A stretch of 64,000 nt of DNA. Origin: Phyllobates terribilis. Taxonomy: Eukaryota. Shown here piece after piece: positions 1 to 64,000 of the stretch. The DNA lies in contig NW_027362762.1 in NCBI RefSeq assembly GCF_046119375.1, forward strand, positions 407,030,001 through 407,094,000, given 5' to 3'. A program made the translations under genes and the position numbers. The notes under the pieces are model-generated. The model searched no databases. It saw only the letters and a list, made by a program, of their open reading frames with translations, and was not told the DNA's origin. How positions within the stretch are numbered: the first letter of the stretch is position 1; the number at the start of each line of letters is the position of its first letter.

Positions 1-1138
1 TTGTTGGCTAAAAATAACAGCCCACAGCCGTCTCAGAAGAGGAGCATCACATAAGATTCTCCAATTTTAGCGCTTGGCCTTCACTCTTCCCTATTGCCCT
101 GGTGCATTGGCAGTCAGGATAATGGGGCTTGGGGTTGATGTCAGCTGTGAATTGTTCAAAATCACAGTTGGCATCAAGCCCTGTTGCTAATAATGGAGAA
201 GTGTATATCAGACATCCCCATTACTAATCCAGTATTAGAAAGTAACAAACACACACATAAAAATAGTTTATTTGAAAAAACACTCCCCAACACTTTTCCT
301 GGTTCACCAATTTATTTAGGAAAAAAATCCCGTGCAGTTACAACATAGTCCAGGGAATCTGACGTATCCTACAAAGGGAAACCTGCAAAACAAAAAAAGA
401 GAGAAACAAAAACAAGACACTGTCCCTCATTCAAAGTGATGTGTGAGCACTAAAATGCTCAGGCGCTCGATGCTCTGGTTGAGCAAATTGGAATGCTTGG
501 GTGCTCGACCCAAGCAATGAGCCCAATGTAAGTCTATGGGAAACTCGAGCATTTTTCAGGCGGCTCCACCCGGCGGTCTGCAGAGGGACTTAAAATTGCC
601 CAAATCGATGGGAACAGTGCTCAAATGACATGAGAACAGCATGGGGAAGGATTTCTGACTCCCAGGTCACTGCTGTCAACAACATTGTCAGAGGTATTAT
701 ACCACTTTTACAGACTCACAATAAAACATACAAAAACTAAACCAAAATGGATTTTTCTGGGAAATATGTTAAGGAACATCCTTTCCAGGGTAATGACTTT
801 TATATAACGCAAAATAAATAACCAAAAACAAAAATACTCCTCCACACCTTGGACTATATTCACGCGTAGGGTTTTTGATGCATTTTTGCACTTTTGCATT
901 GCTTTCAACCGTGACAAATGCATTTACTGGGAATGTCATTTTAACATTTTACAACCTAATCTGGCCATGTGGTGTGAGACATGATTAGACACATCCTGTT
1001 TGGTTTATGAAGGAGGGACTCTGAAAGTCACAAAGCCTATTTTTATAGGGCCATCAGATGGCCTTTACTATTATTAAATGGCCAGCAGTCAGCCCTCACT
1101 ACTCTTAGAGAGCCATCAGCCAGCTATGCTTTTTTGTT

Positions 1139-1574
1139 CCCATTACTAAAGAGTGGGTCTCCTATACTGTTATTGCGTATGCAGTGAGTGGCAGGTCTGC
1201 CCAAAATTTGGACGCACCCCAATACCCCTTTGAAAATTTGGACGCACCCCAATACCCCTTTGAAGAGACTTAGAGGAGGGCCTCCTGAAAAAAAATGTTA
1301 CCATTATTAGGAAATGAGTCTTCTATACTGTTAGCCTATGCAGTGAATGCATGGGCTGCCAAAGATTTGGACCTACTCCAATGCCCTTTGGAAGAGACGT
1401 AGAGAAGGGCCTCCTGAAAAAAAATGTTCCCATTATTACGAAGTGGATCTCCCATTGTGTTTGCCTATGCAGTGAATGCAATGGTTTCCAAAAATTTGGA
1501 GGCACTACAATACATCTTGGAAGAGACATGGAGGTCAGAGGGCCTCCAGAAAACAATGTTCCCACTATTAGGAA
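1139..1574. repeat. ~130-bp degenerate tandem repeat of hAT-B (left part; continues at 13120-13520)
   Basis: Recurring cccattattaggaagtgggtctcc...ctatgcagtgaatg...aaaatttgg...gaagagac unit. Includes an exact 30-bp duplication at 1203-1262. Confidence 0.85.
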
Positions 1575-1944
1575 TAGAGATGAGCGTTGTTCTACTCGAA
1601 CTGTTCGCCAATCTCAAATTCGAGCTGTTTTGGGCGGTGTTCGAGCCGTTCGGCGAACACGAACAATTTGAGAAAAATTCGGCTGTTCGAGGTTATGTTC
1701 GATAACTGTTCGTGCACCAAAATCATAACTGGATTTTTTCTCAGTAATGATGAAAATTAATGTTAATACGCAGTTTGAGTGTACAGCGGGGTGGGGGGAG
1801 GGGCAGGGGATGGATCTCTGCAGGAACAATGAAGATCTCCATTTTTTTTTTCTCTTTCCCGCATTTACAGTGGGGAGGTGCAATCTGTCAGCCTATCAGC
1901 AGTGCACACAAGTGCTTTTTTTCACACAAGCAATGGCATGTGTC

Positions 1945-1980
1945 ATTGGCAGTGTATGTCACATGTCCTTGCCCTATAAG
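1945..1980 (+). promoter_or_regulatory. Candidate hAT-A promoter (reverse CCAAT plus TATA-like)
   Basis: attgg at 1945-1949 and TATAA at 1975-1979, facing the transposase; motif-level evidence only. Confidence 0.3.
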
Positions 1981-2479
1981 ACCAAGCCATTTTCCCCGTC
2001 GCCACCATTTTCTCACTGCTGCAGCTGCGTGTTAGACGGCACCGCTGTTGCTGTGTGCGCTATACCTTGTTAATTTCAAGCCAATTTTCGCACAAATCTA
2101 CAGATAGCTTGGGAGTAGGGAATAGTTGTGATTGCAGTCCTTTTAAGGACTAGGTTACAGCATTTCCTACGACTTTTATCAGGCAGGTCTGTGCTCTTAA
2201 ATAGATAGATTGTGGGAGTAAAGACTAATTGTAATTGGAGTCCTTTTCAGGACTAGGTTACATCAGTTCCTATCAGTTTTTGCCAGGCAGGTCTGTGCCA
2301 GTGCTGTGCAAATTTTTTTCACAGCATTTGGCTGAATCTAGCAAAGCTAATCCTTTTTGGCCTATTGCAGAGTGTGTTAGTCAGTGGAGTAGCCTATCTG
2401 TGTTGCAAGATATACCACCTGTGTATAGAATACCAATTTTTTTACTGCACCTAGTGAAGTAAAATCTTTTGGGCATAGC

Positions 2480-4715
2480 ATCATTCTATTAGTCCATCTA
2501 TACTGACCTCCATCAGGTTGCAAATTGAATATAATTTTTTTCTGCATCTAGCTCTGAAAAAATATTGGGCTTCTAGCTGTGTGTGGGACTTGTTGTATTA
2601 GTCCATCTATACTGACCTCCATCAGGTTGCAAACTGCATATATTTTTTTCTTCATCTACCTCTGAAAAAATATTGGGCTTCTAGCTGTGTGTGGGACTTG
2701 TTCTATTAATCCATCTATACAGACCTCCATCAGGTTGCAAACTGAATATATTTTTTTCTGCATCTACCTCTGAAAAAATATTGGGCTTCTAGCTGTGTGT
2801 GGGACTTGTTGTATTAGTCCATCTATACTGACCTCCATCAGGTTGCAAACTGAATATATTTTTTTCTGCATCTACCTCTGAAAAAATATTGGGCTTCTAG
2901 CTGTGTGTGGGACTTGTTCTATTAATCCATCTATACAGACCTCCATCAGGTTGCAAACTGAATATATTTTTTTCTGCATCTACCTCTGAAAAAATATTGG
3001 GCTTCTAGCTGTGTGTGGGACTTGTTCTATTAATCCATCTATACAGACCTCCATCAGGTTGCAAACTGAATATATTTTTTTCTGCATCTACCTCTGAAAA
3101 AATATTGGGCTTCTAGCTGTGTGTGGGACTTGTTGTATTAGTCCATCTATACTGACCTCCATCAGGTTGCAAACTGAATATATTTTTTTCTGCATCTACC
3201 TCTGAAAAAATATTGGGCTTCTAGCTGTGTGTAGGACTTGTTCTATTAATCCATCTATACAGACCTCCATCAGGTTGCAAACTGAATATATTTCTTTCTG
3301 CATCTACCTCTGAAAAAATATTGGGCTTCTAGCTGTGTGTGGGACTTGTTGTATTAGTCCATCTATACTGACCTCCATCAGGTTGCAAACTGAATATATT
3401 TTTTTCTGCATTTAAATCTGAAAAAATATTGGGCTTCTAGCTGTGTGTGGGACTTGTTCTATTAATCCATCTATACAGACCTCCATCAGGTTGCAAATTG
3501 AATATAATTTTTTTCTGCATCTAGCTCTGAAAAAATATTGGGCTTCTAGCTGTGTGTGGGACTTGTTGTATTAGTCCATCTATACTGACCTCCATCAGGT
3601 TGCAAACTGCATATATTTTTTTCTTCATCTACCTCTGAAAAAATATTGGGCTTCTAGCTGTGTGTGGGACTTGTTCTATTAATCCATCTATACAGACCTC
3701 CATCAGGTTGCAAACTGAATATATTTTTTTCTGCATCTACCTCTGAAAAAATATTGGGCTTCTAGCTGTGTGTGGGACTTGTTGTATTAGTCCATCTATA
3801 CTGACCTCCATCAGGTTGCAAACTGAATATATTTTTTTCTGCATCTACCTCTGAAAAAATATTGGGCTTCTAGCTGTGTGTGGGACTTGTTCTATTAATC
3901 CATCTATACAGACCTCCATCAGGTTGCAAACTGAATATATTTTTTTCTGCATCTACCTCTGAAAAAATATTGGGCTTCTAGCTGTGTGTGGGACTTGTTC
4001 TATTAATCCATCTATACAGACCTCCATCAGGTTGCAAACTGAATATATTTTTTTCTGCATCTACCTCTGAAAAAATATTGGGCTTCTAGCTGTGTGTGGG
4101 ACTTGTTGTATTAGTCCATCTATACTGACCTCCATCAGGTTGCAAACTGAATATATTTTTTTCTGCATCTACCTCTGAAAAAATATTGGGCTTCTAGCTG
4201 TGTGTAGGACTTGTTCTATTAATCCATCTATACAGACCTCCATCAGGTTGCAAACTGAATATATTTCTTTCTGCATCTACCTCTGAAAAAATATTGGGCT
4301 TCTAGCTGTGTGTGGGACTTGTTGTATTAGTCCATCTATACTGACCTCCATCAGGTTGCAAACTGAATATATTTTTTTCTGCATCTACCTCTGAAAAAAT
4401 ATTGGGCTTCTAGCTGTGTGTGGGACTTGTTCTATTAATCCATCTATACAGACCTCCATCAGGTTGCAAACTGAATATATTTTTTTCTGCATCTACCTCT
4501 GAAAAAATATTGGTCTTCTAGCTGTGTGTGGGACTTGTTCTATTAATCCATCTATACAGACCTCCATCAGGTTGCAAACTGAATATATTTTTTTCTGCAT
4601 CTAGCTCTGAAAAAATATTTGGCCTTCTAGCAGTGTGTGGGACTTTCTCTATTAGTCCATCTATACTGACCTCCATCAGGTTGCAAATTGAATATAATTT
4701 TTTTCTGCATCTAAC
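2480..4715. repeat. 108-bp tandem array (~21 units) with a duplicated 9-unit, 973-bp higher-order repeat
   Basis: The ttgggcttctagc motif recurs every 108 nt (2565, 2673, 2781...). Diagnostic variants recur at +973: caaattg 2521/3494, gtaggact 3231/4204, atatttcttt 3288/4261. Confidence 0.95.
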
Positions 4716-4829
4716 CCAGCCAATAGTTTTGGCCTAATACCACAGTTTGGCCACTCAGCTCTGCTCGGTTCCCATCCATTGTTTTTTTGTGCAAACAACT
4801 CCAGAGTTGTTAATTAGTTAACCACCAAA

Positions 4830-7800
4830 ATGAGTGGAAAAAGGCCTGCTGCTGATGGAAAGGGGAATAGGCGTGTTGGGAAGGGGAAAAAAGGTTGTGT
4901 CCGTGGGGTAGGTGTTAAAGCAACAGTAACATCTGCAGAAGAAAGACCATCTTCCAGCCAAACTAAAATGTCTACTTCTTTTAGCGGACAATGTGATAAG
5001 ATCCCTTTCTTACGGCCACGCCAATCACTACAAATTCCAGATGAGGCACAAAAACAGCAGGTGCTTCAACGGATATCAAGTGCTCCTTTAAGTGGGCTCT
5101 CCTCCACATCAACTTCAACATCACAAATACTCCAGTCCTCAAAGGTGTCACCCCAATCGCACTTGCTTCCTCACAGCTCCCAAATCTCCAGTTGCCCGTC
5201 TGAGTATGAGGTAGAACAGATGGTTGAGTCTGCAGAGCTGTTTACTCATACTATAGCCTGGGAATCAGAGGTCGACTCCAGCGCTTCTGTGAATCCAGAC
5301 GAGGAAATGATCTGCACTGATGCCCAGAATCTTTATGAGTCGGATCCAGGACCAGACGCAGAAGGTTCTGACCATAATGTAGACCCTCATTCCCAAACTG
5401 TAACTCCTGTTGGTGGAGACAATGAGGAAGACGATGATAAGACTCAAATACCTGATTGGAGCGACAACTTTAGTTTTTTGTCAGGGCAGGAACAGGTTGG
5501 CTCTGAGTACGACGGGTGTGATAACGCACAGGGTGATGAAGATGAGGTTGGAGATCCCACTTACTGTCAACCCACAGTCAGCCAAGAGATGAGGTCAGCA
5601 GAGGAGGTGGAGGAAGATGCTAGTGACGACGAGGTCAGGTTGCGCCTTCCTGGACAGAGACGTAGTACTGGAAGCACGTCAACAACTGCATCCTCAAACA
5701 CAACTCTGCCTCTCACCACAAGTCGTGGTGGCTCTTCAGGTCGCATGGGTGCTAAGCCTTGCATAGCCTGGGCATTTTTTCAGATCGATAAAGATGACCC
5801 AACTCGTGTTATCTGTAACATTTGTCAGCAAAAGCTAAGTAGAAGCCAAAAAATACATAGTTTGAGTACTTCATGCATGAACCGGCACATGGACATGAAG
5901 CATAAGTTGCAGTGGGAAGCTCAGTGTGCTACAATGCGGCCTAGCCGGCCGGGCCAACCACCGTCTGCCATATCTTGTGCATCCGCGGCCTCTTCATCCT
6001 CTGTGACTGGGGGGACAGCAGTCACACCTGTTTTGGGGCGCAGACCTGCCACCTCTTTACCCGCAACAGCCAGCGTGATTGGCAGGTCATCATTTTCTTT
6101 GGAGGTGGTAACACCAGCTGGTGTTGAGTGCTGTCCGACATCGATAGCACCACCTTTGGATCAAGGCAACCTAACATGTCCGCCTGCATCTTCCTCACAG
6201 ACCGGCAGTTTGCCGGGGACACCCTTATCAACCCCGTCTAAGCACAATAGCCAGCCCTCGGTCGCTCAGATGTGGACAAGTAAAAGACCACTTCCTCCTA
6301 GCCATGAGAAAGCTAAGAGGTTGAATTTCACCATCTGCAAGTTCTTGGCTACAGAAATGCTGCCTTTCCGCCTGGTGGACACAGAGAATTTTCGAGACCT
6401 TATGTCCGTCGCAGTGCCCCAGTACCAGATGCCCAGTCGGCACTACTTCTCAAAGAAAGGTGTGCCTGCGCTCCACCAGCATGTCGCACACAACATCACC
6501 GCTTCTTTGAGAAACTCTGTGTGTGACAGGGTGCATTTCACCACAGACACTTGGACGAGTAGGCATGGACAGGGGCGTTACATGTCGCTGACTGGGCACT
6601 GGGTATCTATGGTGACAGCAGGACAAGGGGCTGCTGTCCAAGTCTTGCCGTCCCCACGAGTTGTGCGTCAATCCTCTTTATGTCAAAGTTCCTCCACTGC
6701 TTCTGCCTCCTCAACCTCCTCTCAGTCTTCCACCTGCACCCAAAGCCTGTCTGGTCATGCCACAAGCTTTCTAACTGCGCAGAAGGGATCCTGCACACCT
6801 CCTTACTATGCTGGCAGTAGGGCTCAACGTCATCAGGCGGTTTTTACATTGAAATGTCTGGGAAATGTGAGTCACACAGCTGAGGAGTTGTGGTCAGCTC
6901 TGGAGAACCAATTTCATGAATGGTTGTCTCCACTGGACCTGAAACCAGGGAAGGCCGTGTGCGACAATGCTGCAAACCTGGGTGCGGCCCTTCGCCGGGG
7001 CAATGTCACACACGTGCCTTGTATGGCTCACGTGTTGAACCTGGTTGTCGAGCAATTTTTAGCCCACTATCCCAGACTAGATGGCCTTCTGCAGAGGGCA
7101 CGGTCGCTGTGTGCTCACTTTCGCCGTTCGCATCCCGCAGCTCAGCGACTTACATCTCTACAGAAGTCGTTGGGCCTGCCACTTCACCGGCTAAAATGCG
7201 ATGTGCCTACCCGGTGGAATTCAACTCTGCACATGTTGCAGCGACTGTGGCAGCACCGACAAGCCCTGGTGCAATACGTTCTGACGTATAGCCTGGGCCA
7301 ACGAGATCCAGAGGTGGGGCAAATCACGCTGGAGGAGTGGTCTCAGATCAGGGACCTATGCACCCTTCTGCACAGTTTTGAAATGGCGACGAAGATGTTT
7401 AGTGCTGACGATGCCATTATCAGCATGACTATTCCGGTGATTTACATGCTGGAGCACATGTTAAACAGAATTCGGAGTCAGATGGTGGCACAAGAGGAGG
7501 TGGAGGAAGTAGAGGAGGAGGAGTTGTATGCGGAAGGGCTAACATCTGCAAGGTCCAGACGGTCGGCAGCACCAAGGCGGCAGGCATGTGAGGGTGGGGG
7601 AGATGGTTTTACCAGGGCGCATGGTAGCAGCCAAACTAGTGAGGAAGGTGCATCAGCCCAGGAAGAAGTGGAGGACGAACTGATGGAAGACTCATCAGAT
7701 GAGGGAGACCTTGATCACATTTCTGTTGTGCGAGGTTGGGGGGAGAGGACAGAGGAAGGAAGCATGATTGTTACCTCGCCACCAACACAACAGGGACTTG

Positions 7801-8531
7801 GTGCTCCTGGATGCGTAACACACATGAGTGCCTTCTTGCTGCACTACCTGCAACATGACCCTCGAATTGTGAGAATTAGAAATAATCCTGACTACTGGGT
7901 TGCCACACTGTTAGATCCCCGGTACAAAAGTAAATTTGCAGAAATTATTCCTGCCATAGAAAGGGATGCACGCATGCAGGAGTATCAGCAGAGACTGTTG
8001 CAGAATCTTACATGTGCTTTTCCACAAAATACCAGTGGTGCACGTAGTGAATCTCACAGTTCCAACTTGCCAACCGTGGGACCGTCAAGTGTTCAGCACT
8101 CAAACCGTAACAGAACCACAGTATCTGCTGGTAACATCAATTTTGCGGAATCATTTCACCACTTTTTTAGCCCATCCTTTGCAAGGCCACAGGAGACAAG
8201 AAGTCTGACACATAGTCAACGCCTAGAGACGATGGTACAGGAGTATCTCCAAGTAAACATTGAAGCCACGACTGTGTCACTGGACCCTTGCTCTTTTTGG
8301 GCTTCCAATCTGGATAAATGGCCGGAGCTAGCCACTTACGCCTTGGAGATCTTGTCATGCCCCGCAGCCAGCGTTCTGTCTGAACGTGTGTTCAGCGCTG
8401 CTGGTGGTGTGCTGACAGATAAGCGCACGCGGCTCTCCACTGATAATGTAGACAGACTCACGTTCATAAAGATGAACAAATCATGGATCCGAAACGACTT
8501 TTCTACCCCTGTGTCATCCTGGGGAGAGTAA
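4830..8531 (+). CDS. hAT transposase with BED zinc finger, intact 1233 aa
   Basis: BED finger (WAFF...CNIC...HMDMKH); catalytic D (FTTDTW), D (VCDNAAN) and E (SVLSERVFSAAG); CxxH (CMAH); TRWNS; LLDPRYK; C-terminal dimerisation domain; no stops. Confidence 0.96.
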   Translation: MSGKRPAADGKGNRRVGKGKKGCVRGVGVKATVTSAEERPSSSQTKMSTSFSGQCDKIPFLRPRQSLQIPDEAQKQQVLQRISSAPLSGLSSTSTSTSQILQSSKVSPQSHLLPHSSQISSCPSEYEVEQMVESAELFTHTIAWESEVDSSASVNPDEEMICTDAQNLYESDPGPDAEGSDHNVDPHSQTVTPVGGDNEEDDDKTQIPDWSDNFSFLSGQEQVGSEYDGCDNAQGDEDEVGDPTYCQPTVSQEMRSAEEVEEDASDDEVRLRLPGQRRSTGSTSTTASSNTTLPLTTSRGGSSGRMGAKPCIAWAFFQIDKDDPTRVICNICQQKLSRSQKIHSLSTSCMNRHMDMKHKLQWEAQCATMRPSRPGQPPSAISCASAASSSSVTGGTAVTPVLGRRPATSLPATASVIGRSSFSLEVVTPAGVECCPTSIAPPLDQGNLTCPPASSSQTGSLPGTPLSTPSKHNSQPSVAQMWTSKRPLPPSHEKAKRLNFTICKFLATEMLPFRLVDTENFRDLMSVAVPQYQMPSRHYFSKKGVPALHQHVAHNITASLRNSVCDRVHFTTDTWTSRHGQGRYMSLTGHWVSMVTAGQGAAVQVLPSPRVVRQSSLCQSSSTASASSTSSQSSTCTQSLSGHATSFLTAQKGSCTPPYYAGSRAQRHQAVFTLKCLGNVSHTAEELWSALENQFHEWLSPLDLKPGKAVCDNAANLGAALRRGNVTHVPCMAHVLNLVVEQFLAHYPRLDGLLQRARSLCAHFRRSHPAAQRLTSLQKSLGLPLHRLKCDVPTRWNSTLHMLQRLWQHRQALVQYVLTYSLGQRDPEVGQITLEEWSQIRDLCTLLHSFEMATKMFSADDAIISMTIPVIYMLEHMLNRIRSQMVAQEEVEEVEEEELYAEGLTSARSRRSAAPRRQACEGGGDGFTRAHGSSQTSEEGASAQEEVEDELMEDSSDEGDLDHISVVRGWGERTEEGSMIVTSPPTQQGLGAPGCVTHMSAFLLHYLQHDPRIVRIRNNPDYWVATLLDPRYKSKFAEIIPAIERDARMQEYQQRLLQNLTCAFPQNTSGARSESHSSNLPTVGPSSVQHSNRNRTTVSAGNINFAESFHHFFSPSFARPQETRSLTHSQRLETMVQEYLQVNIEATTVSLDPCSFWASNLDKWPELATYALEILSCPAASVLSERVFSAAGGVLTDKRTRLSTDNVDRLTFIKMNKSWIRNDFSTPVSSWGE

Positions 8532-8569
8532 AAGCTTGATGATTGGTTAAAATCACCCTACCAACCGTT

Positions 8570-8850
8570 TTAAGCTTTCAAATTACTAATCATGTTTATC
8601 TGTATCTTGGCTGGAAAATAATTTGGGCTTTGTAGCAGTGTGCAGCACTGATTCTATTAGGCCATCTATAATAAGCTCCACCAGATTTAAAATTACTAAT
8701 CATGTTTATCTGTATCTTGACTGGAAAATAATTTGGGCTTTGTAGCAGTGTGCAGCACTGATCCTATTAGGCCATCTATACTAAAGCTTCACCAGATTTA
8801 AAATTAATAATAATTTTTAGCTGCATCTAGCCCGGAAAATAATTTTGGGG
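8570..8850. repeat. ~120-bp degenerate repeats 3' of the transposase, related to the 108-bp 5' unit
   Basis: Two to three copies of aaattactaatcatgtttatctgtatcttg.ctggaaaataatttgggctttgtagcagtgtg...ctattaggccatctata. Shares ttgggct/ctatta/ccatctata with the 5' array. Confidence 0.75.
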
Positions 8851-8854
8851 CTCC

Positions 8855-10411
8855 GAGATGCGCAAGACACATAAGTGCCTTCTTGCTGCACTACCTGCAG
8901 CATGACCCTCATATTGTCAGAATTCGAAGTAATCATGACTACTGGGTTGCCACACTCTTAGATCCCCCAAACTTTTCGATCAACCTTTTCATTTTAATAA
9001 AGACCAAAAAAATGGTCATTTTTGAAATTATAAGCATTAGCAGGTTGTTAGAAACTGAAATCAAACAGTTTTCAACTCAAAACTTTATTCTAGGTGATGT
9101 TACATTTTCACATAGGACCCCTTGTTCGAAAGGAGCTTCTGAACTCTCTCGTCCATTGAATGTGTCAGGTTTTGGATGGTTTCTGCTTCAATTGTTTTGC
9201 ATGAGGACAGAATACCCTCCCAGAGCTGTTGCTTAGATGTGAACTGCCTCCCGCCATCATAGACACTCCTTTTAATGATGCTCCAAAGGTTCTGAATGGG
9301 GTAGAGGTCAGGGGAGCATGGGGGTCACACCATAAGTTTGTCCCCTTTTATGCCCATATCAGCCAGAGATGCAGATGTTTTATGTGCAGCATGAGATGGT
9401 GCATTATCATGCAGAAAAATGATCTTGCTGTGAAATACACGGTTCTTCTTCTTGAACCATGGCAGGAAGTGCTGTTTGAGAAAATCCACATACATTATGG
9501 AGTTCATCTTTAGCGCCTTCAGGGATTCTAAAGGGGCCGACAATCTCTCTCCCCATGATTCCAGCCCAAAACATTACTCCACCTCCTCCTTGTTGGCGCT
9601 GTAGCCGTGTTTGCGTGGGGTGTCCATCAACCAGCCATCCTCCACTCCATCCATCTGGACCATCGAGCGCTGGACGGCACTCATTCGTGAACAAAACAGT
9701 TTTGAAATCAGTCTTCATGTAATGTTTGGCCCACTGGAGCCGTTTCTGCTTGTGTGAAGTGGATAGAGGAGGTCGACAGGATGGCGTATGCACAGCTGCA
9801 AACCTCTGAAGGACCCTGCATCTTGTTGTTCGGGGGACGTTGGAGGCACAAGCAGCTTCAAAAACTTGTCTGCTGCTATGACAAGGCTTTTTTGCCGCTG
9901 TTCGTTCAACCTGACGTAATTGCCTGTAGGAAAGAGTCCTCAATTTGCCCTTATCAGCACGCACACGTGTGTACTGTGAATCAGCTACATACTTCTTGAT
10001 TGCCAAGACACTTCATCCTGATCATCGCACAATGTTGATTGTAGTCATGCCTTGACCTAAACACTCCACAATTTGTTGCTTCTCAGCAGCCGACACATCC
10101 TTTTTCTTTCCCATTTTGGCAGAAAATGTAGGCTGCTTAATAATGTGAGACAGCCTTCTTAAGTAGTCTTGCCTTTCATTGGACACACCTGCCAAACTAA
10201 TTAGCACAGGTGTCTGCAATTGCTTACAGTGATATAAAGAGCCCTGACACACATCACCATCAATGAGTTTAACTGACAAACAAACAAATTCTTCCCTTAT
10301 CACTCCTAAACACTTTTTGCATAATAATTTGGAACACAGTGTACATGTGCTTTTCCACAAAACACCAGTGGTTCACGTAGTGAATCTTACAGTTCTAACT
10401 TGCCAACCGTG
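8855..10411 (+). pseudogene. Diverged paralogous hAT transposase fragment (8855-8967 and 10342-10411) split by a Tc1 remnant
   Basis: 8860-8966 aligns to 7813-7920 (about 12 differences in ~110 nt). 10342-10411 aligns to ~8009-8078. Confidence 0.85.
8968..10341 (-). mobile_element. Decayed Tc1/mariner element, DD37E-type spacing (TRT-like); transposase ~9100-10114, one TIR lost
   Basis: 5' TIR CACTGTGTTCCAAATTATTATGCA with TA at 10342-10343. MGKKKDVSAAEK start; LFTNE (D>N); HDNAPSH...*PPCSPDLYPIQ (37 residues, E>Q); frameshifts and a stop. Confidence 0.88.
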
Positions 10412-10863
10412 GTCTGTATGGAGTTGTTCAATAAAGGGCCCAAAATTAAGATAACATAGATGGGAGAGGTCTCTATGAATAGGAATTCCTAAGTATTTGA
10501 TACCCTGTGAGGGCCAGGCAAAGGGAAAGTTGGACTGGATGGAATCCTATATGGATTTGGGGAGGGAGACATCGAGGGCCTCAGACTTCGCTGCATTGAT
10601 TTTAAAATTTGACCATGTAACAAAGTGATCTATTTCAGCCATAACAGCATGGATGGATATATGTGATTGAGTGATATATACTAGGACATCATCAGCAAAT
10701 AGAGAGCACTTGTACTCGGTGCCTCCCACCTCAATCCACCTAATATTGGGGTTATGGCGAATTGATGAGAGCAGGTGCTCCGTCACTAGGATGTATAAGA
10801 GAGGGGACAGAGAACATCCCTGCCTTGTCCCATTGGTGATTGTGAAAGGTGATGAAAATGTTC
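10412..10863 (-). pseudogene. L1-clade LINE RT fragment, part 2
   Basis: Translates FSSPFTITNGTRQGCSLSPLLYIL...SLFADDVLVY...FKINAAKSE...KYLGIPI. Confidence 0.9.
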
Positions 10864-12077
10864 TGACGCGCCCCCTGGGCCTTGGGACACCCGGAGCCGG
10901 ACCCTTTTTGGTGGATGCTGGTGGTTGTTGTCTCCGTGGCGGCAACCAGGTTCCGTGGCTCAGGGCGGTCAAACCAGTGGCGGAACTATTTATGTGGTTT
11001 TGATGTTTAAATGTCCGACTACGCCACCCGTGGATTGCGGTCAGAGTGAACCGCCGCTCCAGGGCAGACCGCTGAGGCTGGTGTTGTGGGTGCAGCAGAG
11101 CGTAGCATAACTCCCCACGGGAGGAGTATAGCCTCAGGGCAGTGTATGCGGAGGATGGGGGTGATGGTGCAGGGCAGCAGCAGTAATGACACGGAGTCAG
11201 TGATGCAGTCCAGGGCCTTTACTCACAGTTCTTATTATCCAGACCACGTCTGCAGGTAACGGCTGCCCACGTCGTACTGTGCTCACCAGGTGAGGGGCTC
11301 AGACAACTCCCAGATAACTTTGGAGTGCTTCACAGGACCCCCTTTGTGTGTCCTTTGTCTGGCCTTTCTTACCAACCCTTCTGTCCGGCTGCCTCGGGCC
11401 TCCTCTTGGTAAACTTGGCGCCAGTTTCCCTGACCCTATGTGGTGCCTTCCTAGCGGGTGTAGCGAGGGGCTGCGCCACATAAAATGTCACAGCCTCCTG
11501 TTTCTAGCTGAGGGTCGTTTCCTGCCTCCACTAGTTTCGGGGACCGGTCTCCCCCTTTGGCCTGACCCCTCCACGCAGGTGGATTCGGGCGTGCGGTGGC
11601 GACTCGCCCGTCCGCACCCCTGAGATCCCTTCGTTCCTCGTTCCTGGAGCCTTCTCCGCTCCTCTTCCTTCCTTCTCCCTCTTCCAGGCCTGGGCCTCTG
11701 TTACTAGGCCCGCCTCTGGAGCAGAGCTCATGCAGAGCCCCTGCTCCCTGCCACTTCTGCTCAGACTTCTCTGCACTGAACTAAGATGGTGCCCACCTTT
11801 TATACTCCCTTCTCAATGCACCCAGGAACTGCTTCCTCCCTGCTCCTGCACTACAGGGTTCCCCTTCCTCAGTGTTCCCTCCCCCCACTCCAGCCAGGGA
11901 CAGGGACTGTCGTGCCCATCTCAGGGGCATATTGGTCGCCCTGCCCCACGGCAATGTGGTGTAATGCATGCAGGTGTCGGGTCCTGATCCACACTACATC
12001 CTTACCTGAGAGTGAGATATCACACCTCTGGGTGAGGTGCAATACCTCTGTTGCAACCGAGCCCTCAGGGTGCTACA
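10864..12077 (-). mobile_element. Solo LTR (1214 bp) inserted in the L1 fragment
   Basis: TG...CA ends; 4-bp TSD GTTC (10860-10863 / 12078-12081); TATAAAA on the minus strand at 11798-11804. The L1 reading frame rejoins across it. Confidence 0.85.
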
Positions 12078-12240
12078 GTTCCATTTATCTTCAGCCTAGG
12101 TGACGTATTGCGATACAGGGCCGTGATTTTGGCTATAAAAGTGTCCCCTAGACCCCTACCCCAAGCTTTTTAAGAGAATCATATATGGCGTGCCAGGAGA
12201 CTCTATGGAATGCTTTCTCAGCATCCAACGAGAGTATCTA
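12078..12240 (-). pseudogene. L1-clade LINE RT fragment, part 1
   Basis: Translates ILSLDAEKAFHRVSW...LGVG, then after a frameshift FIAKITALY...KINGT, which joins FSSPF of part 2. Confidence 0.88.
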
Positions 12241-12310
12241 ATTACAAATTTTTAACTGCATCTAGCCCAGGAAATACTTTGTGCCTAGTAGCAGGGTCTG
12301 CTAGTCAGCG

Positions 12311-12613
12311 GATTATCCCGGCTGTTAAGCAAGCTACACCACCTGTAGTTTGGACACTTCATTTTATCAAAGGAAATGCTTCGGGACCACGGGATACTCA
12401 GTGAAGAGCATCAGGAGGCACCCCAAGGCATAGGGGCTCGGACTGGCAGTAGGATGCCTTGCGGTGGACAGCCGAGCTCGATCCTTATAAAAGCTTTTTA
12501 ACTGCAGCAGCTTTAGTGGACGCTACTGGAGCTGGAATTACGCGGCTGCTGGCATGAGACTTGCCCTCCAATAGATCCTTGTAAATGGATTTAAAGTGTA
12601 TTTATTCAAATTA
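12311..12613 (-). pseudogene. 18S rRNA: Degenerate 18S rRNA fragment (helix 18 / 530-loop region into V4)
   Basis: Reverse complement reads ...tacactttaaatcc...ggatctattggagggcaagtctcatgccagcagccgcgtaattccagctccagtagcg...ctgcagttaaaaagc...ggatcgagctc...gatgctcttcactgagtatccc...cccgaagc, matching the universal eukaryotic 18S core and amphibian-like V4 from memory. The match is strong at ~12342-12613 and weaker to 12311. Confidence 0.9.
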
Positions 12614-13119
12614 GAGAGACAATTTAAATTAAAAAGCTTAGAGCTGCCTCCACCACAGGGGGGCTCGCTCGACCCACCAGCGGACAGGCACCAGTATTGG
12701 GAGAGGGGGGCTGGCCGTCAGGGTTCACCGCGGCTCTGGCACAAACCCGGCGACACGGAGGTGGCACGGGCAGGAGCGGACTGAACGTGTCGGCTTCTCA
12801 CTTTTTGGATTTTAGAAGGGCATGACATGCCTATATCTGTGTCTCCCCCTCCTTTTACTCCTCCACCTCTTTTCTTTTCGCATGACTATATGTACTTGTC
12901 ACTTTTCCATGTGTTAGTTGTGTCTTCTGAGCAGTTTGTCAGCTTTTGGACACCTTTGAAGGTGTTTTCTATGTGTTTCTATGTGTTTTTGTTTGCCTGC
13001 CGTTAGTTTTAACGGTGTTCGAAGGTGTTCGACGAACAGTTCGACGAACAGTTCGGCGAACACACGGGTGTTCGACGAACCGAACCGAACTCGAACACTA
13101 CGGGGGTGGCTCAACACTA

Positions 13120-13520
13120 ATTAGGAAGTGGATCTCCCAATGTGTTTGCCTATGCAGTGAATGAAAGGTTTGCCAAAAATTTGAAGGCACTCCAATGCCC
13201 CTTAGAAGAGACATGAAGGTCAGAGGTCCTCCTGAAAACAATGTTCCCATCAATAGGAAGTGGGTCTCCCATAGTTTTGACCTACTCCGTGAATGCAAGG
13301 GCTACAAAAATTGGGAGGCACTCCAATGCCTCTTGGAAGAGACGTAGAGAGCATCATGAAAAAATGTTCCCATTATTAGGAAGTGGGTCTCCCATAGTGT
13401 TGGCCTATTCAGTGAAAGCAAGGACTGCCAAAAATTTGGAAGCAATCCAATGCACCTTGAAAAAGACGTGGAGGAGGGCTTCATTAAAAAAAAATGTTCC
13501 CATTAAGAAGGAGTGGGTCT
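13120..13520. repeat. ~130-bp tandem repeat of hAT-B (right part)
   Basis: Same unit as 1139-1574; gtggg/atctccc recurs at 13128, 13260, 13383 and 13513. Confidence 0.85.
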
Positions 13521-13722
13521 CCGATACTTGTAATGCCCATGCACTTTGTGTATGGGCTGAAAAATATATATCTCTGGGGGGTATACATGAACATACTGTA
13601 TACATTTTTTTTTACGGGCATCATGAACACCCTTTATAAAAATGATGTGGGTGTTGCATCACGGACAACGGTGACCCTGGTGATATGGTGGTGAAGGATG
13701 AGGAGAAGGAGGAGGACAAGAG

Positions 13723-14939
13723 TGTAGTGCCGGCGTCCCTGCCCTCTGCTAGGCAGGGACGCTGCTCCCCTCACCGCTCTGCCCCGTGCCCGGCGTCCCT
13801 CTCCCGCTCTGCTGTCAGCGCGCGCTCCTTCCCGGCGTCCTCCTCCCGCTCTGCTCTCTGCGCGCGCTCCTTCCCGGCCCCTGTGCTTAGGGCGCGCGCG
13901 CGCGCTCCCCTCCTCTTATAGGGGCCGCGCGCGTCGTCCTAAGGAGTCCCCGGCCAATGGCCGGAGGACTTCATCATATATAAGGCACCTCCTCCAAAAT
14001 GGAGGTGCCCGAGCAATGTTGTTTGCACCTGTGTCTCACCTTTGCTTCAGCCCTCAGGTCCCGTTGCCAGTTACCTGCCAGTTACCTGTCAGATTCCTGC
14101 CTGATTACTTGCTACCTGTCTGCTAGTCTGAGGTCCGACGGTCTAACTTACTACTCCTGTCAGTCTGTCTAAGGACCAGCCTGCCCGCTCACCTGGGAGC
14201 GCTTCTCCGCTACCTGCCTGCTTGCCTGCCCGGAGGCTCCGCTGTCACGTGCTGTGACCACCAGCTATTCCAGAGACTCTCGCCCGCTCACCTGGGAGCG
14301 CACATCAGCTACCTGCCTGCCTGCCTGAGGTCCGACGGTCTGCCTACCAACTCCTGTCAGTCTGTCTATGGACCAGCTTGCCCGCTCACCTGGGAGCGCA
14401 CATCTGCTATCTGCCTGCTAAGCCTACCTGGAGGCTCCGCCGTCACGTGCTGTGACCACCTGCCTGTCCAGTGACTCCTGCCCGCTCACCTGGGAGCGCT
14501 CATCTGCTACCTGTCTGTTTGCCTACCCGGAGGCTCTGCTGTCACGTGCTGTGACCACCCGCCTGTCCAGAGACTTCTGCCCGCTCACCTGGGAGCGCTC
14601 ATCTGTCGCCTGTCCGCTGGTCTTCCTGGAGGCTCCGCCGTCACATGCTGTGACCACCCGTTCATCCAGAGACTCTCGCCTGCTCACCTGGGAGCTCTCG
14701 TCTATCTTCAGCCGCCACAGGTCGTACCAACCCTATACCTAGAGACTGCCCCGGTTACTTGCCGTGACCTCCAGCCCCGTTCACTCAGAGACTGTCCCGT
14801 TCACTCAGAGACTGTCCCGTTCACTCAGAGACTGTCCAGGTCACCTCCTGTGACTGCCTGCCTGGTCGCCACCCGCTCCCGTACAAGGACCGCCCCCTTG
14901 TATTGTAGCCCAGAGGTTCCGCCTCCCAGACCCGTTACA
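13723..14939 (+). repeat. 5' LTR (1217 bp)
   Basis: tgtagtgccg...ccgttaca; about 11 substitutions and one 2-bp indel versus the 3' LTR by eye. Confidence 0.96.
13954..13983 (+). promoter_or_regulatory. LTR promoter: CCAAT and TATA box
   Basis: CCAAT 13954-13958 and TATATAA 13977-13983, downstream of a GC-rich U3. Confidence 0.7.
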
Positions 14940-14950
14940 GTTGCTCGGGC
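14940..14950 (+). promoter_or_regulatory. Self-priming primer-binding site (not tRNA-type)
   Basis: TTGCTCGGGC (14941-14950) is the exact reverse complement of LTR 14007-14016. No TGG tRNA-type PBS follows the LTR. Confidence 0.8.
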
Positions 14951-14951
14951 C

Positions 14952-15902
14952 ATGGAACCCGGTGGCACCCAAGCTCCCTCGCTCTCGGACCTGTGTGATG
15001 AACTGTCCCGTCAAAGGTCCCAACAGGAGTCCATCTTGGGTCACCTGCGGAATGTCAATACTCGCCTGGATACTCTGACTGCTCCACCGACAACCTCCGC
15101 CAGTGCCATGTCTCGCAATCCGGCAGCTCCGCTGCCCACTAATACCATGGTATCCTACCCCGGACCCCGGATTTCTGCACCTCCTCGCTTCGGAGGCGAC
15201 TCCGTCCAGGCTCGGGGCTTCATAAATCAGTGCACCCTGCACTTTGAACTATTGTCCCACCAGTTTAACTCCGACCGAGCCAAAATTGCATTCATCATGT
15301 CCCATCTCACCGGGGAGGCTCTGGCCTGGCTAAATCCTCTATGGGAGAGAGGAGACCCCCTGGTGTCCAACTTGCCTGCTTTTCTCACGGCTTTCCGGAA
15401 AGTCTTCGACGAACCCGGACGGAAGACCTCATCCGCATCATCATTGCTACGCCTCCGTCAGGAAAGCCTCACCGTGGGCCAATATGCCATACGGTTCCGT
15501 ACCCTTGCCTCGGAGCTGGCCTGGGATAACGACGCTCTGGTTTCCGTCTTCTGGGAGGGTCTGTCCGGCCGTATTAAAGATGAACTTGCCGGTCGGGACA
15601 TTCCTACCACTCTCGATGACTTAATAACTCTTGCCACCCGGATTGACCTACGGTTCCAGGAGCGTGCCAGAGAGGTCACCCGTGAGAGGAGGTTACTACG
15701 TCTAGCTCCTACTTTTCAGAAACCCGTCACTCCTTCTGTCTCTAACCAGGTACACCCTCCTGAGCCTATGCAGGTCGACCAGACCAAGATGGTCAAGACC
15801 CGTCAGGACTTACGCCGTGCCGAGGGGACCTGCTTCTACTGTGGCAGTAAGGAGCACCGGATCCATGCCTGCCCGGAGAGGTTGGGAAACGCCTGTGTCT
15901 AG
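14952..15902 (+). CDS. gag: Gag (capsid plus CCHC zinc knuckle)
   Basis: ATG immediately after the PBS; PPRFGGD...RGFINQC capsid motif; CFYCGSKEHRIHAC = CX2CX4HX4C. The ORF-track start at 14850 is a GTG inside the LTR. Confidence 0.93.
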   Translation: MEPGGTQAPSLSDLCDELSRQRSQQESILGHLRNVNTRLDTLTAPPTTSASAMSRNPAAPLPTNTMVSYPGPRISAPPRFGGDSVQARGFINQCTLHFELLSHQFNSDRAKIAFIMSHLTGEALAWLNPLWERGDPLVSNLPAFLTAFRKVFDEPGRKTSSASSLLRLRQESLTVGQYAIRFRTLASELAWDNDALVSVFWEGLSGRIKDELAGRDIPTTLDDLITLATRIDLRFQERAREVTRERRLLRLAPTFQKPVTPSVSNQVHPPEPMQVDQTKMVKTRQDLRRAEGTCFYCGSKEHRIHACPERLGNACV

Positions 15903-15944
15903 GTTCGCTCAGAGAGGTCCACCTAGACAAGAATAAATCCTCTC
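15884..15944 (+). promoter_or_regulatory. -1 ribosomal frameshift signal: G GGA AAC plus predicted H-type pseudoknot
   Basis: Slippery heptamer 15884-15890 in the correct X XXY YYZ phase. Stem 1: tgtctaggt 15896-15904 / acctagaca 15921-15929. Stem 2: gagagg 15912-15917 / cctctc 15939-15944. The -1 frame is open into pol. Confidence 0.82.
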
Positions 15945-18900
15945 CATCCCTGCTGTTGTCAGTTTCAATCGTCTACGGGGAGAACCGTTATTTCGAACTA
16001 GCCCAACTGGACTCTGGAGCAGCCGGGAATCTTATTTCACAGTCCCTGGTAGAGAAATACCGCATCCCCACCAAACCTCTGGCTGTACCCTTGTCTGTGG
16101 CTGCCGTGGATGGGGGGCTCTTACCACGCCCCATCCAACTCATCACCGAATCCATTACTCTGCAGGTGGGAATGCTGCATTCTGAAAGTATCTCCTTTCA
16201 TGTTCTGCCTGGACTCTCTCACGCCCTCTTGCTAGGTCTGCCTTGGCTCCAGAAACATGCACCCGTGCTTGACTGGCAAACCGGAGAAGTCCTTCGCTGG
16301 GGACAAGACTGTCATAAGACCTGCCTGGTTCCCGTCCATCCCGTCCGTCCCTCTCCTACCCCAGCTAATCTACCTGGACTTCCGATTCCTTATTGGTCTT
16401 ATGCTGATGTCTTTAATAAAAAGGAGGCAGAGACCTTACCCCCTCATAGACCATACGACTGTCCCATCGACCTGTTACCCGGTACTACTCCTCCCCGTGG
16501 GCGTATTTATCCTTTATCCGCTGCTGAGACCCGGTCGATGTCCGAATATATTGAGGAGAATCTGGCCAGGGGATTCATCCGGAAATCTACCTCCCCGGCG
16601 GGAGCAGGCTTCTTTTTCGTCAAAAAGAAGGACGGCTCTCTCCGTCCCTGTATAGACTATAGAGGCCTAAACCAGATCACGGTGAAGAATAAGTACCCCC
16701 TTCCGCTCATTCCAGAATTATTTGATCGTCTGAGGGGGGCTAGAATCTTCACCAAACTAGACCTCCGTGGGGCATACAACCTGGTTCGTATCCGTCAGGG
16801 GGATGAATGGAAGACGGCATTCAACACCCGGGACGGCCACTATGAATACCTGGTAATGCCCTTTGGTCTCTGTAACGCTCCTGCCGTCTTTCAAGAGTTG
16901 GTCAATGACATCTTCCGGGACCTTCTCTACTCCTGCGTAGTGGTGTACCTGGACGACATCTTGGTCTTCTCTCCGGATCTCCAGACTCACCGGAGGGACG
17001 TTCGTCAGGTCCTGCTCAGGCTCAGGCAGAATCACCTCTTCGCTAAATACGAGAAGTGCCTCTTTGAGCAGACCTCGCTTCCGTTTTTGGGCTACATTAT
17101 TTCTCAGACCGGCCTACGAATGGATCCAGAGAAACTGTCTGCCATCGAGAAATGGCCCCGACCGGAGGGGTTGAAAGCCATTCAGCGGTTCCTGGGCTTC
17201 GCCAACTACTACCGCCTCTTCATACCACACTTCTCTTCCCGGACTGCCCCAATTTCCGCGCTCACCCGTAAGGGTACTAATCCCAAACAGTGGCCGCCCG
17301 AAGCAGAAGAAGCCTTTCTTTCCTTAAAACAGGCCTTCTCTTCCGCCCCGGTGCTGCATCGCCCGGACGGCAACAAGCAGTTCTTCCTGGAAGTGGACGC
17401 CTCCTCCTCTGGAGCTGGAGCGGTACTTACTCAAAAATCTTCTTCCGGGAGGATGGTAACTTGCGGCTTCTTCTCTAAACTCTTCTCCTCCTCAGAGCGC
17501 AATTATTCCATAGGAGATCGAGAGTTATTGGCCATCAAACTGGCATTGGAGGAGTGGCGTTACCTGCTTGAGGGGGCTCTTCACCCGGTAATAATTTACA
17601 CTGACCAAAAGAACTTGGCTTACCTCCAGCATGCCCAGAGACTTAACCCGCGCCAAGCCCGGTGGTCCTTGTTTTTTGCTCGTTTTGATTTTGTCCTTCA
17701 TTTTCGCCCGGCTGACAAAAACGTCAAGGCGGACGCCTTGTCTCGATCCTTTCTGGTATCTGATCTCGAGGAAGATCCGAAACACATCATCGATCCCGCC
17801 AGAGTAATGCAGGTGGCTCCCGTGAGTCTAAATCGTCTCCCTCCCGGAAAGACGTTCGTATCAGTACCTGATCGGGAGAAGATCCTTCACTGGGGTCACT
17901 TGTCTAAACTGGCTGGCCACGCTGGTCAGAAGAAGACCCTCCAGCTTATTTCCCGTCACTACTGGTGGCCTACCCTGCACAAGGATGTAATAGACTTTGT
18001 TTCTGCCTGTGTGTCCTGCGCCCGCAACAAGGTTCCGAGACATCTGCCAGCCGGTCGCCTCCTTCCGCTCCCAGTACCTGCTGCCCCCTGGCAGCATATT
18101 GCAATGGACTTCATAACTGACCTCCCACTCTCTGCCGGTTGTACGGTCATTTGGGTGGTCGCTGACCGCTTCTCCAAGATGGCTCATTTCGTTCCCCTAC
18201 CAGGCCTCCCGTCTGCACCCGAGCTAGCTAGAGACTTTATTCGTCACATCTTCCGTCTTCATGGCCTGCCCCTCCACATCGTGTCGGATCGTGGGGTACA
18301 GTTCACCTCACGCTTCTGGAGAGCCACTTGTAAACTACTAGACGTCACCCTGGACTTCTCTTCCGCTTACCACCCACAGTCCAATGGTCAAGTGGAGCGG
18401 ATCAATCAGAACCTGACCAGTTACCTCCGGCACTTCGTTAATGCCCACCATTCTGACTGGGTGGATCTCCTACCATGGGCCGAGTTCTCTTACAATAATC
18501 ACGAGAGCGAATCCTCCTCCAAATCCCCGTTTTTTGTAGTCTTTGGTCAGCATCCTAGGATTCCTTTTCCTGTCTCCACCTCGGTGGACAACCCGGCTGC
18601 GGAATCTCTCGTTAGCAAATTTTCCTCCATTTGGGAGAGTACCCGATCCGCACTCCTTCAGTCGTCCGAACGGATGAAAAGACACGCTGACAAAAAACGC
18701 CTGGATCCTCCTCAATTTCGTCCAAGAGATAAGGTCTGGCTCTCATCTAAATATGTTCGACTCAAGATACCTTCTTACAAGTTAGGGCCTCGGTTCATCG
18801 GACCTCTGGAGGTCACCAGTCAGATCAACCCGGTGGCCTATAAATTGAAACTCCCGGCCAACTTACGGATCCCTAACTCCTTCCATGTATCTCTCCTCAA

Positions 18901-19351
18901 ACCTGTGGTACTTAACTCTTTTTCCAAGTCTACAGGTACGCCTCCTGCTCCGGTTTCCGCTGAGGACGAGTTTGAGGTAGAGAACATTCTTGCCACCAAA
19001 AGGGTAAGAGGAAAGACCTTTTTTCTGGTAGATTGGAAGGGGTTTGGTCCTGAGGAGAGAACGTGGGAGCCCCGGGAGAACATCCATGCCCCTCTCATCC
19101 TAGCTAAATTTCTGTCTGGCCTAAAAAAGGGGGGGCCTAAAGGGGGGGGTACTGTAGTGCCGGCGTCCTTGCCCTCTGCTAGGCAGGGATGCTGCTCCCC
19201 TCACCGCTCTGCCCCGTGCCCGGCGTCCCTCTCCCGCTCTGCTGTCAGCGCGCGCTCCTTCCCGGCGTCCTCCTCCCGCTCTGCTCTCTGCGCGCGCTCC
19301 TTCCCGGCCCCTGTGCTTAGGGCGCGCGCGCGCGCGCTCCCCTCCTCTTAA
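15884..19351 (+). CDS. pol: Pol polyprotein (protease, RT, RNase H, integrase, chromodomain)
   Basis: LDSGA protease; VYLDDIL RT; EVDAS RNase H; HHCC plus D(AMDF)-D(VSDRG)-E(VERIN) integrase; GPRFIGP module; FEVENIL...FLVDWKGFGPEERTWEP chromodomain; no stops. Confidence 0.96.
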   Translation, partial: GKRLCLGSLREVHLDKNKSSPSLLLSVSIVYGENRYFELAQLDSGAAGNLISQSLVEKYRIPTKPLAVPLSVAAVDGGLLPRPIQLITESITLQVGMLHSESISFHVLPGLSHALLLGLPWLQKHAPVLDWQTGEVLRWGQDCHKTCLVPVHPVRPSPTPANLPGLPIPYWSYADVFNKKEAETLPPHRPYDCPIDLLPGTTPPRGRIYPLSAAETRSMSEYIEENLARGFIRKSTSPAGAGFFFVKKKDGSLRPCIDYRGLNQITVKNKYPLPLIPELFDRLRGARIFTKLDLRGAYNLVRIRQGDEWKTAFNTRDGHYEYLVMPFGLCNAPAVFQELVNDIFRDLLYSCVVVYLDDILVFSPDLQTHRRDVRQVLLRLRQNHLFAKYEKCLFEQTSLPFLGYIISQTGLRMDPEKLSAIEKWPRPEGLKAIQRFLGFANYYRLFIPHFSSRTAPISALTRKGTNPKQWPPEAEEAFLSLKQAFSSAPVLHRPDGNKQFFLEVDASSSGAGAVLTQKSSSGRMVTCGFFSKLFSSSERNYSIGDRELLAIKLALEEWRYLLEGALHPVIIYTDQKNLAYLQHAQRLNPRQARWSLFFARFDFVLHFRPADKNVKADALSRSFLVSDLEEDPKHIIDPARVMQVAPVSLNRLPPGKTFVSVPDREKILHWGHLSKLAGHAGQKKTLQLISRHYWWPTLHKDVIDFVSACVSCARNKVPRHLPAGRLLPLPVPAAPWQHIAMDFITDLPLSAGCTVIWVVADRFSKMAHFVPLPGLPSAPELARDFIRHIFRLHGLPLHIVSDRGVQFTSRFWRATCKLLDVTLDFSSAYHPQSNGQVERINQNLTSYLRHFVNAHHSDWVDLLPWAEFSYNNHESESSSKSPFFVVFGQHPRIPFPVSTSVDNPAAESLVSKFSSIWESTRSALLQSSERMKRHADKKRLDPPQFRPRDKVWLSSKYVRLKIPSYKLGPRFIGPLEVTSQINPVAYKLKLPANLRIPNSFHVSLLKPVVLNSFSKSTGTPPAPVSAEDEFEVENILATKRVRGKTFFLVDWKGFGPEERTWEPRENIHAPLILAKFLSGLKKGGPKGGGTVVPASLPSARQGCCSPHRSAPCPASLSRSAVSARSFPASSSRSALCARSFPAPVLRARARALPSS
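19123..19149 (+). promoter_or_regulatory. Polypurine tract (two adjacent purine runs)
   Basis: aaaaaaggggggg (19123-19135), cct, aaagggggggg (19139-19149), ending 3 nt before the 3' LTR. Confidence 0.85.
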
Positions 19352-20371
19352 AGGGGCCGCGTGCGTCGTCCTAAGGAGTCCCCGGCCAATGGCCGGAGGA
19401 CTTCATCATATATAAGGCACCTCCTCCAAAATGGAGGTGCCCGAGCAATGTTGTTTGCACCTGTGTCTCACCTGTGCTTCAGCCCTCAGGCCCCGTTGCC
19501 AGTTACCTGCCAGTTACCTGTCAGATTCCTGCCTGATTACTTGCTACCTGTCTGCTAGTCTGAGGTCCGACGGTCTGCCTTACTACTCCTGTCAGTCTGT
19601 CTAAGGACCAGCCTGCCCGCTCACCTGGGAGCGCTTCTCCGCTACCTGCCTGCTTGCCTGCCCGGAGGCTCCGCTGTCACGTGCTGTGACCACCAGCTAT
19701 TCCAGAGACTCTCGCCCGCTCACCTGGGAGCGCACATCAGCTACCTGCCTGCCTGCCTGAGGTCCGACGGTCTGCCTACCAACTCCTGTCAGTCTGTCTA
19801 TGGACCAGCTTGCCCGCTCACCTGGGAGCGCACATCTGCTATCTGCCTGCTAAGCCTACCTGGAGGCTCCGCCGTCACGTGCTGTGACCACCTGCCTGTC
19901 CAGTGACTCCTGCCCGCTCACCTGGGAGCGCTCATCTGCTACCTGTCTGTTTGCCTACCCGGAGGCTCTGCCGTCACGTGCTGTGACCACCCGCCTGTCC
20001 AGAGACTTCTGCCCGCTCACCTGGGAGCGCTCATCTGTCGCCTGTCCGCTGGTCTTCCTGGAGGCTCCGCCGTCACATGCTGTGACCACCCGTTCATCCA
20101 GAGACTCTCGCCTGCTCACCTGGGAGCTCTCGTCTATCTTCAGCCGCCACAGGTCGTACCAACCCTATACCTAGAGACTGCCCCGGTCACTTGCCGTGAC
20201 CTCCAGCCCCGTTCACTCAGAGACTGTCCCGTTCACTCAGAGACTGTCCCGTTCACTCAGAGACTGTCCAGGTCACCTCCTGTGACTGCCTGCCTGGTCG
20301 CCACCCGCTCCCTTACAAGGACCGCCCCCTTGTATTGTAGCCCAGAGGTTCCGCCTCCCAGACCCGTTACA
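19153..20371 (+). repeat. 3' LTR (1219 bp)
   Basis: Near-identical to the 5' LTR; followed by TSD AAGAG. Confidence 0.96.
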
Positions 20372-20489
20372 AAGAGCAAATAGCCAAAATCAGGAAGCAT
20401 ATACCCATGTGTGGGTGTGAAAAGGTGCATGGGAATACACCTCCCAAAAAAAGACACTGGATTTGAGTTTGTTACGTTGCTATTTTTTG

Positions 20490-23398
20490 GTGGTGTTGAG
20501 AAGTCTGGCCCATTCCAGCTCTTGTTCATTTTTATAAGAGTCAGCCTGTCAGCATTTTCAGTTGACAGGCGGATACTCTTTTCAGTTATAATTCCACCAG
20601 CAGCACTAAAAACCCACTCTAATAAAATGCCAGCAGCAGGGCAGGACAGGACCTCCAAGGAGTAGAGAGCCAGTTCATTTTACGTATCCATCTTGGATAC
20701 CAAATAATTATAAGGCACCGAGGAATCACGGAGGACGTTAGTACGGTCGGCAAGGTACTCCCTCAGTATCTTCCCAAACTTTGCACTCCTTGTGAGAGTA
20801 CCCCACGTCTCAGGGCCTGTGCGATGGGAGGGGCTGAGAAAACTCTCCCAGAACTTTGACAGTGTTCCCCTGCCAGTGCTGGATTGGAGTTGTGTCTTTC
20901 TTGCCTGTACTCCTTGGTTGTCCAACGAAGTGTGACCTCTGCCGCCAGCGTTTTCAGATGGGAATTTTTTTAATAGTTTCGCAACAAGGGCCTTCTTGTA
21001 TTGCCCCATTTTCATAGACCTGTCCGCCTCAGGAATAAGAGAAAGAAAGTTCTCCTTGTAGCATGGGTCTAGAAGTGTCACCAACCAGTAATGACCGTCA
21101 CCCAAAATTTTGAGAATGCGAGGGTCACGGGAAAGGCAGCATAACATAAACTCAGTGCCAGACTGCTAACAGGCAACATTTCCGTGTTCTCACCAAGAGG
21201 ACGACTGACCATGCTCTCCTCCTCCACCCTGTCCTCAGGCCGTCCACGCTGAACAAACAGAATGACAGTTGTGCAGGTAGTACCGTCTATAACGCATGAA
21301 ACTAGCTCCTGTTCTTCCTCCTCCTCTTCCTCATTGTCACCCAATCCACATTGGGATGAGATGAGGCTGGGCTGTGTGTAATCACCCTTTATGGTTCCTT
21401 GCTCCATCTCATCGTGCTCTGCCTGCAGTGCATCCTCTTTGATTGTAAGCAGAGAGCATTTCAGAAGACAGAGAAGCGGGATGGTGATGCTAATTTTGGC
21501 GTCATCGCCGCTCACCATCTTGGTAGAGTCCATAAAGTTTTGGAGGATGGTACAGATTTTTGACATCCATGTCCACTCCTGAGATCTTATGTGTGCAGTC
21601 TGAACTGAATACCGATGGCCTTGTTGACGCTGGTAGTCAACAACTGCTATCTTCTGCTCACAAATCCTTCCCAACATCTGCAGTGTAGAGTTTCAATGCG
21701 TGGGGACATCACACTCCAGTCTGTGAGCCAGAAGCTGCAAATGCTGCTGAAGCACGGCAAGGGCAGTGGAAGCTGTAGCTGACTTTCTAAAATGGGCACA
21801 CAGGTGGTGTACTTTGACAAGAAAATCCGGCAGGTCCGGGTAGGTTTTGAGAAACCGCTGAATCACGAGGTAAAGCACATTGACCAGGCATGCTACATGT
21901 GTGAGCTTGCCTCGCCTCAGAGCCGCCACAAGGTTCCGGCCATTGTCACAAACGACTATGCGTGGCTGTAAGTTCAGTGGTGTCAGCCACAGATCTGCCT
22001 GCTCTTTCAGGGCTGTCCACAACTCTTCAACATTGTGCGGTTTGTCACCTAAGCATATTAGCTTCAGCACAACCAGTTTCCGCTTGGCTGAGGCAGTGCT
22101 GCAGTGCTTCCAGCTTATGGCTGATGTGGTCATTTTGGAGATGGAGGCTGAATAGGAGAAGGAGGCTGAGGAGGATGAGGTGCAGGAGCTGTCTTGTAAT
22201 GTGGGAATTTAGTAGTGTGGCCTGTGGGGCATTGGCTGTGTATTTGCACTTGCGTTTTTTTAAAGACTGGGGTATTGGACAACTGAAAGCTGCGCTGGGA
22301 CAAGGACGTGGACGTGCTTCCTGATGCTGCTTCTTGAGCATGTGCAATGACAGGTGCATGGCAGGAGGCATCTTTACATGCACCATGGACAGGGGATTTG
22401 CTTGCATGCACAACAGTGGAAGAAGCAGTGATGCTACCCGCAGACACCGTTCCTGGACCCTAGGGTTAGGCCCACAAAGTCAGGTGCTTTGCTGCCATGT
22501 GACTTATAATGCTGGTGGTGGTCAGGCTGGTAGTTTTGCCACCCCTGCTGATACTGGCCTGGCAGGTAATGCAAATGGCCTTTATGGGGTTATCGGCAGA
22601 GTCTTAAAAAAAAAACAGACTCTGGAAGACCTAACAGTTGTACTGGCAACTTCCTTCGTGTTGGTGTAACGAGGAAAGGTTGCCCGCCTTCTGTCTGTGG
22701 CCACCACACTGATTCTTCCTGTTTGTTGGGGTGCTCTGCCTCCCTTCCCCTGTGTGCTGCTGTCCTCGCTCTTCATGTCCTCCTGCAAGGTTGGGTCAGT
22801 TACTATATCATCCACCACCTCGTCTTCCACTTCCGCACCCTGGTCCTCCTCCTGACTTTCTGGCAATTGTGTCTCATCATCGTCCACCTATTGTGACACA
22901 TTCCCACGGTCACCTTCGTGTGACCGTCGCTGCTCACATATTTGGACATCGCTACATGCAATCTTTTTTTGCCCCGCTTCAAGTGGACTGGGCGAAAGGC
23001 CCGAATCTATAAATGGAAAAGTGAACAGCTCTTCAGAGTGTCCAAATGTGGGAAAAGTTGTCTCTGGGCACTCGACATGGTGGGAGGAAGGAGGATCAGG
23101 GTGAGGAATATGCAGTCCAGACTCACGGCTACTGAGACTTGACCGTGTGGAAGACAGGGTGGTGGTGGTGGTGGTGGCGGCAAAGTGACTGGAAGCATTA
23201 TCCACTATCTTACCAACAACCTTTTGACACTGCTCTGGGCTCAATAGTGGTGTCCCCTTGGAATTTGGACAGGAAGATAGGGCGAGAAGATGTGGGTGTT
23301 TGTTGTGGCACAAATTCAGCTTGCCCACGGCCTCTGCATCTGCATGCACCAACACCATCATGTCCACTTCCCCTTCCCATGCCATGCGCCTTGCCCAT
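20490..23398 (-). pseudogene. Decayed hAT-B transposase
   Basis: Fragments in several frames: MGKAHGMGRGSG N-terminus; BED finger (FFKDSADNPIKAICITC...HMAAKH); VVCDNGRNL; LLDPCYK; EVLSCPAAGILLEWVFSAAGG...IKMNKSW. Confidence 0.9.
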
Positions 23399-23429
23399 TT
23401 TAAATAGAGGACAATATCTTCCACGCTCA

Positions 23430-23790
23430 CGTGGCAGTATTTTCTGGAAACCTATATGTGATCCACGTGACAAAGAAACCACAGTTTTAAATACCTGGCC
23501 TGTAGGTAACTATTTTGAACATCAAACCGTGTCAAAAACTTCGCTGACACACTTAAACAAATTTTTAATGGAGGCCAGAAATGGCAGTATTTTCTGAAAA
23601 TGTATATGTGATGCATGTGACGGAGAAACCACAGTTTTAAATACCTGTCCTGTAGGTAACTATTTTGAACAGCAAACCGGTGTCAAAAAGTTCGCTGACA
23701 CACTGAAACAAATTTTTAATGGAGGCCAGAAATGGCAGTATTTTCTGAAAACTTATATGTGATCCATGTGACGGAGAAACCACACTTTTA
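23430..23790. repeat. ~150-bp tandem repeat (~2.3 units) upstream of the hAT-B ORF
   Basis: tggcagtattttctg recurs at 23432, 23582 and 23733. Reverse-complement homologous to the ~155-bp units at 34455-34930. Confidence 0.8.
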
Positions 23791-24542
23791 AATAGCTGGA
23801 TTTTTAGCACTGTAATATTGAAAAGACCTAGCTGTATTCTGCACTGCCAACAAGCAAATGGCGCAGAAAAAAATTGTGTTCTCTGGATTGCTTTTCATGC
23901 AAATACACTGCCTTCTTGATATCTCTGCAGATGGATTAGTCCTCAGAAGGACTGTTTGTTGAGATGGATATGTGTAATATGCTTCTCTTCTACCTACACT
24001 ACCTAATAAACAACCAAATCTTTCCCTAGCTCAGCAGCACCTCTCCCTACACTGTCTGATTGCGAAGTAGACTGACGAGCACAGCGGCGCCAGGTCTGAT
24101 ATAGACCTGATGACACTGTGCGGCCAGCCAATCACTGTAATGCCACAACCAACATGACTGCGGCATTACAGTGAATGGCAGGCAATCCCTGCATGTTCAT
24201 TGGCTCTGTAAATAGCGCCAAACATGCGGGGAGGGGACCCGAGCATCCGCCCGAGCATCTCGCAAGTACTCGGTGAGCTCCGAGCAACTCGAGTACTGAG
24301 ATGCTCGGGCGAGTACCGAGTACTTGCGAGTATTCTCCGTCATCACTAATACACACCACTAGAGATGAAAGAACCTTTAAAGGTTTGATTTGTTTCATAT
24401 CGGCGAACTTCCCAATGTTCGACGAACAATTCGTTGAACATATCCGAATCCCATTGCGTTCAATGGGAGGCAAAACCAAACACATACACAACACCTTTGC
24501 CAGGAAAAGTGGAATCAATTGACCCTCAGTACAAATAGTATA

Positions 24543-25610
24543 ATTAATTAGATTTATTATTATAGCACCATTTATTCAAAGGCTCTTTGCATGTGAAAAC
24601 GGATATACATAGCAAACAACAAATACAATAATCTTGAATAAAAAAGAGTCACCGACTGGTACAGGAGGAGAGAGGACCCTGCCCACTAGGGCTCACTAAC
24701 AATCTACAAGTAATGGGTGAGGATACAGTAGGTGAGTATGTAGCTGGTTGTGCAGCAGTATGGTGGAGCGAGGGTTACTGCAGGTTGTTGGAAGAGGCAG
24801 GTCTTCAGGTTCCTTTAGAAGGTTTCCACGGTAGGTGAGAGTCTTATATGTTGGGGTAGAGAGTTCCAGAGTAGGGGAGATGCACGGTACAAATCTTGTA
24901 TGCGATTGTGGGAAGATTAGATAAAAGGGGAGTAGAGAAGGAGATCTTGTGATGATCAGAGGTTGCGTGTATACAAGTATTGGGAGACTAAGTCACAGAT
25001 GTATTCAGGTTACAGGTTTTGGATGGCTTTTTATAGCAAAGTTAGGATTTTCAACTGGAGTCACTGGGCAATGGAGAGCGAGTGCTGGGATTTACAGAGG
25101 GGAGAAACTGGGGAATAGCAGGGTGACAGATGGATTGGTCGGGCAGAAGAGTTTAGGATAGATTGGAGGGGTGCGAGAGTGTGAGAAGGGAGGCCACATT
25201 GCAGGAACTTGCAGTAGTCATGGCGGGAGATGATGAGGGCGTGCACTAGTGTTTTTGCCGATTCATGGTAGAGGAATGTGCGGATCTAGGAGATATTTTA
25301 GAGTTGGATTCGGCAGGAAGTGGGAAGGGCTTGGATTTCAGGTTTGGAGAGATCAGAGTCAAGCTTGGGGACCTAGGAAGAGTGGGCAGCCATTGACTTT
25401 GATGGATAGGTCGGTTGGGGGGATAAATGAGATGGTGGAAAGATGATGATTTCTGTTTTATCCATGTTAAGTTTTAGAAATCCAGCAGAGAAGCAAGATG
25501 AAATAGCGGACAGACATTGTGGGATTCTGGTTAGTAAGGAGGTCATATCAGGTTCATAGAGGTAGATCTGTGTGTCGTCAGCATAGAGGTGATACTGATG
25601 AGACTTAGAT
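24543..25610 (-). mobile_element. 5'-truncated L2-clade LINE
   Basis: HLYADDTQIYL...FLKLNMDKTEIIIFP RT motif; L2-type 3' UTR with (AAT)n tail at the left end. Confidence 0.88.
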
Positions 25611-26506
25611 ACCTGAGGCACACACGGACTGTACTGTGCTGTCAGGACAGGAAGAGGAGGAGGGTGACTCTCAGGATGAGGATTGAGAGAACAGATAGGA
25701 TGATGATGAAGTTGTAGATCCCACTTGGTGTGAACCCAGAGGTATGCAACTGAGAGGCTCAATAGAGGAGGCGGAAGAGGCAGAAGATGAGGAGGTTACA
25801 TTGCAGCTTCCCGCACAGACACAGAGTGAAGCAAACACGACAAGCATTGCTTCCACATCCACAGCTCTGGCTGTGGCTAGCAGCAGTTGTGCGCAGTTGT
25901 GGGTCTGCAGTTTGCAGGGGCAGCAAGGTTTGCCTAGCCTGTGTCTTTTTGGAGACCGCAAAGGATGACACAACTCACATTATCTGCCAACTTTGTTAAA
26001 CACGACTGAGTAGAGGCAAAAATTGCAATAATTTGACTACAGCATGCATGAACAAGCACATGCACGATCAACATGCGTTAGACTGGGAATCTCACTGCGC
26101 TAAAATGCAGACTAGCGGACCTCACCATCCAGCAGCCGTCCAATCAACCGCAACTGCTGCTTCTTCCTCCTACGTCACCATGGCAAGTATTCTCACACAG
26201 GTCTGCGACCGCAGAATCTCCACTTTTTACCCACTACAGAGTGAGTGAGAGTCTGTTAACTGGTGACATGCCTACTGTTTTTGACCAATCTCAGACATTG
26301 AGCACGCCACATCTTTCTCAATCCACCATAACATATTCACCTGCACCTCTCTCACAGTCTAGCAGTTTGTCGTGTTCACCATACTCCGCCCTCTCTCAGC
26401 ACAGCAACCAGCCCTCAGTCCCGCAGTTGTGGTCACATAAAAGATTGGAGTGACTGGGTGACTCTGGTGGCTGTGGGGGCAGGCGGGGAAGGGGCTGCTC
26501 CACAAG

Positions 26507-26732
26507 TCTTGGAATCCTTAAGGCTTGCAGGGCGCTTGGGGATGGAGTACTAAACCACTACCCACCAGAAGATGGAGAATTAAAGTACTAGACAACAGGG
26601 TTTGGAGAACTAAACTACTAAACACCTAGGGTTGGAGAACTAAACCACTACACAACAGGGGATGGAGAACTAAACCACTAGACACCAAGATGTCACTAGA
26701 CATTAAGCCTTGGAATCCCCAAGGCTTGCAGG
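26507..26732. repeat. ~30-bp minisatellite (ggagaactaaaccacta...) bracketed by a ~24-bp direct repeat
   Basis: About five units at 26540-26690; cttggaatcc..aaggcttgcagg occurs on both sides. Confidence 0.65.
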
Positions 26733-28173
26733 ACAAACCTCTGTGTCTAACACTTATTTTACTGCTTCTGCCTCCTTAACCTTCTCTAGGGCCTCCACCT
26801 GCACCCTCAATCTCTGCCTTAATGATACATGCATTCCAACAGTGCATAGAGAATACCGCCCACCTCCGTACTGCGCAGCCAGGGCTCACTGCAATCAAAC
26901 ATTGTTTGAATTAATATGCCTTGGAGATTACAGTCATACAGATCAAGAGTTGTGGACAGCTATCCAGGCCAAATTTGAGCAATGGCTGTCTCCAATGAAC
27001 CTGGAGCCAGGGAAGGCAAAGTGCGATAATGGTGCTAACCTGGTGGTGTCCCTACACTGGGGCAACCTTACACACGTGCCTTGCATGGCTCACATCCTCA
27101 ATCTGGTAGTACAGCAATTGTCTAGACCTGTATGCGCTGCTGCAGAAACCAGAGTCGCTGTCTTCTCACTTCCGCCATTCGTAAACTCACGTGTTATCAA
27201 CTTTCATTGCTATAAGATCTTTCGGCCTACTGGTTAACTAATTGATATGTGATGTTGCAACATGGTGTAATTGATTTCTGCATATTTTGCAGCGACTGTG
27301 GCAGTAGCAACGAGCTTTGACACTGTATGTCATATTGCATAGCCTGAGCCAACTCAGTACGGATGTGATGCAAATTACACTTGCGGAGTGGACACAGATG
27401 AAGGACCTCTGCACCCTTCTGCACAGTTTCAAAATGGCTACTAAGATGGTTAGTTCTGATGATGCTGTCATCAGCTTCACTATACTGGTCATCTACATGC
27501 TGGAGCACACTTTGAATAGTCTGCGGGAGGAGGTGGTGGTCCCAGGGGAAGAGGAAAAAGTAGAAGAGGATGACGAAGGGCTAATAATTTCTCTAAGTTC
27601 TCGACTGTCATCGCACAGGTGGTTGCCATGGGAGGGTGGATTACAGTGATCAAGGGGGGCTCATGGTAGCAGACAAACTGTGGATGGTGAAGGTGCAGGA
27701 GCTGAGGAACAAATGGAGGAGGATGAGAAGGAAGAGGTGATGGACGTGCAACAGTTAGGAGATGAAGAGGATAATGATCCCTTCTCTGTTGTCCATGGTT
27801 TCCAGGAGGGAATGTAGAAAGCAAGATTGAGTTTTATCCCACCACCAACACACTATGGACTTGGACCTCATGAAAGAGCCCGACCCATAAGCGTCTTCTT
27901 GCAGCACTATCTCTAACATGATTGTTACCCGTATTGTTAGGTTTAGGTATAGTGCTAACTGCTGGGTTGCCACCCTGTTCAATCCATGGTACAAGAGGAA
28001 ATTTTGCCACTTGCTTCCTCCCATGGAAAGAGACACGGCCATGCTGGAGTATCAAAACATGCTTGAAGACAATCTTGAGAGATGATTTACCCAAGACAGC
28101 AGAAAGGCACACAGTGTGCATCGCAGTTTTAGAATTCCAATCCCAGGAACGTTGAGTCGCCAACGCAAAAACA

Positions 28174-28420
28174 TTAGCAGCCTTGCAGCACTGGGGTTTT
28201 GTGTTCCAACCCCACCAAGGACAAGATCTGCAAGGAGTTTGTAAGTTCTCCTGGTGTTTGTGAGGGTTTCCTCGGGGTACTTTTTTTTCTTCCCACACTC
28301 CAAAGATATACTGATAGGAAATTTAAATTGTGAGGCCCAATGGGGACAGTGCCACTTATGTCTGTAAAGCGCTGTGAAATTAATGGTGCTATATGAGTAA
28401 AATAAAATAAAAAAATTATT
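28174..28420 (+). mobile_element. tRNA-derived SINE (V-SINE-like core, L2-type tail)
   Basis: gcagccttgcagcactgggg...ccaccaaggacaagatctgcaaggagtttgta...cccacactccaaaga...tgtaaagcgctgtg...gctatat...(taaaa)n. Confidence 0.75.
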
Positions 28421-29239
28421 GGAATCGCTTCACTCCTTTTTAAGACAACACCGTGCACCTGCAAAACAGAGTACAAGTCTGACACAAAGTGAACGACTGG
28501 AGAAGATGGTGTAGGAGTATTTAAAGCTCAATATCAATGCTATCAGGGGGACTTTGGACCTTTTTGAATTTTGGCATAGAAAAATTGAAGAGTGCCTTGA
28601 GCTCGCCTGTCATGCCTTAGAGGTTTTGTCATGGGCGGCAGCCACTGTTCTCTCAGAATCTGTCTTGAGGGCTGCTGGTGTCTTGATGGATAAATGCATC
28701 TGGGTGTCCCCTGAAAGTGTAGACCGCCCAACTTTCATCAAAATTAAAAAGTCATGGATCTCCAAGGCCTTTTTCACCCCAGTCACAGACAGGGAAGACT
28801 AGGCGATGGTGTCGTTTTTAGTGTGCTGTATTAATCTCGTGTTATTGCTGTCTGTGACACCTTTGTTGTGGCTTCTGTTCCTATTGTTGCTAGCGCTGCT
28901 GATGTTACTAAAAAAATTTTGAAATGTGGAGACTGCAAGTTGGGTCTCCATCTGGTGGGTTGCTTGTAGTGGCTGGTGTGTCAGAGCCCCATTGCACTAT
29001 TTCTACTAAGGGGAAATTGATAATGTCTGTAAAGCGCTGTGGAATTTTTATTGCTATATAAGTGAGTGAAATAAATAAATAGAAATTGATGCCACTTTAG
29101 TGGTATCTGCACATAATGATTGGAAATGTTTGGTCTCTAAGTTGGGTTTCCTTCATGTGTGTTGACTTTAGCAGAGCTCTCAGAGCATCAGGCCTACATC
29201 TGTCAATCATCCATTAGTTACTGATCAAAGTTTAAGCTA

Positions 29240-30030
29240 GAAATGCTGCTCCAAGCCCAGTTGAATGCTTAAATGTGGCATGGTTTCAGGACCACGCTAT
29301 TAGCACAAGCAATTTAGATTCTGAAATTTTGACTCCTAGATGGAGCACAATATTAGCACAAAATAATTAAGAGCTGAAATGTGGCCTAGTTTCTGTAGCA
29401 CTGTAGTAAAACAACAAATTTAGACTTTATAATGTGAACCAGAATATCAGCACTAAAGAATTAAAAGCTGACATATAGCCTGCTTCATATAGTTTAGTAG
29501 TAAGACAACAAATTTAGATTTTGTCATGTGAACCCCTGTATGGAGAAGAATATCGGCACCAAAGAATTAAAAGCTGAAATGTGGCCTACTTTATGTAGCA
29601 CAGTAGTAAGACAACAAATTTAGATTTTATTATGTGAACCCCTGTATGGAGAAGAAGGTCAGCACGAAAATATTACAAGCTGAGATGTGGACTGCTGTTT
29701 GTATCATGGTAGTAACAGAAGAAATTAGATTTTTTTACTGTGGACAAGCCGTGTATGCAGCTGTATCTCAGCACAAAAAAATACAAGCTGAGATGAGGAT
29801 TGCTGTATGAATTATGGTAGTAACAGAAAAAAATAGTTTTTTTTCTGTGGATGACCCCTTTATATAACAGAATCTCAGAGCAAAAAAATTACAAGCTGAG
29901 ATGTGACCTGCTGTATGTATCACAGTAGTAACAGAAAAAATGAGATTTTTTTTTACTGTGGACGAGCTCTTTATACAGCAGAATGTAAGTGTAAGTGCAT
30001 AAAAATTACAAGCTGAGATGGGGCCTCAGC
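29240..30030. repeat. ~117-bp degenerate tandem array (~7 units) in hAT-C
   Basis: Recurring aagctga(a/g)atgtgg...gtagtaa(g/c)a.aa.aaatt.gatttt...tgtg.ac...cagcac. Confidence 0.75.
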
Positions 30031-30739
30031 TTGTACTCCAGGTGTACTCCTGCATGGAGCACAATATCAGCACAACAGAGTTCTGTGCTGAAATGTAGCC
30101 TGGTGTCTCTTTCTGGACCGCACTAATAGCAAAAACGATTGATCTTCTGGAAGGTTGATTACAGCCACACAGGATCCTATTTATCTGAACTATCTGACTT
30201 ACAAGCAACCGCCTAGCTAACTATCTCAGTCTCCAGTAGCATCGTCAGGGGCAGCCTCTCTGCGCTTTTACACTGACAAAATGGAACTAAAACAACATGT
30301 CCGCTCTTTATATGGAGGTGCACATGTGACTTCAGCAGTCAATGACAGAAGCCCTTTTGTCTAGACATTGCAGATGGTTCCTGCGCCATTATTGGCTTGC
30401 CGGAATCTCCACACATTAAGTTGAGAAAAAAAATTAGATTGAGTCTGCCACTATTCTGACCTCTTCCTTCTCCCTTCCCCCTTCCCTCATCAAACACGTC
30501 CCCCCGCCCATCATACAGCACCACTATCCTAACCAAACTCATAAAAAATACAGTAGTACAAATGTGATCATTTACTGCACTTTTGCCGAATTGGGACGAT
30601 TTCAGTAAGTGTTCAATCACGAATCCAAATGTGCAATGTTTGTGCCAAATTTGAAAAAACTAACATTTTCCGAACATGTTCGCTCATCTGTATATACCAC
30701 ACAATGCAATAACAACCTTCTCTCATTATTTGAGCATGT

Positions 30740-32150
30740 TTGCAGTGTTTCTTTTATGTGTTTTGCTCCCTTATTAGATACTTTTTTATGCAGATGTAAA
30801 TCCTCATTTTAATTTCTATAGAAAAGCTTTGATTCTGCGCTTAAAAATATGGTGTTTTATGTTTGTTTTTTTGCATAAATTTTTTTCAGGATCCTGTTTT
30901 TCCAAGTATTTAAAGGGCTCAGATACGGCTTTAAAGAAGGCGATTCATTTTTATTAGAATTAAATGATTACAGAAAATAGGAAATAGTGTGATATTGCAT
31001 ACAATTTTGCATAATATAAATCACAAAAGTAAAGTACTTACAGCGAACACTATAAAGGAAAAACTTCACCAGCAGCAACATACATCATCTGTCCAGGAAA
31101 CATCAGCTGCGAGGAGCAAAACAGCGAATACAGAGAAAAGTCCTGGGATGAATCCACACTGCAACGTCAGGGCGTCCCCTTATAGTTCACAGGTCAACAG
31201 GCTTCTGTCTTAGCTGAAAACTTCACTAGCTTATATCTTGTTTGAAAACAAATGCTTGCGTAACCAAATGTTACACAAATTCTGACAGGTTCTATTTGTT
31301 CGATATTGTATCTTTCTTCTTAGTGGCCAACTCTTCAGATATCAATTAACACCAAACAAATATATCAAATATATCACCGGAGATGAAACATGCCAAAGGC
31401 TCCTGGTACCAGTTGTTTTACCATTCTATAAACACAGCATATTCTCACCAAATATTGCTAAGAATTTAAACATGCATCGTTCTCTCTAAACATTGATAAA
31501 AGAGCTATGTGGTACTGGGTGATACTATAAACTAAACATTGATAATAGAGCTATGCGGTCCAGGTGTTGGGAAAATGACATAAAGTACAAGGCTAACATA
31601 AGCTGAACTGTTACTGTGAAATATCTTAAAGGGTTCTTTAAAGACAGGCTACCAATATGGATTCCTGATGGGCATTAAGATCTTAGCACTACAGCTCCCC
31701 ATAGAAGCTTATAGAGGAAAAAAAGTAGCAAAACTGCACAGTTCAGCAATGTCTTTAGGCACACTGAGGGAAGGAGATTTAATGAAATGCCATCCAGATT
31801 GCTTGGATATTTTGGCCATGTTCACATGTAGCATAAATGCTGCATTTTTTCAGCTACTTTTTTTGCACAGAAATTCTGCTGAGTTTAACCATCCAAGTAA
31901 AGTGGATGAGATTTCATGAAAACTGTGCCCTAAGTGTGTCTAAAGTCATTGCGTTTGATATTGGTATTTTTTTTCTCTAGAGGCATCTATGCAGAGCCAA
32001 AAAATGCATGCAAAAAACTGCAGTTACTTTTTTTGTGCTCAATCAAAGCTTTTCTGTACTATAAAAAAACACTTAAAAACATGGCTACACATCTGCACCA
32101 AAAAAGCATCAAATAAGGGAGGAAATGATTAAAAATGCAGCAAAAAATGC
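30740..32150. repeat. Pair of degenerate ~110-bp inverted repeats (MITE-like) at ~30740-30850 and ~32030-32150
   Basis: tgctcccttattagatacttttttatgcagatgta versus acacatctgcaccaaaaaagcatcaaataagggagga. Confidence 0.4.
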
Positions 32151-32329
32151 ATAAATCAGAGAAGATTGTTATTTCATAGTTTGGTGTGGACACCTGCAGA
32201 AAACTAAAAACACTGGACTTACTCTATGTGTGGAATTGGCCTTACAGATGCAAAAAAAGCTAGATATTCTATGGTGAACCTTATATCGAAATGAGAAATT
32301 TATGGCTGCTGCAACTGTGAATGAATGAA

Positions 32330-32640
32330 CAAAAAATAAATCCATAGGTCCCAACTAGAGAAGAGCATGAAACACAGATTACATCGTGCCAGCCCTAGCT
32401 AATCAAAAGCCATGCCAGGGACACCGGAAGGTAAGAGATCTGACATGGATACTGGACCGGAGTCCCATGAATCGATCAGCTCATCGTTAGTCCTAATCGT
32501 CCTGGATACAGTGTGACATTCCCCGATTTGGGTCTAAGCCTTGCAGTCTCGGGCATCTGCACAATGTACCTCACTGCCACCACTCTTCGGGCATCTCCAC
32601 CGGCCAGTGTGGAAAGAAATGGTCAATGATTCTGGCTTTA
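32330..32640 (-). pseudogene. Possible L1 ORF2 C-terminal remnant
   Basis: Weak resemblance (FFPH...CP...GTL...CPRLQ) to the L1 cysteine-rich C-terminus; heavily decayed. Confidence 0.3.
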
Positions 32641-32967
32641 GATGTGGCTAGGGGCATGGTCGAAATTTGCTGCATAATTTGTCCCTCTTTCTGTTTTTAA
32701 AAAGTTGGGAGGTAAGATTGTGGTATGAAACATCTTGAACAGGTTCTCCAAAGTGAGTAGAGTTGGGGTGAGATTAGGTGAGATGAGGTGGGGGAAAATT
32801 CCACCCAACAAATTCATCAAAATTTAAACCAATTTAGTGGCATAAATTACGCCATATATGTGCTCTAGTCCTTTACTGACGTAACATTTCTTGAGGAGGT
32901 ACATGGCAGTTGTAAGATATATCTAGTTTAATTAATATCAGTCTTAATGAATTGAGCTTTGTATACT

Positions 32968-33220
32968 CTATGGTAAAGATTTATCGAGACTTGTATTTTT
33001 CATGCTGGTCTTGATGAAGTGGCAGGATGGAGCGCCGGTCAAACACTGGAGTAAGACTTGTGGCATAAGAAATGCCACAGCCTGTCATGAATTTGACAAC
33101 AATTTTGTTGGAGCTGGGAAAAAATAGTGCAACAATGCCAAAAGTCGCAATATCGCATTGTTCAATAATTTTGCGACATTTCAAAGCTTTTTGCTTAAAA
33201 GCTTTGATGAATCGGGTCCT
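32968..33220. mobile_element. Short non-autonomous DNA element (MITE-like)
   Basis: Ends agatttatcgagac... and ...tttgatgaatcgggtc are loosely complementary; no TSD confirmed. Confidence 0.35.
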
Positions 33221-33798
33221 TCATATTAAATAAAGATGAGACATATGATATTCCTCAGTTACGAATACAGTCAGTATTCTTTTTACTTCCTCATTCCATT
33301 GACCATGTTCAGTTTTTCACACAGAATTGTCTTTGATACAGAAGGGAAATTATTCTTAGTACAGAATCTATCTGTTCAATTATGATGTTTTTGAATAGTG
33401 CAAGTTCTTAAGTTCAGTTTTCCATGTTGTATGCATCAGAGTTATAACTATGTGGTCCCTATGAAATATTAATGCATATGGTCCCCTTTGGCAGCTCTTG
33501 TGCAGTAGAACATTTTTTAATTGTGCCTCCACACAGTAATGTCTTTTTTATGCTCAAATGGAACAATAATGCCCTGTCTCCATTGGCAACAGTACAATAA
33601 AAATGTACATCATTTCAGCACCCATATGATAATAGTGCCTATTAGTGATGAGCGAACGCACTTGCCACTACTCGGCGCTCGGCGAGTATTTCTGGGTTGC
33701 TCGGGTGGGAGCTCGGGTCCCCGCCCTGCATATTTGGCATTCTTTAGAGAGCCTATGAACATACAGGGATTGCTTGCCATAGCCATGTTGGTTGTGGG

Positions 33799-36700
33799 CA
33801 TTACAGTGCTTGGCTGGCTGCTCAGCGTCATCAGGTCTATATAAGTATACCCCGGAAACAGGCAGAGTAGGGAGAAATGCTGCTGAGTCAGGGAGAGATT
33901 TGCTTGTTTATAGATAGTATAGGTATTCCACAACATATATCTATATCCATTTGAACTAACAGTCCTTCTGAGGACTAATCCAGCTGCATATATTCAGTGG
34001 TGATAGCAGAAGTTAGGCAGTTAGGGTATGTGGCAGACTGCAGGTCATACAGCACAAGAGGGTCCATAGCACATTCTGACTGATCCTGCTGTGACAGATA
34101 TTTGTAGACAAAGCCCCAGATATCAGGGGCTAGGGCTAATTTTTTTTATCTTAATCCTGGCTATTTGTTTAAAAAGCAAGGCAGGCAGGGTATGTGACAG
34201 ACTGCAGTGCATGATACAGCACAAGAGGGTCCATTGCACGTTCTGACTGCTTCTATAACAGATATTTGTAGACATAGCCGCAGGTATCAAGGGCCAGGGC
34301 TATTTTTTTTTTAATCTTAATCCTGATTATTTGCTTCAAACCAATCCAGAGTACACAATTTTTCTGCTCCATTTGCCGAATACAGCCAGATCTTTTCCAT
34401 ATTACAGCGATAAAAATCCAGAAATTTGTAGGGAACATGGAAAATATTGGCCTCCATTTCCATTTTGTTGCAGTGTGTCAGCAAAGCTATTCACACGAGG
34501 TTGTTGTGAAGAATAGTATTAGTAAGCTACAGGCCTGCAATTTACAACCGTGGTTCTTCATCAGACGTATCACATAAATGCGTTCCAAAATCAGCCATTT
34601 CTGGCTTCAATTTTCATTTTGTTGCAGTGTGTCAGCAAAGCTACTGACACAAGGTCGCTGTGAAGAATGCTATTAGTAAACTACAGGTCTGCAATTTAAA
34701 ACCGTGGTTCTCTGTCAGACGTATCACATATAACTGCGTTTCAAAATCAGCCATTTCTGGCTCCTATTACCATTTTGTTGCAGTGTGTCAGCAAAGTTAT
34801 TCACACGAGGTCGCTGTGAAGAATAGTATTAGTAAACTACAGGCCCGCAATTTAAAACTGTGGTTCTCCGTCAGACGAATCACATATAACTGCGGTTCAA
34901 ATCCAGCCATTTGTAGTGAACGTGGAAATTATTGTCCTCCATTTGTAGATTGTAGCAGTGTGTCAGTGTACACCATTTTACAGCTCCATTTGCTTGTTTG
35001 CAGAATACAGCCAGATTTTTTTAGTTTTATTCATATTGCTGTATTGTGGGAGCAGAGGAATTTTTTTCAATGATCAGACGCACGTGATCCACATGACTGC
35101 TGTAATAATACAGAAATTTTGTTGAGCCTGCCAAATATTCCACTCCATTTAAAGTCAGCCAGCAGTTTTTTGTTGAACCAATTGATACTTGGTCGCTGAC
35201 ACATACTATACTATTAGGCGACTGCCTGAAAACGTGGCCATCAGACGTTATCACATATGACTGCCCTAATAATCCAGCAATTTTTGTGAGCATGTCAAAT
35301 ATTACACACTATTCAAAGTATTGCAGTTGTTGGTTCAAACCTATTCATAGTTGGCCGCTGGCAAATAGCATATCTGTGATCAATGTTGTCAGAGTGTTAC
35401 GCCACTTTTACGGACTGACAAAAAAAACATACAAAAAACAAGCTAAAATGGAAAAAATGTTAAGAAACATTCTTTCCTGGTTAATGACTTTTATATAAGG
35501 CCAAAGAAATAAAACAAATAAAGATATGGACTGTGGAAGACATTTATGTGACCAGAATGAACACACATTACAGTGCTTGGCTGGCTGCTCAGCGTCATCA
35601 GGTCTATATAAGTATACCACGGAAACAGGCAGAGTAGGGAGAAATGCTGCTGAGTCAGGGATAGATTTGCTTGTTTATAGATAGTATAGGTATTCCACAA
35701 CATATATCTATATCCATTTGAACTAACAGTCCTTCTGAGGACTAATCCAGCTGCATATATTCAGTGGTGATAGCAGAAGTTAGGCAGTTAGGGTATGTGG
35801 CAGACTGCAGGTCATACAGCACAAGAGGGTCCATAGCACATTCTGACTGATTCTGCTGTGACAGATATTTGTAGACAAAGCCCCAGATATCAGGGGCCAG
35901 GGCTAATTTTTTTTATCTTAATCCTGGCTATTTGTTTAAAAAGCAAGGCAGGCAGGGTATGTGACAGACTGCAGTGCATGATACAGCACAAGAGGGTCCA
36001 TTGCACGTTCTGACTGCTTCTGTTACAGATATTTGTAGACATAGCCGCAGGTATCAAGGGCCAGGGCTATTTTTTTTTTTAATCTTAATCCTGATTATTT
36101 GCTTAAAACCAATCCAGAGTACACAATTTTTCTGCTCCATTTGCTTGTTAGCACTGCCGAATACAGCCAGATCTTTTCCATATCACAGCGATAAAAATCC
36201 AGAAATTTGAAGGGAACGTGGAAAATATTGGCCTCCATTTCCATTTTGTTGCAGTGTGTCTGCAAAGCTATTCACACGAGGTTGTTGTGAAGAATAGTAT
36301 TAGTAAGCTACAGGCCTGCAATTTACAACCGTGGTTCTCCATCAGACGTATCACATAAATGCGGTCCAAAATCAGCCATTTCTGGTTTCAATTTTCATTT
36401 TGTTGCAGTGTGTCAGCAAAGCTACTCACATGAGGTCGCTGTGAAGAATACTATTAGTAAACTACAGGTCTGCAATTTAAAACCGTGGTTCTCTGTCAGA
36501 CGTATCACATATAACTGCGTTTCAAAATCTGTCATTTCTGGCTCCTATTTCCATTTTGTTGCAGTGTGTCAGCAAAGTTATTCACACGAGGTCGCTGTGA
36601 AGAATAGTATTAGTAAACTACAGGCCCGCAATTTAAAACTGTGGTTCTCCGTCAGACGAATCACATATAACTGCAGTTCAAATCCAGCCATTTGTAGTGA

Positions 36701-37345
36701 ACGTGGAAATTATTGTCCTCCATTTATAGATTGTAGCAGTGTGTCAGTGTACACCATTTTACAGCTCCATTTGCTTGTTTGCAGAATACTGCCAGATTTT
36801 TTTAGTTTTATTCATATTGCTGTATTGTGGGAGCAGAGGAATTTTTTTCAATGATCAGACGCACGTGATCCACATGACTGCTGTAATAATACAGAAATTT
36901 TGTTGAGCCTGCCAAATATTCCACTCCATTTAAAGTCAGCCAGCTGTTTTTTGTTGAACCAATTGATACTTGGTCGCTGACACATACCATACTATTAGGC
37001 AACTGCCTGAAACCGTGGCCATCAGACGTTATCACATATAACTGCCCTAATAATCCAGCAATTTTTGTGAGCATGTCAAATATCACACTCTATTCAAAGT
37101 ATTGCAGTTGTGGGTTCAAACCTATTCACAGTTGGCCGCTGACATATAGCATATCTGTGAACAATGTTGTCAGAGTGTTACGCCACTTTTACAGACTGAC
37201 AAAAAAAACATACAAAAAACAAGCTAAAATGGAAAAAATGTTAAGAAACATTCTTTCCTGGTTAATGACTTTTATATAAGGCCAAAGTTATAAAAAAAAT
37301 AAAGTTATGGACTGTGGAAGACATTTATGCGACCAGAATGAACAC
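33799..37345. repeat. 1.77-kb tandem duplication (33799-35564 and 35565-37345), each copy holding three ~155-bp sub-repeats
   Basis: cattacagtgcttggctggctgctcagcg at 33799 and 35566; paired ORFs in the track (34660/36408, 35027/36808, 35286/37067); scattered substitutions and a 13-bp indel. Confidence 0.93.
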
Positions 37346-37719
37346 TAATCTGTAGTTGGTGATGATACCACCTAAGAGCACCCGTCACTGTTGTTAATGC
37401 ATCTAACAGCGTTATCAATAGTGAATAGAAGAGATTTTACATTTTTTTGAGCAGCACCAGCAGCACGTAGTATAAGGCAATAATACCTGGCTGGATCGAT
37501 GTAATACGCTATACATACTGCGATACCTCACTCGTAAAAGAATTTCAGATAAGACAGTTAATATTCTAGAATATAAAATTTATTTTAATTGTTCTTGCCA
37601 TTATTAAGGAGTGTGTCTCCTATGCTGTTATTGCATATGCAGCAATTTCAAGGTATAGGGCTGCCAAAAATTAGGACAAACTCCAATACACATTTGAAGA
37701 GACGTAAAAAATAAGTAAA

Positions 37720-38400
37720 TAAAAACACAGTAGGATCTTTCTTTAGTATAAAAATCTGACTCGCCAATGTAACCTCAATGCAATCACATTTTTTAGCTCC
37801 TGGACCTTCTTCTCCTCCTCTTGTTCAGCCTCTGTCTCCGAAACGACCACATCAGACAGAAGCTGGAAGCACTGCAGTACTGCCTTGGCCAAGCGGCAAC
37901 AGACTGTGCTGAAGATAATATGCTTAATGATTAAGTGACAAACCGCCCACCATTTCAGAGTTGTTGAAAACTGTAACATGTCAGCCTGATCTGCTGAACA
38001 TACAGCCAGGCATGGTCGTGTGTGACAATGGGGGGAACCTGATGGCGGAGAAATGACAGCCAGAGTAGATATGGTTTCCCTCTATTCCAATCCTTTCACC
38101 AAGCTAAAAAATATGGCTGTGGTGAAATACAACTCTCACTGAGAAACAGTGTCAGACTGAAAAACATTGGGCTCACCAGAGGATTTGATTCTGATGGCCC
38201 ACCTTTCTCCCCCGCTCAAGACCCCATAGCAGCTGCAAAGTTTGCGCTATCATGAACTGTCCTGATGGAGAAGCCAGGGCCCCTCCGAGGATTCTCTGGT
38301 GGGCCCATCCAACCCTGCCGAGAAGCAGCCTTGCTCAGAAAATCAGTGGGAAGGTTCCCAGACACTCTATGGCTGCTTTTTTACTGTGGACTAGCTCCAG
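37720..38400. repeat. Inverted paralog of 63340-64000 (hAT-derived fragment)
   Basis: 37860-37930 and 38040-38260 are reverse complements of sequence at 63430-63900; includes a VCDNGGNL transposase remnant. Confidence 0.75.
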
Positions 38401-38427
38401 CAATCTATAAGATTGTAATCTATAAGA

Positions 38428-38920
38428 TCCCTTCACTGGCTCCCCATTGGCCAGAGACTTCAGTTCAAAACCATAACCATGACATGCAAAGCCACCCACA
38501 ACCTGTCTCCTCCATATTTCTGTGACCTAGTCTCCCGGTACATACCTGCACGCAACCTCCGATCCTCACAAGATCTCCTTCTCTATGCCTGTCTTATCGC
38601 CTCTTCCCACAATCGCATACAAGATTTTTCCCATGCATCCCTTCTACTCTTGAACTCTGTACCCATACATATCAGACTTTAAAAGGAAGCTGAAGACCCA
38701 TTTCTTCCAACAAGCCTACAACCTGTAGTAACCCTTGCTCCACCATACCGCTGCACGACCAGCTGTACCCTCACTTACTGTATCCTCACCCATCCCTTAT
38801 GGACTGTTTATGCGCCCTCACGGGCAGGGTCCTCTCTGCTTTTGTACCAGTCAGTCTGTGACCTCTTTCACATGAAAAGCGCAATGGAATAAATGGCGCT
38901 ATAATAATAAATAATAATAA
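38428..38920 (+). mobile_element. L2 LINE 3' fragment with (AAT)n tail
   Basis: cttcactggctcccc...ctgaagacccatttcttccaacaagcctaca...ggcgctataataataaataataa. Confidence 0.85.
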
Positions 38921-39156
38921 TTATACTATTTGTACTCTGGGTCAATTGATAGCACTTTCCTGGTGACAGCCCCTAAATTTGTGTTTTGGCAGCTTTTGGT
39001 CCCGTTTGAAGGTGTTGTGTATGCACTTGGTTTTGGCACCCATTGAATCCAATGGCATTTGGCAATGTTCGGTGAATATTCGACAATTACATTGGCAAAT
39101 ATTGCAAAACCGGTGATTTTATTCCGAAATGAATATTGAAATATTCGCTCATCTCA
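38921..39156 (-). mobile_element. hAT terminus homologous to 24360-24543 and to the hAT-A right end
   Basis: Ends in ttcgctcatctca; its reverse complement shares aacaccttcaaa...ccaaaagctg and ggaaagtg...agtacaaatagt with those ends. Confidence 0.75.
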
Positions 39157-39164
39157 AATCAGAA

Positions 39165-39790
39165 ACACCCTTAAAAATTTTTTGTGGGTGTTGCATCACG
39201 GTCACCCTGGTGATATGGTGGTGGAGGATGAAGAGAAGGAGGAGGGTGACATAAAATAGAACAATTCCTGAAGGGTATACCTATGTCTGGGTGTGAAGGG
39301 GTGCAATGGAATAGACCCCACAAAAAATAACCACTGGATTTTAGTTTATGTTTCATGCTATCATCTGGTGGTGTTGAGAAGTCTGGCCCAAACCTGCCCT
39401 TGTTCATTTTTATAACAGTCAGCCTGTCAGCATTTTCAGTTGGCAGGTGGATGCACCTATCAGTTTTATCAGTTATAATACCCTCAGCGGCACTTAAAAC
39501 CATCTCTGACAAAACGCTAGCGACCAGGACCTCCAAGGCGTAGAGAGACAGTTCATGCCACGTATCCAGCTTGGATACTCAACAGTTGAAAGGCACAGAG
39601 ACAGAGAGGATCATGGAGGATGCTGGTATTATCGCCAAGGTAGTTCTTCATGTATCAGGGCCTGGGCACCGGAAGGGTCTGAGAAAACTGTCCCAGACCT
39701 TTGACAGTGTTCTCATGCCTCTGCCGCATCTGGTTTGTGACTCCCTCGCTTGTACTGTCTGACTGTGATCTCTGCCGCCAGCGTTGTCAG
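39165..39790 (-). pseudogene. hAT transposase C-terminal fragment with 3' flank (paralog of 13625-13722 plus 20377-20960)
   Basis: LEVLVASVLSEMVLSAAEGIITDK...TENADRLTVIKMNK...GPDFSTPP. Confidence 0.85.
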
Positions 39791-39829
39791 ATGGGAATTT
39801 TTTTGTTATAATTCTTCAACAAGAACCTG

Positions 39830-40384
39830 AACTTAATATCTCCAAAAATGAACTCCTTCGGTTTCCTCCCACTACTAATCTACCTATACCTGACTTTGCA
39901 ATTTCCATTAGGTGGTGCCACCATAACTCCCACTCGGCACGCATGCTGTCTTGGAGTAATATTTGACACACAACTTTCCTTTATTCAATGTGGAAAATCC
40001 CTCACTCACTCATGTCACCTGCACCTTAAAAACATCTCCAGAATTCGACCTTTTCTCACCTTTGTTATTGCAAAAAGTCTTACTGTCGCTCTTATTCACT
40101 ACTGCAACTCCCTTCTAATCGGTCTCCCTCTAAACAAACTGTCTCCTCTCCAATCCTTTCTGAATGCAGCAGCCAGGGTCGTATTTCTATCAAGCCACTT
40201 CACAAAAGCCTCTACTCTGTGACAGTCATTGCACTGGTTAGGTTAAACAATCACTACAGAATACAATACAAACTCATCTCTCTCACCTACCAAGCTTTCC
40301 ACAGTTCTGCACCGACCTATATCTCATCACTCATTTCTGTGTATCATCACTTCTCCCATGCCCTCCGATCTGAAACTGATCTAA
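39830..40384 (+). pseudogene. L2 LINE fragment, continuing at 44153-44240
   Basis: CLGVIFDTQLSF...HLKNISRIRPFLT...YCNSLLIGLP...LNAAAR; tctgaaactgatctaa is duplicated at 40369-40384 and 44153-44168. Confidence 0.85.
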
Positions 40385-40386
40385 TA

Positions 40387-40809
40387 TTAAACCAAAAACC
40401 TGGCACTCAAATAGACTTGAAGATTTCTTTGAAGATTTTTATAAAAAATAATTGTTTAATGATAATGTAGTACAATAAGCAGACGTTTCGGTCCCACGGA
40501 CCTTCATCGGTGTACAGAAGAAGTCTAGAAGAGATGAGCTGTGGGGTATAGTGATCAAGGGTGGCTGTGATGGAGGGAGAACGCGGTGTCCTTGAACAAG
40601 CGGTGGACACCGCGTTCTCCCTCCATCACAGCCACCCTTGATCACTATACCCCACAGCTCATCTCTTCTAGACTTCTTCTGTACACCGATGAAGGTCCGT
40701 GGGACCGAAACGTCTGCTTATTGTACTACATTATCATTAAACAATTATTTTTTATAAAAATCTTCAAAGAAATCTTCAAGTCTATTTGAGTGCCAGGTTT
40801 TTGGTTTAA
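40387..40809. repeat. Perfect palindrome, 205-bp arms and 13-nt loop; Penelope-like inverted pseudo-LTR candidate
   Basis: 40387-40591 is the reverse complement of 40605-40809, with no mismatch found by eye; loop ttgaacaagcggt. Arm content includes a hammerhead-like motif and ttgagtgcc, both typical of PLE pLTRs. Confidence 0.92.
40686..40714 (+). ncRNA. Minimal type-I hammerhead ribozyme-like motif (U4C core variant); mirror copy on the minus strand at 40482-40510
   Basis: CCGAUGA-A-GGUCC-GUG-GGACC-GAAA-C-GUC: core, 5-bp stem II, palindromic ACGU in place of stem III, GUC cleavage triplet. Stem I is only 2 bp. Confidence 0.55.
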
Positions 40810-41493
40810 CACTAGAACTACTGATGGAGTCATTTTGACTCCTTTCGTTTTTTATTTCTCTTCTGTGACTACATTTTTCAGATTTCCGGCTTGAAACTCG
40901 GTGACTTTTCCTCAAATATGATGTGAAAAAAGATTTTGTGAGAATAAATAATTTTGGTGAAAAATTTGCGCGTTTTTTTCAAAATTTACCAAGAACTACT
41001 GAAGGTAGTCATTTTGACTCCCTACTATATTTTGAGGTCCTTTTGTCACTAAATGTTGCTATAAAGTTTTGTGCATAATTTTTTCACTCTGTCTTATTTA
41101 CCCTGATGTTCATATAGATGTAGTTCAATTTACATGTCAACTTTTCACATTTTCCTTGTGTTTTACCTGCTTGTATTACTGTGTAATGCTGAACAAAATA
41201 GCTTGTTTACTCTAGGCTCTTATCTTATGCTAATGAAGGGTGGTGTTTTTCTAAGGTCCTAGCAGAAGACAGTATTCTGGATAGTAACTTTACTTTCAGT
41301 TCAGCTGAAGAGACAAAGAGAACAGACGCAGACATACGAGCTCTGAAGACTCATACAGGTATGAATTGTTATGAAATAGTTTAGCTGTCTGTCAACTGAT
41401 TCAGCCCACCTACTTTTGAAGGTGGCAGAACAGTTATTATTTCTTTTAATTTTCATTTCATTTCTATTTTTCAGCAGGGAACTATATAGAATT

Positions 41494-43738
41494 ATGGAAT
41501 TTGTGAGGAATATGGAGAGAAGACGTTTGATAAAGCCTCAGGATATTCTGGCTACTTTGCAATCCATACCGGAGGATGAATCGGAATCCGAATTGCAGGA
41601 ACATGTATTTGATTCTGACAGTGATGAAGATTTCATTCCTCAGAACATATCAAGTGAATCTGAAGACTCAGAAGGAACAAATCCAGAAGGTAAGTAGTTA
41701 TGTGTATTTATTTGTTCTTCCACACACTGAGTTAGGGCCTGTGCACACTAGCAGAATTCTGGCTGAATAGCCATCTGGATATTCTTGCCGCAATACAGGC
41801 CGTACCTGCCCGCTCATGCCTGAAGCTCCGCTCCGAACCCCGGGCTGGAGCCGCTGTCAGGGACAGAGCAGCGCTTGCTTACGCGCGAGCACGGCTCCGT
41901 CCCAGACAGCGGCTCCAGCCCGGGGTTCGGAGCGGAGCTTCAGGTATGAAACTCCGCTCTGTACCTGAGCGGGCAGGTACGGGCCGGATTGTGGTGAGAA
42001 TATCCGGTCGGATATTCCGCCGCTAATCCAGCCAGTGTGCACGGACCCTTACAAAACAAAAATTCTAAATATTCATCAACTTTTTTACAGATATTCCAAG
42101 CACATCAACTGGGGATCGGGCTCATGCAGTTATGTTGCCTCGTGACCATCCTCCTGGTCGTGGACAGAAAAAATCAGCAAAACGTCCCAGAAATGAAAGA
42201 ACAACAGATAACGATGGCGGCGAAGGTAATGCAACAACAAACACCAGAGAAGGCGAATCTGAAGGAATACTAGTTTCAGCGGATGGTATTCAATGGAAAC
42301 CTGTTGAAATTGGAGAACACTTGCCTGGTAGGCGTGACAGCCAAAATATTCTTCGAGAAGCACCTGGCCCTACAGGATACGCCAGAAGAAATATCATTAT
42401 CGATAGTCTTTGAGCGCATGGCGTTTATTTTTTGATTCATATATATTGACACATATAAAGAACTGTACGCTTGCAGAAGCATGCAGGAACAATAATTTAC
42501 AGTTTACTCTATCTGATGAGGAGCTAGATGCATTCGTTGCGATATTCTATGCTCGTGGAATATCTGGCACGAACCGTCACTCGATTAGCAGTATTTGGTG
42601 TAATGACTGGGGAATACCGTTTTGCAAAGCGACAATGTCTAGGGACCGCTTTGTTGAAATTATGAGGTTTCTCAGATTTGATGAGAAATCTACTCGATCG
42701 GAGAGACTGCAAACGGACAAGTTTGCTCTATTTTCTACTGTGTGGGACAGGTTTATTGAAAATTGTATTGCGTGTTACAAACCTGGCCCATACATAACGG
42801 TGGATGAGCAACTTTTCCCAAGCAAAACTAGGTGTCCATTCACGCAGTACATGCCTTCCAAACCAGATAAATATGGCCACAAATATTGGCTAGCTGTTGA
42901 TAAGAGGAGCAAATATCTGGCAAATGGCTTCCCTTATCTAGGCAAAGATGACACACGCCGTGCTGAGGACCGTTTAGCTGACCATGTGGTAATGAAGTTA
43001 TTGGACCCGTTTTTGAAAAAAGGTCGCAATGTTACAACCGATAATTATTTTACTTCAGTAAAATTAGCTAAACAGCTAAAAAGCAAAGGAACAACCATCG
43101 TGGGAACACTGAACAAGATAAGGCGAGAAGTGCCTAAAGAAATAAAATCCATGAAAGAGGAATTGTACAACACTAAAGTGTTTAGAAATGAAGACAATTT
43201 TACACTTACAGTATATCAAGGAAAGCCCAACAAAAATGTTGTCATTTTGAGTTCCGTCCATCCAGATGTTGTTGTTGCGTCTGATTCCGCTAAAAAAACT
43301 CCAGAAACGGTAAAGTTTTACAATGAAACAAAATATGGAGTAGATGTAGTGGATCAGATGGCACGAAAATATACCACACGAACATGCACAAGGAGATGGC
43401 CTGTTCATGCATTTGAAAATGCCTTAGACTTTGCGGGTATAAATGCATGGATAATATTCAAAGAGATTACCCACCAAAAAATGTCACGCAAGGCATTTTT
43501 GCAAACGCTTGTGAGAGAGTTGAGTGGTCCTTATGTCACAGATAGGGAAAAGGGTTCCACGTCCCAAGTTTCTACATGCTCAGAAGTGATGGTTCAAACA
43601 AAATTTTGCCAGATCAAAGAAAAGTGCAAGAAAAATAGATCTGTCGGAAATTGTAAGACTTGTGGTAAGTCTTTGTGTGGGCAATGTACTGCCATAAATC
43701 AAAGGCAATGCCTAAAATGCGAAACACCAAATGTTTAG
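41494..43738 (+). pseudogene. Spliced piggyBac transposase (exons 41494-41689 and 42091-43738) with one frameshift at ~42408
   Basis: Acidic N-terminus; GAAG|gtaagt donor and ttttttacag| acceptor join in frame. Catalytic VDEQL, TDNYFTS and GVDVVDQ. C-terminal cysteine-rich domain (CQIKEKC...CKTCGKSLCGQC...CLKC). Adding one base restores DSPLSAW. Confidence 0.88.
41735..42048. mobile_element. PIF/Harbinger-type foldback MITE inside the piggyBac intron
   Basis: TIRs GGGCCTGTGCACACT / AGTGTGCACGGACCC; TTA TSD (41732-41734 / 42049-42051); long internal palindrome. Confidence 0.85.
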
Positions 43739-44249
43739 AAGGTGAATTCTGCGCCATATTTTCATTTTTATGCTCCTCCACCTACATTTTCTCTGCTTTT
43801 TGTTCTTCAGTTGTTGTTTATATGTGTGCACTTGAATAAAAAAAAATGTTTGAAAAACGTCTATTATAATTATTGTTATTTTCTGTAGAAAAATAAGAAA
43901 AGCAGAAAAAAAACAATCAAAAGCATTACTGTTGGATCTCACAATAATAATACATTACAAAAAATATAATTATTAATAAATAACCACAAATGAAACTCTA
44001 AAAATAAACGAAAACAAGCAAGGAGTCAAAATGACTCCTTTCAGTAGTTCTAGGCGGGGTCACGAGTCCAGTAGTCCTAGTGTTAATATTACGTCGGGCT
44101 TGCAACCCTACCTGAGCACCTCACTACTCCAGGAGTGCGGTAGTTTCTCTATTCTGAAACTGATCTAAGACTGACATCCTCCTTAATCAGAACCTCACAC
44201 ATCCATCTCCAAGAATTCTCTCGTGCCGTGCCAGTTTTCTATAATGATC

Positions 44250-46200
44250 AAAATGTGTACAATGCGATGGTCACGGTAAAGGCAGTGGAACATTAAGTCG
44301 CCCTTGTGTGCCAGATTGCCAACAGCCAAGACTTCCCTGTTCTCACCAAGAGTACGATTGTCTATGTTCTCTTTCTCCTCTGTCACCTCATTATAACCCA
44401 ATCCATGTTGAGATGAGATGAAGCTGGGCTGAGTAGCATCACCCTATATAGTTCCTTGCTCCGCCTGCAATGCCTCCTCCTTAATTGTGAGCAGCGACCG
44501 TTTCAGTAGACAGAGAAGGGGGATTGTGTTATCGCCACTCACCATCTTGGTAGAGTCCTCAAAGTTTTGGAGGATGGCACAGATGTCAGACATCCATGCC
44601 AACTCATCAGCTCTTATGTGCAGAGGCTGACCTGAATGCCGATGGACGTGTTAAAGCTTGTACTCAACAACTGCTCTCTGCTGCTCAAAATCATTCCAAA
44701 CATCTGCAACATTGATTTCCAATGCGTAGTCACATCACACACCAGTTGGTGAGCTGGAAGCTGCAAATGCTGCTGAAGCCCTGCCAGGGCGGCGTAAGCT
44801 GTAGCTGACTTTCTGAAATGGGCACACACGCGGCGTACTTTCACAAGTCGCTGTGGCAGATCCGGGTAGATTTTGAGTAACTGCAGAACCACTAAGTTGA
44901 GCACATGTGCGAGTTTGCCTAGCTTCAGAGCCACCACCAGGTTCCCTGATACAGCTTTCAACAACTCTGCAATGGTGTGCTGTTTGTTGCCTAAGCATAC
45001 AGTCCTGCTTATTGTTATTTGCACACACAAATTTTAAGTAAATAATCTGGAATATGTCCTGAAAAAATGAATCAAGTGATGGAGATGGAGGCTGAAGAGG
45101 ACCAGGAGGAGGTGGTGCAGGAGCTGTAGGGGCAACCCTGATTGACCCAGGGCCCGCAATCCTCTGCACTGGGAAGACGTGTTCTGTTCTAGGGTCACAG
45201 TGGGTCCCTGCTTCCACAATATTAACCCAGTGGAATGGGTCAGTGAGATGAACCATCCCTGGCCACATTAACTTGTCCAAATGTTTGTGGTTAGGCGAAC
45301 CTTCCAACTTAAGTGCACTGAGGACGGTACGGGTAATGTTCTGGGACACGCGCTTGTGGAAGGTGGAGATGCTACCGGGAGAAATAGTGGCAGCTGGGGA
45401 CAGAGTATGGACACCTGGCCGCCGCCATGAGGTTGTGGAAAGCTTACGCCTCTAAGAGCCTAAAAGACAACATTTCAAGTACATGCAGTACAGAAATATG
45501 ACAGTTTAGTATTGCGGCCTATGGGTGGGTGGGTGGCTGGATGCATACTTGTGCTTGCATTCCAAGTAACACAAAGCTAAGGAGATGGATGATCCGACCA
45601 TCATGTATAATTTGGTCATTGTCTCGGAGACCGAGCACAATATTAACCCAGTGATGTGTCAGTGAGATGCACTGTCCCTGGCCACATTCATTTGTCCACG
45701 TGTTTGTGGTTAGGCAGTCCTTCCCACTTAAGTGCACTGGGGAGGGCACAGGTAATGTTCTTGGACTGGCACTTGTGGAAGGTGGAGACGATAACGGGAG
45801 AAATAGTGGCGGCTGGGGACCGAGTATGCATACTCGGACGCCGCTGCCATGAGGTTGTGGTAAGCTTCCACCTCCATGAGTCTTAAAGGTAACATTTCAA
45901 GTGCAAGCAGTCCTGAAATGTGACAGTTTAGTATTGTGGCCTGTGGGTGGGTGATTGGCTGCATACTTGCGCTTTCATTGCAAGGACTGTGGTAAGGACA
46001 AATGAATGCTGCAAAGGGGCAAGGACTTGGACGGCAACGGTTGCACGTTTGCAACGACAGGTTCAGAGTGGGAGGCAACTTTGCATGCGCTGTAGACAGG
46101 TTATTGGCATGCACGCACAACACCGGAATAGGCAGTGGTGTCACCCGCAGACACCGTTTCTGGGCCCTGGCGTTTGGCCAAACTAATCGGGTGCTTTGCT
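44250..46200 (-). pseudogene. hAT transposase fragments, including a tandemly repeated segment (~45230-45560 and ~45640-45960)
   Basis: GNLVVAL...AHVLNLVV...VCAHFRKSATA...CDVTTHW; repeated LPLRLMEVEAYHNLM...PSRHYFSR segment. Confidence 0.8.
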
Positions 46201-46604
46201 GTCATGTCCAATCCATTTTAGTTTTGTTTTTGTATGTTTTAATGTGAGTCCGTAAAAGTGGTGTAATCCCTCTGACAGCATTGTTGACAGCAGTGACCTG
46301 GGAGTCAGAGATGCTTGCAGGGGTCTTCTCCATGCTGTCCCATGCTGTTCCCATGTCATTTGAGCACTGTTTCCATCGATTTGGGCAATTTTTATGCCCT
46401 CTGCAGACCGCTGGGGGGCGCCAGAAAAATGCTTGAGTTTTTCATAGACTTGTATTGGGCTCGTTACTCGGACCAAGTACTCGAGCATTCCAATTTGCTC
46501 AACTCTAGCAACGAGTACTCGAGCATTTTAGTGGTCGCTCATCACTAGTGCCTATCTATTACGACTTGATACATTTGGAACAAACTATATTGTGTCTCAA
46601 TATA

Positions 46605-48173
46605 CAGTCATGGCCAAAAGTTTTGAGAATGACACCAAAATTATATTTTCACATGATCTGCGGGCCGCTGGTTTTTATTAGTGTTTGTCTGATGTTTATA
46701 TCACATACAGAAATATAATTGCAATCATATTATGAGTACCAATAGGTTATATTGACAGTTAGAATGAGTTAATGCAGCAAGACAATATTTGCAGTGTTGC
46801 CCCTTCTTCTTCAAGACCTCTGTAATTCTCCCTGGCATGCTCTCAATCAACTTTTGGACCAAATCCTGACTGTTAGCAGTCCATTCTTGCATAATCAATG
46901 CTTGCATTTTGCCTGAATTTGTTGGTTTTTGTTTGTCCACCCGTCTCTTGATGATTGACCACAAGTTCTCAATGGGATTAAGATCTGGGGAGTTTCCAGG
47001 CCTTGGACCCAAAATCTCTATGTTTTGTTCCATGAGCCATTTAGTTATCACCTTTGCTTTATGGCAATGTGCTCCATCATGCTGGAAAAGGCATTGTTGG
47101 GCGCCAAACTGCTCTTGGACGGTTGGGAGAAGTTGCTCTTGGAGGACATTCTGGTACCATTCTTTATTCATGGCTGTGTTTTTAGGCAAGACTGTGAGTG
47201 AGCCGATTCCCTTGGCTAAGAAGCAACCCCACACATGAATGGTTTCAAGATGCTTTACAGTTGGCATGAGACAAGACTGGTGGTAGCGCTCACCTCTTCT
47301 TCTCCGAATAAGCTGTTTTCCAGATGTCCCAAACAATCGAAAAGGGGATTCATCAGAGAAAATGACTTTGCCCCAGTCCTCAGCAGTCCACTCCCTGTAC
47401 CTTTTGCAGAATATCAGTCGGTCCCTGATGTTTATTCTGGAGAGAATTGGCTTCTTTGCTGCCTTCCTTGAAACCAGCCCTTGCTCAAAGAGTCTCCGCC
47501 TCACAGTGCGTGCAGAAGCACTCACACCAGCCTGCTGCCATTCCTAAGCAAGCTCGGCACTGCTGGTAGTCCGATCCCGCAGCTGAAACAGTTTTAAGAT
47601 ACAGTCCTGGCGCTTGCTGGTCTTTCTTGGGCGCCCTGGAGCCTTTTGACAACAATGGAAGCTCTCTCCTTGAAGTTCGTGATGATGCGATAGATTGTTG
47701 ACTGAGGTGCAATCTTTGTAACTGCGATACTCTTCCCTGTTAGGCCATTTTTGTGCAGTGCAATGATGGCTGCACGTGTTTCTTTAGAGATAACCATGGT
47801 TAACTGAAGAGAAACAATGATACCAAGAACCAGCCTCCTTTTAAAGTGTCCAGTGATGTCATTCTTACTTAATCATGACTGATTGATTGCCAGCCCTGTC
47901 CTCATCAACACCCACACCTGGGTTAATGGATCAATCACTAAAACGATGTTAGCTGCTCCTTTTAAGGCACGACTGCAATGATGTTGAAATGTGTTTTGGG
48001 GGTTAAAGTTCATTTTCTGGGCAAATATTAACTTTGCAAGTGCAGTAATTGCTGTTAAGCTGATCACTCTTTGACATTCAGGTGTATATGCAAATTGCCA
48101 TTACAAAAAATGAAGCAGCAAACTTTGGAAAAATTACTATTTGTCTCATTCTCAATACTTTTGGCCATGACTG
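46605..48173 (-). mobile_element. Full-length Tc1/mariner element with DD35E transposase pseudogene (~46783-47797)
   Basis: TIRs CAGTCATGGCCAAAAGT...; TA TSDs 46603-46604 / 48174-48175; IFSDES, QHDGAH and 35 residues to PIE; a 1-bp frameshift near 47645, a premature TAG near 47545, and a lost stop codon. Confidence 0.93.
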
Positions 48174-48339
48174 TATATTAATAATTTATGGGTTACAATG
48201 GGCAAAATTCTTAATGTCTCCAATTGTGGAATAATGGTTCCTCCCATTCTGGCCCCCATACAGAAATATTTTTCATTAACTGGCTCCATACATTAATAAT
48301 ACTGTATAATACAATTAGCCACATTCAGCGATAATGTCC

Positions 48340-49110
48340 CAAAATTAGCCCCCTAAAATAATGTCCCCCACTTTCCAATGATAATGTCCCCTTATCCTGT
48401 AATATTATCCCTCATCCTGGCCCCATCCTGTAATAATGTCAATCATCGTGTTACTATGTCTTTTTCCTACCTACCTTTCCCACTAGCCCCATAATAATGT
48501 CCCCATATCTGGTAATAATCTCCGCCATCCTGCCCTTCGTATTGTAATAATGTCCCCCATCCTGCAATAATGTTTGCTATCCTGCAATAATGCCCTCTGT
48601 CCTGGCTCTCAACCTATAATTATGTCCCCCATCCTGACCCCTATCCTGTAATAATGCCACCTATCTTGTTATATCGTCCCCTATCCTGTAATAATGGCCC
48701 CATCCTGTTGTAATGTCACCCTGGATCCTATAATTATGTCCTTTGCTCTGGCCTGCAATCTGTAGTAATTTCCCCCATCCTGGCCCCCATTCTGTAATAA
48801 TGTCACCCATCCTGTGATAATGTCCTCCATCCTGGTCCCCATTCTGGAATAATGTCATTCATCCTGGCCCCTTCTTGTAATAATGCCCTCCATCGGTATT
48901 AATGGCACCAACCTGCATCACCCATTCTTGGCCCCATCCTGAAATAATAATCTCCATCATGCCCCCATGCTCTAATTATGTCCTCTGTTCTGTCACCCAT
49001 CATGTAATAATATCCTCCGTTCTGGCACCCATCCTGTAATAATGTTCTCCATCATAGCCCTGACTCTGTACTAATGTCTTCCGCTACAGCCCCCATCCTG
49101 TAATAAATGT
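48340..49110. repeat. Degenerate ~20-35-bp minisatellite (cccatcctgtaataatgtcc)
   Basis: Motif recurs more than 20 times with variation. Confidence 0.8.
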
Positions 49111-49924
49111 CTGGCGCTGTTCACATACACTTAATAAAAAAATTCCTATCAAACAATGAGTCAAAATATTAGGCTTTGTCATTTTTAAAATGAGGAAATT
49201 TTGCCAATATCACATGTCTGTTAGTGGCAAAAGTGGCAAAAGTATGTTAATTAGAATTAGTTAGAATCTTGTGTCTAATTTCTGGTAATTGTTAATTAGT
49301 CGTATACATGGTCTTTGATAAATTTTTCTTCCCTGCAAAACTGTTTCAATTCGGTTATGTTGGTAGATTTCTCCCTTAAACTGCTTGCTTCAGGGCCTTC
49401 CACAACATTTCTATAGGATTAAGATTAGGATTTTGACTTTCAAAAACTTTATTCTTTTTTGAACATTTTGTTATAGAATCACTTGTGTAGTTTGGGTTCT
49501 TATCTTGCTGGTTGAACCACATTCTTTTGACATATGTCTCATCAACTGAAGTCCTGTAATTTTGCTTCGGAATTTATGTTTATTCTTCAGAGTTCATTCT
49601 TTCATTCTTCAGAGTTCATTCTTTCATTATTGATGGCAACTACTCTGGCCCAGATGCAGCAAATCAAGCTCAAACCATGATATTACTACCACCTTTGTTT
49701 ACAGATTGAATGAGGTTTTAATGCTGTAATATGCTGTCTTTTTTTCTTCAAACATAATGCTTTTCAATGAAACTGAATAGCTTCATTTTGGTCTTATCCA
49801 TCCACAAAACATTGTTCCAAGTGGCTTCTGACTTATCCAAGTGTTCTAAATAGGCAGAAATGTCCTTGCAATCCTGCCATGTACACATTGTTGTTTAGAG
49901 TCCTTCTTTTAGTGAACATATGAA

Positions 49925-50379
49925 TAGTGATGGGCAAACCAGTAGATGTTCAGATCTGGCGTCTTCGGCCAAACATTTAAAAAAAGTTTGGTTCGTGTAG
50001 CAGAACGGCATCTGAACTCGAATCCGAACCCAGACCCATTAAGATGAATGTGAGGACCGTAAATCTGTTATTTCACTGATGAATACTCTCATCAGCCACG
50101 CCTGCTCTCATTGCTATCAACAAGAGCAGGTGTAAAATGATGAGAGTAGTACTCTCATCAGCCGACGCCTGTGAATGGCGGTAACTTTTTTACCGCCGGT
50201 CAGAGCTGTTGGCTCACAACCGATGATCAGAGCCACCGGTGTTTCTCGCGCTGTCACACAAATGACAGTGCAGGAAACACCCGATGTTCGGGCTGCCAAA
50301 TCCGAACTGTAACACGGGCTTCCTGGAGTGTTTGGGGTCCATGCACCAACACTTTACTGTTCGGGTTCGCCTATCACTA
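49925..50379. mobile_element. hAT MITE (455 bp)
   Basis: TIRs tagtgatgggcaaacc / ggttcgcctatcacta; perfect TSD CATATGAA (49917-49924 / 50380-50387). Confidence 0.9.
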
Positions 50380-50387
50380 CATATGAA

Positions 50388-51082
50388 TCGAGATGGGCGG
50401 ATTGTTTAAATTTCAAATTCATCAGCTTCTTTATGTTGAATTTTCACCCAAAATTTGATTCACGGTGAACAAATCCACCATGAATCGGAATACTGAAAAG
50501 CCAGCAATTGCACAGAGCATTTTGAGAGAGTCATCTTACTGAAATTACTGCAATCCAGTTGAACCTGGAGATGAAACCCAGCTCTGCTGCAGAAACTGCC
50601 AGTTATGAGTCTGGCTGTTATTTTCTTGGACCCATTGATTTCTGATCCTAGGGAGCGTAAGGAAGATGGGAAAGTTAAGCCACTTGAAGCACTTAAAATT
50701 GCTGTTAAAACTTGGGACGTATAGAGGAAAATAATGTAATAGTGAGCACAGCAAAAGCTATCTCATTTTTCTAATAGAGAATGTCACAAGTACTGTCACC
50801 AGTTGTACAAGGTTTGATATTTCATTAGAGAGGCTGAGATAGACCATATAATGTCATATCTGCAAGGCAATGTGGATAAGCCCGCGTGGGCATGGAAAAA
50901 TTCTTTAACTGATGCTTATGATGAATCTGATGCTTCAGCGATGTGTAAAATGGTGCTGGGGAATTTTTTTTTTATCATCCTCATGAATCGATTGCAAAGT
51001 TTTCAAAATCGGATGAAACTGTGAATTTCAGGAAATTCGACTGAAAGTTGATCCTCCATGGATTGATCTGAATTGATCTCTA
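50388..51082. mobile_element. Older hAT MITE abutting the previous one
   Basis: Degenerate TIRs tcgagatgggcg / tgatctcta; flanks catatgaa and ctcatgaa match 6 of 8. Confidence 0.55.
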
Positions 51083-51492
51083 CTCATGAACATTAATATT
51101 AGTTTACCCTGTGTTTACCTCACAGACTACTGTTCTCCTTACTCTTGGGGTGATCATTGTTGGTCACCACTACTCCATTTATGTATACTATGTCTGTTGG
51201 TGTATTCATGGATTTTAAAGTTATGTAGAGATGGTTTTGTATCCATTTCCAGCCTGATGAATATCAGCGACTCTTCACGAACATCCTTTGTTTGTGCCAT
51301 GATACACTTCCAAGAACACGTGTTGTTAAAATCAGACTTTGATAGATCCCTGATTTTAAATTAAGACAGGTTGCTCACTCACATCTGATTGTCATCCCAT
51401 TAATTGGAAACACCAGAATCTAATTTCACCTTCAAATTATATGCTAATCTTAAACCCTTTTTCAGATGTGTTTTATACATATAGAACATGTA

Positions 51493-53141
51493 CAGTCATA
51501 TGAAAAAGTTTGGGCACCCCTATTAATCTTAAGCTTAATGTTTTATAAAAATTGGTGTTTTTGCAACAGCTATTTCAGTTTGATATATGTAATAACTGTT
51601 GGACACAGTAATGTTTCTGCCTTGAAATGAGGTTTATTGTGCTAACAGAAAATGTGCAATCTGCATTCAAACAAAATTTGACAGGTGCATAAGTATGGGC
51701 ACCCTTAACATTTTCTTGTTTTAAATACTCCTGCCTACTTTTTACTGACTTACTAAAGCACTTTTTTTGGTTTTGTAACCTCATTGAGCTTTGAACTTTA
51801 TAGCCAGGTGTATGCAATCATGAGAAAAGCTACTTAAAGTGGCCACTTGCAAGTTGTTCTCCTGTTTGAATCTCCTCTGAAGAGTGGCATCATGGGCTCC
51901 TCAAAACAACTGTCAAATGATCTGAAAACAAAGATTATTCAACATAGTTGTTCAGGGGAAGGATACAAAAAGCTGTCTCAGAGATTTAACCTGTCAGTTT
52001 CCACTGTGAGGAACATAGTAAGGAAATGGAAGAACATAGGGACAGTTCTTGTTAAGGCCAGAAGTGTCAGGACAAGAAAAACATCAGAAAGGCAGAGAAG
52101 AAGAATGGTGAGATCAGTCAAGGACAATCCTCAGACCACCTCCAGAGAGCTGCAGCATCAACTTGCTGCAGATGGTGTCACTGTGCATCGGTCAACTATA
52201 CAACGCACTTTGCACAAGGAGAAGCTGTATGGGAGAGTGATGCGAAAGAAGCCGTTTCTGCAAGTACGCACAAACAGAGTCGGCTGAGGTATGCAAAAGC
52301 ACATTGGAAGAAGCCTATTTCTTTTTGGAAGAAGGTCCTGTGGACTGATGAAACCAAGATTGAGTTGTTTGGTCATACAAAAAGGCGTTATGCATGGTGG
52401 CAAAAAAACACAGCATTCCAAGAAAAACACTTGCTACCCACAGTAAAATTTGGTGGAGGTTCCATAATGCTTTGGGGCTGTGTGGTCAATGCCGGCACTG
52501 GGAATCTTGTTAAAGTTGAGGGACGCATGGATTCCACTCAGTATCAGCAGATTCTTGGCAATAGTGTTCAAGAATCAGTGATAAAGTTGAAGTTACGCAG
52601 TGGATGGATCTTTCTGCAAGACAATGATCCAAAACACCGCTCCAAATCTACTCAGGCATTCATGCAGAGGAACAATTACAATGTTCTGGAATGGCCATCC
52701 CAGTCCCCAGACCTGAATATCATTGAACATCTGTGGGATCATTTGAAGAGGGCTGTCCATGCTCGGCGACCATCAAACTTAACTGAACTGGAATTGTTTT
52801 GTAAAGAGGAATGGTCAAAAATACCTTCATCCAGGATCCAGGAACTCATTAAAAGCTACAGGAAGCGACTAGAGGCTGTTATTTTTGCAAAAGGAGGATC
52901 TGCTAAATATTAATGTCACTTTTCTGGTGAGGTGCCCATACTTATGCACCTGTCAAATTTTGTTTGAATGCAGATTGCACATTTTCTGTTAGTACAATAA
53001 ACCTCATTTCAAGGCAGAAACATTACTGTATCCAACAGTTATTACTTATATCAAACTGAAATAGCTGTTGCAAAAACACCAATTTTTATAAAACATTAAG
53101 CTTAAGATTAATAGGGGTGCCCAAACTTTTTCATATGACTG
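51493..53141 (+). mobile_element. Full-length IR/DR-type Tc1 element (1649 bp)
   Basis: ~210-bp TIRs with outer (aagtttgggcaccc) and inner (aagtatgggcaccc) direct repeats; TA TSDs 51491-51492 / 53142-53143. Confidence 0.95.
51892..52913 (+). pseudogene. DD34E Tc1 transposase with a single 1-bp frameshift at ~52269
   Basis: MGSSKQLSNDL...GYKKLSQRF HTH region; LWTDET, LQDNDPKH and 34 residues to IIE. The second frame is open from 52269 to the stop. Confidence 0.92.
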
Positions 53142-53939
53142 TACCAATTATAATCTGTTCATATGTCCATGTTTTGTTGTGAACTGAGTGGTCCGCAAAA
53201 AAAATAGAGACATGCCTGTTTTTTATCTAAATCACAGAAGAAAATTACACATAAAAATCTATGGGTTTGTGAAAATCACGGATAGCACCCGGATGGTATC
53301 CATGTGCAATCCGTTTGCCGTCCTTGATTATTATTGCAATGGATTTGAGAACCTCTGCAGTTTCTCTAATTTATCAGTGAAAAATCACGGATAAAACACT
53401 AAGGGTAAAAAGTGACATGCTGGTGAACAATGGTCCTTGTTCTTACATACGTGAAAAATCACAAATGTATACATGAAGTATTCTGATCCACATACTTTTG
53501 TCACACACAGACAGGTGATCATTTTGGATCATTTTCCTTATTTAAAAATTACAAAGTATAATATTTTTTACTTATTTGTTTTAGTTGCTTCTCTTTATCT
53601 GCTTTTAGCACTTGTGTGAAAATCAGATAGTTTTAAGTCAAATTAATGCAAAAATAAAATTATGAAGGGTTGATAAACTTTCAAACTCCACTGTATCACA
53701 CAACGTGTGAACCTGAACATTTGAACTTGTGAGCTAAATATTTCACCAAATCTTATTTGCGCATTATTATGGAGGTCTGAATCCAAACACCACTTGCTGG
53801 CCCATACATTCAGCTGGAATCTGAATTCAGCTGGAATTATCTGGTATGAAAACAAATGGATCAAAGGATATATAAATGTTGTAATTATTCTGGATAGTTA
53901 TGTAGCCAATACATTAAAAATATTATACTATATTTTAAT

Positions 53940-54420
53940 TCTACTCTTCAACATTGAAATTGCAGCACCAGGAAGAAAGAGTTGTGCAATTATTAAAATC
54001 TCAGGATCAATAAACATGTTAATGATATGCAAATGATTAAAAAATGGAAGGAATATTTTTAAAACATCTTGATTTTTTCAATATCGAGTATACACATACT
54101 TACATGCCTTGGCATGCGATTAATGAGATTATTAATGGTTGTCTGAGGAATGTCCTTCAACACTGAATGAAACTGGTCATCCAAATCATAAAGATCTACT
54201 GTTGGCTGGTACCTTTGCAATTGCCGATCAAGGTAGTACGTTTAGGCCATGCATGCTGCTCTCTGTAGCAATAGCAACATGCATCCTTGCATAATTTTTA
54301 CAATTTTCTTTACATTTTTTTCTCAGTTGCATATAATTAGCAAGTCTAGTAATCCTGTGATTTTCAGAATTCCATGACTTTTCTTCCTTGGTGTTGCACT
54401 TTCAATGTCTGATGTTTTTA
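53940..54420. mobile_element. Old Tc1-like internally deleted remnant
   Basis: Inverted repeats acattgaaattgcagcaccaggaagaaag / cttttcttccttggtgttgcactttcaatgt. Confidence 0.5.
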
Positions 54421-55599
54421 TTTACTGGTAGTAGAGAAGTGGGTTTTGTAAAAGTCGAGTGAGAGAGGATCTTTGACCTATGTGTGCAAGAGAATTATCA
54501 AAGCTTCCTTCAATGATTCGGGCAAATTATGTTATATGCTTGCAGCAATCAATACCTCTGAAAGGTTTGCTATAATTTGCTATATTCCAACTGCAAGACC
54601 CTAAATTTCTGGCGTGTTATTAATAGATAATGAAGGAACCACCTCCTTAAGTTCTTCTAGTCTTAGCGGGGCATTAACAAGCTCTCTGAGAGGGCTATTT
54701 GGGGAAGGGTAACCTTGTCCAAATATGTAAAAATGTTCTTATTGGACTCTATTCATTGATCATGAATTTACATAAAGTTAAACATTAGGACTGAAAGGTT
54801 TCTGCCATATCTTGATAGATACCATATTTCATCATCACTCTTTCTGCAGTCACATAAGATTGCTCCACTTGCACCTCATTGCAGCAAGCATGTGTTCTCC
54901 TTTTTCTTCCTTTGCATAGATCAAGTGCCTTTGAAATGCTTGTTTGTTTGCAACCTCTAAAATATGTTCTTGCAACATTTTCTGGGCATCTTGCCAGCAT
55001 TTTAATAATTCAGGGGTAGTTCGTAACGTGCTATTTCTGCATCTTGCAATCTCTGAGGGCTTAATGTATCTAGTTTTTGCTCTACTGATAGGCTGGGTTA
55101 AAAAAAAAAACTATGATTGCTTCATACATGACCACCAATATTCATATTGAGAAATTCAACTAGCATATTAAGCAGAGTACCAATATCTCTAATGTTAGGA
55201 AAAAAGGTATCAAGTTTAAACAGTTATATGCAAGGGCGAATACCCTGTGAATTGCAGATCTCCATCAATAGAGAGGAGTGATCCTATAAGACTGTGGTTA
55301 AACTCTCTGTATTTGTAATTTATCTAGCTATTGTGATAAACCTTAAGGGCAACAAAGGTGTAAATTATAATAACATAAAAGTTGCCTATCTTTCAGGTGT
55401 TTTATGTGCCTTAAATCTAACAGCAAAAGTTCACTCAATAAGTTTCCAAAGGCCGTTGGGCTAGCTACCTGTGCAATGTCTGTTTTTATCTTATCTTCTT
55501 AGTAATGACTGTAATTAAGAATGAAACGGGGTAATAAATGGAACATCTGGTCATACTCCATAAATCACTGCAATGGTTCAGAGAAAAACATACTATACT

Positions 55600-55808
55600 T
55601 TAAAATCTGTTGGGGACCAAGCCATGCTGGAGAATAGTCAGACAGGGGGATCCCCGGTGGCTTCTCCTTGTTCACCGCCCTGGATTGATGGGTCTCTCCC
55701 TACATGTGTATCTAGGGAGAGACCTATAATTCCAAGGCAGTGGGCAGGGAGAAGCCACCGGGGATCTTCTTTACTGACTAGTCTCCAGTCAACTCTGTCC
55801 ACTTTTAA
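55600..55808. mobile_element. Degenerate TTAA-bounded foldback MITE
   Basis: Internal IRs tggagaatagtcag..ccggtggcttctcc / ggagaagccaccgg..ctgactagtctcca, with TTAA at both ends. Confidence 0.45.
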
Positions 55809-56234
55809 AGTATATTTTCCTCTGAAACGCTGCAGTGTTTGAGAGTCAAGTATTACAGCACAAACATAAATCTTGCTCAATAAAGCCACTAACTACACAC
55901 TTCGGCAAACTTCGGCAACATAAACTTCTTAGCCAAGTGTCCAGCACCATGGAGAGGAATTTTGGACTACCTTCCTGGGCCAACTGATACAGACATATAG
56001 CCTCCTTGCTCTGCCATTCTCTGTTTTATAGACCATCAGTCTCCAGGACAGCAGGGCATGCTTTGGATGTTAGCATCCAGATCCAGGTGGTGAAAATGTC
56101 ACCATATCGCTCCATTTGCACTTGGACACAAAGAGAAAGTAAAAACTTGGCCTGTTAGCTCATTGTGGATTTGGTGTGGGTATCATTTTTTCAGGGTCAT
56201 TGCATTTAAACTGCCATTCATTGGGTTAAAATTA

Positions 56235-56425
56235 TACAATCAGTATATTTTGTCAGTATTCAGTCAGTATTTTGTCTCAGGAGTGGGAGCCAAAACCAGG
56301 AGTGGGTGATAAATGGAGAATTGGTGACTTGTTTCTATTATACATTTTCTCTGATTGTTTCTCACCTGGTTTTGGCTCCCACTTCTAAGAAAAAATACTG
56401 ACCTAATACAGACCAAATACTGAGA
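56235..56425. mobile_element. Foldback MITE
   Basis: Perfect 18-bp IR gtgggagccaaaaccagg (56283-56300) / cctggttttggctcccac (56365-56382), with cagtatt/aatactg outer motifs. Confidence 0.5.
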
Positions 56426-58156
56426 GTGGGGCTGTGGCCTTTGAGTGACATTCAGGGGGCATAATTAATTGATAAAAAGCCACTCATGTCAAATTAATTG
56501 TTAAGGAGCACTAAGTGGCCATTTTTGATTTCTTGGGAAGTCAGAGCAATATTACTTAATAAAAGGCTATTTTAGTCATTATTATTTGTTAAGGGGGTAG
56601 ATAAGAGCATTATTATTGTCAAGGGGCACTTAAGTGGCTTTATTACTTTTAGAAACTCTGAAAAGGAATTATTACTTTAAAAGAGACAGCCACAGCAGTA
56701 TTATTTTATAAGGGTTTACTCAAGGCATTGTTACTTCATAAGAGGGCACTTGGAGAAATATAACCTCCAAAAGGGATACATATGGGACAGTATTCTTGTC
56801 TAGGAAAGATGGGAAAAGAAAAAGGACATAACAGCATTGTCATTTGTTAAAGTATCCACTATAATAAGAGTTTACCTCATTCATTGTGAACATGCATTTT
56901 TCTGGTTTGGTGGCCCAATAAGATGTGTTTCGGTTTAGTCCCCCTTAGCTACTCCTCTGGACCATACTTTTCTTCATGATGGTGATCATGATAATGACAT
57001 CCGCAATAGCTCAAATGGTCCACTCCTCAGGCAGGGAACCCAGTTTTACTAATCTGACGACTTTTTCATGGACTGTCTGGAGGCTGGAGGAGAGCCTTCT
57101 AAGTTTTCTTCTATTAACCAAAACTGGAAGACCAGACCCATATTCAAAATAACTATATTCTATAAAGCTTAATTTTGGGGGTATCAAACAGACAGAGCAT
57201 AAACCATATGCTAAGAGTCTTCTAAGTTTTCTACACTTCCGCAAAACACAACATGGTTAGCATTATTATTGTTAGAAATGCTTGAGAAAATATTTATTTA
57301 TGCACACCTCTTAGTTTTTTGATCCCAAGAATGTTGTACAGAATTTTTGATAAAATTGGGCAATTATAAATGCCTTTTTAATTTAAATATAAAATCATTT
57401 ATTGAGAAACATTTCAATTCAAAACTAGGGAGAGCGGGTTTAAGCTTTAGTCACATTCTTTGTAAGGTTAAACAAGAAAAAAAACTCAAGTCAACTAACT
57501 TTTGTATATGGAGCCTCTAAGTGAACAAATATAAGCAAATTTTTGGAATAGACATTACTCCCATCCTGACATCCAATGTACATGTATCTAATATGTCTGT
57601 GCATATGGACCAGGGTATAGATCTGAGCCCACAGCATACATGGCGTTGCAGTCTGCATTATACACCAGCCCCTGACAGTAATAATCCTTTTGTGAGGAGG
57701 TGGACCAGCTGCCGTGTTCCTATCAAGACATCAGTGGTACTGTGGTGTATAATATATAAGAGGTAATGTAATGTAGGATGTGATAATTTAATATTAATGT
57801 AGGAAAGTAATACAAGTTGTGTGTTAGAGTGTAGGCGAAAGATTAAGTCTGCCCAGCAACAAAAAGAGACAAAAGAAACCATGAAGTGTGCTGCCTGGTG
57901 CCCTGTGTACTTAAGTATGTTGCCAAGTAACGAGTGCCTTGTTTTTATGAACATGTCTGATGTCCTTGTCCTAAAGCCCAACTGACCTGGTGAGGAGAGG
58001 AATGCGACCGACTTGAAGATGAAGGTACTCATAGTAACCCTGCCACCATACACACATCCATAACTCTCAAATTACTGTAGCATGGAAGAGTGCCAGATAC
58101 AGAACACTCACCCATGGCTACCACCCCTGTATTGTTACATTCTGATTGCACCTATT

Positions 58157-60218
58157 CAGGGCTGCCATCAGTGCATTCCTGCCCTTAATGCTGTATGGGG
58201 CCCGGTGAGCAGCAATACAGAGGGGGGGCCCAGTCAGGTGTATGGTGTAACAAAGTGTCAAGTGCCGTCATTGCATACGTGCTGTCACCTGACCAGAAGT
58301 CCTGAGAAGTATGAGGGAGCTGGAGTGGCACAGCTGTGGAGCTCCGGGAAAGCACACAGCACCATTGCCAGGACACCAGAAGCCGAGCTGTGACTGCAGG
58401 TGATCGTAAGTGAGGTAAGTATGATCAAACTTTTTTCTTCCTTTTTCTTTCTAAAATGAATTAAATAGGTGAGGGCAGGGGGACTGGAAGTGATGGAGCG
58501 AGGGGGGCTGTAAATTATGGAGTGAGGAAGGCTGCAAGTGATAAAGTGAGGGGAGAGGGACTGCAAATGATGACATGAGGGGGCTTCAAATGATGGAGTG
58601 AGGGGGCTGCAAATGATGGGGGAGGAGGGTCTGAAAGTGATGAAGTGAGGGGAGGGGCACTGCAAGTGATAAAGTGAGGGGAGGGGGCTGCAAATGATAG
58701 AGTGAGTGGTTCTGCAAATGATGGCATTGGGGGGCTGAAAATGATGGAGTGAGGGGGCTGCAAATGAGGAGGGGAGGGTGGCTGCAAATGATGGAGTGAG
58801 GGGGTGGACTGCAAATGATGAAGTACAGAGTAGGGGCGTTAAGGTTGCAGGAGCATGACTGATTGAATTGGCAAAAAGAGTATGGGTGCGAACTAATATA
58901 TATATTAGGTGGGGAAAGTTGCTATTTATAGTTAGTGGGGGTGCAGTGGTGGATTACAGTTTATATTTGGAATGGTGGGTTGCATAATAACTAATGATGT
59001 ATTAATGGTGGGTGCACGTCTGCATTCAGCTGAGTAGAAGGAGAAAAATTGAGAAATGTGCTCTGTAAGCTGCTCTAGGTAACTGTGTGTTATTTTATGC
59101 AGAGATGAGTCCTGGCTGGAGGAAGTGATGGCAGTCTGCACTGGATGAAAAAGAAAAGCAAAGATGAAGGACTTCTACTAGAGACGTCACTTGTGAGTCA
59201 GAGTGTTACCGGTACACTTACACTATCCACTGTACACCATACACTATATATAGAGCTCCCATGTATAATCAATTTTTAGCCCTGTATTACCTGTACACTG
59301 ACACAATACAGTATATACTATATACAGAGCTCCTGTGTATAATATCACTGGTGTTCACTGTATTACCTGTACAGTATACACTATATGCAGAGCTCCTGTG
59401 TATAATGTCACTGATGATTCCTGTATTACCTGTACACTGACACTATATACAGAGCTCCCATGTATAATGACACTTATGGTGTTTTTTTTTATTAATGATA
59501 AGTATTGTAATATTCGGTCACTATGTGGTTGTAATATGTGGTCTGATGATGGTGTGGCGGTATTTGTTCCTTGTATGTGGCATTATTTAGTTGCTATGTG
59601 GTGGTAATATGTGATCTGGTCGAGGTGTGGTAGTATTTGTCCCTAGTATGTAGTATTATTTGGTTACTATGTTGCGGTAATATGTGGTCTGTTCATGGTG
59701 TGGCGGTATTTGTTCCTTGTATGTGGTATTATGTGGTTACTATGTAGTGGTAATATGTGGTCCGGCCATGGGGTGATGGTATTTCTCTTTTGTATGTGAT
59801 ATTATTGGTCATTTTAAAAAATGTACGTGACACATTCCCTTAAAGAAAAATAACTAAAAATATGCCTAAAAAGAGTATTGGATATTTAAGCCAATGTTTA
59901 ATAAGTTAAAGTAGCGTAGGGCCCGGCCAGAAGAGTCTCTTGGTCGAGGTGGCAGCTTAAAAAATCTTTTGGCCAAAAACAAAAGCTGCTGGCTATATAT
60001 TTGATCTGGTATTCGATGGGAAGTGTTAATGTGTTATTGGTGAAGATGTGATGCAAAAGTGGAGTTTATCCAAGAGTGAGGGGTGAGAGTGTAGAAGTTT
60101 TGAGGTGTGGAGGTGGAGCTGAGTTAGAGGTGGACCTCGGTTGGAGCCTGGGCGGAGTCTCAAGGGGGCCCAACAATTTTGCCAGGATGGGGCCCTGAAA
60201 TTCCTGGTGGCAGCACTG
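58157..60218. mobile_element. Non-autonomous hAT (CAG-type termini) filled with minisatellites
   Basis: TIRs cagggctgccatcag / ctggtggcagcactg (13 of 15); TSD cacctatt / ctcctatt (7 of 8); internal arrays at ~58480-58820, 59210-59470 and 59520-59810. Confidence 0.75.
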
Positions 60219-60908
60219 CTCCTATTTAACCATTTAAATGCCAACTCAAGCACTTACAGCAACATTTAAGTTACATGATTCGATGTAGATGTGTTTTGTG
60301 GTACCTATTGCATAATTTGATTGCAGTAGTGATGAACGACCACTAAAATGCTCAGGTACTCGTTTCTCGGGTCCAGCAAATTGGAATACTCGGGTGCTCG
60401 ACCCGAGCAACGAGCCCAATGTAAGTCTATGGGAAACTCGAGCATTTTTCAGACGGCTTCCCCCGGCGGTCTGCAGAGGGCCTAAAAATTGCCCAAATCG
60501 ATGGGAACAGTGCTCAAATGACATGGGGACAGCATGGGGAAGACCCCTGGAAGCATTTCTGACTCCCAGGTCACTTCTGTCAACAACGTTGTCAGAGGTA
60601 TTATGCCACTTTTACGGACTCACAATAAAACATACCAAAACAAAACCAAAATGGATTTTCCTGGGAAATATGTTAAGGAACATCCTTTCCATGACATGTA
60701 CAATGTATATAAAGCAAAATAAATAAGTAAAGACAAAAATACTCCTCCACACCTTGGGCTATGTTCACACGTAGCGTTTTTGATGCGTTTTTGCACTTTT
60801 GCATTGATTTCAACCAAGACAAATGCATTCACCAGGAAATTTCATTTTAACATTTTACAACCTTATCTGGCCATGTGGTGTGTGACACATCATCAGACAC
60901 ATGCATAC

Positions 60909-61331
60909 TGTTAAGATCTGCTACAAGCACTAAGGAAAGACAGGAGATCTGTCCCTACAATAGAACTAAACTGGATCCCTACGATGTAACGGGGAACCTG
61001 ATCCTGCGATCAGACCCGCTAAAATCCTCGGCTAGTCTGTACGAAGACCTATAGATGCAAGGGAGGGATCTCTACAAGAACTAGGGACTGGGATAAAGTT
61101 GGACACCTCCTAGCAGAAATTGTAGCAGTAAAAGACAAACCCACAACATAGAACATAGAGGTCAGAAGACCTAGCAAAACTAACAGAGAAAGGTAACAGA
61201 GCACCAAGCTAGCTCAAGAGTAGAAATTACAATGAAGTCCAGCAATGACAGGAGGGCGGAGCCGGATTAAATAGGCAAAAAAGGTCATGTGACCAGCAAA
61301 CTAGAAAAAAACCAACAGGAGAGTTCTAACA
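60909..61331 (-). mobile_element. Solo LTR (423 bp)
   Basis: tgttaaga...tctaaca; perfect 5-bp TSD CATAC (60904-60908 / 61332-61336); TATA-like ctatttaa on the minus strand. Confidence 0.88.
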
Positions 61332-61426
61332 CATACAGTGCTGAAAAGTCATGGGAACAGCATGGGGAAGACCTTTGGAAGCATCTCTGACTCCCAGGTC
61401 ACTTCCTAAAAGTGTGCCCATCATAA

Positions 61427-62930
61427 GTGATCCTTGGCGCATGCGAAGATGCCTCCCGCCATGAACCTGTCATTGCAGATTTGCAACAATCACCGTCCAC
61501 GTCCTTGTCCCACTGCAGCGTTCAGCTGTCCCTACCCCATTCCTTGGAATGCAGGCGCAAGTATGAAGGCAGCCACCCACCCACAGGCTGCAATACTATA
61601 CTGCCAAATTTTTGGCAGCTGCTTGCACTTGAAATGTGGCCTTTTAGGCTCGTGGAGGCGGAAGCTTTTCATAACTTCATGCCGGAGGCAGCCGGGTGTC
61701 CATACTCGGTCCCCAGCCGCCACTATATTTCCCGGTATCGCCTCTGCCTTCCACAAGCACGGGTCCCACAACATTACCCGTGCCCTCCCAGTGCACTTAC
61801 TGGGAAGGACCGCTTAACCACAAACACGTGGACAGGTGAATGTGGCCAGGGACAGTATGGAGCCAGTCCACAACTTTTTTTGCTGACAGTTGTATTTAGC
61901 TCGGTGAAAGAACTGGCATAGAGGGAAACCCTATCTACCCTGCATGTCATTTCTCACAGGAAGTCCTGTAATGCAGCTTGTTGCAGAAGCAATGGCAGCC
62001 CGTCCAACATCAACTCGCCCTTGTGGGTGATGCTTTGACACACACACATCTTTCTTTGCAAATTTAATTTCTTGAATACAGAGATTGACAATGGCCTCAT
62101 CTGAAATGCGGTTTGATAAAAAACATGCATAAGCATGGCCGATCCACATTAAAAAAAGCAGCCATAGAGTGTCCGGGAACCTTCCCCCACACTTTTCTTA
62201 GCCAGGGCTGCTTTTTGGCAGGGTTGGATGGGCCCACCAGAGAACCGGAGACTCCTCCGGCGGGCCCTGGCTTCTCCTTCAGGAGAGTTCATAGTGCCGA
62301 GGTGAGGCCATGATGATGATAGAGGCCACCATCTGCTTAGTTTTATGTTACTTGGAATGCAAGTGCAAGAATGCAGCCAGCCACCCACCCACCCACAGGC
62401 TGCAACACTAAACTACCAGATTTCTGGGCAGCTTTTTGCACTTGAAATATGGCCTTTTAGGCTCGTGGAGGCGGAAGCTTTTCACAACCTCATGCCGGCG
62501 GCGGCCGGGTGTCCTTACTCGGTCCCCAGCCGCCACTATATTTCCCGGTATCGCCTCCGCCTTCCACAAGCACGGGTCCCACACCATTACCCGTGCCCAC
62601 CTCAGTGCACTTACTGGGGAGGACCGCCTAACCACAAACACGTGGACAGGTGAATGTGGCAAGGGACAGTACAGAGCCAGTCACAACTTTTTTTGCTGAC
62701 AGCTGTATTTAGCTCGGTGAAAGGACTGGCATAGAGGGAAACCCTATCTACTCTGCTTGTTTTTCTCACAGGAAGTCCTGTAAAACTGCTTTCACTTGAA
62801 ATGTGGCCTTTTAGGCTTGTGGAGGCGGAAGCTTTTTACAACCACATGCCTCATGCCTCGTGTCCATACTCGGTCCCCTGCCGTCACTGTTTTTCCCGGT
62901 GTTGTCTCCGTCTTCTACAAGCGCGGGTCC
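61427..62930 (+). pseudogene. Three related copies of one hAT transposase segment (~61560-61870, 62370-62680, 62780-62930)
   Basis: Repeated LEMWPFRLVEAEAFHN.M...PYSVPSRHY...TTNTWTGECGQGQY. Confidence 0.85.
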
Positions 62931-63189
62931 CTGAACGTTACTGCTGGTACTTTTCTGTGGGAATTTGCTTGCCTCCTACCAGCCTGGAATATTTCCAGCA
63001 AACTATGGCACAACAACATGGTATTAGCACTGCCCCCAGTACCAGTAGCTAAGCGATCCCCAATTTCCTTCTCAGGAATTTTATTTGGTAGACTGAGTGG
63101 CTGCCCAAATACATTTTCTCACAAAGGAGCTGAAGATAGAGTGGCAGTAGGTGCAAGTTTCTCCAGTCTGTTAGATATTAGAGGGTGAA

Positions 63190-63320
63190 TGGCAGCACAT
63201 TGGATCAGTGGTTAGCACTGAAGCCTTGCAGCGCTGGGATTTTGGGTTCAAATTCCAGCAAGGACAACATCTGCAAGGACTTTGTATGTTTTCCCCGTGT
63301 TTGCGTGTGTTCCCACCTCA
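63190..63320 (+). mobile_element. tRNA-derived SINE 5' part (same family as 28174-28420)
   Basis: A-box-like tggatcagtggttagc; B-box-like ggttcaaattcc; then aaggacaacatctgcaaggactttgtatgttttccccgtgtttgcgtg. Confidence 0.75.
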
Positions 63321-64000
63321 GTAAAAAAGAAACCAAAGAGTGTCCGAGAACCTTTTCACACACTTTTATTAGCCAGTACTGCTTCTTGGCAGGGTTGGAC
63401 GGTCCCACCAGAAAATCCTCTGGTGTGCTTTGGCTTCTATCTCAGATGAGTTCATGATAGCGCTAACTTTGCAGCTGCTATGGGGCTCTTGAGCGGGGGA
63501 TAAAGGTTAGCCCTCAGAATCAAATCCTCTGGTGGGCACAATGTTTTTCAATCTGAAACAGCTTCTCAGTGGGAGTTGTATTTCACCACAGCCATATTCT
63601 TTAGCTTGGTGAAAGGACTGGGATAGAGGGAAACGGGGACACCGAATCTATCCCGGCTGTCATTTCTCCGTCACCAGGTTCCGCCCATTGTTACACACGA
63701 CCATGCCTGGCTGTATGTTCAGCGGTGAGAGCCACAGATCAGGCTGCCGTGTTACAGCTTTCAACAACTCTGCAGCGCTGTGCGGTTTGTCAATTAAGCA
63801 TTAAGCATGTTATCTTCAGCACAGCCTGTTGCTTCTTGGCCAAGGCAGTGCTGCAGTGCTGTCAGCTTGTGACTGATGTGGTCATTTCGGAGATGGAGGA
63901 GGAGGTGCATGAGCTGAACAATGTGATTGCATTGTTGTTAAATTGGTGACGCTGTTTTTTATACTAAAGAAAGATCCTATTGTTTTGGTTTTTTTACGTT

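Follow-up and report, generated by a model that had tools for sequence, protein, structure and literature searches.

Autonomous hAT transposons laden with foreign cargo are already known, among them hobo_AC of Anolis carolinensis, an element of 9-15 kb (Novick et al., PMC3014272, in its excerpted text). According to that excerpt, hobo_AC has 11-bp TIRs starting with TAG, carries fragments of other TEs and recombines between copies, while its partner families leave TSDs of the type NTRNNYAN, all of which is true of the family described here (PMC3014272). In the excerpted account of Tan et al. (2021, PMC8277862), the frog Pack-hAT-N8_XT is likewise a TIR element with foreign DNA inside and distinct TSDs outside. 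DNA transposons are said to evolve neutrally within their host, with horizontal transfer as their means of survival (PMC7070016, in the part available).

The element considered here lies in a window, the whole stretch of DNA analysed, of 64,000 nucleotides from Phyllobates terribilis. We hold it probable that it represents an abundant transposase-carrying hAT, a unit of about 11 kb, descended through a single succession of masters that changed their right-arm passengers while the transposase was under selection.

The element and its parts

The hAT element spans positions 1575-13119 (Table 1) and bears the hallmarks of its kind: an 8-bp TSD, TIRs of about 11 bp, and a protein with BED finger, DDE-type motifs and C-terminal dimerisation domain. 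An earlier note on this DNA had reported a perfect TSD and a stop-free transposase of 1233 aa, and both hold, with ATTAGGAA on either side and the ORF open throughout. The TIRs of the window copy agree at 9 of 11 positions, and the same ends were seen in the sampled copies. Also present are the roughly 4 kb of decayed foreign pieces that the note had described, namely a Tc1 with frameshifts and catalytic substitutions, an L1, a solo LTR and an 18S fragment; the rDNA had been undercounted, since a 5'ETS piece accompanies the 18S, with ~970 bp of rDNA absent between the two. The Tc1 ORF is broken by stops, by frameshifts and by catalytic D-to-N and E-to-Q changes, and the passenger is bracketed by two fragments of the hAT's ORF. 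The short filler at its deletion joint duplicates, in older copies, the preceding 14 nt with one mismatch, a templated insertion and presumably the scar of end-joining. The near-homogeneous 108-bp array, which had been taken as a sign of youth, varies from 0 to 26 units across 23 copies and is therefore no marker of age.

Table 1. Features of the hAT element and its flanks (positions in the window)
Feature	Positions	Strand	Remarks
Left 8-bp TSD, ATTAGGAA	1567-1574		within a 129-bp tandem repeat
Left arm incl. 11-bp TIR	1575-2483	+	initial 148 bp in common with non-autonomous partner family
108-bp tandem array	2484-4713	+	~20.6 units, 95% matches
hAT transposase ORF	4830-8531	+	1233 aa, stop-free
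110-bp repeat	8573-8849	+	~70% like the 108-bp array; copies differ in unit number
hAT's own ORF, piece 1	8845-8967	+	equals 7798-7920; older-subfamily states retained
Short filler at deletion joint	8968-8979		duplicates preceding 14 nt in older copies, one mismatch
Tc1 passenger	8980-10341	-	5' TIR 10316-10341 retained; ~220 bp of 3' end incl. TIR gone
hAT's own ORF, piece 2	10342-10412	+	equals 8009-8079; starts with the TA used as Tc1 insertion target
L1 ORF2 (RT) fragment	10413-10863	-	3' part removed by two later deletions
Solo LTR	10864-12077		1214 bp, TG...CA, 4-bp TSD GTTC; sits in L1
Remaining L1 fragment	12078-12235	-	extends to L1 5' truncation point
hAT arm sequence	12236-12348	+	12236-12253 is the surviving L1 TSD copy, ending at TTTTT/AA site
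18S rRNA fragment	12349-12618	-	270 bp, 85% to the genome's intact 18S
rDNA upstream of 18S (5'ETS)	12636-12797	-	162 bp, 82% to intact rDNA
Right arm, subterminal 12-bp repeats and 11-bp TIR	12798-13119	+	last ~200 bp common to partner family
Right 8-bp TSD	13120-13127		matches left TSD

Within the transposase, the BED finger occupies aa 313-359 (PF02892) and the dimerisation domain aa 1140-1214 (PF05699), and the motifs TTDTW, VCDNA, CMAH, RWNST and SERVF are conserved among 34 homologues. Together with the TSD pattern these motifs suggest the Ac clade rather than Buster or Tip. The best named relatives are all anuran, at 44-45% identity; these 'ZBED4-like/ZBED6-like' transposases of Ac/hobo/Hermes type have the BED finger, dimerisation domain and catalytic motifs in common with the window protein and match it at 35-49% over residues 480-1233 (none above 49%), and are gene-model annotations, whereas the present transposase is part of a mobile high-copy element. 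No near-identical protein from a distant organism appeared among 44 matches (678-2158 aa; 7983 candidates scored). A full-length open transposase occurs in the window and in 6 of 41 sampled copies, and the window ORF, open as it is, yet differs from its subfamily majority by 16 private amino-acid and 3 silent changes. The family carries its own transposase and is, on its sequence, an autonomous hAT, with an enzyme predicted to be active. No run recorded as RNA was found to contain the stretch; contigs from X15, a run presumed to be RNA, span the junctions and are not counted as evidence of expression.

As in Pack-TIR elements, foreign DNA sits between the TIRs at several sites with distinct TSDs. 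Plant Pack-TYPE elements are reportedly non-autonomous, whereas this family has a full transposase ORF. Only 430 bp of cargo, the rDNA, can be traced to a parent locus in the host that is not a TE, the rest being TE debris, and no protein-coding host exon was seen.

Abundance and mobility of the composite

Exact 26-28-nt probes matched the genome 57,617 times at the ORF end, 64,339 times at the right end and 85,201 times at the left end, with 0 matches for reversed controls, and the cargo junction had 38,827 exact matches on both strands of the 10.6-Gb assembly; family size is estimated from such sequence counts at ~55,000-66,000 copies, or ~6-7% of the assembly. Of 26 two-ended copies among 41 sampled loci, 23 have an 8-bp TSD of their own (20 exact), all 23 different, although these loci and a further 20 are small samples from the first part of contig C1, chosen by exact-match patterns that favour young copies. 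In 20 of the 23 TSDs the second base is T and the seventh is A. From the ORF end, 27 of 30 loci continue into Tc1, the remaining 3 being broken by insertions; cargo is present at 25 of 30 right ends; and distances between copies correlate between ORF and cargo (r = 0.88, Mantel p = 0.001, 38 sequences). Shared junctions beside distinct TSDs show that the composite of ~11 kb transposes as one unit, which is what the earlier note had proposed and what its suggested search for the same junctions at other loci brings out.

A non-autonomous family of 4-6 kb, which shares these ends and has TSDs of its own, lives alongside the ORF-bearing copies. It supplies 14 of 20 orphan left ends fetched and roughly a quarter of left ends in all, and is outnumbered ~3 to 1 by the ORF-bearing copies. 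The enzyme therefore also acts in trans, and strict cis action is excluded.

Stepwise loading of the right arm

Five nested structural states (S0-S4) were found, the older of which survive in the same genome (799 exact matches; of 20 copies fetched, 14 are two-ended and 13 of these have TSDs). Copies that predate the arrival of Tc1 already combine L1, rDNA and right end with full ORFs and TSDs, and acquisition by ancestral copies, as the earlier note had supposed, is visible in these older subfamilies as loading step by step. In six S0 copies the L1 retains its poly(A) and a TSD in the hAT arm, so it inserted into the arm itself; with its TTTT/AA site and 5' truncation it carries the marks of target-primed reverse transcription, the site matching the L1 consensus. 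The solo LTR is absent from older subfamilies and its site is cleanly empty in 7 of 41 copies, so the LTR entered the L1 once the L1 was aboard. Contigs from organisms D and E join across this site and run into a longer L1, and those from B and C cover the LTR; the Tc1/ORF-piece joins were not seen in the D/E contigs, an absence limited to those contigs and no proof.

A free Tc1 family, found by protein search, encodes a 337-aa transposase, has 26-bp TIRs at both ends in 14 of 15 copies, most of them TA-flanked, and is 94-95% identical to the cargo Tc1; the first 0.8 Mb fetched held no free relative of Tc1 or L1. From this family the cargo Tc1 stands at 0.5, 1.7 and 3.2%, growing in younger states, so that at capture it was only 0.5% from the genome's own stock, and the 18S cargo stands at 6.3-7.1% from true 18S in S0-S2 and 9.7% in S4. 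The cargo thus decayed on board, its sources lying ever further away in younger states. The earlier view of a cargo far older than the element carrying it is not supported, given the freshness of Tc1 and the insertion of L1 and LTR into the element; the comparison of divergences proposed with it comes out level, at 2.5% between subfamilies for cargo against 2.1% for synonymous ORF sites, and the ORF looks the younger only because its nonsynonymous divergence is just 0.7%.

Distances between ORF majorities are nearly additive (S1-S2 43, S2-S3 26, S3-S4 19, S2-S4 45, S1-S4 74), within-group divergence drops along the series (2.0, 1.7, 1.4, 0.5%), and the tree of 44 ORFs is ladder-like, the S3/S4 division being drawn from it post hoc. 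Of the S1-S2 differences, 15 of 43 are bunched in 310 bp, which shows that copies recombine and that descent is not strictly clonal. S0 is known through an offshoot, as the ORF is missing from most of its sampled copies. No rDNA-free or L1-free ancestor was found with an exact-pattern probe, the 13 matches of the L1-free probe all being point mutants that still bear L1; diverged ancestors could escape it.

The history would be a succession of what were likely single master copies, each gaining or trimming passengers in a dispensable right arm. The rDNA scrap would have come aboard first; an L1 would then have retrotransposed into the arm (S0) and lost its 3' end in a deletion with 7 nt of microhomology (S1); a patch of ORF piece, Tc1 and ORF piece would have been copied from an older dead sister, probably via gap repair (S2); an LTR element would have inserted and been reduced to a solo LTR (S3); and S4 would be the young clade that includes the window copy.

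Signs of selection on the transposase

Along the trunk of the tree, 38 nonsynonymous stand to 32 synonymous changes, against 900:349 private to resting copies (p = 0.0026). Conserved codons give 0:6 against 221:86 (p = 0.0006, a trunk count of just 5-6 changes), the well-aligned region 12:19 against 503:189 (p = 0.0001) and the poorly aligned region 26:13 (p = 0.58), the codon and region classes being defined from the alignment. The signal persists minus a recombinant-looking patch (p = 0.023) and in S2-S4 alone (p = 0.006); stops number none on the trunk against 57 private, and dN/dS is 0.36, 0.33 and 0.34 per trunk step. The ORF of the passenger Tc1 accumulated 25N:10S, a stop and frameshifts over this trunk, a small contrast to the hAT, with ~5-6 of the 25 falling in a small rearrangement as possible alignment artefacts. 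Changes that damage the transposase were likely weeded out by purifying selection on the trunk, and such selection is unexpected under vertical descent of a DNA transposon. A transposing lineage that mutates ~2x faster, as hinted by Tc1, is rejected by four-fold ORF sites, whose distance from S1 is alike in S2, S3 and S4 (3.4, 3.3 and 3.2%). Separately, C>G changes are in excess on the trunk (14/74 against 51/630 in cargo, p = 0.005), a class singled out post hoc from seven and a lead only.

The cause may lie in silencing: were most copies silenced, a rare germ-cell-active copy would be at once enzyme source and accessible substrate, a coupling that would amount to a partial, effective cis-preference under which non-autonomous partners still hitch rides. 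Whether the family is an L1-like cut-and-paste transposon in the full sense, with one vertical master lineage, a transposase selected within the host, 6-7% of a 10.6-Gb genome and dead passengers as a neutral clock, we regard as evenly balanced. Its chief competitor, doubtful though not negligible, is that, with the same anatomy, the purifying selection arose not in vertical descent but in repeated movement between related species or populations, by horizontal transfer or introgression, each transfer requiring a working transposase. Zhang et al. (2020, PMC7070016, as excerpted) see DNA transposases under selection only across transfers, organisms B-E contain close relatives of the element, and D and E carry an older state; against this, every intermediate is fossilised in this one genome with ages falling in order, the Tc1 lies within 0.5% of the genome's own free family, selection is visible on each step, and the named relatives are as remote as given above, with no near-identical distant holder.

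A further reading, that the cargo is kept as useful to the element (promoter, spacing or chromatin) rather than as neutral ballast, is improbable: nearly all ORF-bearing copies have the cargo and every new state displaced its predecessor, but hitch-hiking on one master predicts such replacement too, and the cargo diverges at the ORF's synonymous rate, the Tc1 ORF decays and earlier arm content was deleted and replaced. Slightly less credible still is a young hAT that took over, in a single step, the aged and decayed right end of a related copy, even though the ORF pieces at Tc1 keep S0/S1 states at 4 sites and show 6 private changes over 189 bp, the rDNA is 6-7% diverged already in the oldest state seen, and inter-element recombination is reported for hobo_AC (PMC3014272, excerpt). 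The pre-Tc1 copies described above, the later arrival of the LTR, the freshness of Tc1 at capture and the equality of cargo divergence with ORF dS refute it for L1, LTR and the age of Tc1, so that the donor copy envisaged by the earlier note stands for the 1.5-kb patch and may yet apply to the rDNA. Local nested insertion after integration, or spread by segmental duplication, has next to no chance; a few tandem or nested copies do exist, as near C1:2.99-3.01 Mb, but identical junctions recur by the tens of thousands on both strands, and the 23 different TSDs refute it.

Significance and comparison with known systems

If the history of selected masters is true, the family directly contradicts 'vertical inactivation' and the 'no cis-preference' claim for DNA transposons, and suggests that silencing couples the source of enzyme to its substrate. 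Tens of thousands of copies, nested markers and a Tc1 gene as internal neutral comparison make it a test of within-host neutrality, and one long element makes up ~6-7% of a giant genome, contrary to the notion that short non-autonomous copies win. Some 60,000 young-looking 'copies' of Tc1, L1, LTR and 18S never moved on their own and would be misread in repeat landscapes and in 18S-based counts (a rough first look gave 79,151 18S candidates in the genome). That the element tolerates at least 4 kb of foreign DNA is of interest for vectors. A literature search that took in few subscription papers, and neither Repbase nor Dfam, turned up neither this family nor any ladder-like lineage of DNA transposons under selection.

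Mammalian L1 evolves as a single, ladder-shaped lineage. It resembles the present family in its successive subfamilies, in selection on its own protein and in the dead copies left behind, and differs as a retrotransposon with RNA-based cis-preference, an opportunity that DNA transposons are said to lack (PMC7070016, in the part available). Kolobok/T2-MITE and TxpB of Xenopus stay active over long periods, as here, their ORFs being conserved and dN/dS lying under 1, read there between species or strains as domestication or host benefit, and the excerpted study reports no cargo clock or copy-level test of trunk against tips (PMC6004289). Multicopy Pack-TIRs hold host-gene pieces in few copies (three in the frog example), whereas the present family holds transposase, TE debris and rDNA (PMC8277862, excerpt). 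For hobo_AC, the excerpted text gives 25 (290) copies, fewer than its 3,272 non-autonomous partners, whereas here ORF-bearing copies are the majority; its cargo is put down by the authors to the capture of old genomic DNA, not to insertion into the element, whereas the L1 and LTR bear insertion marks here; and it reports no selection on the transposase (PMC3014272).

Anatomy of the element

The features of the window are collected in the table. The family is a true hAT, and the named proteins that best match the 1233-aa transposase of the window copy, whose frame is open, are all anuran, which makes a frog the probable host. Its rDNA cargo is in two colinear parts: a 270-bp piece of 18S, 85% identical to the genome's intact rDNA, and a 162-bp piece of the region upstream of 18S, 82% identical to it. 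The array upstream of the ORF contains a near-perfect block duplication, and its homogeneity thus reflects array turnover. The tandem repeat in which the element landed resumes beyond it and is possibly the array of another element.

Features of the window
Feature	Position	Detail
Tandem repeat, 123-129 bp	1203-1574; 13120-13526	landing site; resumes past element
hAT element	1575-13119	between identical 8-mers; 11-bp TIRs, 9 positions matching
108-bp tandem array	2484-4713	upstream of ORF
Block duplication in array	2484-4429	973 bp (9 units)
Patch in ORF	7860-8170	310 bp; overlaps arm-duplicated region
Cargo compared for substitutions	8980-12797	
Right arm, in order		110-bp repeat, own-ORF piece, Tc1, second own-ORF piece, L1 fragment split by solo LTR, rDNA
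Gypsy-type LTR retrotransposon	~13700-20300	repeated LTR features at both ends
gag of Gypsy-type element	14475-15902	
pol of Gypsy-type element	15851-19351	1166-aa open frame with chromodomain
Pieces of more distant hAT relatives	20522-20600; 27882-28801	~70% identity
443-aa open frame	42407-43738	matches PF13843 (piggyBac-like DDE_Tnp_1_7)

Movement as one unit

An earlier note had proposed that host and cargo transpose together, and the genome bears this out. A 28-nt pattern across the joint between ORF piece and L1 has 38,827 exact genomic matches (control, 0), and cargo identity is 95-99% at all 30 junction loci listed. With ~20 kb fetched around the first 41 listed matches, both element ends were located in 26 loci; the 8-bp flanks agree in 23 of these (20 exactly, three with one mismatch) and disagree in three. 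All 23 target site duplications (TSDs) differ from one another, so the same junctions recur between different 8-mers, as the note had envisaged; T2 and A7 occur in 20 of the 23. Distances between copies in ORF and in cargo are correlated (r=0.88; 38 sequences, after exclusion of overly gapped copies). Loci chosen independently by the ORF end (57,617 matches) continue into Tc1 in 27 of 30 cases, the others being broken by later insertions, and cargo is present at 25 of 30 loci chosen by the right end (64,339 matches). Capture-recapture over the first 25 Mb of contig C1, a rough estimate from one region, gives 55,000-66,000 copies, or roughly 0.6-0.75 Gb and 6-7% of the assembly at a median 11.2 kb per copy; the ORF is open over at least 1227 aa in six of the 41 fetched copies. 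In several of the fetched stretches L031-L110, hAT copies have often been hit by LTR elements whose 1.2-kb LTRs are 65-79% similar to that of the cargo; hAT copies also insert into one another.

Order and age of the cargo

Five nested structural states, S0 (oldest) to S4 (that of the window copy), record how the arm was assembled. Seven of the 41 copies lack the LTR and retain a clean single GTTC site; among close relatives in other organisms, contigs of D and E, which carry a longer L1, are joined across this site, and contigs of B and C cover the LTR. The source genome contains 799 exact matches to a motif taken from this longer L1. Twenty of 30 listed loci were fetched: all have L1 without Tc1 and LTR, nearly all continue across the rDNA region in the direction of the same right end, and TSDs flank 13 of the 14 copies with both ends in view. 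In S0 the ~2.3-kb L1 has a poly(A) tail and is bracketed by a target duplication that stops at TTTTT/AA; it therefore retrotransposed into the arm. Its 3' part was deleted in S1 at a 7-nt microhomology, and S2 is the first state with the ORF-piece/Tc1/ORF-piece patch. Because the patch's ORF pieces keep S0/S1 states at four sites and show six changes peculiar to them over 189 bp, its donor was likely an older dead sister copy. A short templated repeat marks the Tc1 deletion joint; rDNA is in every state seen. Ancestral acquisition, as the note had it, thus agrees with older states holding L1, rDNA and TSDs; its alternative of a related donor copy holds for the Tc1 patch, while LTR-free copies and the L1 insertion marks speak against donation of the whole right end.

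The note's observation is confirmed and its interpretation partly supported; the results do not support a cargo much older than its host. Free intact Tc1 copies exist in the source genome, from which the cargo Tc1 majority differs by 0.5% in S2, 1.7% in S3 and 3.2% in S4. The Tc1 ORF already has its stop in S2; the catalytic E change and a first frameshift are present from S3, and a further frameshift in S4. D-to-N is not the majority state in S4. Divergence of the 18S piece rises from 6.3-7.1% to 9.7%. Old and young groups are 2.5% apart in cargo (64/2566), against 2.1% at synonymous and 0.7% at nonsynonymous ORF sites; most of the cargo is therefore no older than its host, and the ORF's apparent youth stems from constraint on the gene.

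Equal-scoring intact Tc1 ORFs recur at ~108-kb spacing (contig C11, 21.2-22.0 Mb and others; contig C363), which suggests that they lie in a large repeat unit, tandem or segmental. In the cargo, C>G is commoner among trunk substitutions, those along the likely succession of master copies from S1 to S4 (14/74), than among those private to single resting copies (51/630; post hoc p=0.005), possibly a mark of error-prone gap repair.

Probable selection on the transposase

The ORF tree is ladder-like; from S1 through S2 and S3 to S4 the majority distances almost add up, while within-group divergence declines from 2.0% to 0.5%. Trunk changes number 38 nonsynonymous to 32 synonymous (38N:32S) without a stop (dN/dS ~0.36, similar at each step), against 900N:349S with 57 stops among private changes (p=0.0026). 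Across the 300 codons that are the same in half or more of 34 homologues, the trunk ratio is 0:6 (p=0.0006), and in well-aligned columns 12:19 (p=0.0001); poorly aligned columns show no trunk deficit of nonsynonymous changes (p=0.58). The deficit persists without the recombinant-looking 310-bp patch (p=0.023) and in S2-S4 alone (p=0.006), and an independent first count yielded 33:29 for shared changes and 499:202 for private ones (p=0.006). The gene is thus likely under purifying selection. The patch holds 15 of the 43 S1-S2 ORF differences, a cluster suggesting recombination at the birth of S2.

The left-end motif has 85,201 genomic matches, and 36 of the first 100 lack an ORF-end or junction marker nearby. 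Among 20 of these fetched, 14 belong to a transposase-less 4-6-kb family sharing only its ends with the hAT, three have an inverted ORF and three are other; TSDs were found for 11 of the 14, and some pairs are 98-99% alike. The enzyme therefore also works in trans, which contradicts a simple cis model, and selection needs either partial coupling or transfer bottlenecks. We favour partial coupling of the enzyme to its own copy, which silencing of most copies might bring about; bottlenecks during transfer between related hosts are a less likely source. Zhang et al. report that DNA transposons evolve neutrally inside vertebrate genomes and find no scope for cis-preference (PMC7070016).

The partner family (L303, L306, L308-L317, L319, L320; e.g. 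L309 73-5990), roughly a quarter of left ends, has 148 bp and ~200 bp of ends in common with the hAT, and 200-bp arrays in long inverted arms, with inner segments flipped between copies. The derivative with its ORF inverted relative to the left end (L318, L321, L322; also L141, L157) has breakpoints common to its copies and therefore amplified after inversion.

Comparison with known systems

What should surprise a specialist is the ladder and the selection acting on its transposase, a reading that is directly testable. Frog transposases that stay conserved and active have a partial precedent in Kolobok of Xenopus (PMC6004289). The anole's hobo_AC is also an autonomous hAT, 9-15 kb long and loaded with TE debris, yet it has a few hundred copies, fewer than its non-autonomous ones, against 55,000-66,000 here (PMC3014272). 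Multicopy Pack-TIRs in frogs are portrayed as having few copies and host-gene cargo (PMC8277862); the present hAT works like one, yet it has a full transposase ORF, unlike the non-autonomous Pack-TYPE elements of plants, and carries mostly TE debris. Its cargo hauling is an extreme variant of something already known; the variant itself is new.

What the first reader, a model, noticed from the sequence alone, without database searches (positions are those of the whole stretch)
14007..14950. tRNA-independent self-priming architecture in a frog LTR retrotransposon
Seen: the 11 nt after the 5' LTR (GTTGCTCGGGC) pair with GCCCGAGCAAT at 14007-14017 (10 Watson-Crick pairs plus one G-U), which starts 30 nt after the TATA box, and there is no tRNA PBS. 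Established: S. pombe Tf1 primes by pairing the first 11 nt of its mRNA to the PBS, and this mode has been proposed for vertebrate Tf1/sushi elements. Here the looped-out R/U5 is ~920 nt, and the gag AUG is 1 nt from the duplex, so priming and translation could be mutually exclusive (inference).
Basis: partly seen in the sequence, partly recalled or inferred. Interest (0 to 1): 0.7.

Follow-up and report, generated by a model that had tools for sequence, protein, structure and literature searches.

The report
Self-priming Tf1/sushi-type vertebrate retrotransposon
This is a young copy of a very abundant jumping gene whose primer site does not match a tRNA end but pairs with 10 bases of its own terminal repeat, and related families keep this pairing with different letters, so it likely starts copying itself with its own predicted RNA end, a trick already shown in yeast Tf1 and already proposed for vertebrate relatives.

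Summary
The pairing is real, but one detail is wrong. The window holds an intact Ty3/gypsy chromovirus (13723-20371; LTRs 98.9% identical; 5-bp target duplication). Its LTR/PBS junction is a rare one-base-short variant: 5 copies against 15,909 in the genome. The family layout is LTR end, 2-nt spacer, then exactly 10 Watson-Crick pairs, so the G-U pair belongs to this copy only. Of 140 related elements fetched, 105 had a recognisable junction. In 66 of these the 10-mer two bases past the LTR has a perfect complement in the element's own LTR, against 0-7 at any other offset. That complement usually lies 27-31 nt after a TATA-like box. Nine PBS/primer letter types track their own LTR. Tf1-type self-priming is therefore very likely. 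The RNA start and the cleavage were not measured, and only tRNA-Lys(UUU) could be screened. The long loop (194-978 nt in relatives) and the 1-nt AUG distance (1-27 nt) vary, so neither is required. Self-priming is already proposed in print for the Tf1/sushi group, and this scan noted it before on other genomes. New member of a known kind, with good comparative support.

The parts
13718..13722 (+). 5-bp target-site duplication AAGAG (left copy)
13723..14939 (+). 5' LTR, TG...CA, 1217 bp
   Evidence: 98.9% identical to the 3' LTR (11 substitutions, one 2-nt indel)
13977..13983 (+). TATA box (TATATAA), 30 nt before the predicted RNA start
   Evidence: TATA-like box 27-31 nt before the complement in 85 of 95 relatives, 3.3% at random positions
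14007..14016 (+). Predicted first 10 nt of the RNA = predicted self-primer GCCCGAGCAA
   Evidence: the start itself is inferred, not mapped
14016..14126 (+). 36-codon upstream ORF whose AUG is nt 10-12 of the predicted RNA; seen in the window's subfamily and in L162, not in the other clades
14110..14837 (+). Tandem arrays inside R/U5 (99-bp unit x5.3 at 14183-14703; 20-bp unit x3.1 at 14776-14837) that account for much of the loop length
14915..14921 (+). U5 arm predicted to pair with 14953-14959 (U5-leader stem covering U and G of the gag AUG); not shown by a control
14940..14950 (+). Spacer plus primer-binding site; this copy is one T shorter than the family's common junction
14952..15902 (+). 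gag ORF (316 aa; Retrotrans_gag, Ty3_capsid, DUF4939; Cys/His knuckle seen in the translation)
15884..15890 (+). GGGAAAC slippery heptamer, followed by a predicted stem and pseudoknot; pol is in the -1 frame
   Evidence: same heptamer as PEG10 (passage in PMC11299033)
15851..19351 (+). pol frame, open for 1166 codons: protease, RT, RNase H, integrase, Tf2-like SH3, chromodomain
19139..19152 (+). Polypurine tract, then T and a 2-nt spacer (AC) before the 3' LTR; mirrors the 2-nt spacer on the PBS side
19153..20371 (+). 3' LTR, 1219 bp
20372..20376 (+). Target-site duplication AAGAG (right copy)

Best explanation
This is a young Ty3/gypsy chromovirus whose primer-binding site pairs with a 10-mer in its own LTR, and it likely primes minus-strand DNA synthesis as Tf1 does: the predicted first 10 nt of its RNA would anneal to the PBS and would be cut off by the element's RNase H to serve as primer. 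Shown: element anatomy; a 10-bp complement placed two bases past the LTR end; its position about 30 nt after a TATA-like box; co-change of both strands across subfamilies. Inferred: the RNA starts at 14007 (TATA distance, and a T before the G in every lineage's typical copies); cleavage between nt 10 and 11 (Tf1 is cut between 11 and 12); RT first copies the 2-nt spacer, giving a cDNA with two extra base pairs per end that integrase trims (recalled from Ty3 and retroviruses; the PPT side has the matching 2-nt spacer). Whether the primer comes from the same RNA molecule or from the co-packaged copy cannot be told from sequence.
For: Offset test: 66 of 105 relatives have a perfect complement for the 10-mer at LTR end +2; 0-7 of 105 at 23 other offsets. 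Swap matrix over seven PBS types: 66 hits on the diagonal, 4 off it. 95 of 105 score at least 9 of 10 (G-U counted as half), and 85 of these 95 have a TATA-like box 27-31 nt upstream, against 3.3% at random. The types map to distinct clades whose capsid regions are 35-97% identical to the window's (quick tree). An eighth type turns up in an older clade, with 9 of 10 pairs in 5 copies. A ninth was found from the primer side: of 12 5' LTRs with primer position 9 changed, 11 carry the complementary PBS change (10 perfect), and these 11 are one subfamily. No TGG after the LTR in 0 of 106. Chromodomain and Tf2-like SH3 domain. Published passages state that Tf1/sushi elements self-prime.
Against: No RNA 5' end, cleavage product or strong-stop cDNA was observed. 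35 of 140 fetched loci had no junction under my PBS-side motifs; a motif-free rescan gave a plausible one for 12 of them (picked by eye) and the rest are unresolved. 39 of 105 are imperfect, 10 of them below 9 of 10. In whole-leader folding the duplex has probability 0.42 in the window, at least 0.9 in 4 of 11 relatives, 0.56 in one and at most 0.1 in 6. The flanking 'pretzel' stems are not established: the U5-leader swap matrix is not diagonal. Only one tRNA isotype was screened. Kin share letters, so the nine types are at most about eight events, not 66.
Confidence: 0.9

Rival explanations
1. The pairing is real and selected, but serves translation control, dimerisation or packaging; reverse transcription is primed by something else.
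For: The gag AUG lies beside the duplex in the window's clade and within or at the end of a predicted U5-leader stem in the other lineages. Covariation shows pairing, not priming.
Against: The paired segment sits at a fixed +2 from the LTR end in all lineages, where synthesis has to begin, and mirrors the 2-nt PPT spacer. The AUG distance varies from 1 to 27 nt. No other primer site is present.
Confidence: 0.05
2. A host tRNA fragment or other small RNA primes at this PBS, and the LTR complement is incidental.
For: Only tRNA-Lys(UUU) was screened (65 gene copies); half-tRNA priming is known in copia lineages (passage in PMC6317226).
Against: No TGG start in 106 elements; longest exact match to the tRNAs found is 5 nt. 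Nine PBS types follow the element's own LTR, which would need a different host RNA for each.
Confidence: 0.03
3. One reading: an 11-nt primer with a terminal G-U pair directly against the LTR end, as a working design.
For: It is what the window sequence shows.
Against: 5 copies against 15,909. In the common junction of this subfamily positions 11 and 12 are mismatches. A post-insertion deletion or a homopolymer assembly error explains the window.
Confidence: 0.03
4. Chance complementarity.
For: A 10-mer in a 1.2-kb GC-rich LTR; 24 inverted pairs lie in the region.
Against: About 7e-4 anywhere in the LTR; offset, swap and TATA controls.
Confidence: 0.01

Closest known systems
Tf1/Tf2 of Schizosaccharomyces pombe (and Tj1 of S. 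japonicus)
   Same: Chromovirus; no tRNA PBS; PBS complementary to the 5' end of its own RNA. For Tf1, pairing of the first 11 nt and RNase H cleavage between nt 11 and 12 are stated in PMC7175516 (passages).
   Different: Predicted 10-nt primer after a 2-nt spacer; loop of up to about 980 nt with tandem arrays; gag and pol joined by a predicted -1 frameshift in this clade; the three-duplex 'pretzel' (passage) was not established here; nothing biochemical is shown.
[quoted passage not shown] 2001)
   Same: Self-priming already proposed for the group (passages in 10.1101/2022.12.06.519325, PMC6317226 and PMC4600332). Amn-san is the most abundant chromodomain-bearing LTR family in Silurana (Xenopus) tropicalis (passages in PMC4131045).
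   Different: Butler 2001 was seen only as a citation, so I cannot say whether it gives the 10+2 geometry or covariation. No tree against the named elements was built. The zebrafish-dominated Sushi LTR model has AATAAA near the LTR 3' end; 44 of 45 elements of this clade have none of 12 hexamer variants.
PEG10 and related domesticated sushi-type genes
   Same: GGGAAAC slippery site with a downstream stem or pseudoknot; DUF4939 Gag domain.
   Different: Those are host genes; this is an LTR-bounded mobile element with at least 15,909 junction-bearing copies.

Membership tests
Ty3/gypsy chromovirus | LTRs with TG...CA ends and a target-site duplication | tested here: met
Ty3/gypsy chromovirus | gag, then PR-RT-RNase H-integrase order | tested here: met
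   best solved relative is Ty3 Gag-Pol
Ty3/gypsy chromovirus | Chromodomain at the integrase C-terminus | tested here: met
   PF00385, E 4.3e-11, residues 1041-1087
Tf1/sushi group | No PBS for a tRNA 3' CCA end | tested here: met
   TGG within 6 nt of the LTR end in 0 of 106
Tf1/sushi group | No priming by an internal tRNA fragment | tested here: inconclusive
   only tRNA-Lys(UUU) recovered; best match 5 nt
Tf1/sushi group | PBS complementary to an LTR segment at the predicted RNA 5' end, kept by compensatory change | tested here: met
Tf1/sushi group | RNA 5' end coincides with the first base of the complement | not testable with these tools
   no holder on record as RNA; contigs cannot show a start
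Tf1/sushi group | RNase H cleavage releases the primer; cDNA is primed by it | not testable with these tools
   needs biochemistry
Tf1/sushi group | Three-duplex 'pretzel' around the PBS | tested here: inconclusive
   a U5-leader duplex of -7 to -18 kcal/mol is predicted in every lineage, but swapped partners score as well; the third duplex is only 2-4 bp by eye
Tf1/sushi group | RT phylogeny with Tf1, sushi-ichi and Amn elements | not tested
Sushi LTR model of PMC3601003 (zebrafish-dominated); not filed as a member | AATAAA close to the LTR 3' end | tested here: not met
   canonical hexamer in 0 of 45 elements of this clade and 2 of 51 of the others
Amn-san family | Placement with Amn-san by pol sequence | not tested
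   resemblance from PMC4131045 passages only

The most novel reading that the evidence does not exclude
The primer writes its own binding site. If the 10-nt self-primer stays on the minus strand and is copied during plus-strand synthesis, a mutation at the RNA 5' end passes into the PBS of later progeny. That would let these elements drift through primer sequences freely (nine types in one genome), and a family of tens of thousands of copies would record the intermediates. A few young copies fit: both LTRs changed with the PBS changed to match (L189, with L219/L220); both LTRs changed with the PBS unchanged (L230/L231, L320/L321). One does not: both LTRs changed, PBS changed to a non-matching base (L208). 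A U5-AUG stem could add a translate-or-package switch.
Probability: 0.35. Interest if true: 0.55.

Novelty: new member of a known kind. Interest (0 to 1): 0.3.

Why it matters
In the passages I read, self-priming is demonstrated for yeast Tf1 and only implicated or predicted for vertebrate relatives. Here one vertebrate genome supplies nine co-varying PBS/primer types and a sharp prediction (RNA start at the primer's G, cut after nt 10, two extra base pairs at each cDNA end) that existing CAGE, degradome or cDNA-end data could test. A family with at least 15,909 junction-bearing copies that needs no tRNA would also escape silencing by tRNA 3' fragments (inference). The mechanism itself is not new.

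Tried and rejected
Start-site mapping: no RNA holder listed. Four contig runs laid on the element cover it but cannot show a start; the joints listed there do not have GT..AG ends, so they give no sign of splicing. The start remains open. tRNA screen: the genome search returned two arrays of tRNA-Lys(UUU) only. My first junction motif was wrong and matched only the window; it was replaced. U5-leader stem: predicted in all lineages, but the swap control is not diagonal, so it is not claimed. Whole-leader folding is inconsistent between copies. Automatic co-change in the window's own subfamily: of 90 single-base PBS variants at positions 2, 5 and 8, 69 keep the common primer, 4 match perfectly, 4 differ at the partner base without a perfect duplex, 7 differ elsewhere and 6 could not be scored. 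Most variants are therefore plain decay. The position-2 co-changes belong mostly to one separate subfamily, so the binomial P values printed there treat one event as many and are not used. The careful tree did not finish; the quick tree was used (135 of 141 rows). Four primary or review papers on Tf1 priming were not held; Butler 2001 was not read; supplements of PMC6317226 and the bioRxiv figure of 'pretzel' structures were not seen and may hold the spacer geometry for known elements. Searches for a published vertebrate covariation analysis (listings only, except the papers cited) showed none, which does not exclude one in subscription journals.

Full report
1. The element. The finding lies at the 5' end of a complete LTR retrotransposon. 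The LTRs are 13723-14939 and 19153-20371, TG...CA, differing by 11 substitutions and one 2-nt indel, with the duplication AAGAG on both sides. gag runs 14952-15902. A pol frame open for 1166 codons follows in the -1 frame, with protease, RT, RNase H, integrase, a Tf2-like SH3 domain and a chromodomain. The best solved relative is Ty3 Gag-Pol. GGGAAAC at 15884 is the heptamer of PEG10 (passage in PMC11299033). This is a young chromovirus. The host was not identified; the genome has 10.57 Gb.

2. The observation. The 10-nt arms 14007-14016 and 14941-14950 are fully complementary. The chance of such a complement anywhere in the LTR is about 7e-4. The eleventh, G-U pair is particular to this copy. 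All 9 sister copies read carry one more T, contigs of public runs show the same extra T behind 14940, and exact counts are 5 for the window's junction and 15,909 for the longer one. In the common form the LTR's CA is followed by a 2-nt spacer and 10 Watson-Crick pairs, and positions 11 and 12 do not pair in this subfamily.

3. Compensatory change. I fetched 140 of the 300 Gag hits listed, chosen for variety. A junction was recognised in 105, by LTR pairs first and then by fuzzy motifs written for the PBS side only; the LTR complement played no part in selection. In 66 of 105 the 10-mer at LTR end +2 has a perfect complement upstream; at 23 other offsets the count is 0-7. Seven PBS types each find their complement in LTRs of their own type (66 hits) and almost never in others (4 hits). 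95 of 105 score at least 9 of 10, and 85 of these have a TATA-like box 27-31 nt before the complement, against 3.3% of random positions. The base before the complement is T in the typical copies of every lineage and the first base is G, a pyrimidine-purine step typical of Pol II starts (the motif is recalled). The types fall on separate clades of a quick capsid tree (135 of 141 rows). Of the 35 loci without a junction, a motif-free rescan gave 12 plausible ones, among them an older clade with an eighth type at 9 of 10 pairs in five copies; the remainder are unresolved. A ninth type came from the primer side: 366 LTR matches carry a change at primer position 9, against 47,520 with the common form. 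Of the first 30 examined, 12 were 5' LTRs, and 11 of these carry the complementary PBS change. Those 11 are 95-99% alike and about 85% identical to the window over 450 nt of gag, so they count as one event.

4. tRNA priming. None of 106 elements has TGG within 6 nt of the LTR end, which excludes priming by a mature tRNA 3' end. The genome search returned only tRNA-Lys(UUU), with a best match of 5 nt, so fragments of other tRNAs were not screened. A PBS that follows its own LTR through nine types is hard to reconcile with a fixed host RNA.

5. The distance from primer to LTR end is 194-978 nt in 87 relatives; here much of it is a 99-bp tandem array. The first ATG is 1 nt after the PBS in 45 of 48 elements of this clade, but 6-11 nt in 18 and 22-27 nt in 39 of 57 others; in-frame starts at 1, 6, 7, 9 and 25-26 nt were confirmed for representatives. 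Neither feature is needed for the duplex. A U5-leader stem covering or abutting the AUG is predicted in each lineage, as the 'pretzel' model expects (passage), but swapped partners score as well, so it is not shown. Whole-leader folding gives the primer duplex 0.42 in the window, at least 0.9 in 4 of 11 relatives and at most 0.1 in 6; long-range predictions are weak, and Gag may anneal the strands (inference).

6. Mechanism. Likely steps: Pol II starts at 14007 (inferred); the RNA is translated, with Gag-Pol made by a -1 frameshift (predicted); in the particle nt 1-10 pair with the PBS (pairing supported by covariation); RNase H cuts after nt 10 (by analogy with Tf1, cut between nt 11 and 12 according to PMC7175516); RT copies the 2-nt spacer and then U5-R. 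The PPT side has a matching 2-nt spacer in all 9 elements printed, so integrase probably trims two bases from each end (recalled from Ty3 and retroviruses) and leaves a 5-bp duplication.

7. Does the primer template the PBS? Among 90 single-base PBS variants of the window-type junction, 69 keep the common primer and only 4 match perfectly, so most are decay after insertion. Among young elements with the same primer variant in both LTRs, one has the matching PBS (L189, L219/L220), two have the common PBS (L230/L231, L320/L321) and one has a non-matching change at the partner base (L208). One match in four, against a background of at most 0.4% for any change at that PBS position (64 against 15,909), is suggestive but thin. 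This is the novel case.

8. What is known. Passages in 10.1101/2022.12.06.519325, PMC6317226, PMC4600332 and PMC7175516 state that Tf1 self-primes and that the mode is shared or implicated across the Tf1/sushi group from fungi to vertebrates. PMC4131045 (passages) reports Amn-san chromoviruses as the commonest LTR family in a frog. PMC3601003 (passages) describes AATAAA in Sushi LTRs, which this clade lacks. Butler et al. 2001 and the Levin papers were seen only as citations. Five literature searches listed no vertebrate covariation study. The scan's own notes describe the same signature in shark-like, ray and moss genomes (unchecked, not used as support).

9. Verdict. A real and well-supported feature. 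It works like Tf1 and meets every Tf1/sushi criterion that could be decided from sequence; placement by RT phylogeny was not tested. The mechanism is known and already proposed for this group. What is added is the 10+2 geometry, nine co-varying types in one genome, and the correction that the G-U pair, the loop length and the AUG distance are not essential. Interest 0.3; new member of a known kind.

Noticed in passing
window 14007-14939 and relatives: No recognisable poly(A) hexamer between the predicted start and the LTR end in 44 of 45 elements of this clade (12 variants tested), unlike the published zebrafish Sushi LTR model. How transcripts end is unexplained.
   Followed up: partly
window 15884-15950: GGGAAAC plus a stem of at least 8 bp in 29 of 34 clade members with the heptamer; loop-to-downstream pairing of at least 5 bp in 26 of 34 (no shuffle control): a PEG10-like frameshift pseudoknot. 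Another clade has single open frames of about 1499 codons.
   Followed up: partly
L059 versus L064, L084, L038 leaders: In the largest sister clade the in-frame gag AUG lies 25-27 nt after the PBS, while a segment resembling the AUG-bearing arm of other clades is kept without AUG and still pairs with U5 (by eye).
   Followed up: partly
G000 genome-wide: 47,520 exact matches to a 25-nt LTR promoter/primer motif and 15,909 to the junction: a very large, recent family with relatively few solo LTRs. PF16297 gave 46,493 first-look candidates.
   Followed up: no
PBS position 8 variants: G-to-T changes (26 of 64 by my count of the listing) are almost as common as G-to-A; oxidative damage or RT error near the primer end are both possible; no control was run.
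   Followed up: no
window 4818-8531 (+): Open 1237-codon hAT transposase frame with BED finger and dimerisation domain.
   Followed up: partly
window 42407-43738 (+): 443-codon DDE_Tnp_1_7 transposase frame (piggyBac-like is a recalled label).
   Followed up: partly
window 46725-47543 (-) and 52056-52913 (+): Tc1/mariner-type DDE_3 transposase frames.
   Followed up: partly
window 2426-4778: Tandem array of about 20 copies of a 108-bp unit, mostly 96-100% alike.
   Followed up: no
window 33799-36693: Direct duplication with about 1.77-kb spacing, 96-99% identical.
   Followed up: no
G000 C1 about 816.9-817.9 Mb and C11 about 574-575.8 Mb: Large arrays of tRNA-Lys(UUU) genes, about 1.05-kb spacing on C1.
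   Followed up: no

What the first reader, a model, noticed from the sequence alone, without database searches (positions are those of the whole stretch)
40387..40809. Perfect 205-bp-arm palindrome carrying two mirrored hammerhead-ribozyme-like motifs
Seen: mismatch-free arms, a 13-nt loop, and CCGAUGA-A-stem II-GAAA-CGUC on each strand. Established: Penelope-like elements carry minimal type-I hammerheads in their pseudo-LTRs, proposed to cleave as dimers, and often insert with inverted pLTRs. Here no RT/GIY-YIG sequence remains, so it is an ORF-less foldback. A transcript from either strand contains one ribozyme plus its perfect antisense, so folding would compete between cleavage and a 205-bp dsRNA hairpin, an endo-siRNA source (inference). 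The U4C core and 2-bp stem I may make it inactive.
Basis: partly seen in the sequence, partly recalled or inferred. Interest (0 to 1): 0.75.

Follow-up and report, generated by a model that had tools for sequence, protein, structure and literature searches.

The report
Spliced Penelope leader copied as palindrome
This hairpin is two head-to-head copies of the front end of a Penelope jumping gene with both introns cleanly removed, and such copies recur in many related families of this genome, which likely means the element copies spliced, sense-strand RNA although it is known for keeping its introns.

Summary
The palindrome is real: perfect 205-bp arms, 13-nt loop, one minimal hammerhead per strand. 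It is a genuine Penelope-like (PLE) insertion. A 16-bp target duplication flanks it, and a later 3.3-kb piggyBac pushed its 66-nt PLE tail to 44087. Dual opposite-strand PLE hammerheads and inverted pLTRs are already published, and this scan noted a similar palindrome in another genome. Spliced copies of this subfamily start 30-35 nt past a TATA box in 9 of 11 loci and never upstream of it. They lack family ORF sequence and arise repeatedly across subfamilies (single origin rejected, p-AU 3e-7). About a fifth of matching arms genome-wide are of this type. They are most likely dead-end retrocopies of the spliced mRNA leader, primed twice at one target. This argues against the published antisense-template explanation of PLE intron retention and head-to-head inversion, at least for these copies. 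I found no description of spliced genomic PLE copies in ten literature searches, but key older papers were unavailable. Ribozyme activity and siRNA production are untested.

The parts
40369..40384 (.). Left copy of the 16-bp target-site duplication
   Evidence: Identical to 44153-44168; single copy in uninterrupted host-repeat copies
40385..40591 (-). Inverted, tail-less copy of the spliced PLE leader; exon joints at 40539/40538 and 40515/40514
   Evidence: Three blocks matching parent L034 positions 2734-2786, 2887-2910 and 3135-3267
40471..40515 (-). Minimal hammerhead, mirror copy (core from 40510, predicted cut after 40482)
   Evidence: position by symmetry
40590..40604 (+). Junction: 2-nt microhomology (40590-40591) and the 13-nt loop, which is the 5' part of exon 1, starting about 4 nt after the inferred transcription start
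   Evidence: Matches parent 2719-2733
40605..40809 (+). Sense arm: rest of exon 1 (to 40657), 24-nt exon 2 (40658-40681), exon 3 (from 40682); introns of 100 and 224 nt absent
   Evidence: Both gaps are exact GT-AG against the unspliced parent at 99% identity
40681..40725 (+). Minimal type-I hammerhead: core 40686-40693 with C at position 4, 5-bp stem II, palindromic CG at 15.2-16.2, predicted cut after GUC at 40714; the second splice joint lies in the 5' strand of helix I
   Evidence: activity untested
40810..44082 (+). piggyBac-type DNA transposon inserted later into TTAA (duplicated at 40806-40809 and 44083-44086); transposase ORF 42407-43738
   Evidence: Terminal inverted repeats, Pfam DDE_Tnp_1_7 E=3e-67, six other copies at 99%; the name piggyBac rests on TTAA plus this domain, recalled
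44087..44152 (+). The displaced PLE 'tail' (66 nt) that belongs to the sense arm
   Evidence: 97% match to the parent tail over 44083-44156
44153..44168 (.). Right copy of the target-site duplication
40000..40368 (+). Older dispersed repeat that received the insertion; it continues at 44169 (resembles the end of an L2 LINE; that name is recalled, not tested)
   Evidence: Left and right flanks are contiguous with a 16-nt overlap in 11 of 11 other copies examined

Best explanation
This is a non-coding Penelope-like insertion made of two head-to-head copies of the element's intron-free 5' leader, most likely reverse-transcribed from the spliced sense transcript by the element's own enzyme priming at both nicked target strands. 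Shown: precise loss of two GT-AG introns, 5' ends just past a TATA box, a target duplication, a tail on one side only, and repeated origin across subfamilies. Inferred: the pLTR promoter makes a capped RNA whose leader is spliced; the RT/GIY-YIG protein nicks both strands 16 nt apart; one nick primes cDNA at the far end of the tail and the other at the tail-less site; both cDNAs run towards the RNA's 5' end and join through a 2-nt microhomology. The copy lacks the TATA box and the ORF, so it would be a dead end. The ribozyme had not cut the template, because the copy runs about 160 nt past the predicted cut. A piggyBac later landed in the arm's terminal TTAA.
For: Arm equals three exon blocks of an ORF-bearing parent. 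Spliced alignments: of 54 spliced-type arms, 34 had a parent at 85% identity or more; intron 2 was an exact GT-AG gap in 34 of 34 and intron 1 in 17 of 34. L017 joins exon 1 to exon 3, an exon-skipping form. 5'-most position in the 11 spliced loci of this subfamily: 2714-2719 in 9, 2731 and 2737 in 2, none upstream; TATA begins at 2684. Of 37 spliced arms with a recognisable 5' motif, 36 lack the TATA and the one hit is inverted-arm sequence by eye; 35 of 47 unspliced arms have it (arms are not independent). PLE ORF hits in 1 of 53 spliced-type loci (31% identity, another family) against 37 of 49 unspliced-type. Tree of 102 arms needs 21 state changes; one clade is rejected, p-AU 3.4e-7. All three parent haplotypes occur among spliced loci. 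Tail on exactly one side in 34 of 40 inverted loci, never on both. Duplications of 12-16 bp by the script in 10 of 11 young spliced loci (9's table plus the window; the 9-bp call for L058 is doubtful). In vitro, a PLE protein nicks and extends both strands, starts RT at two internal sites that bound the tail, and uses uncut RNA (PMC11167929).
Against: Splicing was not seen directly in RNA: no listed run is on record as RNA, and four contig sets gave no joint at either intron. Intron 1 was not an exact GT-AG gap in 17 of 34 arms; most of these have imperfect parents (89-97%) and repeat the same gap length. The two arms of a locus carry compatible haplotypes wherever both are readable (9 loci, several at only one or two sites), which a fold-back model predicts more simply than two primings. 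The transcription start is inferred from DNA only. The tree has only 144 columns and 42 of 88 inner branches are weak. The in vitro work is on a Poseidon-clade element, not this clade.
Confidence: 0.8

Rival explanations
1. Same spliced sense template, but the second arm comes from fold-back: the first cDNA snaps back on itself near the leader's short hairpin and is copied, instead of a second priming on RNA.
For: Arms share one haplotype; many junctions lie at the short inverted repeat at the leader's 5' end; head-to-head geometry follows from a cDNA 3' end folding back.
Against: The tail-bearing arm should always reach at least as far 5' as the other. In the 10 inverted young loci it does so in 5 (L043, window, L049, L052, L058) and falls short in 5 (L044, L045, L050, L054, L056; by 1-3 nt in two of them). 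The tail-less end recurs at one site. Later deletions in the palindrome centre could excuse the first point.
Confidence: 0.3
2. A non-autonomous, SINE-like family: one intron-less master copy arose once and is itself transcribed and remobilised.
For: 172 spliced-type matches genome-wide; some clades in the tree hold only spliced rows.
Against: One origin is rejected; spliced rows are identical to unspliced rows in two separate haplotype sets; every junction differs apart from segmental duplicates; the TATA box is missing.
Confidence: 0.07
3. Antisense-template self-priming, as proposed for PLEs in general (PMC3846280), made this palindrome, and the introns were lost some other way.
For: The published model explains head-to-head geometry and intron retention in long copies; it may still hold for the long unspliced copies, which I did not test.
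Against: Both arms lack sense-strand GT-AG introns exactly and stop at the inferred sense start site. An antisense RNA is not spliced at these sites unless it is transcribed from an already spliced copy, and the tree argues against such masters.
Confidence: 0.05
4. The locus works as a hairpin-RNA (endo-siRNA) source against its own family, or as a switch between cleavage and hairpin.
For: Any read-through transcript would form a 205-bp duplex identical to a young family; small RNAs against PLEs are reported in rotifers and flies (PMC3846280).
Against: No promoter in the copy, no evidence of transcription, no gene found in the window's long ORFs (five scanned, all transposon proteins). The hammerhead fold cannot compete energetically, and a transcript holds only one sense ribozyme, so no internal dimer.
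Confidence: 0.12
5. Assembly or library fold-back artefact, or a MITE-like DNA element.
For: The arms are perfect.
Against: 16-bp duplication, contiguous empty site, displaced tail and nested piggyBac; similar but individually different insertions on several chromosomes.
Confidence: 0.02

Closest known systems
Complex insertions of EN+ Penelope-like elements (inverted 5'-truncated copy, tail on one end, target duplication; PMC8557442, PMC3846280, passages read)
   Same: Head-to-head inversion, one-sided tail, variable target duplication, hammerhead in the pLTR, intron in the 5' leader.
   Different: The copy has lost its introns exactly, begins near the inferred start site and has no ORF or promoter sequence; the tail is 66-70 nt rather than 30-40.
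Minimal hammerheads of metazoan PLEs (PMC4209133, parts 1-2 of 4 and supplement passages)
   Same: Minimal core, extra nucleotide before stem II, G10.1-C11.1, palindromic 15.2-16.2; pairs on opposite strands 100-700 bp apart were already reported; in D. virilis the intron end maps to helix I, giving different spliced and unspliced ribozymes.
   Different: C at position 4 (the string was absent from that supplement's text); here the spliced ribozyme form exists as genomic DNA in many copies.
PAc (Poseidon, anole) internal RT initiation in vitro (PMC11167929, abstract and parts 1-2 of 4)
   Same: Two internal RT start sites bounding the tail, both target strands nicked and extended, uncut RNA used.
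   Different: The parts read report no spliced genomic copies; different clade; the ORF here starts after the tail, not in stem II.
L1 twin priming and processed pseudogenes (recalled, not read)
   Same: Two primings at one target joined by microhomology; loss of introns marks an mRNA template.
   Different: L1 twin priming inverts part of one cDNA without duplicating it; here the same leader is present twice.

Membership tests
EN+ Penelope-like element (parent family) | Single ORF with RT and C-terminal GIY-YIG | tested here: met
   RVT_1 E=1.7e-10; GIY-YIG E=2e-4 at 21.9 bits, just under the 22.6 cut-off. Present in parents, absent from this copy.
EN+ Penelope-like element (parent family) | [quoted passage not shown] | tested here: met
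   Seen in the translation; feature as described in PMC8557442. The histidines were not mapped.
EN+ Penelope-like element (parent family) | Partial tandems forming pLTRs, inverted 5'-truncated copy | tested here: met
   L033, L036, L037 tandems about 4.25 kb apart; inverted copies in L031, L032, L035
EN+ Penelope-like element (this insertion) | Tail on one end only and a target duplication | tested here: met
   Tail 44087-44152, 16-bp duplication; 34 of 40 inverted loci have one tail, none has two
EN+ Penelope-like element (this insertion) | Introns retained after retrotransposition | tested here: not met
   Met in the long copies, not in this one: both introns are exactly absent. Hence filed as a variant.
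Neptune clade | CX2-5CxxC linker upstream of GIY-YIG | tested here: met
   C-x2-C-x2-C before the endonuclease; the motif is shared with Nematis and Naiad, so it is not decisive
Neptune clade | RT phylogeny with reference clades | not tested
   No reference sequences were at hand
Minimal type-I hammerhead | Core CUGANGA / GAAA / NUH | tested here: inconclusive
   All positions fit except C at 4. U4C is reported to lower activity in vitro but to suffice in a viroid (PMC3088659). Sister subfamilies carry U4.
Minimal type-I hammerhead | Conserved stem II with variable loop; extra base before stem II; palindromic 15.2-16.2 | tested here: met
   19-row alignment: the 3' half, which was not in the search pattern, is 90-100% kept while the loop varies. 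No compensatory changes were seen, and the 5' half is invariant by selection.
Minimal type-I hammerhead | Self-cleavage (as dimer or with protein) | not testable with these tools
   The copy runs past the predicted cut, so its template was uncut; one locus (L157) starts at the predicted cut
Non-autonomous SINE/MITE family | Single origin and shared ends or junction among copies | tested here: not met

The most novel reading that the evidence does not exclude
Penelope-like elements do retrotranspose spliced mRNA. Because RT starts internally at the first tail, the spliced mRNA yields only a promoter-less leader stub, while long copies come from unspliced read-through RNA. The famous intron retention would then be a filter set by where RT starts, not the mark of an antisense template, and the hundreds of stubs record each subfamily's start site, splice forms and two-ended priming in vivo.
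Probability: 0.5. Interest if true: 0.72.

Novelty: new variant of a known kind. Interest (0 to 1): 0.58.

Why it matters
How PLEs, the closest retroelement relatives of telomerase, keep introns through an RNA step has been open for two decades, and the published proposal (antisense template with self-priming) asked for a test against a sense template. These copies give genomic evidence: head-to-head inversions with the PLE tail and target duplication also form from spliced sense RNA. They map the promoter, exons and an exon-skipped form without RNA data, and show that splicing alters helix I of the ribozyme, as described in D. virilis. The prediction is cheap to test in any genome whose PLEs have leader introns. 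The palindrome with mirrored hammerheads is, by itself, ordinary.

Tried and rejected
RNA evidence: no RNA holder listed. Contigs of eight coded runs of uncertain kind hold mostly the unspliced form; no joint at either intron in four runs; one 172-nt contig spans both spliced joints at low depth with 10 differences; a spliced-type contig in X1 matches genomic locus L091 beyond the tail, so it does not show a spliced mRNA. None of this counts for or against. An A-run after ATTAAA near 40760 in one contig hints at polyadenylation upstream of the tail but may be internal priming. Mixed loci with one spliced and one unspliced arm: one candidate, L125, proved unspliced on both arms with a mutated acceptor, which also shows that the spliced-type count of 172 holds some false positives. 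Copies starting at the ribozyme cut: 2 pattern matches, one a point mutant, one a real start; too few to claim cleavage in vivo. Rfam miRNA hits rejected as hairpin artefacts. The Fisher test was not used, because arms are not independent. The share of inverted loci (40 of 52) is inflated, since some loci were picked as pairs; in the unselected set of 11 loci, 10 are inverted and 5 carry two ribozymes. Eight of 110 arms were dropped from the tree for lacking the 3' anchor. Luense et al. 2016 on PLE hammerhead dimers could not be read.

Full report
Observation. The arms are 205 bp without mismatch (40387-40591, 40605-40809) around a 13-nt loop, and a core scan of both strands of the window finds exactly two hammerhead-like motifs, at 40686 (+) and 40510 (-). 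The hairpin folds at -391.9 kcal/mol, far beyond 100 shuffles. Rfam shows no hammerhead family at E<=10.

Parent family. A search of the window's own 10.6-Gb genome with one arm gave 56 matches among 40 scored of 588 candidates. Some cover the whole arm; others cover only positions 77-205 and lie kilobases apart. The latter are long elements with an RT and GIY-YIG ORF (GIY-YIG at 21.9 bits, just below the cut-off), in tandems and inversions typical of PLEs. A C-x2-C-x2-C linker suggests the Neptune clade; I ran no RT phylogeny.

The arm is spliced. In parent L034 the arm is split into three blocks by a 100-nt and a 224-nt insert, each beginning GT and ending in a pyrimidine tract and AG. The window joins the blocks exactly, in both arms. 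Exact junction patterns gave 16 spliced matches at 11 loci and 26 unspliced matches. All 11 spliced loci lack both introns where covered. Their 5'-most positions are 2714-2719 in 9 loci and 2731 and 2737 in 2, none upstream of 2714; the parent's TATA starts at 2684, 31 nt before the A at 2715. I infer that this is the transcription start. The window's loop is exon 1 sequence (2721-2733), and the junction has a 2-nt microhomology. L017 joins exon 1 directly to exon 3.

A real insertion, hidden by a second one. PLE insertions of this family end at a fixed site on one side and carry a tail of about 70 nt on the other. The window seemed to lack the tail. It resumes at 44087, behind a 3,273-bp element with terminal inverted repeats, a duplicated TTAA and a DDE_Tnp_1_7 transposase, which has six other copies at 99%. 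A 16-bp duplication flanks the whole (40369-40384, 44153-44168). The two flanks join with that single 16-mer in 11 of 11 other copies of the host repeat examined. This excludes a library chimera and explains the clean end of the right arm.

The pattern recurs. A shorter pattern matched 263 places in many subfamilies. Genome-wide, 172 matches have an exon-like end before the ribozyme and 604 an acceptor; one exon-like match that I opened was a mutated acceptor (L125). I fetched 60 more stretches. Of 54 spliced-type arms aligned to 44 unspliced arms, 34 had a parent at 85% or more; intron 2 was an exact GT-AG gap in 34 of 34 and intron 1 in 17 of 34. Among 110 arms, 36 of 37 scorable spliced arms lack the upstream TATA (the one hit is inverted-arm sequence) and 35 of 47 scorable unspliced arms have it; 26 arms could not be scored. 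No spliced arm continues past the tail into the ORF start in that table. PLE ORF hits lie in 1 of 53 spliced-type loci (31% identity) and 37 of 49 unspliced-type loci. A tree of exon 3 from 102 arms (8 dropped; 144 columns) needs 21 changes between states, at least 11 on starred branches, and rejects one spliced clade (p-AU 3.4e-7). All three haplotypes of the young parents appear among spliced loci. The stubs are therefore repeated by-products of each subfamily, not one family of their own.

Mechanism. Shown: splicing pattern, 5' ends, duplication, one-sided tail (34 of 40 inverted loci, never both). From the literature: a PLE protein nicks and extends both target strands, starts RT at two internal sites that bound the tail, and inserts uncut RNA (PMC11167929). 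Inferred: on a spliced transcript that begins in the pLTR, the first tail lies about 290 nt from the cap, so internal initiation there gives a short intron-free cDNA. Priming at both nicks gives two such cDNAs, which join head to head. Fold-back of one cDNA is the main rival. It explains why both arms share a haplotype, but it predicts that the tail arm always reaches furthest 5', which holds in 5 of 10 inverted young loci. I put twin priming at about 0.55 and fold-back at 0.3; the spliced sense template is common to both.

The ribozyme. It fits the minimal PLE type (PMC4209133) except for C at position 4, which is subfamily-wide; sister subfamilies have U. The part of the motif outside my search pattern is conserved while loop II varies. 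The second acceptor lies in helix I, so splicing shortens it: constrained fold -6.3 against -8.5 kcal/mol, both weaker than an alternative fold. The same link was described for D. virilis. The copy extends about 160 nt of element sequence past the predicted cut, so its template was uncut. Activity is untested. In a read-through transcript the 205-bp duplex would dominate, and nothing shows such a transcript.

What is known and what is not. Opposite-strand hammerhead pairs 100-700 bp apart, inverted copies with tail and duplication and leader introns are published. Intron retention is given as a hallmark of unknown significance (PMC8557442). PMC3846280 proposes self-priming on an antisense template and asks for a test against an unspliced sense template. 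PMC2377424 suggests selection against intron-less copies. Ten full-text searches found no report of spliced genomic PLE copies. Arkhipova 2003 and 2006, Luense 2016, Repbase entries and one supplement file of PMC4209133 were not seen and may bear on this. Papers seen: PMC4209133 (parts 1-2 of 4, supplement passages), PMC11167929 (abstract, parts 1-2 of 4), and passages only of PMC3846280, PMC8557442, PMC2377424, PMC3088659, PMC6765202 and PMC8969392. L1 twin priming, and the names piggyBac and L2, are recalled.

Limits. No RNA data confirm the splicing or the start. The result speaks to short copies; long copies could still use another route. Loci beyond the young subfamily were chosen by hand from listed matches.

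Verdict. New variant of a known kind; interest 0.58.

Noticed in passing
L157:1400-1660 (G000:C10, near 194634007): A small PLE palindrome with a 15-bp duplication whose tail-bearing arm begins at the predicted hammerhead cut; a single case, possibly a cut RNA copied into DNA.
   Followed up: partly
L017:1497-1682: Spliced copy joining exon 1 directly to exon 3 (exon 2 skipped).
   Followed up: partly
window 40810-44082: Young piggyBac-type element with an open 443-aa stretch, an intron-like layout near 41360-41700, a GC-rich hairpin near 41830-41930 and six near-identical copies elsewhere.
   Followed up: partly
L112:8065 (- strand arm): The sequence after this unspliced element's tail resembles the target duplication and flank of spliced locus L050, suggesting a shared short-repeat target.
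   Followed up: no
L042 (G000:C57:155500-165499): Three near-identical spliced palindromes 2.8 and 4.1 kb apart, probably multiplied by a local duplication.
   Followed up: no
window 2484-4713: Tandem array of about 20 copies of a 108-bp unit just before a 1237-aa hAT transposase ORF (4818-8531).
   Followed up: no
window 13890-20270: LTR retrotransposon with 98% identical long direct repeats 5.4 kb apart and a 1166-aa pol ORF with a chromodomain.
   Followed up: no
window 51490-53144: Tc1/mariner-like element with 214-bp inverted repeats at 99% and a DDE_3 hit.
   Followed up: no
window 40735-40760: ATTAAA followed about 20 nt later by an A-run in one contig of run X8: a possible polyadenylation site upstream of the tail.
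   Followed up: partly
window 40689-40757: A 22-codon upstream ORF starts inside the hammerhead core; the main ORF's first ATG in tandem copies lies beyond the tail.
   Followed up: no
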